A DNA stretch of 32,000 nucleotides. It comes from Gemmata obscuriglobus. Lineage in GTDB: Bacteria; Planctomycetota; Planctomycetia; Gemmatales; Gemmataceae. The notes beneath the pieces were generated by a model, which worked only from the letters and a program-made list of their open reading frames with translations, ran no database searches and had not been told where the DNA came from. A program made the position numbers and the translations under genes. The stretch is taken from contig NZ_CP042911.1 of assembly GCF_008065095.1 (NCBI RefSeq), forward strand, positions 2,670,001-2,702,000. Direction: 5' to 3'. Below, piece by piece: positions 1-32,000 of this stretch; positions within the stretch are counted from its first letter, which is position 1, and each line of letters begins with the position of its first letter.

Positions 1-66
1 CCCGCCGGAGTCGCGGGGGAAGAAGTCCGACAAGTGACGCGGTGGCGGGGTGGGTCGCAAAGGCAC

Positions 67-157
67 GCCGAACCCGGCGCTGCACCTGACACCGCCATCG
101 GATCTGCGTTATGATGCTCACTCGATCCTGGCGGTGCAGGTGAGCTATTCGTTCGGC
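67..157 (+). repeat. attC-like site 1 (91 bp)
   Basis: GCCGAAC-ccggc-GCT-g-CACCTG-a-CACCGCC-[33-nt loop]-GGCGGTG-CAGGTG-AGC-tattc-GTTCGGC. The outer 7-mers are exact reverse complements. The inner 7+6+3 bp stem has two single-base bulges on the 5' arm. GGAGG lies at 162-166 and ATG at 175. Confidence 0.7.
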
Positions 158-174
158 CACAGGAGGGCTCGGGG

Positions 175-639
175 ATGTCGTGGTTCCCGGACATGGGAAC
201 GGCTTGCATGATCGCCCACGGGGATCACGTCCGTGCGGTCGGCTGGCTGTCCGACCAGCACCCGTTCCCGACGGGCGACACACCGCCCGAGTTCCTGGCG
301 CGGCTGAAGGAGTTCTGCCGGCGGTGGGACGAAGGGTTGGGGCCGCTGGTCTGGGATGTCTTCATGGGACCGCACCGCTGCGAGTTGTGCGGCCGGTGCG
401 TGGCCAGTGGCAACATCGGGGTGCCGGCAGGGGGTGTGCTGTTCGCCGCCCCGGAGATGATCGCCCACTACGTCGAGGTTCACAAGTACGCCCCGCCGGC
501 CGAGTTCGTAGCGGCCGTGCTGTCGGCGCCGCTGCCCGGCACCAGGGAGTACGCGGTGGCGGTGGCGGCGTTCCGAGCCGTCGCGCTCCAGCAACAACTC
601 GGCGAGCTGTATCGGCCGGGTCAGCCACCGCGAGCGTAG
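175..639 (+). CDS. Cassette 1: hypothetical protein, 154 aa
   Basis: ATG lies 8 nt after GGAGG. The ORF fills the space between attC-like sites 1 and 2. It contains a HRCELCGRC Cys cluster. I recognise no family. Confidence 0.6.
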   Translation: MSWFPDMGTACMIAHGDHVRAVGWLSDQHPFPTGDTPPEFLARLKEFCRRWDEGLGPLVWDVFMGPHRCELCGRCVASGNIGVPAGGVLFAAPEMIAHYVEVHKYAPPAEFVAAVLSAPLPGTREYAVAVAAFRAVALQQQLGELYRPGQPPRA

Positions 640-648
640 CAAAGGCCG

Positions 649-741
649 GCCGAACCGGGCGCGGCACCTGACACCGCCGGCTGATATGCGACGTGCCGAT
701 CGTCCGTGGTGGCGGTGCCGGTGAGCTATTGTTCGTTCGGC
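649..741 (+). repeat. attC-like site 2 (93 bp)
   Basis: GCCGAAC-cgggc-GCG-g-CACCTG-a-CACCGCC-[loop ggctgatatgcgacgtgccgatcgtccgtggt]-GGCGGTG-CCGGTG-AGC-tattgttc-GTTCGGC. It starts 9 nt after the stop at 639. The next ATG is at 761. Confidence 0.7.
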
Positions 742-760
742 AACCAATGGGGGGGGCACC

Positions 761-1903
761 ATGCGACACGGCCTACTTGCTCTGGCGCTTCTGTTCGCCC
801 CGGTCGCGGCACGCGCGGACGAGAGCGAAGACGCTGCGGTCAAGGCTGTGGAAAAGGTCTATGGGAAAGTGCTTCGTGACGCCAACCAGGTCATCACAGG
901 TGTCGATCTCTCTGCGGGAGCTGCCCAAGGGCACCGGGTGACGGACGAGGAGCTGAAGGAATTGCTGCCCCTCAAGAGCCTGACCTCCATCGACCTTTCC
1001 CACACGGGCGTGACAAACGCGGGACTGAAGGTGCTCGTAGCCTTCAAAAGCCTCACGACCTTATCTTTGCACGACACCGGGATCACGGACGCCGGTTTGA
1101 AGGAGCTGGCACCGCTCAAGAACCTCACCGCCTTCAACCTGTCCAACACGAAGGTAACGGACACCGGTCTGAAGGAACTAACAGCAATCAGGAATCTCAC
1201 CGCTCTTCACTTGCGAAAGACAGAGATCACGGACGCCGGCCTGAAGTCACTGCCACCCATGAAAGATCTCACCACCCTTGACCTGTCCGACACGAAGGTT
1301 ACGGACGCCGGTCTGAAGGCGCTGGCACCGCTCGAGCGGTTGACGAACCTCTACCTGTACAACACGGAGGTCACGGACACCGGATTGAAGGAACTGGCTC
1401 CGTCGAAGAACCTCGCCGTCCTGCTCCTGTACAACACGAAGGTCACAGACGCGGGGCTGAAGGAACTGGCTCCATTAAAGAGTCTCTCAGTCCTCGTCTT
1501 GGGCGAAACGGAGGTTACGGATGCGGGATTGAAGGAGCTGGCTCCACTCAAGAACCTCACGGCTCTCAACCTGTACGGCACGAAGGTTACGGACGCGGGG
1601 GTAAAGGAACTCGCGCCATTTCAGAACCTCACCCTACTCGACCTGAGCGGCACGAATGTTACAGACGCGGGAATTAAGGAACTGGCGCGATTCAAGAACC
1701 TCGCCCACCTCGAGCTGTCCTCCACAGCGGTAACGGATGTCGGCTTGAAGGAGCTGGCATCACTCAAGAAGCTCACCAAACTATTCCTGATTAGTACGAA
1801 GACCACATTCGCCGGAATTAAAGAGTTCCAAAAAGCCGCGCCCAAATGCGATGTCTGGAACACCCTGAGTCTTAAAGGCCAGCCCGCGCTTGGGAAGTGG
1901 TAA
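761..1903 (+). CDS. Cassette 2: secreted leucine-rich-repeat protein, 380 aa
   Basis: N-terminal signal-like MRHGLLALALLFAPVAARA. Twelve consecutive 24-aa units fit xLKELAPLKNLTxLxLxxTxVTDA. G+C is visibly lower (one line counted at 50%). Confidence 0.85.
   Translation: MRHGLLALALLFAPVAARADESEDAAVKAVEKVYGKVLRDANQVITGVDLSAGAAQGHRVTDEELKELLPLKSLTSIDLSHTGVTNAGLKVLVAFKSLTTLSLHDTGITDAGLKELAPLKNLTAFNLSNTKVTDTGLKELTAIRNLTALHLRKTEITDAGLKSLPPMKDLTTLDLSDTKVTDAGLKALAPLERLTNLYLYNTEVTDTGLKELAPSKNLAVLLLYNTKVTDAGLKELAPLKSLSVLVLGETEVTDAGLKELAPLKNLTALNLYGTKVTDAGVKELAPFQNLTLLDLSGTNVTDAGIKELARFKNLAHLELSSTAVTDVGLKELASLKKLTKLFLISTKTTFAGIKEFQKAAPKCDVWNTLSLKGQPALGKW
950..1813 (+). repeat. 12 x 72-bp tandem coding repeats (LRR units) inside the LRR gene
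   Basis: Periodicity read from the translation: residues 64-351, 12 units of 24 aa. Confidence 0.8.
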
Positions 1904-1908
1904 TGGCC

Positions 1909-2200
1909 CTACTGGCGGCACAGGTTATATCGGCGTGCGAAGTACCATAAGGCGCCCAAGTGGTTCCTGGGGCACTTGGAGAAGGTGAGTGTCTTCCGCA
2001 CGAATCGGGCACACCGTTGCCGCAGTGTGAGCCAGAATCGCTCGATGTGGGCGGTGAGGCCAGTGACCTTGCGCACGGCTCGATGCCGGGCGCGGGGAAT
2101 GGCGGCCCGGCACGCGGGCAGCAAGTCGGTGTACACGGTGACCCCGGCCCGGTACCCCCGAGGTAACGCCCCCAAGAGCCGCCAGGCGATCGGAGCCGTT
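1909..2200 (-). pseudogene. IS1-family transposase C-terminal remnant
   Basis: The minus-strand translation ...VYTDLLPACRAAIPRARHRAVRKVTGLTAHIERFWLTLRQRCARFVRKTLTFSKCPRNH... follows the IS1 InsB C-terminal pattern (TD..Y....H...K...T..IER.NL.LRQ..AR..RK.L.FSK). The N-terminal two-thirds of a transposase and any inverted repeats are absent. The upper boundary is approximate. Confidence 0.6.
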
Positions 2201-2263
2201 TCGGTCACCATCGGCCTCGTCGTGGGTGTGGTCGGATGGCTCAGCCCCTCCATGGCGCCGGTT

Positions 2264-2354
2264 GCCGAACCCGGCGTGGCACCGGACACCGCCGGCTGAT
2301 ATGCGACGCGCCGCTCATCCGGTGATGGCGATGCAGGTGAGCTGCTAGTTCGGC
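2264..2354 (+). repeat. attC-like site 3 (91 bp)
   Basis: GCCGAAC-ccggc-GTG-g-CACCGG-a-CACCGCC-[loop ggctgatatgcgacgcgccgctcatccggtgat, nearly identical to the site 2 loop]-GGCGATG-CAGGTG-AGC-tgcta-GTTCGGC. AGGAG lies at 2360-2364 and ATG at 2374. Confidence 0.7.
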
Positions 2355-2373
2355 GACGTAGGAGAAGGCACCG

Positions 2374-2712
2374 ATGGGGCGCTCGCTGGCGTCACGGGTT
2401 AAGATCATCGGTCCGGCGTTTGGGGTGGGTGCGGCGTTGTCCGCCCTGGCCGCCGCCAGCGGCGCGAGCAAGATGGGCTGGGGGCTCGGCGACTTCGCCT
2501 TCGTGTGGGGGTCGGTCCTGGCTGGGCCATTTTCGGGACTCTGGTTCGCGACGGGGTGGGGGATGGCCGACGCGGTGGGGTGGGCCATCCCTTGCGGGTT
2601 GGCTATCGTCTGTCACCCGGCGCGGCCGGGCGGGCTTACCGGGCTGGTCAGTGGGATCGGAATTGCCTTGTGGATACTGCTTGGGTTCGCGCTCACCTAC
2701 GACGGGGTGTAA
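2374..2712 (+). CDS. Cassette 3: small Gly/Ala/Trp-rich integral membrane protein, 112 aa
   Basis: AGGAG lies 9 nt upstream. There are 3-4 hydrophobic segments. The ORF exactly fills the interval between attC-like sites 3 and 4. Confidence 0.55.
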   Translation: MGRSLASRVKIIGPAFGVGAALSALAAASGASKMGWGLGDFAFVWGSVLAGPFSGLWFATGWGMADAVGWAIPCGLAIVCHPARPGGLTGLVSGIGIALWILLGFALTYDGV

Positions 2713-2719
2713 CCCAAAC

Positions 2720-2831
2720 GCCGAACCGGTCGCTGCACCTGACCCGGTCACGTAATTCGTTTCTCGCTGCTCACCGCACTTCGGTATAGCCGGTTGTGAT
2801 CCCGGCCGGGCCGGTGAGCTTTAAGTTCGGC
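2720..2831 (+). repeat. attC-like site 4 (112 bp, longer loop)
   Basis: GCCGAAC-cggtc-GCT-g-CACCTG-a-CCCGGT...GCCGGG-CCGGTG-AGC-tttaa-GTTCGGC. The innermost stem differs from sites 1-3 on both arms but still pairs (compensatory change). It starts 7 nt after the stop at 2712. GGAGG lies at 2845-2849 and GTG at 2857. Confidence 0.65.
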
Positions 2832-2856
2832 GGCTGAAGGTGAAGGAGGGGCGCAC

Positions 2857-3354
2857 GTGGCCGAGCCGACGCAGATCAACCTGTCGCGGGCGTTGAAGCT
2901 CAAGAACCGCGTCGTCCACCGGCTGTCGCAGTTCGACACCCAGATCGCGACGTACAACAGCGTGATCGAAGACAACCAAGAGTACGATGTGCGTCAGCTT
3001 TACAAAGCCCGGATGGCGCTGGCCGAGCAGTTGGTCAAGCTGAAGGTGGCCATCAACGCCGCCAACCAGCCGATCCAGGGTCTGATCTTTGAACTGGCCG
3101 AGTGCAAGGCGCTCGTCGCCATGCTCGGTAAGGTGAACACCCGGCACGGGCCGTCGGTCGAGGGATTCACGGGCGCGAGGACGAACTACGTGGCCCAATT
3201 CCGCAAGCCGGACATCGACGCGGAAGTCCGGCGGGTGGAGAGGGAGATCGACCGTCTCCAGGACGAACTGGACCGGTTCAACCACCGCACACTGATCGCC
3301 GTCGAGGCGTCCCTGCTGGCGGACTCCGATCCGCCACCGGACGCGATCCGGTGA
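2857..3354 (+). CDS. Cassette 4: helical/coiled-coil protein, 165 aa, possibly DIP1984-family-like
   Basis: GTG lies 7 nt after GGAGG. The layout recalls DIP1984-type proteins from memory: ALKLKNRV...L start, central INAAN, C-terminal ID.LQDELD.FNH.T. The family assignment is tentative. Confidence 0.6.
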   Translation: MAEPTQINLSRALKLKNRVVHRLSQFDTQIATYNSVIEDNQEYDVRQLYKARMALAEQLVKLKVAINAANQPIQGLIFELAECKALVAMLGKVNTRHGPSVEGFTGARTNYVAQFRKPDIDAEVRRVEREIDRLQDELDRFNHRTLIAVEASLLADSDPPPDAIR

Positions 3355-3632
3355 TCCACCGGCCAGGCACGGCGTTCGTCGGACGAAGGCCGGGGCAGGC
3401 ATCGAGGTTGGGCCGCCCGCGCGGGCGGCCGTCGGCGGGCAACCGCCGGCCACGTGGCAACCTCACAATCGTAACGTGCCCGATCCGGACGCGGATACCG
3501 ATCTCAAGCCGCAAGGTTCCCGCTCCGACTGGTGACGAGCGATTCGATGATTGAGCCTGTAGCCCGCAACCCTCATTCCCGTCTGTCTCGACCGGAGTTC
3601 GGGTGCGCCGTGTCCTGGACACACAAAGGCAG

Positions 3633-3722
3633 GCCGAACTCGGCGCGGCACCCGACACCGCCGCTGATCCGGGGCCTGCCGCTCATCGTGTGATGGCGGT
3701 GCAGGCGAGCGGCAAGTTCGGC
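3633..3722 (+). repeat. attC-like site 5 (90 bp)
   Basis: GCCGAAC-tcggc-GCG-g-CACCCG-a-CACCGCC-[loop gctgatccggggcctgccgctcatcgtgtgat]-GGCGGTG-CAGGCG-AGC-ggcaa-GTTCGGC. GGAGG lies at 3726-3730 and GTG at 3740. Confidence 0.7.
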
Positions 3723-3739
3723 GAGGGAGGCGGGACGCA

Positions 3740-4207
3740 GTGGGCCACGAGGTGTACATCCACCGAGCCGACACGTGGGCCGAGAGCGATCGTTACCCGA
3801 TCACTCCGGACGAGTGGCTAGCGGTCATCGCGTCCGACCCGGAGTTGCGACCCGACCCCGACCACGAGTTCCAAGCCCTGTGGCCCGGCCCGTGCAAGTA
3901 TCCGGACGGGACGTGGTTCGCCTGGAGTGAGGGGGCGGTTTACACCAAGGGCCCGGACCGGCCGACGGTCGCCAAGATGTTGCAAATGGCCCGCCGGCTT
4001 GGGGCGCGGGTGCAGAGCGGGCACGGGGAGTTCTTCAACCGGCCCGAGGACATGCCCAGCGAGGAGGAGGCCGCGGCGTGGCAGGCCCGCAACTCCTCGG
4101 CCCCCCTGAGCCGGTGGGCACTCTTGGGGTGCGTGGTGGCGGGGGGAGCCCTGCTGTTCGTGTTCGGGGTCGGGGTCGTGACGATTTGCCGCTGGGTGTG
4201 GAGTTGA
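3740..4207 (+). CDS. Cassette 5: hypothetical protein with a C-terminal transmembrane anchor, 155 aa
   Basis: GTG lies 9 nt after GGAGG. The C-terminal segment WALLGCVVAGGALLFVFGVGVVTICRWVW is hydrophobic. The stop is 3 nt before attC-like site 6. Confidence 0.6.
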   Translation: MGHEVYIHRADTWAESDRYPITPDEWLAVIASDPELRPDPDHEFQALWPGPCKYPDGTWFAWSEGAVYTKGPDRPTVAKMLQMARRLGARVQSGHGEFFNRPEDMPSEEEAAAWQARNSSAPLSRWALLGCVVAGGALLFVFGVGVVTICRWVWS

Positions 4208-4210
4208 CCC

Positions 4211-4322
4211 GCCGAACCGGACACTGCCCCCGACCGCCGGCTCATCGGCGCTTTGCAGCATTACCTGTTTTAGGGTCGGTGATTGGCGCACCGGCGGCAG
4301 GCGGTCTCTTTGCCCGTTCGGC
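4211..4322 (+). repeat. attC-like site 6 (112 bp, most diverged)
   Basis: GCCGAAC-cggac-ACT-g-CCCCCG-a-CCGCCGG-[long loop]-CCGGCGG-CAGGCGG-TCT-ctttgccc-GTTCGGC. The inner 7-bp stem again differs in sequence but pairs perfectly. It starts 3 nt after the stop at 4207. Confidence 0.6.
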
Positions 4323-4331
4323 AACACGAGG

Positions 4332-5024
4332 GTGCGGCGATTGCGTACCGTGTACTTCGTCACGCGGCGTCCGAACAGCGAATTCGTGGGCGCATGGACG
4401 CTCGGCGAGATTCGAGCGCGGCTCGCGTCGGGCGAGCTCCGGGCGGCACTATTCGCCACCGAATCCGATGGGCGCAGCTTCAGCCGGTTCCAACGATCCG
4501 GGGCTCAGGCCCGCTGGCGAACATTGGCAGAACTGCTTGAGGAGCCCCCGTCGCCGGTTCATCCCGAAACCGCTCGGCCGCCCGGCCCCGGCCGGTGGCT
4601 GTCCTCGTACTTCATCGGTGGCGGGGCGTCCTGGCTGCTGTTGGTGGTCGGGCAGTTCGTGGCGGCGCTGGCGTGTATCGCCGTCCCGATCGGCGTGGTG
4701 TACCAACTTGGGCAGTTGTCCGAGGCCGAGCAGGTGATCGAGCGCGCTGGCCGGGCCGGCGACACTCGGGTCGGCCAAGCGGCAGCGGGCATTTCGGTCG
4801 CTCGCGGCGCGGTTGTCGTGGCCGGCGTGCTGGCCTTCTGTGTCAACGCGGCGCTGCTCATCGTGTTCAAGCGAGCCAACACGCTCGCGCAGATCGCCGC
4901 GGATCAAGACGCCGATAACGAACAGGTGTGGCACGCGATCGCGGACTTGCGGTCGCGGGTGACGCCTGCCCCGAGCGGCCGACAAGACGCCGAGCCCGGC
5001 GCTGCACCGGGCACCGCCGACTAA
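4332..5024 (+). CDS. Cassette 6: membrane protein, 230 aa, with a possible GYF_2-like N-terminal domain
   Basis: N-terminus VYFVTRRPNSEFVGAWTLGEIRARLASGEL, followed by two long hydrophobic segments. The start is uncertain. TTG at 4341 (8 nt after GAGGG, 18 nt after the R' box) fits the pattern of the other cassettes better than GTG at 4332. Confidence 0.55.
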   Translation: MRRLRTVYFVTRRPNSEFVGAWTLGEIRARLASGELRAALFATESDGRSFSRFQRSGAQARWRTLAELLEEPPSPVHPETARPPGPGRWLSSYFIGGGASWLLLVVGQFVAALACIAVPIGVVYQLGQLSEAEQVIERAGRAGDTRVGQAAAGISVARGAVVVAGVLAFCVNAALLIVFKRANTLAQIAADQDADNEQVWHAIADLRSRVTPAPSGRQDAEPGAAPGTAD

Positions 5025-5078
5025 TTCGGGACGCAGCGCTCGTCCGGTGGTGGCGGTGCCAGTGGGCTATCGTTCGGC
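4989..5078 (+). repeat. attC-like site 7 (90 bp); overlaps the 3' end of the preceding ORF
   Basis: GCCGAGC-ccggc-GCT-g-CACCGG-g-CACCGCC-[loop gactaattcgggacgcagcgctcgtccggtggt]-GGCGGTG-CCAGTG-GGC-tatc-GTTCGGC. The variant first box still pairs through a G.T wobble. The TAA stop of ORF 4332..5024 lies in the loop. Confidence 0.65.
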
Positions 5079-5226
5079 AGTGTGGCGAGCCCCGCGGAGG
5101 GGCGACGCGGCAGACGGGTGACCGCGTCGCTGGTGCGGAATGGGTGTCGCACTCCGACGTGGCCCGGGGCGCGCGAGACCGGCCGCCGTTTTACCGTTTG
5201 CACTTCCAGCGACCGGAGGAGATCCC

Positions 5227-6141
5227 ATGCGGCGCGGGTTTACCCTGATCGAGATCGTCGTCGTGATCGCCATCCTCGCGGTCCTCATTGCGCTCCTCCT
5301 GCCGGCCGTGCAGAAGGTCCGGGCCGCCGCCATCCGGACCAGGAGCGCGAACAACATCCGGCAGATCAACCTCGCACTGCACAACTACGCGGGCGACCGC
5401 CGGGTGCTGCCGACGATCGATGGCAACCCGCGGCCGGTCTACATCGAATCGCTCGGCGTCTGGGGGAGGCAGTCCGACCCGCTGGTCTTCATGGCGCTGC
5501 TGCCGCACATCGAGTCCTCCGGCTATCGGCAGGACCAGGCGTACCCGAGCGTGCCGATGTACCGCAGCCCGGCCGACCCGTCGGCCGCCCTCTACCCACC
5601 GGACGGGCCGGCGGCCCTGTTCCACCACACGTCGTACGCGGCCAACGCGCAGGTGTTCGTCGGTCGCACGTCGCTCGACCGCGTCGCCCCGGACGGCCTG
5701 TCCCAGACCATGTTCTTCGCGGAACACTACCTGGCCTGCGCCAAAAGCTCGTTCACGTACAGCTCCGCCGATCCCGATAGGCACCTCATCCGGCGGGCGA
5801 CGTTCGCAGACGGCGGCCCGGTCCTGGCGGGGGTCAACCCCGGTGACGTGTATCCCGTCACCTCCGGCACACCCGCCGTGACCCGGCCGAGCCGGGACGG
5901 CGTGACGTTCCAGGTTCGGCCCCGACTCTGGGCCTCTGAGAAGCCGTTGAGCGCAAGCCCGCCTCCGCCGCCCGGCGCCGGGGACTGCGACCCATCCCTC
6001 CCGCAGACGCCGCACGAGGGCGGGATGCTCGTCGGGTTGGGCGACGGGAGCGTCCGCACCGTCGGCCGATCGGCCAGCGTGGAGACCTTCTGGGCGGCGG
6101 TGACTCCGGCCGGCGGCGAGGTCATCGGCAGCGACTGGTGA
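5227..6141 (+). CDS. Cassette 7: DUF1559-type protein with a prepilin-type N-terminal cleavage/methylation domain
   Basis: [35 protein letters not shown] is the type IV pilin-like leader and helix typical of the planctomycete DUF1559 family. The C-terminus carries [12 protein letters not shown] (H-X9-DG-like). GGAGGAG lies 5 nt upstream of the ATG. Confidence 0.85.
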
Positions 6142-6178
6142 GCGGGCCGAACGTCCGGGCGGGCCGCTGCACAGGCAC

Positions 6179-6256
6179 GTCGAACCCGGCACCGCACCCG
6201 CCTGGGCCGCATCGCTCGTCCGGTGATGCCGGTGCAGGTGAGTTTGATTGTTCGGC
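6179..6256 (+). repeat. attC-like site 8 (variant subfamily), preceded by an extra GCCGAAC box at 6146-6152
   Basis: GTCGAAC-ccggcaccgcacccgcctgggccgcatcgctcgtccggtgatgccggtgcaggtgagtttgatt-GTTCGGC. The 3' half (GGTGCAGGTGAG...GTTCGGC) matches the other sites. The 5' half recurs at 6997-7034. Confidence 0.55.
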
Positions 6257-6348
6257 CGCCGCTGACGAATCTCCGGTGCGAACCTCAAAACGTTGTTGCG
6301 GGTCATTAGATCTTGCTCTGGTTACCTGCGACTCCCCGAGGCTCGCCG

Positions 6349-6981
6349 ATGTCTGAACCTTCGCCGATCCCCCCCGTTGTCCTAGTAGAGTTAAAGAACG
6401 TCCGGGACCAAGTCTGGGACGTCTTCGGGCATTGGAACCTTTTCACCGGCCTGTTCGCGGATCAAGACACGGTGAAGATCCTTGCCTGGGCGTTCAACCG
6501 CGGTGCCGGTGGCTTGATCCACCAAGCGGTGCGTACCGAGATCGCTGTCGGTCTTGGCAGGTTGTTGGACCCTGCAGTTGATCGGGTCAAGAAGCAGCCG
6601 AGGCACAACCTGACTGTAGAGCGGATGGTCAGCCACGTTGAGACGCTGCGGCCAGAGCAAGCAGACGGCATGCGGGTTGAGCTCGCAGAGGCTCGCAACC
6701 ACTTCGAACCTCTGCGGCGGTGGCGCGACAAGTATCACGCGCATCGTGATCATGCGGTGGCAATGGGGCTCGAACCGATCGCTCAGGTCGATCGTGAAGC
6801 GGTCAACACTGTGCTCGCAGTTCTCGGCAAGCTGATGAACCGAGTGTGCGAGGCTCTGGATAGCCCAATAACAGACTATCGGCCTGCGTACAAAGGGGCC
6901 GCAGACCAGTTGCTTGCATTTGTGCGCCCGATGTATCAGGCCAGCCGTGAGCGGTTGAGGATTGCTGAGGCAGGCTTGTAG
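6349..6981 (+). CDS. Cassette 8: hypothetical protein, 210 aa, with an Rx4-6H (HEPN-like, AbiU2-type?) motif
   Basis: ATG lies 7 nt after GAGG. RDKYHAH at 6724-6744 fits R-[DN]-K-x-x-A-H. About 57-58% G+C on two counted lines, against about 68-70% in the flanks. Confidence 0.6.
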   Translation: MSEPSPIPPVVLVELKNVRDQVWDVFGHWNLFTGLFADQDTVKILAWAFNRGAGGLIHQAVRTEIAVGLGRLLDPAVDRVKKQPRHNLTVERMVSHVETLRPEQADGMRVELAEARNHFEPLRRWRDKYHAHRDHAVAMGLEPIAQVDREAVNTVLAVLGKLMNRVCEALDSPITDYRPAYKGAADQLLAFVRPMYQASRERLRIAEAGL

Positions 6982-6996
6982 CCGAGTTGCTCGTAG

Positions 6997-7034
6997 GTCG
7001 AACCCGGCACCGCACCGGCCTGGGCCGCATCGCT
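6997..7034 (+). repeat. Truncated attC-like half-site (5' half only); probable distal end of the array
   Basis: GTCGAACCCGGCACCGCACCgGCCTGGGCCGCATCGCTt matches 6179-6216 with 2 mismatches in 38 nt. No matching 3' arm or GTTCGGC follows. An odd GCCGAAC-aggg-GTTCGAT lies at 7062-7079. Confidence 0.55.
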
Positions 7035-7286
7035 TTTCGTCGCCGCCTCTCACGCACCCACGCCGAACAGGGGTTCGATCCCTTCGGACCGGGTCCCGTG
7101 GATCACCGCTTGCGAGAACATCGCGTCGATGCTGTCGAGGAACCGCAGGCGGTGACCGCCCCGGACTCGTCGCACAGTTGAACCGGTTGGCCCAGCCCGC
7201 TCAGTTTGCCCCGCATCGCGGCGTCGAGAATCACCTTGCTCGCGTGTCGCCTCCTGACCGCACGATGCCACCCGCGGTCAACAGAA

Positions 7287-7306
7287 CGGGGGGCCGAACC
7301 CCCCCG
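7287..7306 (-). terminator. GC hairpin downstream of the isomerase-like gene
   Basis: CGGGGGG-ccgaa-CCCCCCG lies 13 nt beyond the stop (7319) of the minus-strand gene. The trailing T-run is weak (ttctgtt). Confidence 0.4.
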
Positions 7307-7318
7307 TCGCGAACCACG

Positions 7319-8512
7319 TTACGCCTTCAGCGCGTCGTCGTGGCGGCCCCAGCTCGGCGGCAGGTCGGCCTTCCGGCAGTTCGCCAGCGCCGTCTTCGCG
7401 CCGGCGAACTTGTCCGCGTCGTTGTCCTCCCACTCGATGCTCACCGCGCCCTCGTACCCGACCCGGTTCAGCTCGATGAAGATCTCCTCCAGCGAGTTGG
7501 CGTCGCGCTGTGTGCCGGCGGTCACGAACTTCCAACCGTTGGTCCAGTGGCCCATCGACCGGTGCCCGCCCAGCAGCCCGCCGCGGCAGTGCTCGCGCTC
7601 CACCTGCACGCCCTTCACGTGCGCGCAGTGGACGTACTTCTGGAACTCGCGGATGAACTGGATCACCGACACGTTCTGCCATTCCATGTGCGAGCCGTCG
7701 AGGTTGAACCCCACGACGCCCTCGTACCCAGCCTTGTTCATGTGGTTGATGTAATCCACGGCGCTCTCGAGGTCGCCCATCGCGCGCTCGGACGGGTGGC
7801 ACTCCAGGTCGTAGGTCACGCCCTGCTTCTTGCACTCGTCCCACACCGGGCCGAACCGCTCCACCAGCAGTTCCAGCGACACCTGGTACACGTCCGGCAG
7901 GGCGTGGCCGTCGATCTCGCCGGGGAGCCACGGGAACAGGAACCAGTGGCTCCAGCAGTGGGCGGGGCTGCCCACGAAGCCGGGCACCGCGACGCGGCGG
8001 TTCTGCAACTTGGACAGGTGCCCGGCGTACCGCACCGCGGCCAGCAGGTCGCGCTGCGCCTCCTTGTGCATCAGCGCGCCGACCTCGTCGGGCACGTACA
8101 TCGGGTTGGTGCGCGGCGGGTTGTTGCCGGCGGCACGCCACGCCTTGTACGCGCCCCGAGCCTCGCCCTTCCCGGAGCAGAAGTTGAGGGTCTTGGCGCT
8201 CGGCTCGTCGCCCAGCACCTGCCCCTGGAGGTGCGTGGCGACGGTGAAGATCTCCAGCCCGTGCGCCTTCGCCAGCGCGACCCGCTCCTTGGCGTACTCG
8301 GCGGCGCCGGCGTCGGTGTCGCACCGGCGCAGGTCGAGTTCCCAGGACGCCTCTTCCCAGCCGTCGAAGCCGGCCCCGGCGATGAATTTGAGCCACTCCG
8401 ACTCGGGCACCCCGCCGAACTGGCCGCGGACGAGCCCGATCTGGTGGTAGCTGCCCTTGCCGGGCCGGTGAACCGGCTTGCCGCTCTCGTCAACGGTCTG
8501 CGCGAATCCCAT
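7319..8512 (-). CDS. Sugar phosphate isomerase/epimerase (xylose isomerase-like TIM barrel), 397 aa
   Basis: The long ORF has coding-like composition. Its length and motifs (...AGFDGWE..., ...HLQGQVLGDEP..., ...VHCAHVKG..., ...GAVSIEWED...) resemble the AP-endonuclease-2/xylose-isomerase-like fold family common in planctomycetes. Confidence 0.75.
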   Translation of the reverse strand: MGFAQTVDESGKPVHRPGKGSYHQIGLVRGQFGGVPESEWLKFIAGAGFDGWEEASWELDLRRCDTDAGAAEYAKERVALAKAHGLEIFTVATHLQGQVLGDEPSAKTLNFCSGKGEARGAYKAWRAAGNNPPRTNPMYVPDEVGALMHKEAQRDLLAAVRYAGHLSKLQNRRVAVPGFVGSPAHCWSHWFLFPWLPGEIDGHALPDVYQVSLELLVERFGPVWDECKKQGVTYDLECHPSERAMGDLESAVDYINHMNKAGYEGVVGFNLDGSHMEWQNVSVIQFIREFQKYVHCAHVKGVQVEREHCRGGLLGGHRSMGHWTNGWKFVTAGTQRDANSLEEIFIELNRVGYEGAVSIEWEDNDADKFAGAKTALANCRKADLPPSWGRHDDALKA

Positions 8513-8680
8513 GAGGTGCCCCCGGAGAGTGAGTGTTCGATGACGTTTAAGCGTGTCAACGCACCGCAGACTTTACGGCAGGCGCGGGTGCGGGGCAAGC
8601 GCGCCGCGGTGCGGTTTCCGCCGGCCCGGGACCGGTTCATCGCATTGCACCGGCGGCGGCGACCGGGCACAATAGCCCGC

Positions 8681-9757
8681 ATGACCGACCGCGAAGCGTT
8701 CATCGAAGCCATTGCCGCCCGCCGGGACGACGGCACCGTGCGGCTGGCGTTCGCCGACTGGCTCCAGGAGCACGGCGAGGAAGACCGCGCTGAGTTCGTG
8801 CGACTGTCGCACGAACTCGCCGCGTGTTCCCACGAGGCGGAACTCCGGCAGCTCCGAAAACAGGTTCTCAACCTGCTGGAGACCCACGGCCCGCGGTGGT
8901 TCGACCCGTTCTGTCGCGCGCTCGGTCAGGAATCCGTTTTCGGCCGCCGCGGGCGGCGCTCGGCTCAGGCCTATTGGACGGGCCGACTACGCCTCGACAA
9001 TCCGTCTTACCAACGCGATTTCGATTCGGGCCAAATCGACCTGAATGAACTGTCGGCCGGCGTGTTCTCGGGCATCAAACTGCGGCACGGCTTTGTGCAG
9101 CAGGCGACCGTCCTTCTCGCATCCGAGTACCCTGTTGGTGACGTGGCAGGTGCGTTACGATGCGAGCCGGTCGAGGAGTTGACCATCCGAACGGCCACCG
9201 CCCCGGACCAGTGGCGCCGCTTGAACGTACCGTCCCTGGCCCGCATCCAAAAGCTCGCCGTCGAAGCGCCGCCCGAACCTACCCCCCAAGCAATTGAAGT
9301 GTTCGACGAAGTGCTCGCGGGAGAGCACTGGTCAGGAGTGCATGACTTCCACCTCGAGTGCTCAGACGCCGATCTTGAACTCCAGGGCGGATACGCAGCC
9401 CGGCTGCTACGGGCGCCACTACTGTCAGGCCTCAAAACGCTCTGGCTCCGTGACACGCAACACGACCTGATACCCCTGGTATGTTCGCCACGGTTGACGT
9501 CACTCCGCTGCTTCACCGCCCTGGGCTGTGAACCTGCTGACGCGGTTTTTCGTGCTCTTCGTGATGCGTCGTTCCGGCCGAACGTGGACATGATTATACT
9601 TGCACTCACGTGCCACAGATTTGACGAGAGTGTCGAGGCGCTCGCCTCGGCTCCGTGGCCGAAGCTACGTATTCTTATGCTTGAGGGGGTGACCGACGCC
9701 AGCGTCCGTCATCTGCTACCTCTCGTTCCTCAACTCACTTACCTAGGACTTACGTAG
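8681..9757 (+). pseudogene. TIGR02996-type N-terminal domain / LRR protein, 5' part, interrupted by an IS at 9743/9744
   Basis: MTDREAFIEAIAARRDDGTVRLAFADWLQEHGEEDRAEFVRL is the TIGR02996 signature as I recall it. The frame runs into the IS inverted repeat and stops at TAG 9755-9757 (last 4 codons are IS-derived). Confidence 0.8.
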
Positions 9758-10811
9758 TTGACTTTTGGGTAAGTAGGTATGTAGGTGCGGCGAGGTAGGT
9801 TCGCACCGCTTCGCGCACGATGGCCGTCTTGGCCGCGAACCAACTGACGCCGGACTTGAGCCGGTGCCACTCGAGCCGCAGGAACGCGCGGATCGCGAGC
9901 CCGATGTGGACCGCTTGGGCCCGGCTCATGCGCACCTGGCACCGGTCCACGTGGCAATGCTGCTTGAGGCCCCGGTGATACTCCTCGATGCCCCACGCGT
10001 GCCCGGCCAGAACCGCACGAGTGGCCTCGTCCATGTCGAGGTCGTTGGTGATCCAATGCTCCGTGCCCCCATCACCGGTGGCGATCCGGAACGCCTTCAC
10101 CAATCCGAACCCCTCCAGGTGCACCACCGTACCGGCGGCCCCGATCGGGCACCCCTCGATGGCCCGATTGCCCGTGCGATCCGGGTTCACCCGCCGGTTG
10201 CTCCGCACCCGGGTCAGGAAGTGCCACCCCAGGGCCCGCACCGCCTTCAGGTTGTCCTTGCCCGAGTACCAGGTGTCGAACAGTACCACCCGGGGCGACA
10301 GGTCCCGTCCCTTGGCGACCGCCAGCATGGCTCGGAAGTGGTCGTTCTTGGTCTCGGCTCGGGCCGGGTCGGCGAGCCGGTAATCACACGGTACCAGGGC
10401 GGCCCCGTCGGTCCACAGCAGGGTCACCAGCCCGATCCCGCTCACCACCCGGCGGTGCCGCCCGGACCAGCACCGGCGCACCAGCCCCATGTGCCGGGCG
10501 AACGGCTTGTCCAGCACCGAGTCGTCGAGCACCACGGCACCGCCCGGGCGGACCGACGACCGGGCTTCGTCCCACAACGCCGCTGGGTCCGGTTCCAGCC
10601 GGTGCAGCAGTCGGGTGAACGCATCATGCGCGGGCGCCGTCGGATGGTCCGGTTGGGCTCGCGCGGCTTCCGCGGCCGACGCCACCTTGGGGGTGGCGAT
10701 CAGGAATTGGATGTAGTCCTCGGCGCTCGCACGTGGTGCGTTCATGGCCCGATCATAGACCAACAACACACCATGCGCAAATCCTGCGCCAGCGCAACTG
10801 CGTAAGTCCTA
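9744..10811 (-). mobile_element. IS701/IS4-like insertion sequence, 1068 bp
   Basis: Terminal inverted repeats TAGGACTTACG[T/C]AGTTG at 9744-9760 and 10795-10811 (16/17). Direct 5-bp duplication TTACC at 9739-9743 and 10812-10816. A single DDE transposase ORF lies inside. Confidence 0.85.
9750..10769 (-). CDS. DDE transposase (IS701/IS4-like), 339 aa
   Basis: ...EDYIQFLIATPKVASAAEAARAQP....APAHDAFTRLLHRLEPD..., ...VVLDDSVLDKP..., ...VLFDTWYS..., ...WGIEEYHRGLKQ... is the typical DDE layout. An alternative ATG start is at 10745. Confidence 0.85.
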   Translation of the reverse strand: MLLVYDRAMNAPRASAEDYIQFLIATPKVASAAEAARAQPDHPTAPAHDAFTRLLHRLEPDPAALWDEARSSVRPGGAVVLDDSVLDKPFARHMGLVRRCWSGRHRRVVSGIGLVTLLWTDGAALVPCDYRLADPARAETKNDHFRAMLAVAKGRDLSPRVVLFDTWYSGKDNLKAVRALGWHFLTRVRSNRRVNPDRTGNRAIEGCPIGAAGTVVHLEGFGLVKAFRIATGDGGTEHWITNDLDMDEATRAVLAGHAWGIEEYHRGLKQHCHVDRCQVRMSRAQAVHIGLAIRAFLRLEWHRLKSGVSWFAAKTAIVREAVRTYLAAPTYLLTQKSTT

Positions 10812-10986
10812 TTACCTATACCTGAGAGGCAAAATGATAACCGACGCCGGAGCTGCCGCGCTGGCCGCCGCGGTTAACCCCGAGTACCTCCAGAACTTGG
10901 ACCTGAGTTCCAATCCGCTGTCCGAAAGTATGGTGGCCGCGCTTCGCGCCCGATTCGGTAGCCGGTTCGAGTTCACTCCCGCGTGA
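10812..10986 (+). pseudogene. 3' part of the IS-interrupted TIGR02996/LRR gene
   Basis: Removing the IS and one TTACC copy joins ...CAA CTC ACT TAC C|TA TAC CTG AGA GGC AAA ATG ATA ACC GAC... in frame. This gives ...LTYLYLRGKMITDAGAAALAAAVNPEYLQNLDLSSNPLSESMVAALRARFGSRFEFTPA*. Confidence 0.75.
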
Positions 10987-10996
10987 ATGAAAACAC

Positions 10997-11419
10997 ATGA
11001 CTGCCGACCGACTGCTCTGGTGGTTGATGCGCCTCGATGCGTGCGTCGTGCTGTGCGCGGCCCCGTGCGCGCTGCTGCCGTTTGAATGGATGAGTACCGT
11101 TCACCGCGACTGGCTCGGGTTGGGGGAACTGCCCGACGCCGTCATCACCCGGTACATGGCGCGGTCGCTGTCGCTGCTGTACGCGCTGCACGGCGCGGTC
11201 GTGTTCACGATCACCGTCCGCTGGCGCGAGTACCGGTCGATGGTGCCGGTCCTCGCGTACCTCCACACGGCCCTCGGCGCGGGCGTGTTCCTCGCGGACC
11301 TGAACGCCGGCGTGCCCTGGTGGTGGGCGGCCTCTGAAGGCCCCGGGGTGGTCGCGTTCGGGTTGGTCAAGCTGTTCTTGTACCGGCGCGCAAGTCGGAC
11401 CGGCACGGCCGTGTCTTGA
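10997..11419 (+). CDS. Hypothetical integral membrane protein, 140 aa
   Basis: Four hydrophobic segments. No family recognised. Confidence 0.5.
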   Translation: MTADRLLWWLMRLDACVVLCAAPCALLPFEWMSTVHRDWLGLGELPDAVITRYMARSLSLLYALHGAVVFTITVRWREYRSMVPVLAYLHTALGAGVFLADLNAGVPWWWAASEGPGVVAFGLVKLFLYRRASRTGTAVS

Positions 11420-11620
11420 GTGGTGCCCGCCCGACCATCGCGGTGTTCCGTCACGAGCGACGCGCGTTCTGTTCTCTCACGACCGTTCGGTCGGCACCCC
11501 GACTGCTTGGAGGCGATGGAGCGTGACGAACTGCTCGAAGCCCGGTGGGCGCAACTGACCGGGTTGTCAGGCCCTCCCGTGCTCTCGTTACAATAACGTT
11601 CGCACTCCGCGGAGGTTACC

Positions 11621-12331
11621 GTGCCGCTACTCGACCATTTCCGCCCGCCGCTAACGCTCACGCACACGTGGCGGACGTTTCATGGAACCTGGGCCGTTGC
11701 GATCGCACGAATACTCAACGCGGGGGTGCTGCCGCCAGGGTATTACGCCGCCCCCTTCCGTGACCGCGACGGCCCGATCGAAATCGACGTTGCCACGCTC
11801 GGCAGTTCGGTCTCAAGCGTCGCGCAGGAAAGTGCCCCGCGGTGGGCTCCCGAACCGGAGCTCGCGGTCGCGGTTGCTTGGCCCGAAACGGATGACGTGC
11901 GGGTCGAGGTGCGCAGCGAGGACGGCGACCCGCCGTTGGCCGCCGCAATCGAGTTGGTCAGCCCGCGAAACAAAGATCGAGCGTCCGCCCGAGAAGCGTT
12001 CGCGGCAAAATGCGCCGACCATCTTCACCACGGGCGGGGGTTGGTCGTGGTCGACATCGTCACCACACGGCGAGCGGACCTACAGGCCGAACTGCTCACA
12101 ACGCTCGACGTGAAGGAAATTGCGGGGACGCCGGAGGGGCTGAGTGCCGTTTCCTACCGCTCAATCGGCCGCGCGGTAGCTGGTCGGCTTCAGGTGTGGC
12201 CATCCGAGTTAACGATCGGGAAATCGCTGCCCACTCTCCCGCTGTGGCTGGGCGAGTTCGCGGTGCCGCTCGACCTCGAAGCGAGCTACACCGCCGCGTG
12301 CGCGGACCTGCGTATCCGACAGACAGGCTGA
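11621..12331 (+). CDS. DUF4058-like protein, 236 aa
   Basis: GTG lies 5 nt after GGAGG. N-terminal MPLLDHFRPPL....W..FHGTWAVAIARILNAGVLPPGYYA resembles the DUF4058 N-terminus recalled from cyanobacterial and planctomycete proteins. Confidence 0.55.
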   Translation: MPLLDHFRPPLTLTHTWRTFHGTWAVAIARILNAGVLPPGYYAAPFRDRDGPIEIDVATLGSSVSSVAQESAPRWAPEPELAVAVAWPETDDVRVEVRSEDGDPPLAAAIELVSPRNKDRASAREAFAAKCADHLHHGRGLVVVDIVTTRRADLQAELLTTLDVKEIAGTPEGLSAVSYRSIGRAVAGRLQVWPSELTIGKSLPTLPLWLGEFAVPLDLEASYTAACADLRIRQTG

Positions 12332-12400
12332 CGATGACGGTCGTCGAAGACCGACCACCGGCAGCTCCTTCCCCAAGCCGCTCGGAACCACGTCCACCGG

Positions 12401-12838
12401 TCAAATGGCCGGATCGAACCCGTCGAGGCCGGCGAGGAACTCGCGGAACCGGCGCACCAACCCGGCAAGCACATCGGGTGAAACCGGTCGCTCAAGAGCC
12501 GCGTGAACCCCGGGCACCGCCAGACCCTCTCCGTGGGCGGTGAGAGTCACCACGAACGGCTTTCGCCACGCCGACCGCTCCGCAATCGCCGCAGGCACGG
12601 ACTCCCACCCCGGCCCCGTCGGGACCAGCACAACGGCATCCGGTTGGGCGAGCACGGCAAGGTCCACGGCCCCCGGGCCGACGGTCGTCGTAACTACTTC
12701 ACACCCGACAGCTTCCAACGTCAGGGCCAGAACTTCGGAGTCGCGCTCGCGGTCGGCGGCCACCAGCACCGACAGTCCGCGCTGGGGCAATTGGTTCGAA
12801 ACCGAGGGCCGAACGGACGGGGTCGTCAGTGCCGCCAT
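12401..12838 (-). CDS. Hypothetical protein, 145 aa, possibly a degenerate receiver (CheY-like) fold
   Basis: ATG lies 7 nt after GGAG. The alternating beta/alpha-like pattern (LSVLVAADRE..., DAVVLVP..., PFVVTLTAHGE) is only suggestive. Confidence 0.45.
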   Translation of the reverse strand: MAALTTPSVRPSVSNQLPQRGLSVLVAADRERDSEVLALTLEAVGCEVVTTTVGPGAVDLAVLAQPDAVVLVPTGPGWESVPAAIAERSAWRKPFVVTLTAHGEGLAVPGVHAALERPVSPDVLAGLVRRFREFLAGLDGFDPAI

Positions 12839-13247
12839 GCCTATACTCCACTAAGTTAATTCATTAAGTAGAGTAACACATTGCCAACCAGACGCAAGCG
12901 CAGAGTTCCAACCCTTGGCTGCTTTGTCAGGTCGCCCGTGAGAGGGAACACAACGACTGGACTTCCCTCCGGCAAGTGAATGCCGACCGCTGCCGAGGTC
13001 GGCGGCGACGAGTAGCACGACGTTTTTCCGGGCCGCGCCCGCGTTCCCCGTGGGCGCGGGCGCAACGGCCAACGCTATGGTGAGGCTCCACGGGTGAGGT
13101 GCCGCGAAGTGTGGGCACCGGAACGCCAGCGTGCAAACCGGTTCCGGTCGGGGGGGCAAAACCGACCGCTCGAACGTTTGCGTCCGCCGCAGCGGGCGTT
13201 TACACTCGGCCGTCCCGCCCACCGACCCAACAACCAACGCTCTCCAC

Positions 13248-14291
13248 ATGAACCGTCGCGAATTCCTGGCCGCCGCAGCCACTGCGTCTTCCGGCCCGAT
13301 CCTGCTCGGCATGACGCGCAAAGCGGAAGAGAAGAACCCCGTCATCGGGGTTGAGGGGCACAAGTACGAGTGCGTCCACAACTGGGGCGAGTTGCCGGGC
13401 GGTTACGAGTGGCAAACGACCCACAACGTCGCGCTCGACGCCGCGGGGAACGTGTACATCACGCACCAGGGGTCGAAAGCCACCAAGGCCAGCCGTGACA
13501 CGGTAATGGTGTTCGACCCCAAGGGGAAGTTCATCCGGTCGTTCGGCAAGGAGTGGATCAACGGCGGGCACGGGATCGCCATCCGTAAAGAGGGCGGCGA
13601 GGAGTTCATCTACCTGTCCAACACCTGGGAACAGCCGAAGCTGGTGAAGACCAACCTGAAGGGCGAGGAGGTGTGGCGAAAGGGCCGCCCCGAGTGCAAG
13701 GAGTACGAGAACCCCTCGACGAAGTACGACCCCACCAACATTTGCTGGCTGCCGGACGGGGGCTTCAACGTCGGCGACGGGTACGGCTCGCACTACATGT
13801 TCAACTACGACAAGGACGGCAAGCTCCAGAAGGTGTTCGGCGGCGCGGGCACCGAGCCGGGCAAGTTCAAGACCCCGCACGGCCAGTGGCTCGACGAGCG
13901 CGACCCCAAGAACCCGGTGCTGGTGGTGTGCGACCGGGCGAACGCGCGCCTGCAACGGTTCACCCCCGACGGAACGGCGATCGACGCCACCGAGGGCGGC
14001 AAGGTGGTGCTGTTCCCGGCCCACGCGAAGACCCGAGGCGATGTGCTGCTGGTCCCCGACCTGCACGCCCGCGTGAGCCTGTTCGACAAGGAGAACAAGC
14101 CGATTGTTCACCTGGGCGATGACGCCGCGTGGCGCAAGAAGGTGCTCGGCGAGAACATCCGTGCCAAGCCGAAGGAGTGGCTGCCGGGCAAGTTCGTCCA
14201 CCCGCACGACGCCGCGTTCGACGCCGACGGCAACATCTTCGTCGTCGAGTGGGTCAGCACCGGCCGCATCACGCTCCTGCGCAAGGTGTGA
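13248..14291 (+). CDS. Tat-signal secreted six-bladed beta-propeller (NHL / peptidyl-alpha-hydroxyglycine lyase-like) protein
   Basis: MNRREFLAAAATAS is a twin-arginine motif. Repeated ...G.G..HG.. / ...HDAAFDADGNIFVVEW blades are present. I placed the start at the ATG giving the Tat leader, not the track start at 13131. Confidence 0.75.
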   Translation: MNRREFLAAAATASSGPILLGMTRKAEEKNPVIGVEGHKYECVHNWGELPGGYEWQTTHNVALDAAGNVYITHQGSKATKASRDTVMVFDPKGKFIRSFGKEWINGGHGIAIRKEGGEEFIYLSNTWEQPKLVKTNLKGEEVWRKGRPECKEYENPSTKYDPTNICWLPDGGFNVGDGYGSHYMFNYDKDGKLQKVFGGAGTEPGKFKTPHGQWLDERDPKNPVLVVCDRANARLQRFTPDGTAIDATEGGKVVLFPAHAKTRGDVLLVPDLHARVSLFDKENKPIVHLGDDAAWRKKVLGENIRAKPKEWLPGKFVHPHDAAFDADGNIFVVEWVSTGRITLLRKV

Positions 14292-14306
14292 GCGCGCCGG
14301 CGCCGC

Positions 14307-14693
14307 TCACCGCCGGAGGACGAACCGGCCCGAATCGCGGCGGCTGTTGAAGGTCGCATCGAAGGTCGTGCCGGTGACGACCGCGGTGGTGCGGAACGTG
14401 CCGAACGGCCCCAGCGGCTTTTCGGCCGAGAGGAGCACAACGCCATCGCCCCGCCCGACCACGTCCATCGTGGTCGAGTAGCGGAACGGGATGACCTTCG
14501 CGAACCGACCGCGGTAGGTCACACGGTAGGCGTCGTCACCCTGCGGCGTGAACCGGGCGTGAAGGGGGCCGGTGTGGCCGTTAGCGTCGCTCACCCAGTA
14601 CCCGGACCACTTCCCCGAAAGCTCGGGCGCCGGTTGCGCGAGTGCCGCCGCGGGCAGCACGCCGGACACGAAGACCGCCAGAAACAGCCGCAT
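14307..14693 (-). CDS. Small secreted hypothetical protein, 128 aa
   Basis: Signal peptide MRLFLAVFVSGVLPAAALAQP. Convergent with the previous gene. Confidence 0.6.
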   Translation of the reverse strand: MRLFLAVFVSGVLPAAALAQPAPELSGKWSGYWVSDANGHTGPLHARFTPQGDDAYRVTYRGRFAKVIPFRYSTTMDVVGRGDGVVLLSAEKPLGPFGTFRTTAVVTGTTFDATFNSRRDSGRFVLRR

Positions 14694-14841
14694 GGGTTCG
14701 ACCTCGTGAGAATCGGGTGTCCATCTTGTTATTTCGCGGCGAGGCCGGGCCGGTCCACAGCACTTCGCGGCGGTGAAGCGGGTGAACTGCGGGCGTTATA
14801 CGTGTTGTTCCGGTCGTAACGGATTCACGGAGCATGCTACC

Positions 14842-16026
14842 ATGTTACGCTTCCTGCCCGTGCTCGCGCTGGCCCTGTGCAGCGCGCCCACAACCGCCGC
14901 CGAGCCGGAAAAAATCGACGTGTTCGCGGCCGGCACGGGCGGGTACGCGATGTACCGCATCCCCGGCGTCGTGGTGACCCAAGCGGGCACGGTGCTCGCG
15001 TACTGCGAGGCCCGCAAGACCGGCAGCGATTGGGCCACCATCGACATCCTGCTCCGCCGCAGCACCGACGGCGGCAGAACGTGGGACGATCCGCAGAAGG
15101 TCGCGGACGTGAAGGGGCCGAAGGAGCGGAACCCGGTCGCGGTCGCGAAGAAACTCGGGAAGCCGGACGACATCACGTACAACAACCCCGTGATGATCGC
15201 GGACCGGTCGGGCGCCGTTCACCTGCTGTTCTGCCTCGATTACATGCGGTGCTTCCACTCCCGGTCGGGCGACGACGGCAGGACCTGGAGCGAACCGGCC
15301 GAGATCACCGCCACCGCCTTCGAGCCGCTCAAGAAAGCCCACGACTGGAAGGTTATCGCGACCGGCCCCGGCCACGGCATTCAGCTCAAAGGCGGGCGGC
15401 TGGTCGTCCCGGTGTGGCTCGCGCTCGGGACCGGCGGGGGCGGCCACGGCGACAGCGTGGCGGCGACCATTTCCAGCGACGACGGCGGCAAAACCTGGAA
15501 ACCGGGCGAGGTCGCGGCCCCGCGCACCGCGGAGATTCTCAGCCCGAACGAATCGACGGTGTGCGAACTGACCGACGGGTCGGTGATGCTCAACGCCCGC
15601 AGCCCGTCGAAGGCGAATCGGCGGCTGGTCACGATCAGCGCCGACGGCGCCACCAAGTGGAGCCAGCCGACGTTCGACGACGCGCTGCCGGAACCCCTTT
15701 GCATGGGGTCGCTCCTGAGCGTACCCGGCACGAAGCTGGTGCTATTCAGCAACCCCGACAACCTCGATAAGGCCGGCGCCAAGTCGCCCCCGGCACCCGG
15801 CACCGGCCGCGACCGCAAGAACCTGACCGTGCGCCTTAGCGACGACAGCGGGAAGACGTGGGCCGCGAAGCGGAGCGTGGAAGCGGGGTTCAGCGCCTAC
15901 TCCGACCTCGCGCTCGCGAAGGACGGCACCGTGCTGCTCTTCTACGAGCGCGCCGACGATAAGGGAACCAAGTACGGGCGGCTCACGGTCACGCGGTTCC
16001 CGGTCGAATGGGTCCGCGGGAAGTAG
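14842..16026 (+). CDS. Exo-alpha-sialidase / BNR-repeat glycosyl hydrolase (GH33-like)
   Basis: Signal peptide, a YRIP motif (YRIPGVV), and five Asp-boxes: [40 protein letters not shown]. Confidence 0.85.
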
Positions 16027-16061
16027 AACGAGTGAGTTCGCCCTCTTTCCGCGAGCGCCAG

Positions 16062-17093
16062 ATGATCGACCTCCGCAGCGACACCGTGACCAGGCCGACG
16101 CCGGGGATGATGGCCGCGATGATGGCCGCCCCCGTCGGCGACGACGTGTACGGCGAAGACCCGACCGTCAACGAACTGGAGCGCCGAACGGCCGCGCTGT
16201 TCGGCCTCGAAGCGGGGCTGTTCGTCCCGAGCGGGACGATGGCGAACCAGATCGCGGTGCGGGTCCACTGCCGCCCGCAGGACGAGGCGCTGCTCGAAAC
16301 CACCAGTCACATCCGGCTGTGGGAGGCGGGCGGCGCCGCAGCGCTGAGCGGGGTCACGCTCACCCCGATCGACAGCCCCACGCGGGACGGGCGGCTCAGC
16401 ACCAGCGACTTCACGGGCCGGGTGAGCCCCGACGACATGCACTCGGTGCGCACGCGGCTCGTGTGCCTGGAGGTGACCCACAACCGCGGCGGCGGGACCG
16501 TGCTCTCTCCGGATGCGATCGGCGACATCTCCCGCTGGGGGCGGCAGCACAACCTCGCGATGCACCTCGACGGCGCCCGGGTCTGGAACGCGATCGTGAA
16601 GACCGGCGTGCCCGCGGACGTGTGGGGCCGGATGTTCGACACGGTCAACGTGTGCTTCAGCAAGGGACTCGGGACGCCGGTCGGATCAATGCTGCTCGGC
16701 CCGCGCGACCTGATCGCGCAGGCGCGCCGGGTCCGCAAGCTGTTCGGCGGCGCGATGCGGCAAGTCGGGTTCCTCGCCGCCGCGTGTCTGTACGCGCTCG
16801 ACCACCACATCGAGCGCCTCGCCGAGGACCACGAGAACGCCCAGGTCATCGCGAAGGCGGTCGAACAGGTGCCCGGATTCACACTCGCCCCGCGCACGGT
16901 CGAAACGAACCTCGTGTGGTTCGAAGTGGACGCACGCCACGGGAACGCGAAGGCGGTGGCGGAACGGCTCAAGGCGAAGGGGGTGCTGGTCGCCCCGCTC
17001 GGGGCGCATGTGGTGCGGGTCGTCACGCACCTCGACGTGTCCCGCGATCAGTGCCAGAAGGCCGCGGACGCGATCCGGGCGCTCGCGGGCTGA
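16062..17093 (+). CDS. ltaE: Low-specificity L-threonine aldolase (PLP-dependent)
   Basis: [20 protein letters not shown]...[15 protein letters not shown]...GTMANQ...FSKGLG (Lys for PLP) is the classic LtaE/GLY1 pattern. Confidence 0.85.
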
Positions 17094-17096
17094 GGG

Positions 17097-17501
17097 CTAC
17101 TTGTCGCCCGGGTTCGGATCGGGCTTCTTCTTGATCCGGACGAACTCTTCCTTCAACCCGTCGGGGTCCACAACGATGAGTTCGTGTGTGGTGAGCTTCT
17201 TGATGGTCAGCGTCTCTTTCTTCACCGCCCCGCCCTGGTTGACCTCGTAGGGGAGTTCGTTGCCGACGACGCGATACGAGCCCTCGTACAGCGACACCCG
17301 GCCGTTCCCGAGCCGCTGGCGGATCACCATCTTCCCGCCCTGGTAGAAGTCGAGTTCCACGTCGGTGCTCGTGCCCCCACTCGAGTCGAGTGTCATCCGC
17401 CAGGTGCCGACCACCTTTTCGGCGTCGGACCGCTCCTTGGGCACCGGGGCCGCTCCAAGAGCACCGCACACCACACACAGTACGACGAAGGCGTGTCGCA
17501 T
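17097..17501 (-). CDS. TIGR03066-like (Gemmata paralogous family) small secreted/lipocalin-like protein, 134 aa
   Basis: Signal peptide, then ...KVVGTWRM...YQGGKMV...EGSYRVVGNEL...TLTIKKLTTHELIVVDPDG..EEFVRIKK. Confidence 0.65.
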   Translation of the reverse strand: MRHAFVVLCVVCGALGAAPVPKERSDAEKVVGTWRMTLDSSGGTSTDVELDFYQGGKMVIRQRLGNGRVSLYEGSYRVVGNELPYEVNQGGAVKKETLTIKKLTTHELIVVDPDGLKEEFVRIKKKPDPNPGDK

Positions 17502-17625
17502 AACCGGCTCCAGTGGGGCACTCCAGTCTGGAGCAAACCGCCGCCTCCTGTCAAGCGGCGAGGAGGCGTGGTGAACAAGTGCTCGCGCCGGATTGGAACG
17601 ACAGCCGGGCTCACGTCACCCGCGG

Positions 17626-18027
17626 TCACTTCTCGGGCTTCGCCTTCACCTTCTTAAACGCCGCCTCTTCGTTGTCCTTGCTCTTGCCCGCCATTTCGTC
17701 GTCGGTCAGCTTGGTCAGGGTAACCGTGTCCTTCACTTCCTCACCCAGAACCTTGAGCGCGAAGGTGAGTTTGTCGCCTTCCAGCTTGTAGGTGCCCTCG
17801 ATCTTGACTTCCTTCCCCTCCGCCCCGTCGGTGAGGACGACCTTGCCGTCCTTGGTGAACTCCACCACCATGCTCTCGCTCTTCTTGGACTTGTCCTCGC
17901 CCTTCTTGGACTTGATCGGCTGCCATTTGCCGATCAGCTTCTTGGCGTCAAACTTCTCGTCGGCCGCTCCCGCCGCGGTTCCGGCGGCCAGCGCGAGTGC
18001 CATCCCGATTCCGAGTAAAGTCCGCAT
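17626..18027 (-). CDS. TIGR03066-like small secreted protein, 133 aa (paralog of 17097..17501)
   Basis: MRTLLGIGMALALAAG signal, then KKLIGKWQP...VVEFTKDGKVVL...EGTYKLEGDKLTF...VTLTKLTDDEM...AAFKKVK. The start is set at the ATG giving the signal peptide. Confidence 0.65.
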   Translation of the reverse strand: MRTLLGIGMALALAAGTAAGAADEKFDAKKLIGKWQPIKSKKGEDKSKKSESMVVEFTKDGKVVLTDGAEGKEVKIEGTYKLEGDKLTFALKVLGEEVKDTVTLTKLTDDEMAGKSKDNEEAAFKKVKAKPEK

Positions 18028-18079
18028 CAACGTGCTCCTGTGTACGGGCGCCGCGCGGTGCCGCGCCGGTGAGCACACA

Positions 18080-19417
18080 TTACGTGTCCGTCGAATCGGC
18101 GTCTGCGCGGGCCTCCCACTCCCGTTCCGACTCGTCCGCGTCCTCGGTCCGCGGCGCCGGCACGGCCGAAACGCCCAACCCCTTGATCAACAGGGGCAGC
18201 GTCAGCCCTTGACCGACGAGGGTGGCAAAGATGACCGCGAACGTGAGCAACTGGATCAGGTCGCGCCCCGGGAACGGTCTCCCGTCTTCGGTCGTGAGCG
18301 GCAGCGCCAGCGCCGCGGCGAGCGACACCGCGCCGCGCATCCCCGTCCACCCCACCACCGTCACACTCCGCCACGACGGGTACGGCCCCGCGCACCCGAG
18401 CCGGTTGTCAACCCAGCGCGGCACGTACGCGCCCGGGAACATCCACAGCAGCCGCGCGACGATCGTCGCCCCGCACACGCCGGCGGCCCCGATGGCCAGT
18501 TCGCGGGGCGTGTGGGTGGTGTCCCCGAACTGCTCCAGGATCTGCCGCAGCGCGAACCCCACGAGGATGAACACCAGCCCGTTCAGCAGGAACTCGATCC
18601 ACTCCCACACGGCCCGGGCTTCCTCGAACAGTTCGTGCGTGAACACCTCCTCGCACCGGTTCCCGATCCACAGCCCGGCGGACACCGCCGCCAGCACCCC
18701 CGACAGGTGGAGGTGTTCCGCGGTCAGGTAGACCGCGAACGGCGTCAGCAGGGTGACCGTGATCACGAGCTTGCTGTCCGCCACCCCGCTCCGATCGAGC
18801 CACCGGTGGAACCGGTACACGAGCCACCCGCCCGCCACGCCGACCCCGACCCCGCCGGCGCTGACCAGCACGAACTCCCAGCCGGCACCCGCCAGGGAGA
18901 ACGCGCCGGTCGCCACGGCCGCGACCGCGAACCGCAACGCGACCAGCGCGGTCGCGTCGTTGACGAGGCTCTCGCCCTCAAGGATGGTAACGATCAGCCG
19001 CGGCACCCGGAGCCGCTGGGTGACCGCGACCGCCGCGACCGCGTCCGGCGGTGAGACGATCGCCCCGAGCACGAACGCCACGGCCCACGGCAGATCGAGC
19101 AGGTAGTGGGCCGCCGCCGCGACCGCCGCCGTGGTGAACAGCACGAGCCCCACCGCCAACAGCGTGATGGCCCGTAGTTGCGCTCGGAACTCGGGCCACG
19201 GGGTCCGGAACGCCGCCGCGTACAGCAGCGGCGGCAGGAACAGCAGGAACACGACCTGGGGGTCGATGCGGAACCCTGGCACCCACGGCTGGAGCCCCAG
19301 CAGCAGCCCGCCGACGACCAGGAAGATCGGTTCCGCCACCCTCAGCTTGCGCGCGATCAGGGCCAGCGCCACCGTGACCGCCAGCAGGGCCAAAACCAGT
19401 TCGACCGGGTGAAACAC
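18080..19417 (-). CDS. Na+/H+ antiporter (CPA1 / NhaP-type)
   Basis: About 445 aa with 10 or more TM segments and typical ...AIVSPPDAVAA...RL..ILEGESLVNDA... motifs. GTG at 19417 lies 6 nt after GGAGG. The upstream part of the track ORF overlaps the divergent promoter region. Confidence 0.85.
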   Translation of the reverse strand: MFHPVELVLALLAVTVALALIARKLRVAEPIFLVVGGLLLGLQPWVPGFRIDPQVVFLLFLPPLLYAAAFRTPWPEFRAQLRAITLLAVGLVLFTTAAVAAAAHYLLDLPWAVAFVLGAIVSPPDAVAAVAVTQRLRVPRLIVTILEGESLVNDATALVALRFAVAAVATGAFSLAGAGWEFVLVSAGGVGVGVAGGWLVYRFHRWLDRSGVADSKLVITVTLLTPFAVYLTAEHLHLSGVLAAVSAGLWIGNRCEEVFTHELFEEARAVWEWIEFLLNGLVFILVGFALRQILEQFGDTTHTPRELAIGAAGVCGATIVARLLWMFPGAYVPRWVDNRLGCAGPYPSWRSVTVVGWTGMRGAVSLAAALALPLTTEDGRPFPGRDLIQLLTFAVIFATLVGQGLTLPLLIKGLGVSAVPAPRTEDADESEREWEARADADSTDT

Positions 19418-19665
19418 CGCGCACCTCCGTGACTCGCATTCACACGAGCATACCCGGTGCGCGTTGACGCCGACAGCCCGACCCGCGTACCCTCTCCTCA
19501 ACCCCGGAGGTTCCGCCATGCCATACCCCCGCGCGATCGCACCGCTCCTCGTGCTGCTCTCCGCGTCAACCGCGTGGGCCGACACGATCACCCTCGTCGC
19601 CGGCGGCGGTAACGGACCCGACGGCGCGGAAGCGACCACCGCCAAGCTGCTCCAACCGTTCGGCG
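19305..19665. repeat. Direct repeat copy A (361 bp): antiporter 5' end, divergent intergenic region and NHL gene 5' end
   Basis: Aligns without gaps to 23746..24106 (offset 4441). I counted 12 mismatches. Confidence 0.9.
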
Positions 19666-19694
19666 GTGCGAGGTGTGGGCGGAAGCGTATTTGA
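19518..19694 (+). pseudogene. Truncated 5' stub of the NHL-repeat gene (49 homologous codons, then unrelated tail)
   Basis: MPYPRAIAPLLVLLSASTAWADTITLVAGGGNGPDGAEATTAKLLQPFG matches the N-terminus of 23959..25035. Homology ends at 19665. Confidence 0.75.
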
Positions 19695-19784
19695 CGGCAG
19701 GTGCGGAGATCTGTGGGGCGGCGGGTACGTGGATGTGTTGAGCTTTTCAGACGTGATTCTTGCTCGCTTCAATGTGTTGTGGCA

Positions 19785-19827
19785 GGAGCCCGGCAAGATC
19801 ACAACTCTTGCCGGGCTCCGATTTTTC
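19785..19827 (+). terminator. Rho-independent terminator-like hairpin (+ strand)
   Basis: GGAGCCCGGCAAG-atcacaact-CTTGCCGGGCTCC (13-bp perfect stem) followed by GATTTTTC. Confidence 0.5.
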
Positions 19828-19861
19828 ACAACACGTCGAGCGAAAGGCTCGACTCAAGCCA

Positions 19862-19898
19862 ATAAAACGAAAAACTCGGTAGGGTAATTGCCCTACCG
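19862..19898 (-). terminator. Rho-independent terminator-like hairpin for the minus-strand operon
   Basis: CGGTAGGG-taattg-CCCTACCG at 19877-19898. On the minus strand it is followed by AGTTTTTCGTTTTAT. It lies 38 nt beyond the stop of 19936..20637. Confidence 0.5.
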
Positions 19899-19935
19899 GG
19901 ACAGTGTAATTAGCCACTGTGGTTAATGGGCGCAA

Positions 19936-20637
19936 TCACGGCCGAACCAAACGCGGCATCGGCGCTTTGGGCGGAATGATTACAATCGTCATAGACTCAC
20001 TCGGATACGGGCTGTCGTACAGGAGGCCATCTCTGTCAAGGAAGCTGGGCATGTACTCCCGGGGGTAGGGAGTCCTTTTTTCCTCCCACGCTTGGTGAGC
20101 ATTCATCCGACCGTGGTGCTCACCCTTGTCCAACGCTTTCTCTCCAGGCGGAGGGGGGACAACCCCGCCAGGCCGCCGAAGAATACGAATGGTTCTGCAT
20201 GTGTCAACGCCATCCTTGCGATCGTAGTGGATGTAAACCCTGTCGCCAACTTTAACATCAGTAATGCGGTAGGTGTCAGCAGACCAAGTCTTGGCATACC
20301 CACCCTTGGCCAGCTCGCTAGCGAGTGCGAATGTCTTGGCCGGAACCTCTGGATAGTGCTTCTCCTTTAACGACAACTGGGCACCCGTCCTGGGGTTAAA
20401 CTCCTCGATGAGCACCCGGCGCTCAGGCCAATACAATGTAATCCCTTGGGCGTCTGCCTTCTGGACAAATCCAGAAGTATGACGGCCTGAGTAATTCCAC
20501 GTGAACGGAACAGAAGGATCAGGCGGAGGTCCCGAGTCCCAGGGGTCTTCCACCTGCGGCCTCGCTTGTTTTTGCCCCCCCGGAACCTGTACCGGGAGGG
20601 CAAAAAACATAATCGCAACAGTTAATCCCGTCAGCAT
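19936..20637 (-). CDS. Hypothetical secreted/anchored protein, 233 aa (low G+C)
   Basis: N-terminal hydrophobic MLTGLTVAIMFFALPV. It lies 33 nt downstream of the beta-helix gene on the same strand. One line counted at 47% G+C. No family recognised. Confidence 0.6.
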   Translation of the reverse strand: MLTGLTVAIMFFALPVQVPGGQKQARPQVEDPWDSGPPPDPSVPFTWNYSGRHTSGFVQKADAQGITLYWPERRVLIEEFNPRTGAQLSLKEKHYPEVPAKTFALASELAKGGYAKTWSADTYRITDVKVGDRVYIHYDRKDGVDTCRTIRILRRPGGVVPPPPGEKALDKGEHHGRMNAHQAWEEKRTPYPREYMPSFLDRDGLLYDSPYPSESMTIVIIPPKAPMPRLVRP

Positions 20638-20670
20638 ACGAGTTACTCCAGATCGCGCATCACTCCCAGC

Positions 20671-21746
20671 TTAGGCAGGCACAAGATCGTAAACTTCTGT
20701 ACCGTCCATTACAAGCGTGCTGCCTTGGAGCTTCAAGCCAGGCCCCCCCGGAGGCAAAGCCAGTGTGATATCGATGTCCTCATTCGCCACCACAGGCTTG
20801 AAGCCCCCTCCAGCTTCCAGAACGCGGGCAGTAAAGGTCACTCCCAGTGGCAACGTGTTCCAGTTTGGGATGTATATGCTAATAGTGACGTTTCCCCCAA
20901 TGTAGAACTTCTCATCGGCCCTTATCTTGTCTGCTACCTGATTGCCAACATTTAGCCCGCATAGAAATGTCCCGCCAATCCAATACAAATCCTTGGTGAC
21001 TTTCAAGGTGCCATATCCACCCAGCATCTTAACAGTCCCGCCAGCAATGGTTAGCTGAGCATCCACCTTCCCCGTGGATGAATTGGCTCCTACCACATCG
21101 ACAACTAGATTGCCGCCGTTCACCTTCATCGAGCCATACTTGCTCTTGAGAGTGCCATTGGCACCGCTAATCGTAATCGTACCACTGTTCTGTACGATAT
21201 CGATCTTTTTCGGAGCTGTAGGGTTCGCAGGAGCGAGGTTCGCACCAAAGCTGGCAAACGCACCATCCTCTATATTCAAGTTTCCGCCGTTATTCAGAAA
21301 CGTGCGATTCTTGGCATCGAACTGAACATTAGTGCCAATAGTGATCGTCCCATTGGTCTTCAGTTCAACTTTCGCCTTGCCGTCATCGTAGCTGCCAGCA
21401 GGACCCGACCATACAATGCCGCCCATGGGGACGGCGCTGATAGTCATGGTGGCGTTATCGACCGTCACCGGGCTGCCGTGCGAAAAATTCAGTGACGCAT
21501 CCGAGGCAAGAGTGGCGCCGTTGTTCACGACCAACGCGCTACCCAAGGTAAGCGTCCCGGCGCTGCTGATCGTGCCGACCGCCCCATTCAGGTAGACGGT
21601 TGATTCCGTGCTCGCACTGTTCAGCGTACCCCCGGTCCAGGTGAAGGTGTCGGTGACGGTGAGGTCGGTGCCGGAGGTGGGCTGTGAGATGGCTCCACTA
21701 GCCATCAGAAACTCTTTGGTCGCAATCGGGCCGCCGAACGTGACCG
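20671..21746 (-). pseudogene. 3' part of an IS-disrupted beta-helix-like secreted protein gene
   Basis: Gly/Asn/Thr-rich degenerate repeats (GGTLN.., NGATL.., GGNLN.., SGTITISGANGTL.., GGNLVVD.., AGGTVKM..) suggest a parallel beta-helix. The frame joins 23065 across the IS. Confidence 0.7.
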
Positions 21747-21756
21747 TGTTCGTGTA

Positions 21757-23064
21757 CAGGGCAAACGCACTCAATCCTCGGGATTTTTCAGTAGTACCTG
21801 TTCGAGGTAGGTATTATCCCATCCGGCCTTGAGTCGCCGGTTCTTGATCCCACATTTGGCGTTTGCCTTCTTCAACATCGCCAAGGCGATCTTGCGCACG
21901 AGGGCCATATTCTGCGGGCCGTGCCCTTCACGGAGTCGGTGGTCGTCTTCTCGGAACGCGACATCCAGCACCCAATGGCATGAATTCTCGATGCACCAAT
22001 GAGCCCGGATCCACGTTTGGAACCGCTTGGCCGATGCCTTCCGCGAGCTGATGTAATACCGCACCTCGTCGCTCGTCCTACCGGCGACCGTGCGGCTGCT
22101 GACGAGCACCACGACGGACCGCAACCGGGGCCACACATTCCGGTCCCGGATCGACTCCAGGTCGTCGATCACGAAGCAGAACCGCATCTCCTCGCGCCCG
22201 TGGCCCGTTCCTTCGTTGAGGTCGGTCGAGCGGCCCGCGTAGCTCGCCTCTAGGGCCCCCTCGGCCAACCGCTGGATGTCCTCGAGCAGCCGCGGCTGGT
22301 TGTCCTTGACCGCCAGCAGGTAGTCCCCCTTGGCGGCCACGATCTGCTGGGCGATGTCCTTCTGGGTGCCCATCGCGTCGATGCTCACCAGGGCCCCCGC
22401 GAGGTCCAGCCGCTCCAGCAGTTCCGGGATCGCGGTGATCTCGTTGGACTTCTCGTCGGTCTTCACCTGGGCCAACGTGAGGCCCAACTGCTGAGCCCAT
22501 GCGCTGACGATGTGTGTGGCCTTGCGAGCCCCCGTGCCGGTGACCCGCTTGGACCCCCGCATGGTCTTCCCGTCGATCGGGATGTGGGGCACCCGGAGGC
22601 CCTCGGCGGCGTCCGCGACCCACGCCCGGAAGCACCGCCCGAACGCCTCCGGGCGGACCAGCGCGAACACCCGGTTGAGGGTGTCGTGGGACGGAATCCC
22701 GTTGCGCAGCGTCAGCCCCAGCCGGTCCCGGAACCAGGACTCCTTGGCCCGCGCGAACTCGGCGATCGACACGAAGTCATCGGCCCCGACGATCGTCCCA
22801 CAGGTCACGATCATGAGTACATCAATCAAGTCGTGGAAGCACTTCAACTCGACCCGCGGATCCGGGATCTGGGACAGGTACTCGATTAACGGGCGTGGGC
22901 CGGGGGCGGCACTCATCGGCAGACTCCGAGGCGGTGAGGGCGCGCCAGAATCATATGGAGGCGGGGCCGCACATGCGCAGGAGGCGAGCGATGGCCGCTC
23001 GATCACACGCCTCAAAATTAGCTAGAATCCAGCGATTCCTAGGGGATTGAGTGCGTTTGCCCTG
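21757..23064 (-). mobile_element. ISAs1-family insertion sequence, 1308 bp
   Basis: Perfect 21-bp terminal inverted repeats: CAGGGCAAACGCACTCAATCC at 21757-21777 and its reverse complement at 23044-23064. A 10-bp direct duplication TGTTCGTGTA lies at 21747-21756 and 23065-23074. Confidence 0.9.
21771..22916 (-). CDS. ISAs1-family transposase, 381 aa
   Basis: MSAAPGPRPLIEYLSQIPDPRVELKCFHDLIDVLMIVTCGTIVGADDFVSIAEFA... is the characteristic ISAs1 (H-repeat-like) N-terminus. ATG lies 7 nt after GGAG. About 67% G+C, unlike the neighbouring low-G+C DNA. Confidence 0.9.
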   Translation of the reverse strand: MSAAPGPRPLIEYLSQIPDPRVELKCFHDLIDVLMIVTCGTIVGADDFVSIAEFARAKESWFRDRLGLTLRNGIPSHDTLNRVFALVRPEAFGRCFRAWVADAAEGLRVPHIPIDGKTMRGSKRVTGTGARKATHIVSAWAQQLGLTLAQVKTDEKSNEITAIPELLERLDLAGALVSIDAMGTQKDIAQQIVAAKGDYLLAVKDNQPRLLEDIQRLAEGALEASYAGRSTDLNEGTGHGREEMRFCFVIDDLESIRDRNVWPRLRSVVVLVSSRTVAGRTSDEVRYYISSRKASAKRFQTWIRAHWCIENSCHWVLDVAFREDDHRLREGHGPQNMALVRKIALAMLKKANAKCGIKNRRLKAGWDNTYLEQVLLKNPED

Positions 23065-23431
23065 TGTTCGTGTAGTCGATCTTGACCGATTTGAGCGTCC
23101 CGCCACCGGACACAATGAACCCGTCGCAGTTCGGTGCCGCACCTGCGCCCAATCCGCCCCCGAAGATCACGCTATCCCCGGCGATGGGCAGGGGGTGGTA
23201 CGGCTCTTCGTCCCAAGGCGTAGATTCGAACGCGGCAGCCCAGTTGCCGGCGTCGAGCGCGTTCGTGCCGACGGTCCCGAGCCACGTGAACGTCGCCGGC
23301 ACCTCGCGCGCCTCGAACTGATCCAAGCGCGGGCGGAACCGGTTGCTGGGACTTTTGCGGGCAGACGTTTGCGGCAGGGAGGAATTCAAGCCGAGCCGGC
23401 GAACCAGGGACGACAGGGCGGAGGTCAACAT
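23065..23431 (-). pseudogene. 5' part of the IS-disrupted beta-helix-like secreted protein gene
   Basis: MLTSALSSLVRRLGLNSS...RFRPRLDQFEAREVPATFTW is a leader typical of planctomycete secreted proteins. An alternative TTG start is at 23509. Deleting the IS and one TSD copy gives ...IDYTNTVTFGGPIATKEF... in frame. Confidence 0.7.
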
Positions 23432-23745
23432 TAAGGTTCCCGTTGTGTGAAATGCGCCCCGCAACCGCGAGGAGCGGTCAGATGGTACCGGCGCACGGAA
23501 GCTAGTCAACGAAAGTTTTTTTAATTCAGAGCGAACGAGATCAGTTCACGGTTTGCGCAGTTGACACGCTTCGATGTGGCCGAGTGTCGCAAATCGCTTT
23601 TTGATAATGATTTGTGAAATCGGCCTGCCGGATGCTCCGGAGTGGGGTTGCGGAACTTGGTTGTATGATTCCAAGGCGTTTCTCGCATTCCCAGGCAGTT
23701 TCGGGTAGGAGCGCGCAAACCGCGAACTGACCTCACATTCCCCTG

Positions 23746-23858
23746 AGCCCGCCGACGACGAGGAAGATCGGTTCCGCCACCCTCAGCTTGCGCGCGATCA
23801 GGGCCAGCGCCGCCGTGACCGCCAGCAGGGCCAGGACCAGTTCGACCGGGTGAAACAC
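23746..23858 (-). pseudogene. 5' stub (about 37 codons) of the Na+/H+ antiporter gene
   Basis: VFHPVELVLALLAVTAALALIARKLRVAEPIFLVVGGL matches the N-terminus of 18080..19417. Homology ends at 23746. Confidence 0.75.
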
Positions 23859-24106
23859 CGCGCACCTCCGTGACTCGCATTCACACGAGCATATCCGGTG
23901 CGCGTTGACGCCGACAGCCCGACCCGCGTACCCTCTCCTCAACCCCGGAGGTTCTCCCGTGCCATACCCCCGCGCGCTCGCACCGCTCCTCGTGCTGCTC
24001 TCCGCGTCAACCGCGTGGGCCGACACGATCACCCTCGTCGCCGGCGGCGGTAACGGACCCGACGGCGCAGAAGCAAACACCGCCAAGCTGCTCCAACCGT
24101 TCGGCG
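23746..24106. repeat. Direct repeat copy B (361 bp)
   Basis: See copy A. This copy is contiguous with the full-length NHL gene and carries only a stub of the antiporter gene. Confidence 0.9.
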
Positions 24107-25035
24107 TGGACTTCGACGCCCGCGGCACCACCTACATCGTCGAGATGGCGAAGGGCGAGCGGCTTCGCGCCGTCACAGGTGGGAAGCTGGTGACGCTCGC
24201 CGGAACCGAGGGCAAGAAGGGCGATCAGGGCGACGGCGGCCCGGCCGCGCAAGCCACCTTCAACGGGATGCATTCGCTGGCCGTTGGCCCCGGCGGCACG
24301 GTCTACCTCGCCGACACCTGGAACAACCGCGTCCGCGTGTTCGACCCGGAAGCCGGCACCGTGAAGGCGTTCGCCGGCACCGGAACGAAGGGCTTTTCCG
24401 GCGACGGCGGCCCCGCGAAGGACGCCAAGTTCGGGGGCGTGTTTTGCGTCGCCTTCGACCCGGCGCAGAAGAACCTCTACGTTACGGACCTCGACAACCG
24501 CCGCATCCGCAAAATCGACATGAAGACGCAGACCGTCACCACGGCCGCGGGGAACGGCGAGAAGGGCGTGCCGAAGGACGGCGAGAACGCGCGGACGCAA
24601 CCGCTGGTCGATCCGCGGGCGCACGCGGTGGATAAGGACGGCAACCTGTGGGTGCTCGAACGCGGCGGCCACGCGCTTCGCGTGGTGGACCCGAAGGGGA
24701 CGATTCGCACCGTCGCCGGGACCGGGAAGGCCGGCCGCGGCACGGGTAAGGCGCTCGAGGCCGCCATGAACGGCCCCAAGCACCTCTGCGTCGATAAAGA
24801 CGGAACGGTCCTGATTGCCGACACCGAGAACCACCGGGTCGTGCGGTTCGATCCGAAGGCGGGCACCCTCACCGCCGTGGCCGGAACCGGTAAGAAGGGT
24901 AACAGCCTGGGCGGCGGCGACCCGCTGAAGGCCGAGTTCAACCAGCCGCACGGCGTGACCGTTCACCCGAAAACCGGCGACATCTACATTTCCGACGCGA
25001 ACAACGGCCGCGTGCTCAAAATCACCCGCGAGTAG
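23959..25035 (+). CDS. Secreted NHL-repeat beta-propeller protein, 358 aa
   Basis: GTG lies 7 nt after GGAGG. Signal peptide, then six units of ..G.GG.A..A.fngP..l.vd..G.vyiaD..NhRVr.fd. Confidence 0.85.
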   Translation: MPYPRALAPLLVLLSASTAWADTITLVAGGGNGPDGAEANTAKLLQPFGVDFDARGTTYIVEMAKGERLRAVTGGKLVTLAGTEGKKGDQGDGGPAAQATFNGMHSLAVGPGGTVYLADTWNNRVRVFDPEAGTVKAFAGTGTKGFSGDGGPAKDAKFGGVFCVAFDPAQKNLYVTDLDNRRIRKIDMKTQTVTTAAGNGEKGVPKDGENARTQPLVDPRAHAVDKDGNLWVLERGGHALRVVDPKGTIRTVAGTGKAGRGTGKALEAAMNGPKHLCVDKDGTVLIADTENHRVVRFDPKAGTLTAVAGTGKKGNSLGGGDPLKAEFNQPHGVTVHPKTGDIYISDANNGRVLKITRE

Positions 25036-25068
25036 AGCCCGCGGCGCCCCTCCGGACCGAGGTTGCCA

Positions 25069-25911
25069 ATGACACGCATTTACCTGCTCCTCCTCGCGGT
25101 CGGGTTGGCCGCGGTGCCATCTGCCGCGCAACCGCTCAAGCCCCTCGCGAACCGCAACGTGCGGTTCGGGATGCCGGGCGAGGCGAAGGCCGACCCCGAC
25201 AACAAAGAGGCGTACCTGATCGAGCGCCCGCAGTACGTGCTCTCCTACAACGACAAGCGCAAGACCGCCAACTGGGCCTGCTGGCAGCTCGCGAAGAAGG
25301 ACATCGGCAAGGTCGCCCGCGGGGCGTTCGCGCCGGACAAGGGGCTGCCGAAGGATTTCGCCGCGATCGGGTCCGGCGTCTACACCGGCAGCGGCTTCGA
25401 CCGCGGCCACTTGGTCCCGTCGAAGGACCGCTCGGACACCGAGGCGGACAACGACGCCGTGTTCGTGATGACCAACGTCGTGCCGCAGTCGCCCAAGTGC
25501 AACCAGGGCGCGTGGGAGAAGTTCGAGCGGTACTGCCGCGAACTCGCCGAGGACGGTAAGGAGTTGTACATTGCCGCCGGTCCGTATGGGCTCGGCGGCA
25601 CGGCCGGCGACGGCACCAGGAAGATCACCATCGGCAAGCACGCTCCGTTCGTCACCGTCCCCGCGAGCGTGTGGAAGGTGGTGCTGGTGCTCGACCGCGG
25701 CACCAACCCGAACCGGCACAGCCGCGCCATCGCGATATGGATGCCCAACGACGGCACGGTCGATGAATACGACTGGGCCAAGTACCGCGTTCCCGTGGCC
25801 GAAGTCGAGAAGAAAACGAAACTGAAGTTCTTCCCGCTGGTCACCGAAGAAGTCGCGGCGGCGCTCAAAGAGAAGGCGGACGCGGTCCGGGTCGCGCCAC
25901 ACAAAAAGTAA
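25069..25911 (+). CDS. Secreted DNA/RNA non-specific endonuclease (NucA/Serratia-nuclease family)
   Basis: Signal peptide MTRIYLLLLAVGLAAVPSAAQ. Active-site block GSGFDRGHLVPS, followed by TNVVPQSPKCNQG (beta-beta-alpha-Me finger, DRGH plus Asn). Confidence 0.85.
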   Translation: MTRIYLLLLAVGLAAVPSAAQPLKPLANRNVRFGMPGEAKADPDNKEAYLIERPQYVLSYNDKRKTANWACWQLAKKDIGKVARGAFAPDKGLPKDFAAIGSGVYTGSGFDRGHLVPSKDRSDTEADNDAVFVMTNVVPQSPKCNQGAWEKFERYCRELAEDGKELYIAAGPYGLGGTAGDGTRKITIGKHAPFVTVPASVWKVVLVLDRGTNPNRHSRAIAIWMPNDGTVDEYDWAKYRVPVAEVEKKTKLKFFPLVTEEVAAALKEKADAVRVAPHKK

Positions 25912-25922
25912 CGAGGCGAAGA

Positions 25923-26297
25923 ATGGCGAAGCAAGACCCCGTGCTGAAGGAACTCCGGTCGGCCGCCAAGGGGCTCCTGTTCCCGAGCGAGACGGACGCG
26001 CCGCTGGAGGCGTTCGCGTGGCCCGGCGGCGACGGCCCGCCCGACGAGGCCGCCGTTCGTGCGAACGCTAAAGTTGATGCCGAGGTGCCGGTCGAGCGGC
26101 TCACGCTGGCGGACCTCACCCGCACCATCCCCGACGAGGGGCGCGGCCCGTTCCTGCCGCTGTTCGCGGTGCTGGCCCACCACCTGAGCGGCGCCGCGGT
26201 GTTCAAGGTCGGCGAAACCGAGATCGACGTGTACATCGTGGGCCGCACCACCGACGGCCGGTACGCGGGCGTGAAGACCAAGGTCGTGGAGACGTGA
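25923..26297 (+). CDS. Nuclease A inhibitor (NuiA)-like protein, 124 aa
   Basis: GLLFPSETDAPLEAFAW resembles the NuiA-family SE(S/T)D.P(F/L)E..W block. It is small, acidic, has no signal peptide, and sits 11 nt after nuclease 1 and 17 nt before nuclease 2. Confidence 0.65.
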   Translation: MAKQDPVLKELRSAAKGLLFPSETDAPLEAFAWPGGDGPPDEAAVRANAKVDAEVPVERLTLADLTRTIPDEGRGPFLPLFAVLAHHLSGAAVFKVGETEIDVYIVGRTTDGRYAGVKTKVVET

Positions 26298-26314
26298 GTC
26301 GCGGGAGCTGAGGA

Positions 26315-27187
26315 ATGGCCTCGAAGAACTTTCTGGATACCCTGACGCCGACCCAACGGATCGTGGCCGGCGTGCTGATCCTCATCATCGGCGGCATCGC
26401 CGCGCTCCTGCGGATTCAGCAGGAGAAGCACGCGCCGCCGGGCGGGCCGACCGGCGACAACCGCAACGTGCGGTTCGGGACGCCGGCGCCGGCCGAACGC
26501 GACCCGAACAGCCGGGACGCGTACCTCATCGAACGGCCGCAGTACACGCTGTCCTACAACGACACGAAGCGGACCGCGAACTGGGTGTGCTGGAACCTGA
26601 CGAAAGGCGACATCGGCAACACCCCGCGGCTGTCGCACTTCGATCCCGATCCCGAGTTGCCGGGCTCGTTCCGCAAGGTGAAGCACGACGACTACACCGG
26701 CAGCGGGTTCGACCGCGGCCACCTGTGCCCCTCGAAGGACCGCACCGACAGCGCGGACAACAACGCGGCCACGTTCTACACGACCAACATCGTCCCCCAG
26801 TCGCCGGCGTGCAACCGGGGCGGGTGGGAGCGGTTCGAGTCACACTGCCGCGACCTCACCCGGGACGGCAGCGAACTGCACATCGCGGCCGGCCCGCACG
26901 GCACCGGCGGCACCGGCGAGAAAGGCCCGCACGACACCATCGGGGGCGCGAAGGTGAACGTGCCGAGCGCGACCTGGAAGGTGGTGCTGGTGGTCCCGGC
27001 CGGAAACGCCCGCCCCGGCCCCGATAGCAAAATGCTGGCGGTCTGGATGCCCAACGACCAGAGCGTCCCGGAGGCGTGGAAGCCGTATCAGGTGTCCGTG
27101 GCGACGGTCGAGCAGCGCACCGGTTACAAGTTCTTCCCGCTCGTCCCCGATGATGTCGCGGCGCCGCTGAAGGCCCGCGAGCCGTAG
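26315..27187 (+). CDS. Membrane-anchored DNA/RNA non-specific endonuclease (paralog of 25069..25911)
   Basis: N-terminal TM segment RIVAGVLILIIGGIAALL rather than a cleavable signal. GSGFDRGHLCPS and TNIVPQSPACNRG are present. Collinear with nuclease 1 throughout. Confidence 0.85.
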   Translation: MASKNFLDTLTPTQRIVAGVLILIIGGIAALLRIQQEKHAPPGGPTGDNRNVRFGTPAPAERDPNSRDAYLIERPQYTLSYNDTKRTANWVCWNLTKGDIGNTPRLSHFDPDPELPGSFRKVKHDDYTGSGFDRGHLCPSKDRTDSADNNAATFYTTNIVPQSPACNRGGWERFESHCRDLTRDGSELHIAAGPHGTGGTGEKGPHDTIGGAKVNVPSATWKVVLVVPAGNARPGPDSKMLAVWMPNDQSVPEAWKPYQVSVATVEQRTGYKFFPLVPDDVAAPLKAREP

Positions 27188-27196
27188 CGCCCGCGG

Positions 27197-27670
27197 TCAC
27201 CACGCCTCGTCGGTCGGGGGCGGCGCGTACGCCCCCGGCTTCAGCCGCTCCGCGTACCGCGAGATCTGGCGCCAGTACAGGATCGCGTACACGAACGCGA
27301 TGGGGTACGTGATGAACGCCGGGTAGAACAGCACGCCGCTCGCCAGCAGCGTGAGCAGGGTGAGCCCCCGGGTGCGCCCGTAGGTCTCGCGGCGGCTGTG
27401 CATCTGGCGGGCCAGGAACTCGTTCCGCAGCGACTCGGCGACCCGCTCCACGGTCACCGTACACCAGACCAAGTTGAAGATCGGGATCAGGTTCAGCCAC
27501 ACCTGCCCCGGCGACATGCGGCGGTTCTCCGGCTCCACCCGGAGCAGCGCCTTCTGAAGCGCCGACAAGAACCCGGCCGCCAAAACGATCGCCAGCACGA
27601 CCGAGGTGACGAAGCACCCGAGCCCGCACAGCACTTCGAAGAAATCGCTATCGAACATGGGCGGGCTCAC
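27197..27670 (-). CDS. Integral membrane protein, 157 aa (DUF4328-like? paralog of 28760..29371)
   Basis: Shared block VWLNLIPIFNLVW...V.E.LR.E with the paralog. Three to four TM segments. Confidence 0.65.
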   Translation of the reverse strand: MSPPMFDSDFFEVLCGLGCFVTSVVLAIVLAAGFLSALQKALLRVEPENRRMSPGQVWLNLIPIFNLVWCTVTVERVAESLRNEFLARQMHSRRETYGRTRGLTLLTLLASGVLFYPAFITYPIAFVYAILYWRQISRYAERLKPGAYAPPPTDEAW

Positions 27671-27685
27671 CTGAGCGAACGGGGG

Positions 27686-28678
27686 TCAGCGCCGCGGGCG
27701 GTCCCACGGTTTGCGGTCGTCGTCATCGTAATCATCACGGTCCCGGCGCCGCGGGCGGTCATCCCCGTCGTCGTACTCGTCATCACGGGCGCGGCGCCGC
27801 GGCCGGTCGTAATCCTCGTCCTCGTAATTCTCGTCGTCGTAATCCTCGTCGTCGCTGTAGTCCTCGTCGTCGTAGTCGCTCCGCCGGCGGCGGACGTACG
27901 TCCGGAGTGCCGAAGACATGCCGACCAGCAGCATCACGTAAAAGATGCTCCCGACGAGGGCGATGAGTAAGGCGAGCATGCTCAGCAGCCCGCCGACGAT
28001 CACGGCGACCGCCATCGGCCCCGCGGGGGGGGCACCGCCCCCGCCCCCGGCGCCCCCCGGCCCCCCGCCGGCCATCATGGCCCCCATCCCGGCGAAGATG
28101 GTCACGATGGCGATGAGGTAACACACGGCCGCAGCCACGCCCAGCCACATGACCAGCATCGCCCGCGAGGCCAGAGCCGAGGAGCGGATGAATTTGGCCA
28201 GCGACCGCGTGAACAGCAGGAACAGGATCGTCGCGAGCAGTCCGCCCAGTAACGTGACCCCGGAGAGCACAAGCTTCGCTGCCGGGGGCAAAAAGTTGCC
28301 CCCGACGTTGTCCGCGATGCTGAACAGGTTGGCGCCGACGCTGCCGAGTTCCATCACCACAGCGATGGTGATGAGCGACTTTGCCGACGCTGCCTGCGGC
28401 GGCACCGCGAGACACATCACCCGGCCGATCAGCCCGAGTACGGCCCCGAGCAGCCACAGGCCGGCGAAAATCACCATCAGGATCATCATCCCGCCGAACG
28501 CGGCCATCGGCGCGCCGGGTGGGCCGTTCCCCCTGCCGCCGGGGCCGGCGGCGGCGGCCCCGGCCATGCCGACGAGGCACGCCCCCACGAACAGAACCGC
28601 GACGGACACTATTGTGATAATCATACCGTACAAGATCAGCTTGAAGCCGGTCGCCACTCGGAGCAGTGCGTCGTTCAT
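27686..28678 (-). CDS. Polytopic membrane protein, 330 aa, with poly-Gly/Ala/Pro loops and an Asp/Tyr/Glu/Arg-rich tail
   Basis: About 8 hydrophobic segments. Loops include AAAAGPGGRGNGPPGAP and GGGPGGAGGGGGAPPAGP. The C-terminal 80 aa or so is ...YDDEDYSDDEDYDDENYEDEDYDRPRRRARDDEYDDGDDRPRRRDRDDYDDDDRKPWDRPRR. Confidence 0.65.
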   Translation of the reverse strand: MNDALLRVATGFKLILYGMIITIVSVAVLFVGACLVGMAGAAAAGPGGRGNGPPGAPMAAFGGMMILMVIFAGLWLLGAVLGLIGRVMCLAVPPQAASAKSLITIAVVMELGSVGANLFSIADNVGGNFLPPAAKLVLSGVTLLGGLLATILFLLFTRSLAKFIRSSALASRAMLVMWLGVAAAVCYLIAIVTIFAGMGAMMAGGGPGGAGGGGGAPPAGPMAVAVIVGGLLSMLALLIALVGSIFYVMLLVGMSSALRTYVRRRRSDYDDEDYSDDEDYDDENYEDEDYDRPRRRARDDEYDDGDDRPRRRDRDDYDDDDRKPWDRPRR

Positions 28679-28759
28679 CGGGCTCTCGCTTCAAATTGGG
28701 GTGCCGGCCCGCTCGGAACGTGCCGGGCACAGGTGGTTTTACTCGTCGACGAGAGCCGG

Positions 28760-29371
28760 TCACCACCGGTTCCCGGGCGGGTGCCGGCCGTCGTCGTCTT
28801 CGTTGTCGTCCTCATCGACGTTCCGTCTCCGGGGCGACCGGCCGCGGCCGTTCCGCCCGTCGTCGTAATCGTCGTCGTAATCGTCGCTCGCGTCGGTGTC
28901 GTAATCGTCGTCCCGGTAGCGTAACTCCAGCCGGCGGCTCAAATTCGAGACCTTCACCCAGTACAGAATCCAGCACACGAGCCCGCCCACGAACGCGGGC
29001 AGCCCGCAGTAGCCCAACACGAGGCTGAGCGCGCCCAGCGCGCTGGCCACGATGCCAAGGGTCTGCCCGTAGTCCTCGCCGCGCCGGTGCCACCCCCGCT
29101 CCCGGTGCTCGTCCCTGAGCGTCTCGGTCACGCGAATGATGGTGATAAAAATCCACACGAGGTTGAAGAACGGGATCAGGTTCAGCCACACCATCGCCGG
29201 CTCCATCGTCCGGTTAAGGGGGTGGCACTGAGCGAGCGCCCGCGAGAGGGTCAAAAGGTAGAAGATGCTGGCGACGAACAGCAGCAGGTAGAAGCCGCAC
29301 ACGCCCGCGATGACGGCCACCACAATCGCGTCCGGGCCGTTGTTTTGCGCGAGCAAGGTCGGGGGCGACAT
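28760..29371 (-). CDS. Integral membrane protein, 203 aa, paralog of 27197..27670 with an added Asp/Tyr/Arg-rich tail
   Basis: MSPPTLL... start, 7 nt after GAGGA. Contains VWLNLIPFFNLVW...VTETLRDE. The tail is RDDDYDTDASDDYDDDYDDGRNGRGRSPRRRNVDEDDNEDDDGR. The track start at 29401 would abut the acnA terminator. Confidence 0.65.
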   Translation of the reverse strand: MSPPTLLAQNNGPDAIVVAVIAGVCGFYLLLFVASIFYLLTLSRALAQCHPLNRTMEPAMVWLNLIPFFNLVWIFITIIRVTETLRDEHRERGWHRRGEDYGQTLGIVASALGALSLVLGYCGLPAFVGGLVCWILYWVKVSNLSRRLELRYRDDDYDTDASDDYDDDYDDGRNGRGRSPRRRNVDEDDNEDDDGRHPPGNRW

Positions 29372-29406
29372 CACCGCATCCTCTTGAACCGTCGGGTACA
29401 AAGAAA

Positions 29407-29426
29407 GCGGCCCCGAACGGGGCCGC
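29407..29426 (-). terminator. Rho-independent terminator of acnA
   Basis: GCGGCCCC-gaac-GGGGCCGC lies 12 nt after the acnA stop. On the minus strand it is followed by TTTCTTTG. Confidence 0.6.
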
Positions 29427-29438
29427 TCAGCGTTCGCG

Positions 29439-32000
<2,562 letters not shown>

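Follow-up and report, generated by a model that had tools for sequence, protein, structure and literature searches.

Nine attC-like repeats delimit a gene-cassette array in Gemmata obscuriglobus, very probably from the far end of a sedentary chromosomal integron

Organization of the repeat array and its genes

The window analyzed here (a 32-kb stretch of 32,000 nucleotides of the Gemmata obscuriglobus genome) contains, within positions 1–7079, nine co-oriented elements of 78–112 nt with the general form GCCGAAC...GTTCGGC, one in each intergenic gap. The first begins at position 67, the last ends at 7079 and all lie on the + strand, in agreement with the first-pass annotation, which had described nine same-orientation copies, one per gap. 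Its count of eight complete elements and one half element stands as to the nine sites, but the supposed half copy still carries an R'-like GTTCGAT at 7073–7079. A search with a 30-nt 5' consensus yields eight sites at three or fewer mismatches, against 0.01 expected by chance. A covariance model built from 101 distinct family members from Gemmataceae identifies seven + strand sites in the window at 45–95 bits (E 1e-8 to 2.5e-20) and scores weakly at the two sites starting at 4211 and 6997, while scores on the reverse strand of the window reach at most 30 bits. The GCCGAAC...GTTCGGC form is present in seven of the nine sites, with GCCGAGC and GTCGAAC as variants. The sites, with their covariance-model scores, are as follows:

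attC r1, 67–157, + strand: 91 nt; ends partial cassette 1, which has lost its ORF end to the window edge; 95.2 bits
attC r2, 649–741, + strand: 93 nt; 81 bits
attC r3, 2264–2354, + strand: 91 nt; 87.4 bits
attC r4, 2720–2831, + strand: 112-nt length class; 54.2 bits
attC r5, 3633–3722, + strand: 90 nt; 74.9 bits
attC r6, 4211–4322, + strand: 112 nt, diverged; perfect R''/R' (GCCGAAC...GTTCGGC), degenerate L box; 17.6 bits, E 0.036
attC r7, 4989–5078, + strand: 90 nt; R'' is GCCGAGC; 78.9 bits
attC r8, 6146–6256, + strand: composite, with an outer R''-like GCCGAAC at 6146 and an inner 78-nt site from GTCGAAC at 6179; inner site (6179–6256) 45.1 bits
attC r9, 6997–7079, + strand: terminal, degenerate; L' side gone, R'-like GTTCGAT at 7073–7079; 15.3 bits

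The first 38 nt of r9 differ from 6179–6216 at a single position. This site is the end of the array, and the remaining 25 kb of the window (7080–32000) contains no site detectable by consensus search or with a comparable covariance-model score.

The repeats delimit eight full cassettes and one truncated at the window edge, with eight forward ORFs, one per unit:

Cassette 2 (152–735), ORF 175–639, + strand: DUF7919 protein, 154 aa (PF25535, E 4.6e-28; WP_010034028.1)
Cassette 3 (736–2348), ORF 761–1903, + strand: secreted leucine-rich-repeat protein, 380 aa (Pfam LRR_6, LRR_4, LRR_8)
IS1-like transposase remnant in cassette 3, 1909–2208, − strand: DDE_Tnp_IS1, E 2e-5, scored on ORF 1909–2289
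Cassette 4 (2349–2825), ORF 2374–2712, + strand: 112-aa membrane protein, DUF1097 by UniRef name
Cassette 5 (2826–3716), ORF 2857–3354, + strand: 165 aa, no family (sub-threshold Pfam match only); GC3 0.886
Cassette 6 (3717–4316), ORF 3740–4207, + strand: 155 aa, no family; GC3 0.891
Cassette 7 (4317–5072), ORF 4332–5024, + strand: 230 aa, no family; GC3 0.80
Cassette 8 (5073–6250), ORF 5227–6141, + strand: DUF1559 protein with type IV pilin-like N-methylation motif (PF07596, E 1e-15; PF07963); alternative start 5140
Cassette 9, ORF 6349–6981, + strand: HEPN_AbiU2-like protein (PF18734, E 1.4e-7, above the gathering score); alternative TTG start 6313

The Pfam matches (DUF7919, LRR, DUF1559 plus N-methyl motif and HEPN_AbiU2, with four ORFs lacking a significant family) agree with the mixture of LRR, DUF1559 pilin-like, HEPN-like and hypothetical proteins proposed from the sequence, and the fit between repeats and genes was also described accurately: the gaps between stop codon and element (9, 7, 3 and 4 nt) fall within 3–9 nt, the 17–25 nt between the end of a site and the next start codon match ORF starts at 175, 761, 2374, 2857 and 3740, and recomputed unit sizes are 477–1613 bp. 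G+C content does differ between units, but the lower end of about 50% given previously was too low, the range per cassette being 60%–71% and per ORF 57.5% (cassette 3) to 70.8%. Cassette 5 ends in a 278-nt non-coding tail after its ORF, whereas the ORF of cassette 7 extends 36 nt into its own attC, with its stop codon inside the site. The cassette 2 protein has a 47% identical homologue in a Gemmata algarum cassette (L018, 3749–4102), and homologues of the cassette 3 LRR protein occur at 34–53% identity per alignment in Gemmata loci L122, L006, L101 and L040. A gene is called at the coordinates of the IS1-like remnant on the Logan contig. PADLOC returned no match for the HEPN_AbiU2-like protein of cassette 9. 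A scan of 7.4 kb for sigma-70-like promoters gave a single match, not above shuffled sequences, such a scan being weak evidence for a planctomycete.

Structure and covariation of the repeats

The outer part of the repeat is a 7-bp R stem formed by R'' (GCCGAAC) and R' (GTTCGGC), with conserved AAC/GTT inside, and is paired in 99.6% of cells across 101 copies. It is followed by a spacer that is unpaired over 5 nt on the 5' arm and 5–8 nt on the 3' arm, as seen in the r1 fold and the alignment, and by an L stem of 3+6+7 bp in which single unpaired bases interrupt the AAC-bearing top-strand arm at positions 16 and 23, with 6 bp between them. On the top strand every copy has G at position 16 and at least 90% have A at position 23, so that the bottom strand carries C and T at these two places. 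The centre is variable, with 40 unpaired alignment columns in sites of the roughly 90-nt length class and some 20 nt extra in those of the class near 112 nt. Over 101 distinct Gemmataceae copies, 94.8% of cells pair, compared with 27–40% when partners are slid by 1–3 columns; double-change cells number 99 versus 33 in shuffles, none of 500 shuffles reaching 99, and four pairs change pair type (e.g., UA/GC, AU/CG).

Folding of the r1 bottom strand (−28.4 kcal/mol, z = −6.2) yields the 7-bp R stem, a 5+5 nt spacer and the bulged L stem, and the R stem is also present in the minimum-free-energy fold of r6. Minimum-free-energy folds of several individual sites are no better than those of shuffled sequences (z −0.3 to −2.4). 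The Rfam database holds no attC family (0 hits).

In the known attC layout, a 6-bp stem lies between the extrahelical bases at 16 and 23/24; both are on the arm opposite AAC in the bottom strand, where the far one is T and the near one usually G (PMC5027507). The terminal structure varies and measures about 20–100 nt (PMC4889954). The repeats in the window possess the elements of this layout, namely R''/R' boxes, a spacer, L-box extrahelical bases and a covarying structure. One feature that we counted against the attC reading is their first extrahelical base, a bottom-strand C where G is usual.

Integrases, attI-like sites and a shared cassette in related loci

The 32-kb window lacks intI, attI and Pc, and no intI lies in the 25 kb downstream of the array. 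Six related loci (L009, L012, L049, L092, L110 and L121) do encode an integrase homologue, upstream of the repeats and on the same strand, with 48–55% identity to IntI1. Five of these integrases were scored against NCBIfam, and all pass the integron integrase model TIGR02249 over nearly the full profile (398–451 bits, cutoff 265). In the six loci the repeat family begins about 150–175 nt 3' of the integrase gene; at that distance past each intI stop codon lies the conserved inverted repeat TAGATTGCGCCGGCGCAATCTA, followed after 7–9 nt by GTTCGGC in five loci and GTTATGG in L012, which together form an attI-like site. The association of the repeat with intI, which the first-pass annotation had proposed to look for, is found in these relatives, where the same family lies 3' of, and co-oriented with, the integrase. 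The Gemmataceae IntI are 64–72% identical to many IntI from soil and freshwater bacteria, such as Thiobacillus and Gallionella. None of the best 120 IntI homologues lies on a 9-Mb contig, so the IntI of G. obscuriglobus itself may have diverged or lack annotation.

Searching with the covariance model returned 282 matches in 77 loci, a few of which are reverse-strand echoes, leaving roughly 275 sites. The possibility of copies scattered in both orientations had been raised as contrary evidence; instead, the sites are clustered with a spacing of 330–1100 bp, and all but two share the orientation of the other sites in their locus. G. algarum has at least 80–100 sites, as does a Gemmata metagenome-assembled genome.

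Variation between relatives at the level of single cassettes, another expectation of the integron interpretation, was observed for one cassette. The segment 2349–2831 recurs in G. algarum locus L084 at about 95% identity among unrelated neighbours, and its protein (cassette 4) is 95.5% identical to the G. algarum protein. Identities between the window and L084 are as follows:

Upstream flank: 36%
Upstream attC: 79%
Cassette body (DNA): 95.4%
The cassette's own attC (r4): 85%
Downstream flank: 43%

Homology runs from the R' box of the upstream attC to the R' box of the cassette's own attC, with background identity outside. These breakpoints in a different array context suggest, from this one cassette, that cassettes behave as discrete units bounded between the G and the TT of the R' boxes. 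As a sequence comparison, the identity of about 95% argues for either fairly recent exchange or strong conservation.

Origin of the array and relationship to known integrons

Two or more attC sites without a nearby intI constitute a CALIN, and IntegronFinder by default clusters sites within 4 kb. Table S3 of IntegronFinder 2.0 lists, for both complete G. obscuriglobus genomes, 78 attC in one complete integron and 39, 47, 133 and 48 attC in four CALINs, for a total of 345 attC in five elements. The integron elements of this species are therefore already catalogued, and the link of the array to an integrase in its own genome rests on that published table; the array in the window may be the tail of the one complete integron or one of the four CALINs. 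Integron integrases in Planctomycetes, mentioned in the first-pass annotation, have indeed been reported since 2007–2008, with integrons described in Rhodopirellula baltica, Blastopirellula marina and Kuenenia stuttgartiensis, members of the same phylum as Gemmata, and an attC covariance model specific to Planctomycetes dates from 2021 (PMC8352920). The earlier planctomycete reports do not include Gemmata, which, like Frigoriglobus, is named only in the IntegronFinder 2.0 supplementary table. Since integrons have been known in the phylum since 2007–2008 and this genome is in a published table, the present analysis adds little as a discovery. The array can be called poorly characterised in that the literature searched contains no discussion of these elements, but not in the sense of being uncatalogued.

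We conclude with high confidence that in G. obscuriglobus a sedentary chromosomal integron cassette array has its distal end at positions 1–7079. This reading, put forward in the first-pass annotation as a distal chromosomal integron or attC cluster, is supported by the attC structure and its covariation, the link to intI, the shared cassette and the published detection. That the repeats are instead REP- or MITE-like palindromes, spreading by themselves or through a REP-associated transposase and with the ORF in each gap incidental, is very improbable. They are indeed numerous imperfect palindromes of about 90 nt, with at least 80 copies in part of one Gemmata genome, at least 103 in part of another, and copies in several regions of G. 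algarum. Such elements would not be expected to form long co-oriented arrays with gene-sized spacers (two exceptions in about 275 sites), to begin beside integron integrases and an attI-like site sharing GTTCGGC, to keep strand-asymmetric bulges at 16 and 23 invariant as in attC, or to be absent from the other 25 kb of the window; array arrangement, intI/attI adjacency, bulges and the R' box breakpoints of the shared cassette largely refute this view. Placement 3–9 nt past stop codons and 17–25 nt ahead of the next start codon, together with the capacity to form stable hairpins, would also suit terminators, attenuators or RNA-stability elements of a co-transcribed gene cluster. We give this interpretation equally little credence: no copy is followed by a T-run, terminator-like sites number 3 versus 5.0 expected with none at a repeat, the flanked genes are unrelated in function and G+C, relatives carry the element in association with intI and attI, and a regulatory hairpin leaves cassette-level swapping between species unexplained.

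A variant of the favoured explanation, in which a true attC array was split off by rearrangement as an integrase-less CALIN and is decaying without exchange, has an appreciable but smaller chance of being correct. Four of the five elements in the genome are CALINs, the window lacks intI and attI, r6 scores weakly, r8 is a composite, the terminal site has degenerated, cassette 3 contains a transposase remnant and two genes for DDE transposases are present no more than 16 kb downstream. Against decay, six of the nine sites score 54–95 bits and retain R, spacer and L features, the reported complete integron could act in trans, and cassette 4 is 95% identical to its G. algarum counterpart. Given the degenerate sites at 4211 and 6997 and the IS remnant, some of the array may have lost the ability to recombine.

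In a sedentary chromosomal integron, the bottom strand of each attC would fold into a bulged hairpin, and IntI, encoded outside the window, would bind pairs of hairpins and cut between A and C of 5'-AAC-3', equivalent to the step between G and TT of GTTCGGC on the top strand. The cassette would be excised as a circle and re-inserted at attI beside intI, where expression would be possible, distal cassettes such as those in the window forming a largely silent store.

The array resembles sedentary chromosomal integrons, such as the Vibrio cholerae superintegron, and CALINs in its long series of co-oriented, mostly single-gene units of unrelated and mostly unknown function, in its homogeneous attC, in its RYYYAAC...GTTRRRY-type inverted repeats with unpaired spacer, extrahelical bases and variable terminal structure, and possibly in an IS-associated break-up into integrase-less clusters (PMC4889954). 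Unlike V. cholerae-type integrons, it resides in a planctomycete; GCCGAAC/GTTCGGC departs from the RYYYAAC/GTTRRRY consensus once on either side, with the two sides still complementary, C replaces the usual G as the near extrahelical base, the sites form two length classes, and the 345 attC of the genome are spread over five loci. Integrases transcribed towards their cassettes form the "inverted" group of the IntegronFinder paper (PMC4889954). The six intI loci, with intI on the strand that is the attC top strand, share this orientation with the Treponema denticola type; the likeness is one of orientation in related loci, whereas the Gemmataceae IntI are close to the soil and freshwater enzymes noted above.

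Rather doubtful as a whole, but worth stating, is the proposal that G. obscuriglobus, with its 345 catalogued attC, holds one of the largest cassette stores of any sequenced bacterium, one that lies outside the Proteobacteria and whose IntI, co-oriented ("inverted"), acts on a subclass of attC with C as near extrahelical base. Integron arrays store adaptive genes whose functions are unknown, and the store in the window includes genes for AbiU2-like HEPN, LRR, DUF1559 and small membrane proteins. If the proposal of so large a store is true, the 95% identical G. algarum cassette would point to ongoing cassette exchange within the genus, and very large sedentary integrons would have in Gemmata a second natural model, one that the literature searched does not discuss. 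To our knowledge, nearly all mechanistic understanding of integrons comes from Proteobacteria, and a planctomycete that combines hundreds of cassettes with a co-oriented integrase would be useful for comparison.

Nine attC sites and their cassettes

Reading of window positions 1-7400, combined with a search for the core heptamer, revealed nine plus-strand elements (r1 to r9) that begin with GCCGAAC (or GCCGAGC/GTCGAAC) and end in GTTCGGC in eight cases and in GTTCGAT in r9. A 30-nt consensus of the 5' half matches eight sites at three or fewer mismatches, against a chance expectation of 0.01, and has no match in the rest of the window beyond 7079.

attC sites r1-r9, each closing the cassette of the same number, and two cassette ORFs with locus tags
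67-157 (+), attC r1
175-639, ORF, GobsT_22600
649-741 (+), attC r2
2264-2354 (+), attC r3
2374-2712, ORF, GobsT_22630
2720-2831 (+), attC r4
3633-3722 (+), attC r5
4211-4322 (+), attC r6, diverged
4989-5078 (+), attC r7
6146-6256 (+), attC r8, inner site from 6179
6997-7079 (+), attC r9, degenerate

The first-pass annotation had described an integron-like array with one forward ORF per unit. The observation is correct: the nine sites are co-oriented, the ORF list and a Pfam scan bear out a single forward ORF in each unit, and the spacing, unit sizes and orientation it gave all hold. Its units do differ in G+C, over a measured range (60-71% per cassette) narrower than its hand estimate. The cassette ORFs belong to the families DUF7919, LRR, DUF1559 (with an N-methylation motif) and HEPN_AbiU2, with four ORFs lacking a family. 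PADLOC returned zero matches among the cassette proteins, a tRNA scan was empty, and so was an Rfam scan of the window, Rfam having no attC family. The exact pattern GCCGAAC-N40-70-GTTCGGC has zero matches in the window because the attC sites exceed the N40-70 gap. A CRISPR-like array was considered and dropped, as its "spacers" would be 400-1500 bp long with whole genes inside.

Several units carry additional features. Cassette 3 owes its position as the longest unit (1613 bp) to an IS1-like transposase remnant downstream of its LRR gene (1909-2208, minus strand; Pfam E 2e-5), and in cassette 5 a stretch of 278 nt with no ORF above 70 aa (3355-3632) lies between the ORF stop codon and the attC. 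Site r8 is composite, consisting of an extra, outer GCCGAAC resembling an R'' box plus 26 nt, followed by a 78-nt site in which the third stem has lost its 5' arm. In r9 the first 38 nt match this inner r8 site with one mismatch, so that r8 and r9 are a local subtype or duplication, a subtype with no example in the other fetched genomes.

In the fold of the r1 bottom strand (-28.4 kcal/mol, z = -6.2), a terminal stem of 7 bp leads through an internal loop of 5+5 nt to a long stem that carries two single-base bulges. Single-sequence MFE folds of the other copies are less clean and uninformative for most sites, and an alignment-based pair count was needed instead. Five window sites are among the 101 distinct copies (about 90 nt each) that we aligned; on this alignment, pairs were counted for a 7-bp R stem, a spacer and an L stem of 3+6+7 bp, with positions 16 and 23 unpaired. 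Pairing holds in 94.8% of cells, and sliding the 3' partners by 1-3 columns lowers this to 27-40%. Both sides change in 99 cells, where shuffles give 33 and none of 500 reaches 99, and the pair type alternates at four pairs. Published attC sites combine an R box containing AAC/GTT with a central spacer that stays unpaired, and carry extrahelical bases at 16 and 23/24 with a 6-bp stem between them; in the bottom strand these bases sit on the arm facing AAC, the far one being a conserved T on that strand (PMC5027507; PMC4889954). Judged from the aligned copies, the repeat conforms to this description with a sole departure: the near extrahelical base, usually G on the bottom strand, is C. With a covariance model built from the alignment, seven of the nine sites score 45-95 bits, on the plus strand only; r6 and r9 score weakly, and the rest of the window has no match.

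Related loci, integrase and a candidate attI

A scan of 185,579 species genomes for the repeat pattern returned at least 120 stretches; among those listed, multi-copy matches fall mostly in Gemmataceae (Gemmata algarum, Gemmata sp. SMAG_U3706, G. massiliana IIL30, Zavarzinella, Fimbriiglobus, Urbifossiella, Frigoriglobus and Limnoglobus). Single Streptomyces matches proved to be one conserved stretch unlike the repeat. Over 77 planctomycete-type loci (409 kb) the covariance model gave 282 matches, a few of which are echoes, on the reverse strand, of a site already matched; all sites but two are co-oriented within their locus, at a spacing of 330-1100 bp.

Six fetched loci matched an IntI1 probe in tblastn at 48-55% identity, the query being an approximate sequence used as a probe only; the window gave no match to it. 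All five ORFs scored against the NCBIfam "integron integrase" profile TIGR02249 pass (398-451 bits, cutoff 265). Four of them match all or almost all of its 315 positions, the IntI-specific insertion included, and the fifth (locus L009) lacks only the N-terminus. In every intI-bearing locus the gene lies upstream of the attC sites on the same strand, as in the "inverted integrase" layout described earlier for integrons. A conserved inverted repeat, TAGATTGCGCCGGCGCAATCTA, is found about 150-175 nt 3' of each intI stop codon and is followed, after 7-9 nt, by GTTCGGC in five loci and by GTTATGG in locus L012. The site containing it is a candidate attI, whose putative recombination core is common to the attC R' box; this motif is absent from the window. 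A Gemmata IntI query retrieved no G. obscuriglobus IntI among the matches listed (best 120 of 7986). The most repeated Logan match, P0004, was rejected as the G. obscuriglobus IntI, its source being metagenome samples and not the isolate.

Shorter attC sites (about 57-98 nt) were observed on proteobacterial and other non-planctomycete contigs (an Alcaligenaceae MAG, Nitrincola, L056, L057, L076 and L111), with an identical R''-spacer-L'' sequence, GCCGAACCAGGCGCTGCACCTGAC. Gemmataceae IntI share 64-72% identity with many soil and freshwater IntI, such as those of Thiobacillus and Gallionella. Together these similarities indicate that the attC/IntI type of Gemmataceae extends beyond the planctomycetes.

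Cassette exchange, array end and insertion sequences

Variation at the level of single cassettes, which the first-pass annotation had named as a check on its reading, was seen for one cassette. Window 2265-2831 is 91% identical to contig_34 of G. algarum, its neighbours differ between the two species, and its protein shares 95.5% identity with the G. algarum counterpart.

Identity of the shared cassette and its surroundings to G. algarum
Upstream flank, 36%
Upstream attC, 79% (family level)
Cassette body, 95.4%
The cassette's own attC, 85%
Downstream of GTTCGGC, 43%

G. algarum also has a cassette with a DUF7919 homologue (47% identity), and other Gemmata loci contain LRR homologues.

Downstream of 7079 we found ordinary chromosomal genes, encoding a xylose-isomerase-like TIM barrel protein, a BNR sialidase-like protein, a beta-eliminating lyase, a Na/H exchanger and NHL-repeat proteins, and the window contains neither a tyrosine recombinase nor the attI motif; the array thus ends at about 7079, at a degenerate site. 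Upstream, it continues past window position 1. Logan contigs from two exact-protein look-ups, 100% identical to the window, start at 120, inside r1, so the repeat evidently interrupts short-read assemblies. Several features suggest that the distal end has decayed to some extent: r6 and r9 are degenerate, r8 is composite, and cassette 3 contains the IS1-like remnant.

DDE transposase genes in the window
9750-10769 (-)
21771-23015 (-)

The G+C content falls to 0.53-0.58 around 19.5-22 kb, and two ORFs without Pfam match (19936-20637 and 20671-21774, both minus strand) adjoin the second transposase gene; 19500-23015 may be a recent insertion. In three Gemmata MAG loci (L122 1-1650, L009 1-190 and L091 600-800), three different attC sites break off at an identical position, after ...GGTGAGCTGNGT, and run on into a conserved sequence, GACTATGAAGCCGYGT...; an IS110-family transposase gene (25-1146, plus strand; Pfam DEDD_Tnp_IS110, Transposase_20) adjoins the L122 interruption. 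The interrupting sequence resembles the IS1111-attC group, insertion sequences that target attC sites.

The Gemmata cassette store

The site structure and its covariation, the association in relatives with intI and an attI-like site, and a single swap at the level of a cassette all bear out the integron interpretation. By analogy with the well-studied integron system, from which these steps are drawn, IntI would recombine folded bottom-strand attC sites at AA|C, cassettes would leave as circles and be captured again at attI, and those at the distal end would form a mostly silent store. Integrons in Planctomycetes have been on record since 2007-2008, and an attC model specific to them exists (PMC8352920). 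Table S3 of the IntegronFinder 2.0 paper lists five elements in both complete G. obscuriglobus genomes, totalling 345 attC, as well as one CALIN (an attC cluster without integrase) in G. massiliana and one CALIN plus one complete integron in Frigoriglobus tundricola (PMC9024848).

G. obscuriglobus elements in Table S3 of PMC9024848
CALIN, 39 attC, 27 proteins
CALIN, 47 attC, 15 proteins
CALIN, 133 attC, 83 proteins
CALIN, 48 attC, 36 proteins
Complete integron, 78 attC, 43 or 44 proteins

In each of the five, attC sites outnumber proteins, on which the text of that paper makes no comment; Gemmata is absent from its main text (PMC9024848), and we found no discussion of Gemmata integrons in the literature searched. 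Because the array is of the textbook kind and the elements of this genome are catalogued, it is already known. The size of the Gemmata cassette store, at 345 sites, nevertheless merits more notice than it has received so far.

Follow-up and report, generated by a model that had tools for sequence, protein, structure and literature searches.

The only sequence conserved across all integron attC sites is the AAC/GTT triplet; their extrahelical bases lie at positions 16 and 23/24, on the AAC arm of the top strand, and the 6-bp stem between these bases is needed for efficient recombination by IntI1 (Nivina et al. 2016, PMC5027507). For Planctomycetes, a covariance model of 188 attC sites is available (Ghaly et al. 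2021, PMC8352920, supplementary file 3), in which the top strand has G (62%) or C (33%) at position 16 and A (69%) at position 23. Here, a 32-kb stretch of Gemmata obscuriglobus DNA (32,000 nt, hereafter the window) was compared with these systems.

An array of eight repeats in Gemmata obscuriglobus

Our analysis revealed eight imperfect palindromes of 78–112 nt within positions 67–6256, all on one strand and each bounded by the motif GCCGAAC...GTTCGGC; the ORF after each of them lacks a promoter but has a ribosome-binding site of its own (Table 1). The window contains 37 copies of GCCGAAC or its complement, where 11.5 ± 3.3 would be expected and none of 100 shuffles reached this count; the source of the excess is the paired boxes within its first 6.3 kb. 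The repeats are very probably integron attC sites in a sedentary chromosomal array, whose distal end they divide into at least seven gene cassettes. The attC interpretation, put forward in the original prediction, is supported by the site geometry, stem covariation, the one-per-ORF array in a single orientation, the linkage to intI and attI in relatives and a cassette shared with Gemmata algarum. The system is of a known, ordinary kind, here with an uncommon GTTCGGC core.

All eight sites have a common geometry, in which the 7-nt R'' box is followed by five unpaired spacer nucleotides and a 3-bp stem; bulges at positions 16 and 23 then flank a 6-bp stem, and a further stem and a loop complete the structure. 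The complete layout proposed for sites 1–7 (7-5-3-bulge-6-bulge-7-loop-7-6-3-spacer-7) is exact in sites 1, 2, 3, 4, 5 and 7, but site 6 is poorly paired, with two mismatches in the 3-bp stem and two in the 6-bp stem. In site 3 each of these stems contains a single mismatch, and site 8 has a deletion of ~14 nt in the inner 5' arm. The inner-stem variants are as described before (CACCGCC/GGCGGTG, CCCGGTC/GGCCGGG and CCGCCGG/CCGGCGG, the last being the intact inner stem of site 6). Similarly, the R'' variants GCCGAGC (4989) and GTCGAAC (6179) are wobble-compatible, as claimed, each pairing with GTTCGGC via one G.T wobble. The loop, which had been called variable, does differ in length (e.g., 33 and 54 nt), but its sequence is not free: the motif CGCTC(A/G)TCCGGTG(A/G)T is common to sites 2, 3, 5, 7 and 8.

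Table 1. Putative attC sites, cassettes and neighbouring features in the window. Cassettes are delimited by successive inferred G|TT crossovers, placed from the R' cores; bit scores of sites are those of covariance model R1.
Feature	Position	Strand	Description
attC site 1	67-157	+	102.2 bits; R'' GCCGAAC, spacer CCGGC, GCT-G-CACCTG-A-CACCGCC, 33-nt loop, R' GTTCGGC at 151-157
attC site 2	649-741	+	91.5 bits
attC site 3	2264-2354	+	98.8 bits
attC site 4	2720-2831	+	83.2 bits; long 54-nt loop; inner stem CCCGGTC/GGCCGGG
attC site 5	3633-3722	+	91.1 bits
attC site 6	4211-4322	+	30.8 bits, E = 7e-5; divergent
attC site 7	4989-5078	+	91.4 bits; R'' variant GCCGAGC; second bulge G, not A
attC site 8	6179-6256	+	39.6 bits; last, decayed; R'' GTCGAAC
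Orphan attC 5' half	6146-6178	+	GCCGAAC GTCCG GGC G GGCCGC...; immediately 5' of site 8; read from sequence, unscored by the model
Cassette 1	152-735	+	DUF7919 ORF 175-639 (Pfam, 98 bits), RBS AGGAGG 162-167, attC site 2
Cassette 2	736-2348	+	leucine-rich-repeat ORF 761-1903 (Pfam LRR families), attC site 3
IS1-type transposase fragment, within cassette 2	1909-2289	-	DDE_Tnp_IS1, 25 bits
Cassette 3	2349-2825	+	hypothetical ORF 2374-2712, attC site 4
Cassette 4	2826-3716	+	hypothetical ORF 2857-3354, ~280 nt non-coding, attC site 5
Cassette 5	3717-4316	+	hypothetical ORF 3740-4207, attC site 6
Cassette 6	4317-5072	+	hypothetical ORF 4332-5024
Cassette 7	5073-6250	+	DUF1559/prepilin-type N-methylation ORF 5227-6141 (Pfam SBP_bac_10 59.5 bits, N_methyl 28.3 bits), attC site 8
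HEPN_AbiU2-like ORF	6313-6981	+	Pfam PF18734, 31.6 bits

Folding, covariation and the probable recombining strand

When both strands were folded as ssDNA, site 1 was significant (z = -5.2 and -6.2) and its minimum-energy fold was the proposed structure on either strand, but the folding expected from the original prediction did not reach significance at the other seven sites (z = -0.1 to -2.4 against shuffles, in a GC-rich background). The covariance model R1, built from six of the window sites, identified exactly eight sites in the 32 kb, all on the + strand at 31–102 bits, with the next best match at 17.6 bits. Elsewhere it gave 331 matches in 100 loci (E < 1e-3), and another 19 loci added 64; nearly all of these matches lie in same-strand arrays of Gemmata, Zavarzinella, Fimbriiglobus, Limnoglobus and other Planctomycetota. 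With the sequence-only filter HMM of the published Planctomycetes model the window sites had weak scores, the best being that of site 1 (10 bits, E = 0.02).

The stem covariation noticed earlier was confirmed in two 150-site alignments, A3 and A4, the latter of divergent loci; in both it exceeded every one of the 500 shuffles and of the slid-partner controls. In A3, 93.9% of the cells were paired (26–38% in the slid controls), 11 of 23 pairs showed double changes with 180 compensatory cells, and none of the 500 shuffles scored as high. For A4 these values were 97.3%, 15 of 23 and 428, with a score of 0.311 vs 0.078 for shuffles and all four Watson-Crick types in one pair. The first bulge was G in 145 and the second A in 141 of the 150 sites of A3; the corresponding counts in A4 were 143 and 146.

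A dispersed REP/BIME- or MITE-like family of Gemmataceae, spread by transposase or recombination and unrelated to integron integrases, would account for the high copy number in Gemmata genomes and for a sequence likeness that goes well beyond the stems, and the window does contain two DDE transposases and the IS1 fragment. Such an origin is extremely improbable, given that the window copies, one per ORF and all oriented alike, are confined to a single 6.2-kb array and absent from the other 25.7 kb. Furthermore, they have neither target-site duplications nor MITE terminal inverted repeats, their stems change by compensation while the 7-nt core is fixed, and the first array copy comes after intI and attI in six independent loci.

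The original prediction held that the folding strand could not be told by eye. This is true of wobbles, whose counts fail to discriminate the strands (92 vs 62 in A3; 22 vs 31 in A4), as do folding energies, which differ by a mean of -0.14 kcal/mol (p = 0.29); anatomy, however, can decide. The two bulges do lie on the 5' (R'') arm, which is the AAC-bearing arm of the + strand, and since attC top strands carry their extrahelical bases on that arm (PMC5027507), + would be the top strand, and recombination would use -, the bottom strand, on which the extrahelical bases are C16 and T23.

Hairpins located between co-oriented ORFs could also form in a + strand transcript, and the repeats might then be RNA-level intercistronic elements, a terminator or an mRNA stabiliser, with a coincidental or vestigial likeness to attC. 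The two strands fold about equally well, and G.U wobbles of the top strand are slightly commoner in A3 (the 92 against 62 above). Nevertheless, none of the eight sites is followed by a T-run, and a terminator scan returned 3 in 7.4 kb vs 5.0 expected, none at the repeats, leaving the terminator alternative raised earlier unsupported. An RNA role also fails to explain why the unpaired spacer is conserved, why the bulges keep to positions 16 and 23, why the repeats have their GTTCGGC core in common with an attI beside intI and why cassette-sized units are swapped between species, and we consider it very unlikely as the primary function; a secondary effect of the repeats on expression may exist.

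Based on the canonical integron pathway, the - strand of an attC site would fold, as single-stranded DNA, into an imperfect hairpin in which GCCGAAC pairs with GTTCGGC as the R box, with the stem and variable loop beyond. An integron integrase would bind the shape of this hairpin and cut the bottom strand between A and C (GCCGAA|C; G|TTCGGC as read on the top strand). Recombination of attC with attC would excise a cassette as a circle, and attC with attI, itself ending in GTTCGGC, would re-insert it. We infer that a cognate integrase is active in G. obscuriglobus.

Integrases, attI and cassettes

In related loci, tblastn detected IntI1 homologues with ~50% identity (L029, L054, L090, L047, L101 and others). 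Proteins of L054, L090 and L048 matched TIGR02249 'integron integrase' at 419–441 bits (cut-off 265), and the L054 protein aligned over its full length with VchIntIA (PDB 2A3V, E = 7e-79). An attI-like sequence, YTAATCAnnnGTTCGGC, is located ~155–195 nt 3' of the intI stop in six loci (L054, L123, L090, L029, L101 and L047), each having the order intI, attI-like site, first cassette and attC of the window type. Window-type attC sites of six related loci begin ~0.5–1 kb downstream of the integrase.

Cassettes in the window range from 477 to 1613 bp, with ORF stops 3–10 nt 5' of the attC or inside it; as had been observed, the ORF of cassette 6 has its TAA stop (5022–5024) in the loop of site 7. 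Cassette 3 is also present in G. algarum JC673 (L098, 5839–5273, - strand), with 91% DNA and 95.5% protein identity. The similarity between window positions 2265–2831 and this locus ends exactly at GTTCGGC (the R' core), and the neighbours on both sides are unrelated. No attC was found 3' of the HEPN_AbiU2-like ORF, the model giving no match above 11 bits in 6257–7400; this ORF either lies beyond the array, as the first such gene, or belongs to a cassette with a lost attC.

Site 1 is the end of a cassette whose start is upstream of the window, and the array runs past position 1 on its 5' side, where an integrase could sit.

Neither an integron integrase in the 32-kb window (tblastn, 1e-3) nor a G. 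obscuriglobus protein among the best 120 homologues of the L054 or the G. algarum integrase was detected. It is possible, though rather unlikely, that the array is a relic (CALIN) of true attC sites whose working integrase was lost and whose cassettes are now fixed chromosomal genes. The decayed last site, the orphan half-site, the weakened site 6 and the IS debris in cassette 2 are in line with this; the extension of the array towards a possible upstream integrase and the structural integrity of six of the eight sites (83–102 bits) argue against it.

Comparison with known integrons

The window sites have the anatomy of attCaadA7 and other mobile-integron attC sites (PMC5027507). In both, the 7-nt R box contains AAC/GTT, the central spacer consists of 5 unpaired nt, a 6-bp stem lies between the extrahelical bases at positions 16 and 23, the second of these bases is T on the bottom strand, the terminal loop varies, and the top strand has its ORF 5' of the site. 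The unpaired regions of the bottom strand are 55–71% purine, in agreement with the skew reported there. Two features depart from the textbook: the R box GCCGAAC/GTTCGGC breaks RYYYAAC/GTTRRRY at position 4, and the first extrahelical base of the bottom strand is C instead of the usual G. Calling the core non-canonical was correct for position 4 but overstated, because only AAC/GTT is universal and the Planctomycetes model has C at R' position 4 in ~7% (and G at R'' position 4 in ~5%; PMC8352920). In addition, the window sites are longer (78–112 vs ~60 nt), GC-rich and, unlike mobile-integron attC, vary little within the array, as do those of sedentary integrons.

The Planctomycetes model (PMC8352920) has the same layout and nearly the same L box (GUU-G-CAgCGG-A ... 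GCUGAaC vs GCT-G-CACCTG-A ... GGTGAGC in the window), whereas its R boxes (GCCUAAC/GUUAGGC vs GCCGAAC/GTTCGGC) and spacer (AAuGC vs CCGGC) differ. CALINs, clusters of attC sites without an integron integrase (Cury et al. [quoted passage not shown]

Sedentary chromosomal integrons, like the window, have attC sites that are typical of the species and closely resemble one another, and their ORFs stop next to or within the attC. The Vibrio cholerae VCRs and the Xanthomonas and Pseudomonas arrays are likewise long, with cassettes of mostly unknown function. In contrast to the divergent intI of sedentary integrons, intI and the cassettes of related Gemmataceae loci are transcribed in one direction, the 'inverted IntI' arrangement noted in PMC8352920.

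Anatomy and statistical support of the palindromes

The eight palindromes of the original prediction are confirmed by their coordinates, by the specificity of a covariance model and by covariation across a family of related sites, and their interpretation as attC sites is supported by their anatomy, the same covariation, the array context, the linkage to an integron integrase (IntI) and its primary recombination site (attI) in relatives, and a cassette shared with another species.

Coordinates of the attC sites and of the open reading frame that follows them
Feature	Position	Strand	Description
attC site 1	67-157	+	imperfect palindrome
attC site 2	649-741	+	imperfect palindrome
attC site 3	2264-2354	+	imperfect palindrome
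attC site 4	2720-2831	+	imperfect palindrome
attC site 5	3633-3722	+	imperfect palindrome
attC site 6	4211-4322	+	imperfect palindrome
attC site 7	4989-5078	+	imperfect palindrome
attC site 8	6179-6256	+	imperfect palindrome
HEPN_AbiU2-like (abortive-infection) ORF	6313-6981		after last attC, no attC of its own

GTTCGGC forms the 3' end of every one of the eight sites, and six of them start with GCCGAAC; the outer seven-base inverted repeats, R'' and R', carry the AAC/GTT triplet that is universal to attC. The R'' variants of site 7 (GCCGAGC, at 4989) and site 8 (GTCGAAC, at 6179), which had been described as wobble-compatible, do each pair with R' through one G.T wobble, and across 150 relatives no core position is less than 94% invariant. 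When written out, a single plan indeed fits sites 1-7: R''(7), 5 nt, 3 bp, a bulged G, 6 bp, a bulged A (G in site 7) and a 7-bp stem-loop, with a 3' side made of three half-stems without bulges, a spacer of 4-8 nt, or 9 nt in the case of site 6, and R'(7). Site 6 follows this plan but does not pair cleanly, its two outer stems being mismatched. The unpaired spacer consists of 5 nt, C[C/G]GGC, on the 5' arm and of 4-8 nt (usually 5), rich in T, on the 3' arm; each of the two spacer strands is conserved and they are mutually non-complementary. Sites 1-7 have extrahelical bases at positions 16 and 23 with a 6-bp stem between them. The inner-stem variants, which were said to change on both arms while keeping their pairing, are correct as described, and the TAA of ORF 4332-5024 was found inside the loop of site 7, at 5022-5024. 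The loop itself, described earlier as variable, shows partial sequence conservation in sites 2, 3, 5, 7 and 8.

Site 8 lacks approximately 14 nt of its inner 5' arm. Abutting this decayed site on its upstream side is an orphan attC 5' half (6146-6178; GCCGAAC GTCCG GGC G GGCCGC...), which suggests a trace of a deletion or of a failed recombination at the array end. Directly 5' of R'', outside the modelled attC, four of the eight sites carry the motif CAAAGGC(A/C) (58-66, 640-648, 3624-3632 and 6170-6178), which takes the form CACAGGC at site 8.

Single-site folding as ssDNA was compared with dinucleotide shuffles, and the proposed hairpin was significant for site 1 (z = -5.2 and -6.2) but not for the other seven sites taken singly (z between -0.1 and -2.4), since good folding is to be expected of any sequence with 67% GC. 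A covariance model was seeded with sites 1, 2, 3, 4, 5 and 7 and the proposed structure, and the window was searched with filters off. The model recovered exactly eight sites in the whole 32 kb, all on the + strand, with scores of 31-102 bits, including sites 6 and 8, which were outside the seed; no ninth site was found, the best other score in the 32 kb being 17.6 bits. Rfam at gathering thresholds gave no match in the window.

A pattern scan that took one genome for each species gave at least 120 stretches, and most of those listed came from Gemmata, Zavarzinella, Fimbriiglobus, Limnoglobus and other Planctomycetota. Among the matches listed, the covariance model found 331 and then 64 more sites, nearly always in same-strand arrays. 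Two alignments of 150 sites each were compared, A3 from close relatives and A4 from more divergent loci, both fitted to the model and hence favouring its structure: standard pairs occupied 93.9% of pair cells in A3, with changes on both sides at 11 of the 23 pairs, and 97.3% in A4, with double changes at 15 of the 23 pairs, 428 compensatory cells and one pair that shows all four Watson-Crick types. None of 500 shuffles reached as high, and sliding the partners lowered pairing to 24-42%. The compensatory changes thus exceeded all 500 shuffles and the slid controls in both alignments, which bears out the proposed covariation of the stems. The alternatives within pairs were balanced (GC 53 and UA 52; CG 73 and GC 70), and despite the model fitting, neither this balance nor the size of the covariation effect is an alignment artefact. 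The bulges at 16 and 23 were retained in 141-146 of the 150 sites in both alignments. The family-level evidence that the sites go beyond chance is decisive.

The palindromes had also been considered as elements acting on the transcript. Their reading as intrinsic (Rho-independent) terminators is unsupported, since they do not combine a hairpin with a T/U run, no terminator-like site coincides with any repeat, and a scan of positions 1-7400 found 3 terminator-like sites where 5.0 were expected; a side effect on the mRNA is possible.

Cassette organization and exchange

The R' cores are spaced by 584, 1613, 477, 891, 600, 756 and 1178 bp, and after each site comes a single + strand ORF, which has a Shine-Dalgarno sequence of its own and stops 3-10 nt ahead of the next site or within it. 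The array therefore consists of promoterless, cassette-sized units in a single orientation, each with one attC. The cassette ORFs are mutually unrelated and encode a DUF7919 protein, a leucine-rich-repeat (LRR) protein, four hypothetical proteins and a DUF1559/prepilin-type protein. The array leaves the window at the 5' end and has its last position at 6256, past which lies the AbiU2-like ORF, either a cassette whose site was lost or the first gene outside the array, followed by IS elements and ordinary genes of the chromosome. The window genes correspond to GobsT_22600 to GobsT_22690, and those from GobsT_22600 to approximately GobsT_22670 can be annotated as mobile integron cassettes.

Movement of such units is indicated by cassette 3. 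The segment 2265-2831 of the window (site 3, a 112-aa ORF and site 4) matches contig_34 of G. algarum JC673 at 91% DNA and 95.5% protein identity, and cassette 3 proper, which begins just past the R' of site 3 and reaches to the R' of site 4, hardly differs between the two species. The upstream attC in G. algarum is only a family member, with a loop different from that of site 3. The two sequences diverge immediately before R'' of site 3 and immediately after GTTCGGC, and the neighbouring cassettes in the two species are unrelated. Cassette 3 thus behaves as a unit bounded at the G|TT of R', and judged from this alignment the match has the pattern that would result if a cassette were excised and inserted at the R' core.

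Other features were observed in and beyond the array. The ORF of cassette 2 (761-1903) has ten tandem 72-nt (24-aa) leucine-rich-repeat units, and similar LRR cassettes are present in three other Gemmataceae arrays (loci L006, L050 and L113). Between this ORF and site 3 lies an IS1-type transposase fragment (1909-2289, - strand; Pfam DDE_Tnp_IS1, 25 bits), apparently the remains of an IS inside the array. At 9750-10769 (- strand), 3.5 kb past the array end, is a second DDE transposase (DDE_Tnp_1/DDE_5). Further downstream, a direct repeat of approximately 350 nt with 97% identity (19305-19700 and 23746-24140) spans the 5' ends of a Na+/H+ exchanger gene and an NHL-repeat gene together with the intergenic region; the 4.4-kb segment between the copies is low in GC (55%) and carries an IS4-type DDE transposase (21771-23015, - strand), and the arrangement looks like a segmental duplication around an insertion. 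Short periodic CGTCGTCGTAATC-type repeats occur on the + strand at 27802-27894 and 28843-28914, within - strand ORFs.

Integrases and attI sites in related loci

A tblastn search with an approximate IntI1 query found no integron integrase in the 32-kb window, and the same approximate query gave 17 matches across 12 related loci fetched for comparison. Against the NCBIfam model TIGR02249 'integron integrase', which has a cut-off of 265, the ORFs of loci L054, L090 and L048 reached 419-441 bits. The L054 protein aligned over its full length with the integron integrase of V. cholerae (PDB 2A3V, E = 7e-79), and its database homologues are annotated as integron integrases, one of them from G. algarum. 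In six loci (L054, L123, L090, L029, L101 and L047) a simple site, YTAATCAnnnGTTCGGC, lies ~155-195 nt past intI and is followed by the first cassette and an attC of the window-site family. Since this site adjacent to intI ends in GTTCGGC, attI and attC share one seven-base core. In these Planctomycetota loci intI has the same orientation as the cassettes, an 'inverted IntI' arrangement already noted in PMC8352920. The classical divergent arrangement is seen in two betaproteobacterial MAG contigs that carry the same site type.

The attI-like region ending in YTAATCAnnnGTTCGGC is conserved 3' of intI in L054 (4040-4107), L123 (11095-11165), L090, L029, L101 and L047, and those of L054 and L123 have ~60 nt in common (cttgcaaaac..gcaatgtttgggga..ggtcaag.taatcac). 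L054 contains a second GTTCGGC 164 nt beyond the first, with no recognisable attC between them. In G. algarum JC717 (locus L126, 10970-11534, several copies) and in L054 (3925-3965), the stop codon of intI is followed by palindromes of the form cccgtgtta..gcg....cgc..taacacggg, which possibly represent a terminator or a regulatory site.

The repeats do not fit a generic REP- or MITE-like family, as they form one array in one orientation with one repeat per ORF, are linked to intI and attI, and have stems that covary around a fixed core. The array could alternatively be a relic of the CALIN type (a cluster of attC sites lacking an integron integrase), a reading that concerns its activity and not the identity of its sites as true attC. 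The window without an integrase and the decaying distal sites agree with such a relic, as does the lack of any G. obscuriglobus protein among the best 120 homologues of either the L054 or the G. algarum IntI, which is weak negative evidence; on balance we consider a relic possible but less likely than not. Our literature search found no published description of a G. obscuriglobus integron.

The original prediction held that the folded strand could not be told by eye. This was right for the wobbles, of which top-strand G.T and A.C numbered 92 versus 62 in A3 and 22 versus 31 in A4 and which do not identify the functional strand, but not overall, since the anatomy decides. Folding energy was likewise rejected as an indicator (bottom-minus-top mean -0.14 kcal/mol, p = 0.29, 147 sites). 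According to Nivina et al. 2016 (PMC5027507), attC strands are distinguished by their unpaired features, the top strand carrying the extrahelical bases on the AAC arm and the bottom strand on the opposite arm. The bulges here are on the GCCGAAC arm of the + strand, which by analogy would make + the top strand; the bottom strand would then be -, and its extrahelical bases C16 and T23. This assignment agrees with the order of ORF and then attC and with the attI orientation in related loci. In the unpaired parts of the bottom strand, purines make up 55% and 71% of the two spacers and 55% of the loop, which agrees in direction with published attC sites. By the same analogy, IntI would recombine the folded bottom strand.

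Comparison with published attC models

The window sites depart from the RYYYAAC/GTTRRRY consensus, as every one of them has G at position 4 of R'' and C at position 4 of R'. PMC5027507 gives the AAC triplet alone as conserved among all attC sites; RYYYAAC/GTTRRRY is a consensus and not a requirement. The same source places extrahelical bases at positions 16 and 23/24 under a 6-bp spacing rule, and by this measure the window sites are textbook in where their bulges lie (16 and 23), in the 6 bp between these, in their 5-nt spacer and in T23, T at 23 on the bottom strand (top-strand A) being the usual identity. At position 16 the usual bottom-strand G contrasts with C in the window-site family, of which more than 95% of sites have a top-strand G. 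A difference in the integrase pocket was rejected as an explanation of C16, since the residue of L054 aligned to the one that touches the first extrahelical base (W157 in VchIntIA and R168 in IntI1, according to PMC2095811) is R, as in IntI1.

The Planctomycetes model of Ghaly et al. 2021 (supplement) has the consensus GCCUAAC AAuGC GUU G CAgCGG A ... GCUGAaC UucGuC GUUAGGC. Its layout is identical to that of the window sites, its L box is nearly so, and a top-strand G is also preferred at position 16 (62%); at position 4, G in R'' and C in R' account for only ~5% and ~7%, respectively. The model was used as its sequence-only p7 filter HMM, with which sites 1, 4 and 2 scored 10.0 (E = 0.022), 6.4 and 3.6 bits, all in register but weak, the published cut-off of 60 bits belonging to the full model. 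Since a published taxon-level model sees the subfamily weakly at the sequence level, cassette surveys using such models may under-count.

These results document a large, sequence-homogeneous attC subfamily in Gemmataceae, whose conserved C16 and GTTCGGC core, the latter common to attI and attC, lend themselves to testing how far integrases recognise base identity rather than shape. It is possible, although unlikely, that GCCGAAC/GTTCGGC sites with C16, the YTAATCAnnnGTTCGGC attI and co-oriented intI mark a Gemmataceae-centred recognition lineage of integrons, functionally insulated from the classical cassette pool, whose integrases co-evolved to read C for the usual G in the L box. The core and the first extrahelical base of the Gemmata sites are modestly unusual. 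Integrons, taxon-specific attC models and inverted integrases have already been described in Planctomycetes (PMC4889954, PMC8352920 and PMC2426708), and the Gemmata sites therefore add a member to a known kind: they leave the current understanding of integrons unchanged and are a divergent sub-type of the known attC class, not a new class.

Follow-up and report, generated by a model that had tools for sequence, protein, structure and literature searches.

Old duplicative insertion as the probable source of 361-bp direct repeats between two divergent genes of Gemmata obscuriglobus

When a circular molecule enters a chromosome by a single (Campbell) crossover, as in ISCR1-linked class 1 integrons (PMC3575428) or in suicide-plasmid insertion-duplication, the inserted DNA ends up between two directly repeated copies of a chromosomal segment, each of which runs on into native sequence on one side only, and if the copies recombined with each other the single-copy site would be regained exactly. 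The Gemmata obscuriglobus locus described here shares these properties. Unlike such products, however, it lacks a replicon, a rolling-circle IS and any other element that forms circles, and no donor carrying the segment is known; its structure is old and common to two species, and a hybrid donor/recipient pattern is not demonstrable. The microcin H47 island of E. coli (PMC5426353) is likewise a small cargo island that lacks a recombinase and lies between direct repeats, through which host recombination could excise it; the same could happen to the Gemmata insert, where excision is only hypothetical, but the Gemmata repeats are long (361 bp) and duplicate the target's own genes and promoter. 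Duplication in one step upon DNA integration, with an intact and a disrupted gene copy side by side, also characterizes transformation-triggered merodiploids (Johnston et al. 2013, PMC3784515), and such a duplication is retained by selection because the intact copy coexists with the disrupted one. Merodiploids of this kind arise by inter-chromatid integration and unequal crossing-over, with duplications of 100-900 kb formed via pre-existing repeats, IS861 remnants (PMC3784515), whereas the Gemmata duplication measures 361 bp and its cargo joins lack homology. Target-site duplications of insertion sequences and transposons, represented in their classical form by the 10 bp around an ISAs1 element nested in the Gemmata insert, are also direct copies of the target on both sides. 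Classical IS target duplications are shorter than 361 bp by more than an order of magnitude, as are the 9-10 bp at the six ISAs1 sites of this genome, in agreement with the first-pass annotation, which had considered a repeat of this length well beyond what a transposase target duplication could give. The 4.08-kb insert has, moreover, neither terminal inverted repeats nor a transposase of its own, and the repeats did not classify as a target duplication.

We hypothesize that the locus is probably the inherited scar of one old duplicative insertion and not a recent integration. It offers a clean natural case of foreign genes wedged into a compact divergent promoter with neither neighbour killed, because the target itself was duplicated. 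The aftermath is also on show: the promoter copies evolve in concert, the stubs are decaying, the cargo has been partly lost in two ways, and one cargo gene has been kept by selection although the 361-bp repeats could delete the cargo at any time. We stress that the scar, while real, is an ordinary evolutionary one, and that it reveals no new kind of mobile element or recombination system.

The repeat pair, its flanking genes and its junctions

Realignment within the window, by which we mean the whole 32,000-nucleotide stretch analysed here, reproduced exactly the direct repeats reported initially: copies A and B are 361 bp long and align without gaps, with exactly 12 mismatches (at 19319, 19371, 19393, 19394, 19453, 19514, 19515, 19518, 19536, 19628, 19634 and 19636 in copy A). 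In local alignment they score 337, whereas shuffled sequences average 13 (z = 177). Identity falls to background directly past both repeat ends, and the boundaries are sharp; the zero residual homology outside both ends rules out a larger, since-decayed duplication. Nor is the arrangement a simple tandem duplication, since it has two novel junctions and the copies are separated by 4,080 bp of unrelated DNA. No microhomology or extended homology is visible at the insert junctions, a result that says little without the cargo's source sequence.

Each copy includes 37.7 codons of a Na+/H+ antiporter gene, the whole intergenic region and 49.3 codons of an NHL-repeat gene, matching the contents of about 37 and 49 codons described before. 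The coordinates (Table 1) bear out that copy A continues into the complete antiporter gene and leaves an NHL stub, while copy B continues into the complete NHL gene and leaves an antiporter stub, each copy being contiguous with native DNA on one side only. The difference in NHL start codons was likewise found as described, with ATG in the stub copy (19518) and GTG in the functional copy (23959). As a description, the single-crossover topology proposed at the outset stands: there are two direct copies with one native side each, and the site is single-copy in more distant relatives.

In comparison with the sister species G. algarum JC673 (about 95.5% DNA identity), dN/dS is 0.084 for the intact antiporter gene and 0.222 for the intact NHL gene. 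The antiporter start region and its Shine-Dalgarno site are conserved in outgroups, and the intact NHL protein has exact matches in several assemblies. The NHL stub has an orthologue in the copy A of JC673 that is frameshifted by two 1-bp deletions; the antiporter stub is annotated as a 41-aa gene in CP025958.1 (L049). Between the two start codons lies a block of 42 nt that is free of mismatches in the two copies of either strain and in L004, one of the more distant Gemmataceae considered below, and has 3 mismatches in L006 and 6 in L008; it is probably a promoter or operator. An exact probe for this block had 0 matches in metagenome contigs. An Rfam search of the window gave no matches, and the window contains no tRNA genes.

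That the assembly might be chimeric at the insert edges, a concern voiced with the original description, is ruled out. An independent complete assembly, CP025958.1, is 100% identical over positions 18771-25916, the copy-A/insert junction is spanned by short-read contigs (one contig in at least 20 runs), and the same junction is present in JC673. Separately, we observed in L002 (SRR9494611) a hybrid repeat whose left part is A-type and right part B-type. In principle it could be a deletion or conversion product, but we did not use it as evidence, bubble popping in k-mer assembly being the simpler account.

Table 1. Positions of the repeat copies, genes, stubs and nested elements, numbered from the first nucleotide of the window
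Feature	Position	Strand	Remarks
Na+/H+ exchanger (antiporter), intact	18080-19417	-	GTG start at 19417; PF00999 (Na_H_Exchanger), 214 bits
Copy A	19305-19665		Antiporter 5' end (functional here), whole divergent intergenic region, NHL 5' stub
Invariant intergenic block, 42 nt	19459-19500	+	In copy A; second copy at 23900-23941
NHL stub pseudogene	19518-19694	+	49 native codons, then read-through into the insert to a stop codon
Insert	19666-23745		4,080 bp; two-gene cassette plus nested IS
Terminator-like hairpin with T-run	19785-19819	+	Just 3' of NHL stub; 14 pairs, 10 of them G-C
Terminator-like hairpin with T-run	19877-19898	-	Downstream of 233-aa cargo gene
Cargo gene 2, 233 aa (GobsT_22840)	19936-20637	-	N-terminal hydrophobic segment
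Cargo gene 1, 3' part (367-aa GobsT_22850)	20671-21756	-	Contains one of the two 10-bp target duplication copies
Target duplication of the IS, 10 bp	21747-21756 and 23065-23074		TGTTCGTGTA
ISAs1-family IS	21757-23064	-	1,308 bp; CAGGG termini; perfect 21-22-nt inverted repeats
ISAs1 transposase	21771-22916		NF033564, 395.5 bits (cutoff 70); PF13808 and PF01609
Cargo gene 1, 5' part	23065-23431	-	ATG at 23431; N-terminus with FEAREVPA motif
Sigma-70-like promoter match	23482-23509	-	Upstream of cargo gene 1; TTGACT-16-TACCAT, 9/12; consensus match only
Antiporter stub	23733-23858	-	41 codons; reads into the insert; same orientation as cargo genes
Copy B	23746-24106		Antiporter 5' stub, intergenic region, NHL 5' end (functional here)
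NHL-repeat beta-propeller gene, intact	23959-25035	+	GTG start; PF01436 and PF25021

The cargo cassette and the nested insertion sequence

The cassette has a GC content of 54-56%, against about 68% in its flanks. Its larger gene is split by the IS: excision of the element together with one copy of its target duplication yields a single ORF of 480 aa. A 49%-identical homologue of the encoded protein (P0007) gave an AlphaFold model with pLDDT 86 and pTM 0.86, for which the best Foldseek matches were the passenger domains of Ag43, Hap and pertactin (E = 6e-5; TM only 0.2-0.4), and the whole 480-aa protein is predicted to be a parallel β-helix. The likeness is to the passenger domain only; the protein contains no autotransporter or other Pfam or NCBIfam domain and has no PADLOC or PDB sequence match, and we rejected its assignment as a type V autotransporter adhesin. 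The smaller gene is intact in JC673, with 10 amino-acid differences in its 233-aa product; dN/dS is 0.156 at a dS of 0.133, and these values indicate that the gene is under purifying selection. Its product had no match in Pfam, NCBIfam, PADLOC or PDB sequences, and its model (pLDDT 55) was too poor for a fold search. Among the database matches there is no second copy of either cargo protein in G. obscuriglobus. The hairpin at 19785-19819 is absent from JC673, where the segment 19790-19931 is deleted.

Neither the insert nor the nearby flanks contain an integrase or recombinase gene in either species, no inverted repeats pair the insert ends, and the sole transposase is that of the nested IS. 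An exact probe for the left end of the cargo had 0 matches in metagenome contigs, and the viral contigs hold no relatives of the cargo. Homologous cassettes do occur in five other, unrelated contexts (L035, L037, L043, L050, L053), where they are without long flanking repeats, and this rules out that the cassette family is mobile and itself makes long duplications. The cassette is GC-poor in every genome, including those where it is vertically inherited in a conserved chromosomal context, so low GC is no proof of recent foreign origin.

The nested IS had escaped the first-pass annotation. It has the transposase, terminal inverted repeats, short target duplication and multiple copies of an ISAs1 element: five other copies in the genome are 99.9-100% identical to it, and duplications of 9-10 bp are present at all six sites. 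From these sequence features the element is judged to be active. It is ruled out as the maker of the repeat structure, since it sits in a cargo gene, off the insert boundary, within its own 10-bp duplication, and its removal restores the ORF.

Related genomes and exchange between the copies

In four of the more distant Gemmataceae (L004, L006, L008, L012) the site is empty: a single colinear alignment crosses both repeat ends, the insert is missing, and the antiporter and NHL genes are adjacent and divergent with one 361-bp copy between and within them. This is the arrangement that had been expected of relatives, and the adjacency also holds in L007 and L010. JC673, in contrast to these empty sites, is filled. 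Its duplication and its copy-A/insert junction match those of G. obscuriglobus, and its cargo is orthologous, although only the right-hand 280 bp of its copy B are left and most of its β-helix gene has been removed, by deletion or replacement. We conclude from this comparison of two genomes, JC673 being the sole close relative compared, that the insertion happened before G. obscuriglobus and G. algarum diverged; because duplication, junction and cargo are shared, the structure is inherited and old. Carriage of duplication and insert by all relatives had been named in advance as grounds for abandoning a Campbell-type integration; the filled JC673 site bears this out in part, its structure being old, while the empty sites of the distant Gemmataceae show that it is not universal.

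Comparison of the repeats between the two species yielded no informative site at which copies A or copies B agree with each other by position, 7 sites that are concerted within a genome and 4 that are swapped, the last including the start-codon cluster (19514, 19515, 19518) with its ATG/GTG difference. Copies A and B are 96.4% identical within G. obscuriglobus, whereas orthologous copies of the two species are 91.0% (A) and 90.0% (B) identical. This site pattern shows that sequence has passed between the copies, through gene conversion or reciprocal recombination. The 3% divergence between them is therefore not the signature of a donor strain, and their 12 differences do not sort into donor and recipient variants. 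The first-pass annotation had attributed that divergence to a circularised fragment from a related strain. This account fails on the site pattern, on the structure shared with JC673, and on the dS of the cargo (0.133), which is not below that of the flanking genes (0.075-0.106) between the two species. Its proposal to locate the crossover from the 12 variants fares no better: the variants form a mosaic from which no single crossover point between donor and recipient sequence can be mapped and which, as far as the aligned copies tell, is best explained by later exchange between them. For genome scans the lesson is that divergence between repeats of this type is no measure of how far a donor had diverged, since it is overwritten as the copies exchange sequence.

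Origin of the arrangement

A Campbell crossover and a staggered illegitimate insertion or template switch would yield the same product, and the topology fits both equally. The former would have required a circle that carried the cassette and one 361-bp copy, entering by a single homologous crossover in the common ancestor of the two species; such a circle might derive from a chromosomal fragment that had circularised, or be a relative's plasmid whose backbone was later deleted. We consider this origin possible, if somewhat doubtful. It accounts for the exact single-crossover topology, in which two direct copies each run into one intact gene and the relatives' site is empty; the copies demonstrably recombine, and the reciprocal-looking swap of the start-codon haplotype would fit excision and reintegration with different crossover points. 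Precedents are known from nature, among them the ISCR1-linked class 1 integrons that carry 3'-CS duplications (PMC3575428). Counted in steps, however, the illegitimate route would need two non-homologous joins, whereas the circle would need both of these junctions and, in addition, an illegitimate circularisation, a crossover by homology and a donor whose cassette already abutted this very locus. Neither donor nor circle was found among metagenome contigs, viral contigs or cassette homologues, collections that are incomplete, and both the common inheritance of the structure and its concerted and swapped sites contradict a donor strain as the source of the 3% divergence. Identical junctions would also result if one and the same circle had integrated twice, independently, by Campbell crossover, but this is disfavoured because the would-be donor-derived copies are the least similar pairs between the strains.

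Certain phages bring along a substitute end for the gene they integrate into, and the insert might likewise be the remnant of an integrase-borne island or prophage whose attachment region supplied a replacement 361-bp copy, the integrase and most of the element having been deleted later. The GC-poor insert would agree with this, as would L037 (GCA_000531095.1), in which the cassette adjoins a phage-like gene block with Phage_capsid_4. Gemmata sp. SH-PL17 (L043), however, lacks that block at its syntenic locus, and the block therefore is an unrelated insertion into a DUF885 gene; with no integrase in insert or conserved flanks of either species, no cargo relatives in viral contigs, a cassette that is GC-poor even where vertically inherited, and a duplicated segment made up of 5' ends and a promoter instead of a tRNA gene or gene 3' end, we regard such an island as very improbable. 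The same holds for the alternative that had been offered at the outset, a local tandem duplication of the 361-bp segment followed by insertion of the cassette, which we think highly unlikely. Tandem duplications are common in bacteria and are selectable when they activate foreign genes (PMC11111574). Yet the cassette coincides to the base with the would-be junction (19665|19305), which has a chance of about 1 in 361 if the events were independent, and no sampled genome has the tandem duplication without the insert. A further reading, improbable in our view, is that the cassette and one 361-bp copy form a homology-driven mobile unit without a recombinase, excised as a circle by host recombination between the repeats and re-entering, in the same or another Gemmata strain, by Campbell crossover. 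If so, the conserved antiporter/NHL promoter region would be a built-in attachment site, and the swapped start-codon haplotype would be a footprint of excision and reintegration cycles.

The old duplicative insertion that we favour would have taken place in the ancestor that G. obscuriglobus and G. algarum share, when a GC-poor Gemmataceae cassette of about 2.8 kb, comprising the β-helix gene and its small partner gene with their own promoter-like site and terminators, was joined into the divergent antiporter/NHL start region. Its ends would have been joined to the chromosome at 19665 and 19305, 361 bp apart, and the DNA between the joins therefore duplicated. That the joins came about in a one-step event independent of homology, by staggered illegitimate joins across sister chromosomes or by template switching during replication or repair, is the route that we tentatively think likeliest, at slightly less than even confidence; a stagger of 361 nt is, to our knowledge, unusually long compared with any documented bacterial insertion. 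Selection would let through only a product that preserves both genes, here one in which each gene has its whole 5' end and its own copy of the regulatory block they share, and two stubs remain. Since the insertion, the copies have traded sequence and the stubs have degenerated, the β-helix gene was put out of action independently in each lineage, by ISAs1 in G. obscuriglobus and by deletion or replacement in JC673, and the 233-aa gene has remained under purifying selection. The antiporter promoter of copy B, which points sense into the cargo, may help to express it.

Repeat structure and insert content

The two direct repeats, 19305-19665 (copy A) and 23746-24106 (copy B), align over 361 bp without gaps and with exactly 12 mismatches, which reproduces the first-pass annotation; a local alignment gives them a score of 337, where shuffled sequences average 13. 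At both ends identity falls abruptly to background, with no residual homology past either end by local alignment and no microhomology visible at the two novel junctions. The gene content is also as previously claimed: the antiporter gene is complete where it extends out of copy A, and the NHL gene is complete where it extends out of copy B; the partial genes are an NHL stub at copy A and a 41-codon antiporter stub at copy B.

This structure is real. CP025958.1, an independent complete genome, matches at 100% identity across the 7,146 bp that contain all of it, and short-read contigs, one of them in at least 20 runs, span 19598-21785, including the copy-A/insert junction, and end exactly where 31-mers become common to copy B. 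The identity and the junction-crossing contigs rule out an assembly chimera. A Logan short-read contig from SRR9494611 (its positions 1-346 against 23761-24106) carries copy-A variants at the equivalents of 19371, 19393, 19394 and 19453 and copy-B variants thereafter; this mixture most likely reflects variant (bubble) popping during assembly or, less probably, real conversion or deletion within the sequenced culture.

The insert (19666-23745, 4,080 bp) holds two minus-strand genes that form a self-contained unit, together with a nested insertion sequence (IS); the proteins of the two genes are annotated as GobsT_22840 and GobsT_22850 in three assemblies. With the IS and one copy of its 10-bp duplication (TGTTCGTGTA) taken out, the interrupted gene reads as one continuous 480-aa ORF, whose product has an N-terminus typical of planctomycetes. 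The model of a 49%-identical homologue is of good confidence and all-beta (pLDDT 86, pTM 0.86), and the structures closest to it are beta-helical passenger domains, those of Ag43, Hap and pertactin (E = 6e-5, TM only 0.2-0.4), which supports the beta-helix fold class and nothing more specific; family and sequence searches found no translocator domain and no family match in the 480-aa protein. The 233-aa partner, encoded downstream, gave no match in Pfam, NCBIfam, PADLOC or PDB, and its structure model is of poor quality.

The IS has perfect terminal inverted repeats and a transposase matching NF033564 (395 bits, cutoff 70), PF13808 and PF01609. It is active and has five further genomic copies, at 99.9-100% identity and all flanked by 9-10-bp duplications. 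The first-pass annotation does not include this IS. These near-identical copies, its own 10-bp duplication and the restored ORF mark it as a recent secondary hit within the cargo gene, and we therefore reject it as the source of the 361-bp repeat.

Features of the duplicated region and its insert
Feature	Position	Strand	Description
Na+/H+ exchanger (antiporter) gene	GTG start 19417	minus	PF00999; first 37-38 codons inside repeat
NHL-repeat gene, copy A	ATG start 19518	plus	stub; first 49 codons inside repeat
NHL-repeat gene, copy B	GTG start 23959	plus	intact; PF01436 and PF25021; first 49 codons inside repeat
42-nt intergenic block, GCGCGTTGACGCCGACAGCCCGACCCGCGTACCCTCTCCTCA	19459-19500 and 23900-23941		invariant in both copies, both species and L004, a Gemmata MAG locus (~81% identical overall)
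ISAs1-family IS	21757-23064		1,308 bp; CAGGG termini; splits 480-aa cargo gene; 10-bp target duplications 21747-21756 and 23065-23074
Promoter-like site	23509-23482	minus	consensus match only
Terminator 3' of 233-aa gene	19898-19877	minus	consensus match only
Terminator directly 3' of NHL stub	19785-19819	plus	consensus match only

Empty and occupied sites among relatives

Relatives were found by an antiporter scan of reference genomes followed by BLAST. A synthetic empty site, in which copy A is joined straight to the sequence following copy B, aligned as a single colinear match through both repeat ends with four Gemmataceae loci (L004; L006; L008, a Frigoriglobus MAG; L012), and at two others (L007, L010) the antiporter and NHL genes are likewise adjacent, as the first-pass annotation had expected. 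Judged by these comparisons, the ancestral state is a single-copy empty site.

The nearest genome, G. algarum JC673 (~95.5% DNA identity), carries the duplication. Its copy-A/insert junction (...TTCGGCG followed by GTGCGAGGTGTGGGCGG...) is identical apart from two substitutions in the repeat sequence, and its cargo is orthologous: the 233-aa gene is complete and its product differs at 10 amino acids, and the beta-helix gene is reduced to its final ~34 codons. The missing part of this gene, with the initial 81 bp of copy B, has given way to ~510 bp unrelated to the window (8254-8765 of the JC673 locus), which include a 28-nt inverted repeat and may be what is left of another element. JC673 also lacks the hairpin region 19790-19931, and its NHL stub has two single-base deletions. 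Because JC673 has the same junction and orthologous cargo, the event is older than the divergence of these species; the insert was inherited there together with its duplication, which does not support the proposed circle from a related strain as the explanation of the 3% divergence. The large cargo gene lost function separately in each species.

Between the window and JC673, dS is 0.133 for the 233-aa gene (dN/dS 0.156), 0.075 for the antiporter (0.084), 0.106 for NHL (0.222) and 0.078 for the endonuclease (0.10), so that divergence of the cargo is at least that of its neighbours, with no sign of later arrival. These values indicate that the 233-aa gene is functional. Since direct repeats of 361 bp lying 4 kb apart offer a ready path to precise deletion and the gene is still kept, its retention is probably selected.

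Cassette homologues are very rare (5-6 among 5.8 billion proteins). At several loci the layout is a beta-helix gene of ~450-520 aa followed by one to four genes of ~200-250 aa. The cassettes of Gemmata sp. SH-PL17 (L043), GCA_000531095.1 (L037) and several metagenome contigs (L035, L050, L053) have neither long flanking direct repeats nor an associated recombinase. Cassette GC is 54-56% at every occurrence, a family trait, and we therefore reject low GC as a sign of recent import. Database hits to the cargo proteins include no second copy in G. obscuriglobus, and thus a source for intragenomic copy-paste is not evident. Beside the L037 cassette, a phage-like gene block (11531-20744 of that locus, including Phage_capsid_4) breaks a DUF885 gene; at the syntenic SH-PL17 site the block is missing and DUF885 is intact (582 aa), and the block is apparently a prophage insertion.

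Exchange between the repeat copies

Over the 280 bp common to both copies in both species, with L004 and L006 as outgroups, none of the informative sites groups copies by position (A with A, B with B), whereas seven group them by genome and four are swapped, each window copy pairing with the opposite copy of JC673. The swapped sites include a linked cluster (19514, 19515, 19518) whose ancestral CG..A (ATG) form lies in the stub copy in the window and the functional copy in JC673, and whose derived TC..G (GTG) form lies in the functional copy in the window and the stub copy in JC673. Pairwise identity is 96.4% within the window genome, against 91.0% and 90.0% for orthologous copies. By our own calculation, (2/3)^11, finding no positional site among 11 under chance homoplasy alone has P ~0.012. 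The simplest reading is that, once the species had separated, the two copies underwent gene conversion or exchanged sequence reciprocally. Given such exchange, the 12 differences are not readable as divergence between donor and recipient: the 3% cannot serve as a donor-strain signature, nor can the variants locate a crossover point, as had been proposed.

Origin and present expression

The duplication arose in one event, in which two non-homologous joins to the chromosome, 361 bp apart, left the interval between them in two copies and both genes intact. We tentatively favour, at somewhat below even confidence, a one-step illegitimate origin: either the joining of incoming DNA, by its ends, to sister chromosomes at staggered positions, for which the inter-chromatid integration model of transformation-induced merodiploids (PMC3784515) offers an analogy, or template switching in replication or repair. 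Integration of a circle bearing the 361-bp segment by a single crossover, the Campbell-type reading of the first-pass annotation, yields exactly the observed product and is viable, if rather doubtful. Its topology and the empty site in relatives stand; the related-strain donor is not supported. It demands a donor with the cassette already abutting the locus, then illegitimate circularisation and a crossover, and neither a cargo left-end probe of metagenome contigs nor a search of viral contigs found such a donor; because the illegitimate route requires just two joins, we weigh it slightly higher.

We disfavour an integrase-borne element, as there is no recombinase in the insert or flanks in either species, and also tandem duplication followed by cassette insertion, the alternative offered earlier, as the insert lies exactly at the would-be duplication junction. 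The locus is a further instance of insertion-duplication, a known kind of rearrangement and not a new system; in its good state of preservation it shows how duplicated promoter regions evolve in concert.

The 42-nt block, which has three mismatches in L006 and six in L008, is probably a promoter or operator common to the divergent genes, its invariance suggesting a regulatory element needed by both. If so, only the duplicative product would survive insertion in the 100-bp intergenic region. At present each flanking gene would have one copy of the regulatory region to itself. Transcription that starts at the duplicated NHL promoter of copy A is predicted to run into a strong hairpin terminator. 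The antiporter promoter duplicated in copy B would face the cargo in the sense direction and may help to express it, a contribution that would weigh most in JC673, which has lost the cassette's own promoter region but keeps the 233-aa gene under constraint.

Elsewhere in the window, a second, different IS-like segment (9745-10812), with a 339-aa DDE_Tnp_1/DDE_5 transposase on the minus strand (9750-10769), is missing from syntenic JC673 DNA; further window-specific segments lie at ~11567-12397 (DUF4058 ORF) and 27850-28805. Short GTCGTCGTAATC-type repeats at or beside a segment differing from JC673 (27802-27894, 28780-28914) sit in minus-strand ORFs, where their predicted products are acidic tracts rich in Asp and Tyr. 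Directly downstream of NHL are tandem paralogous Endonuclease_NS genes (25063-25911, 26315-27187; DNA stretches ~75% identical) with a NuiA nuclease-inhibitor gene between them (25923-26297). Ten tandem 72-nt coding repeats (1066-1785) have leucine-rich-repeat-like periodicity and belong to a stretch of lower GC (56-57%). Intergenic palindromic repeats of ~58-95 nt with GCCGAAC...GTTCGGC ends (67-160, 649-706, 2264-2357, 2720-2777, 4989-5082) look REP- or MITE-like; the first forms a long hairpin (-49.8 kcal/mol, z = -4.2), and two other tested copies are no better than shuffles.
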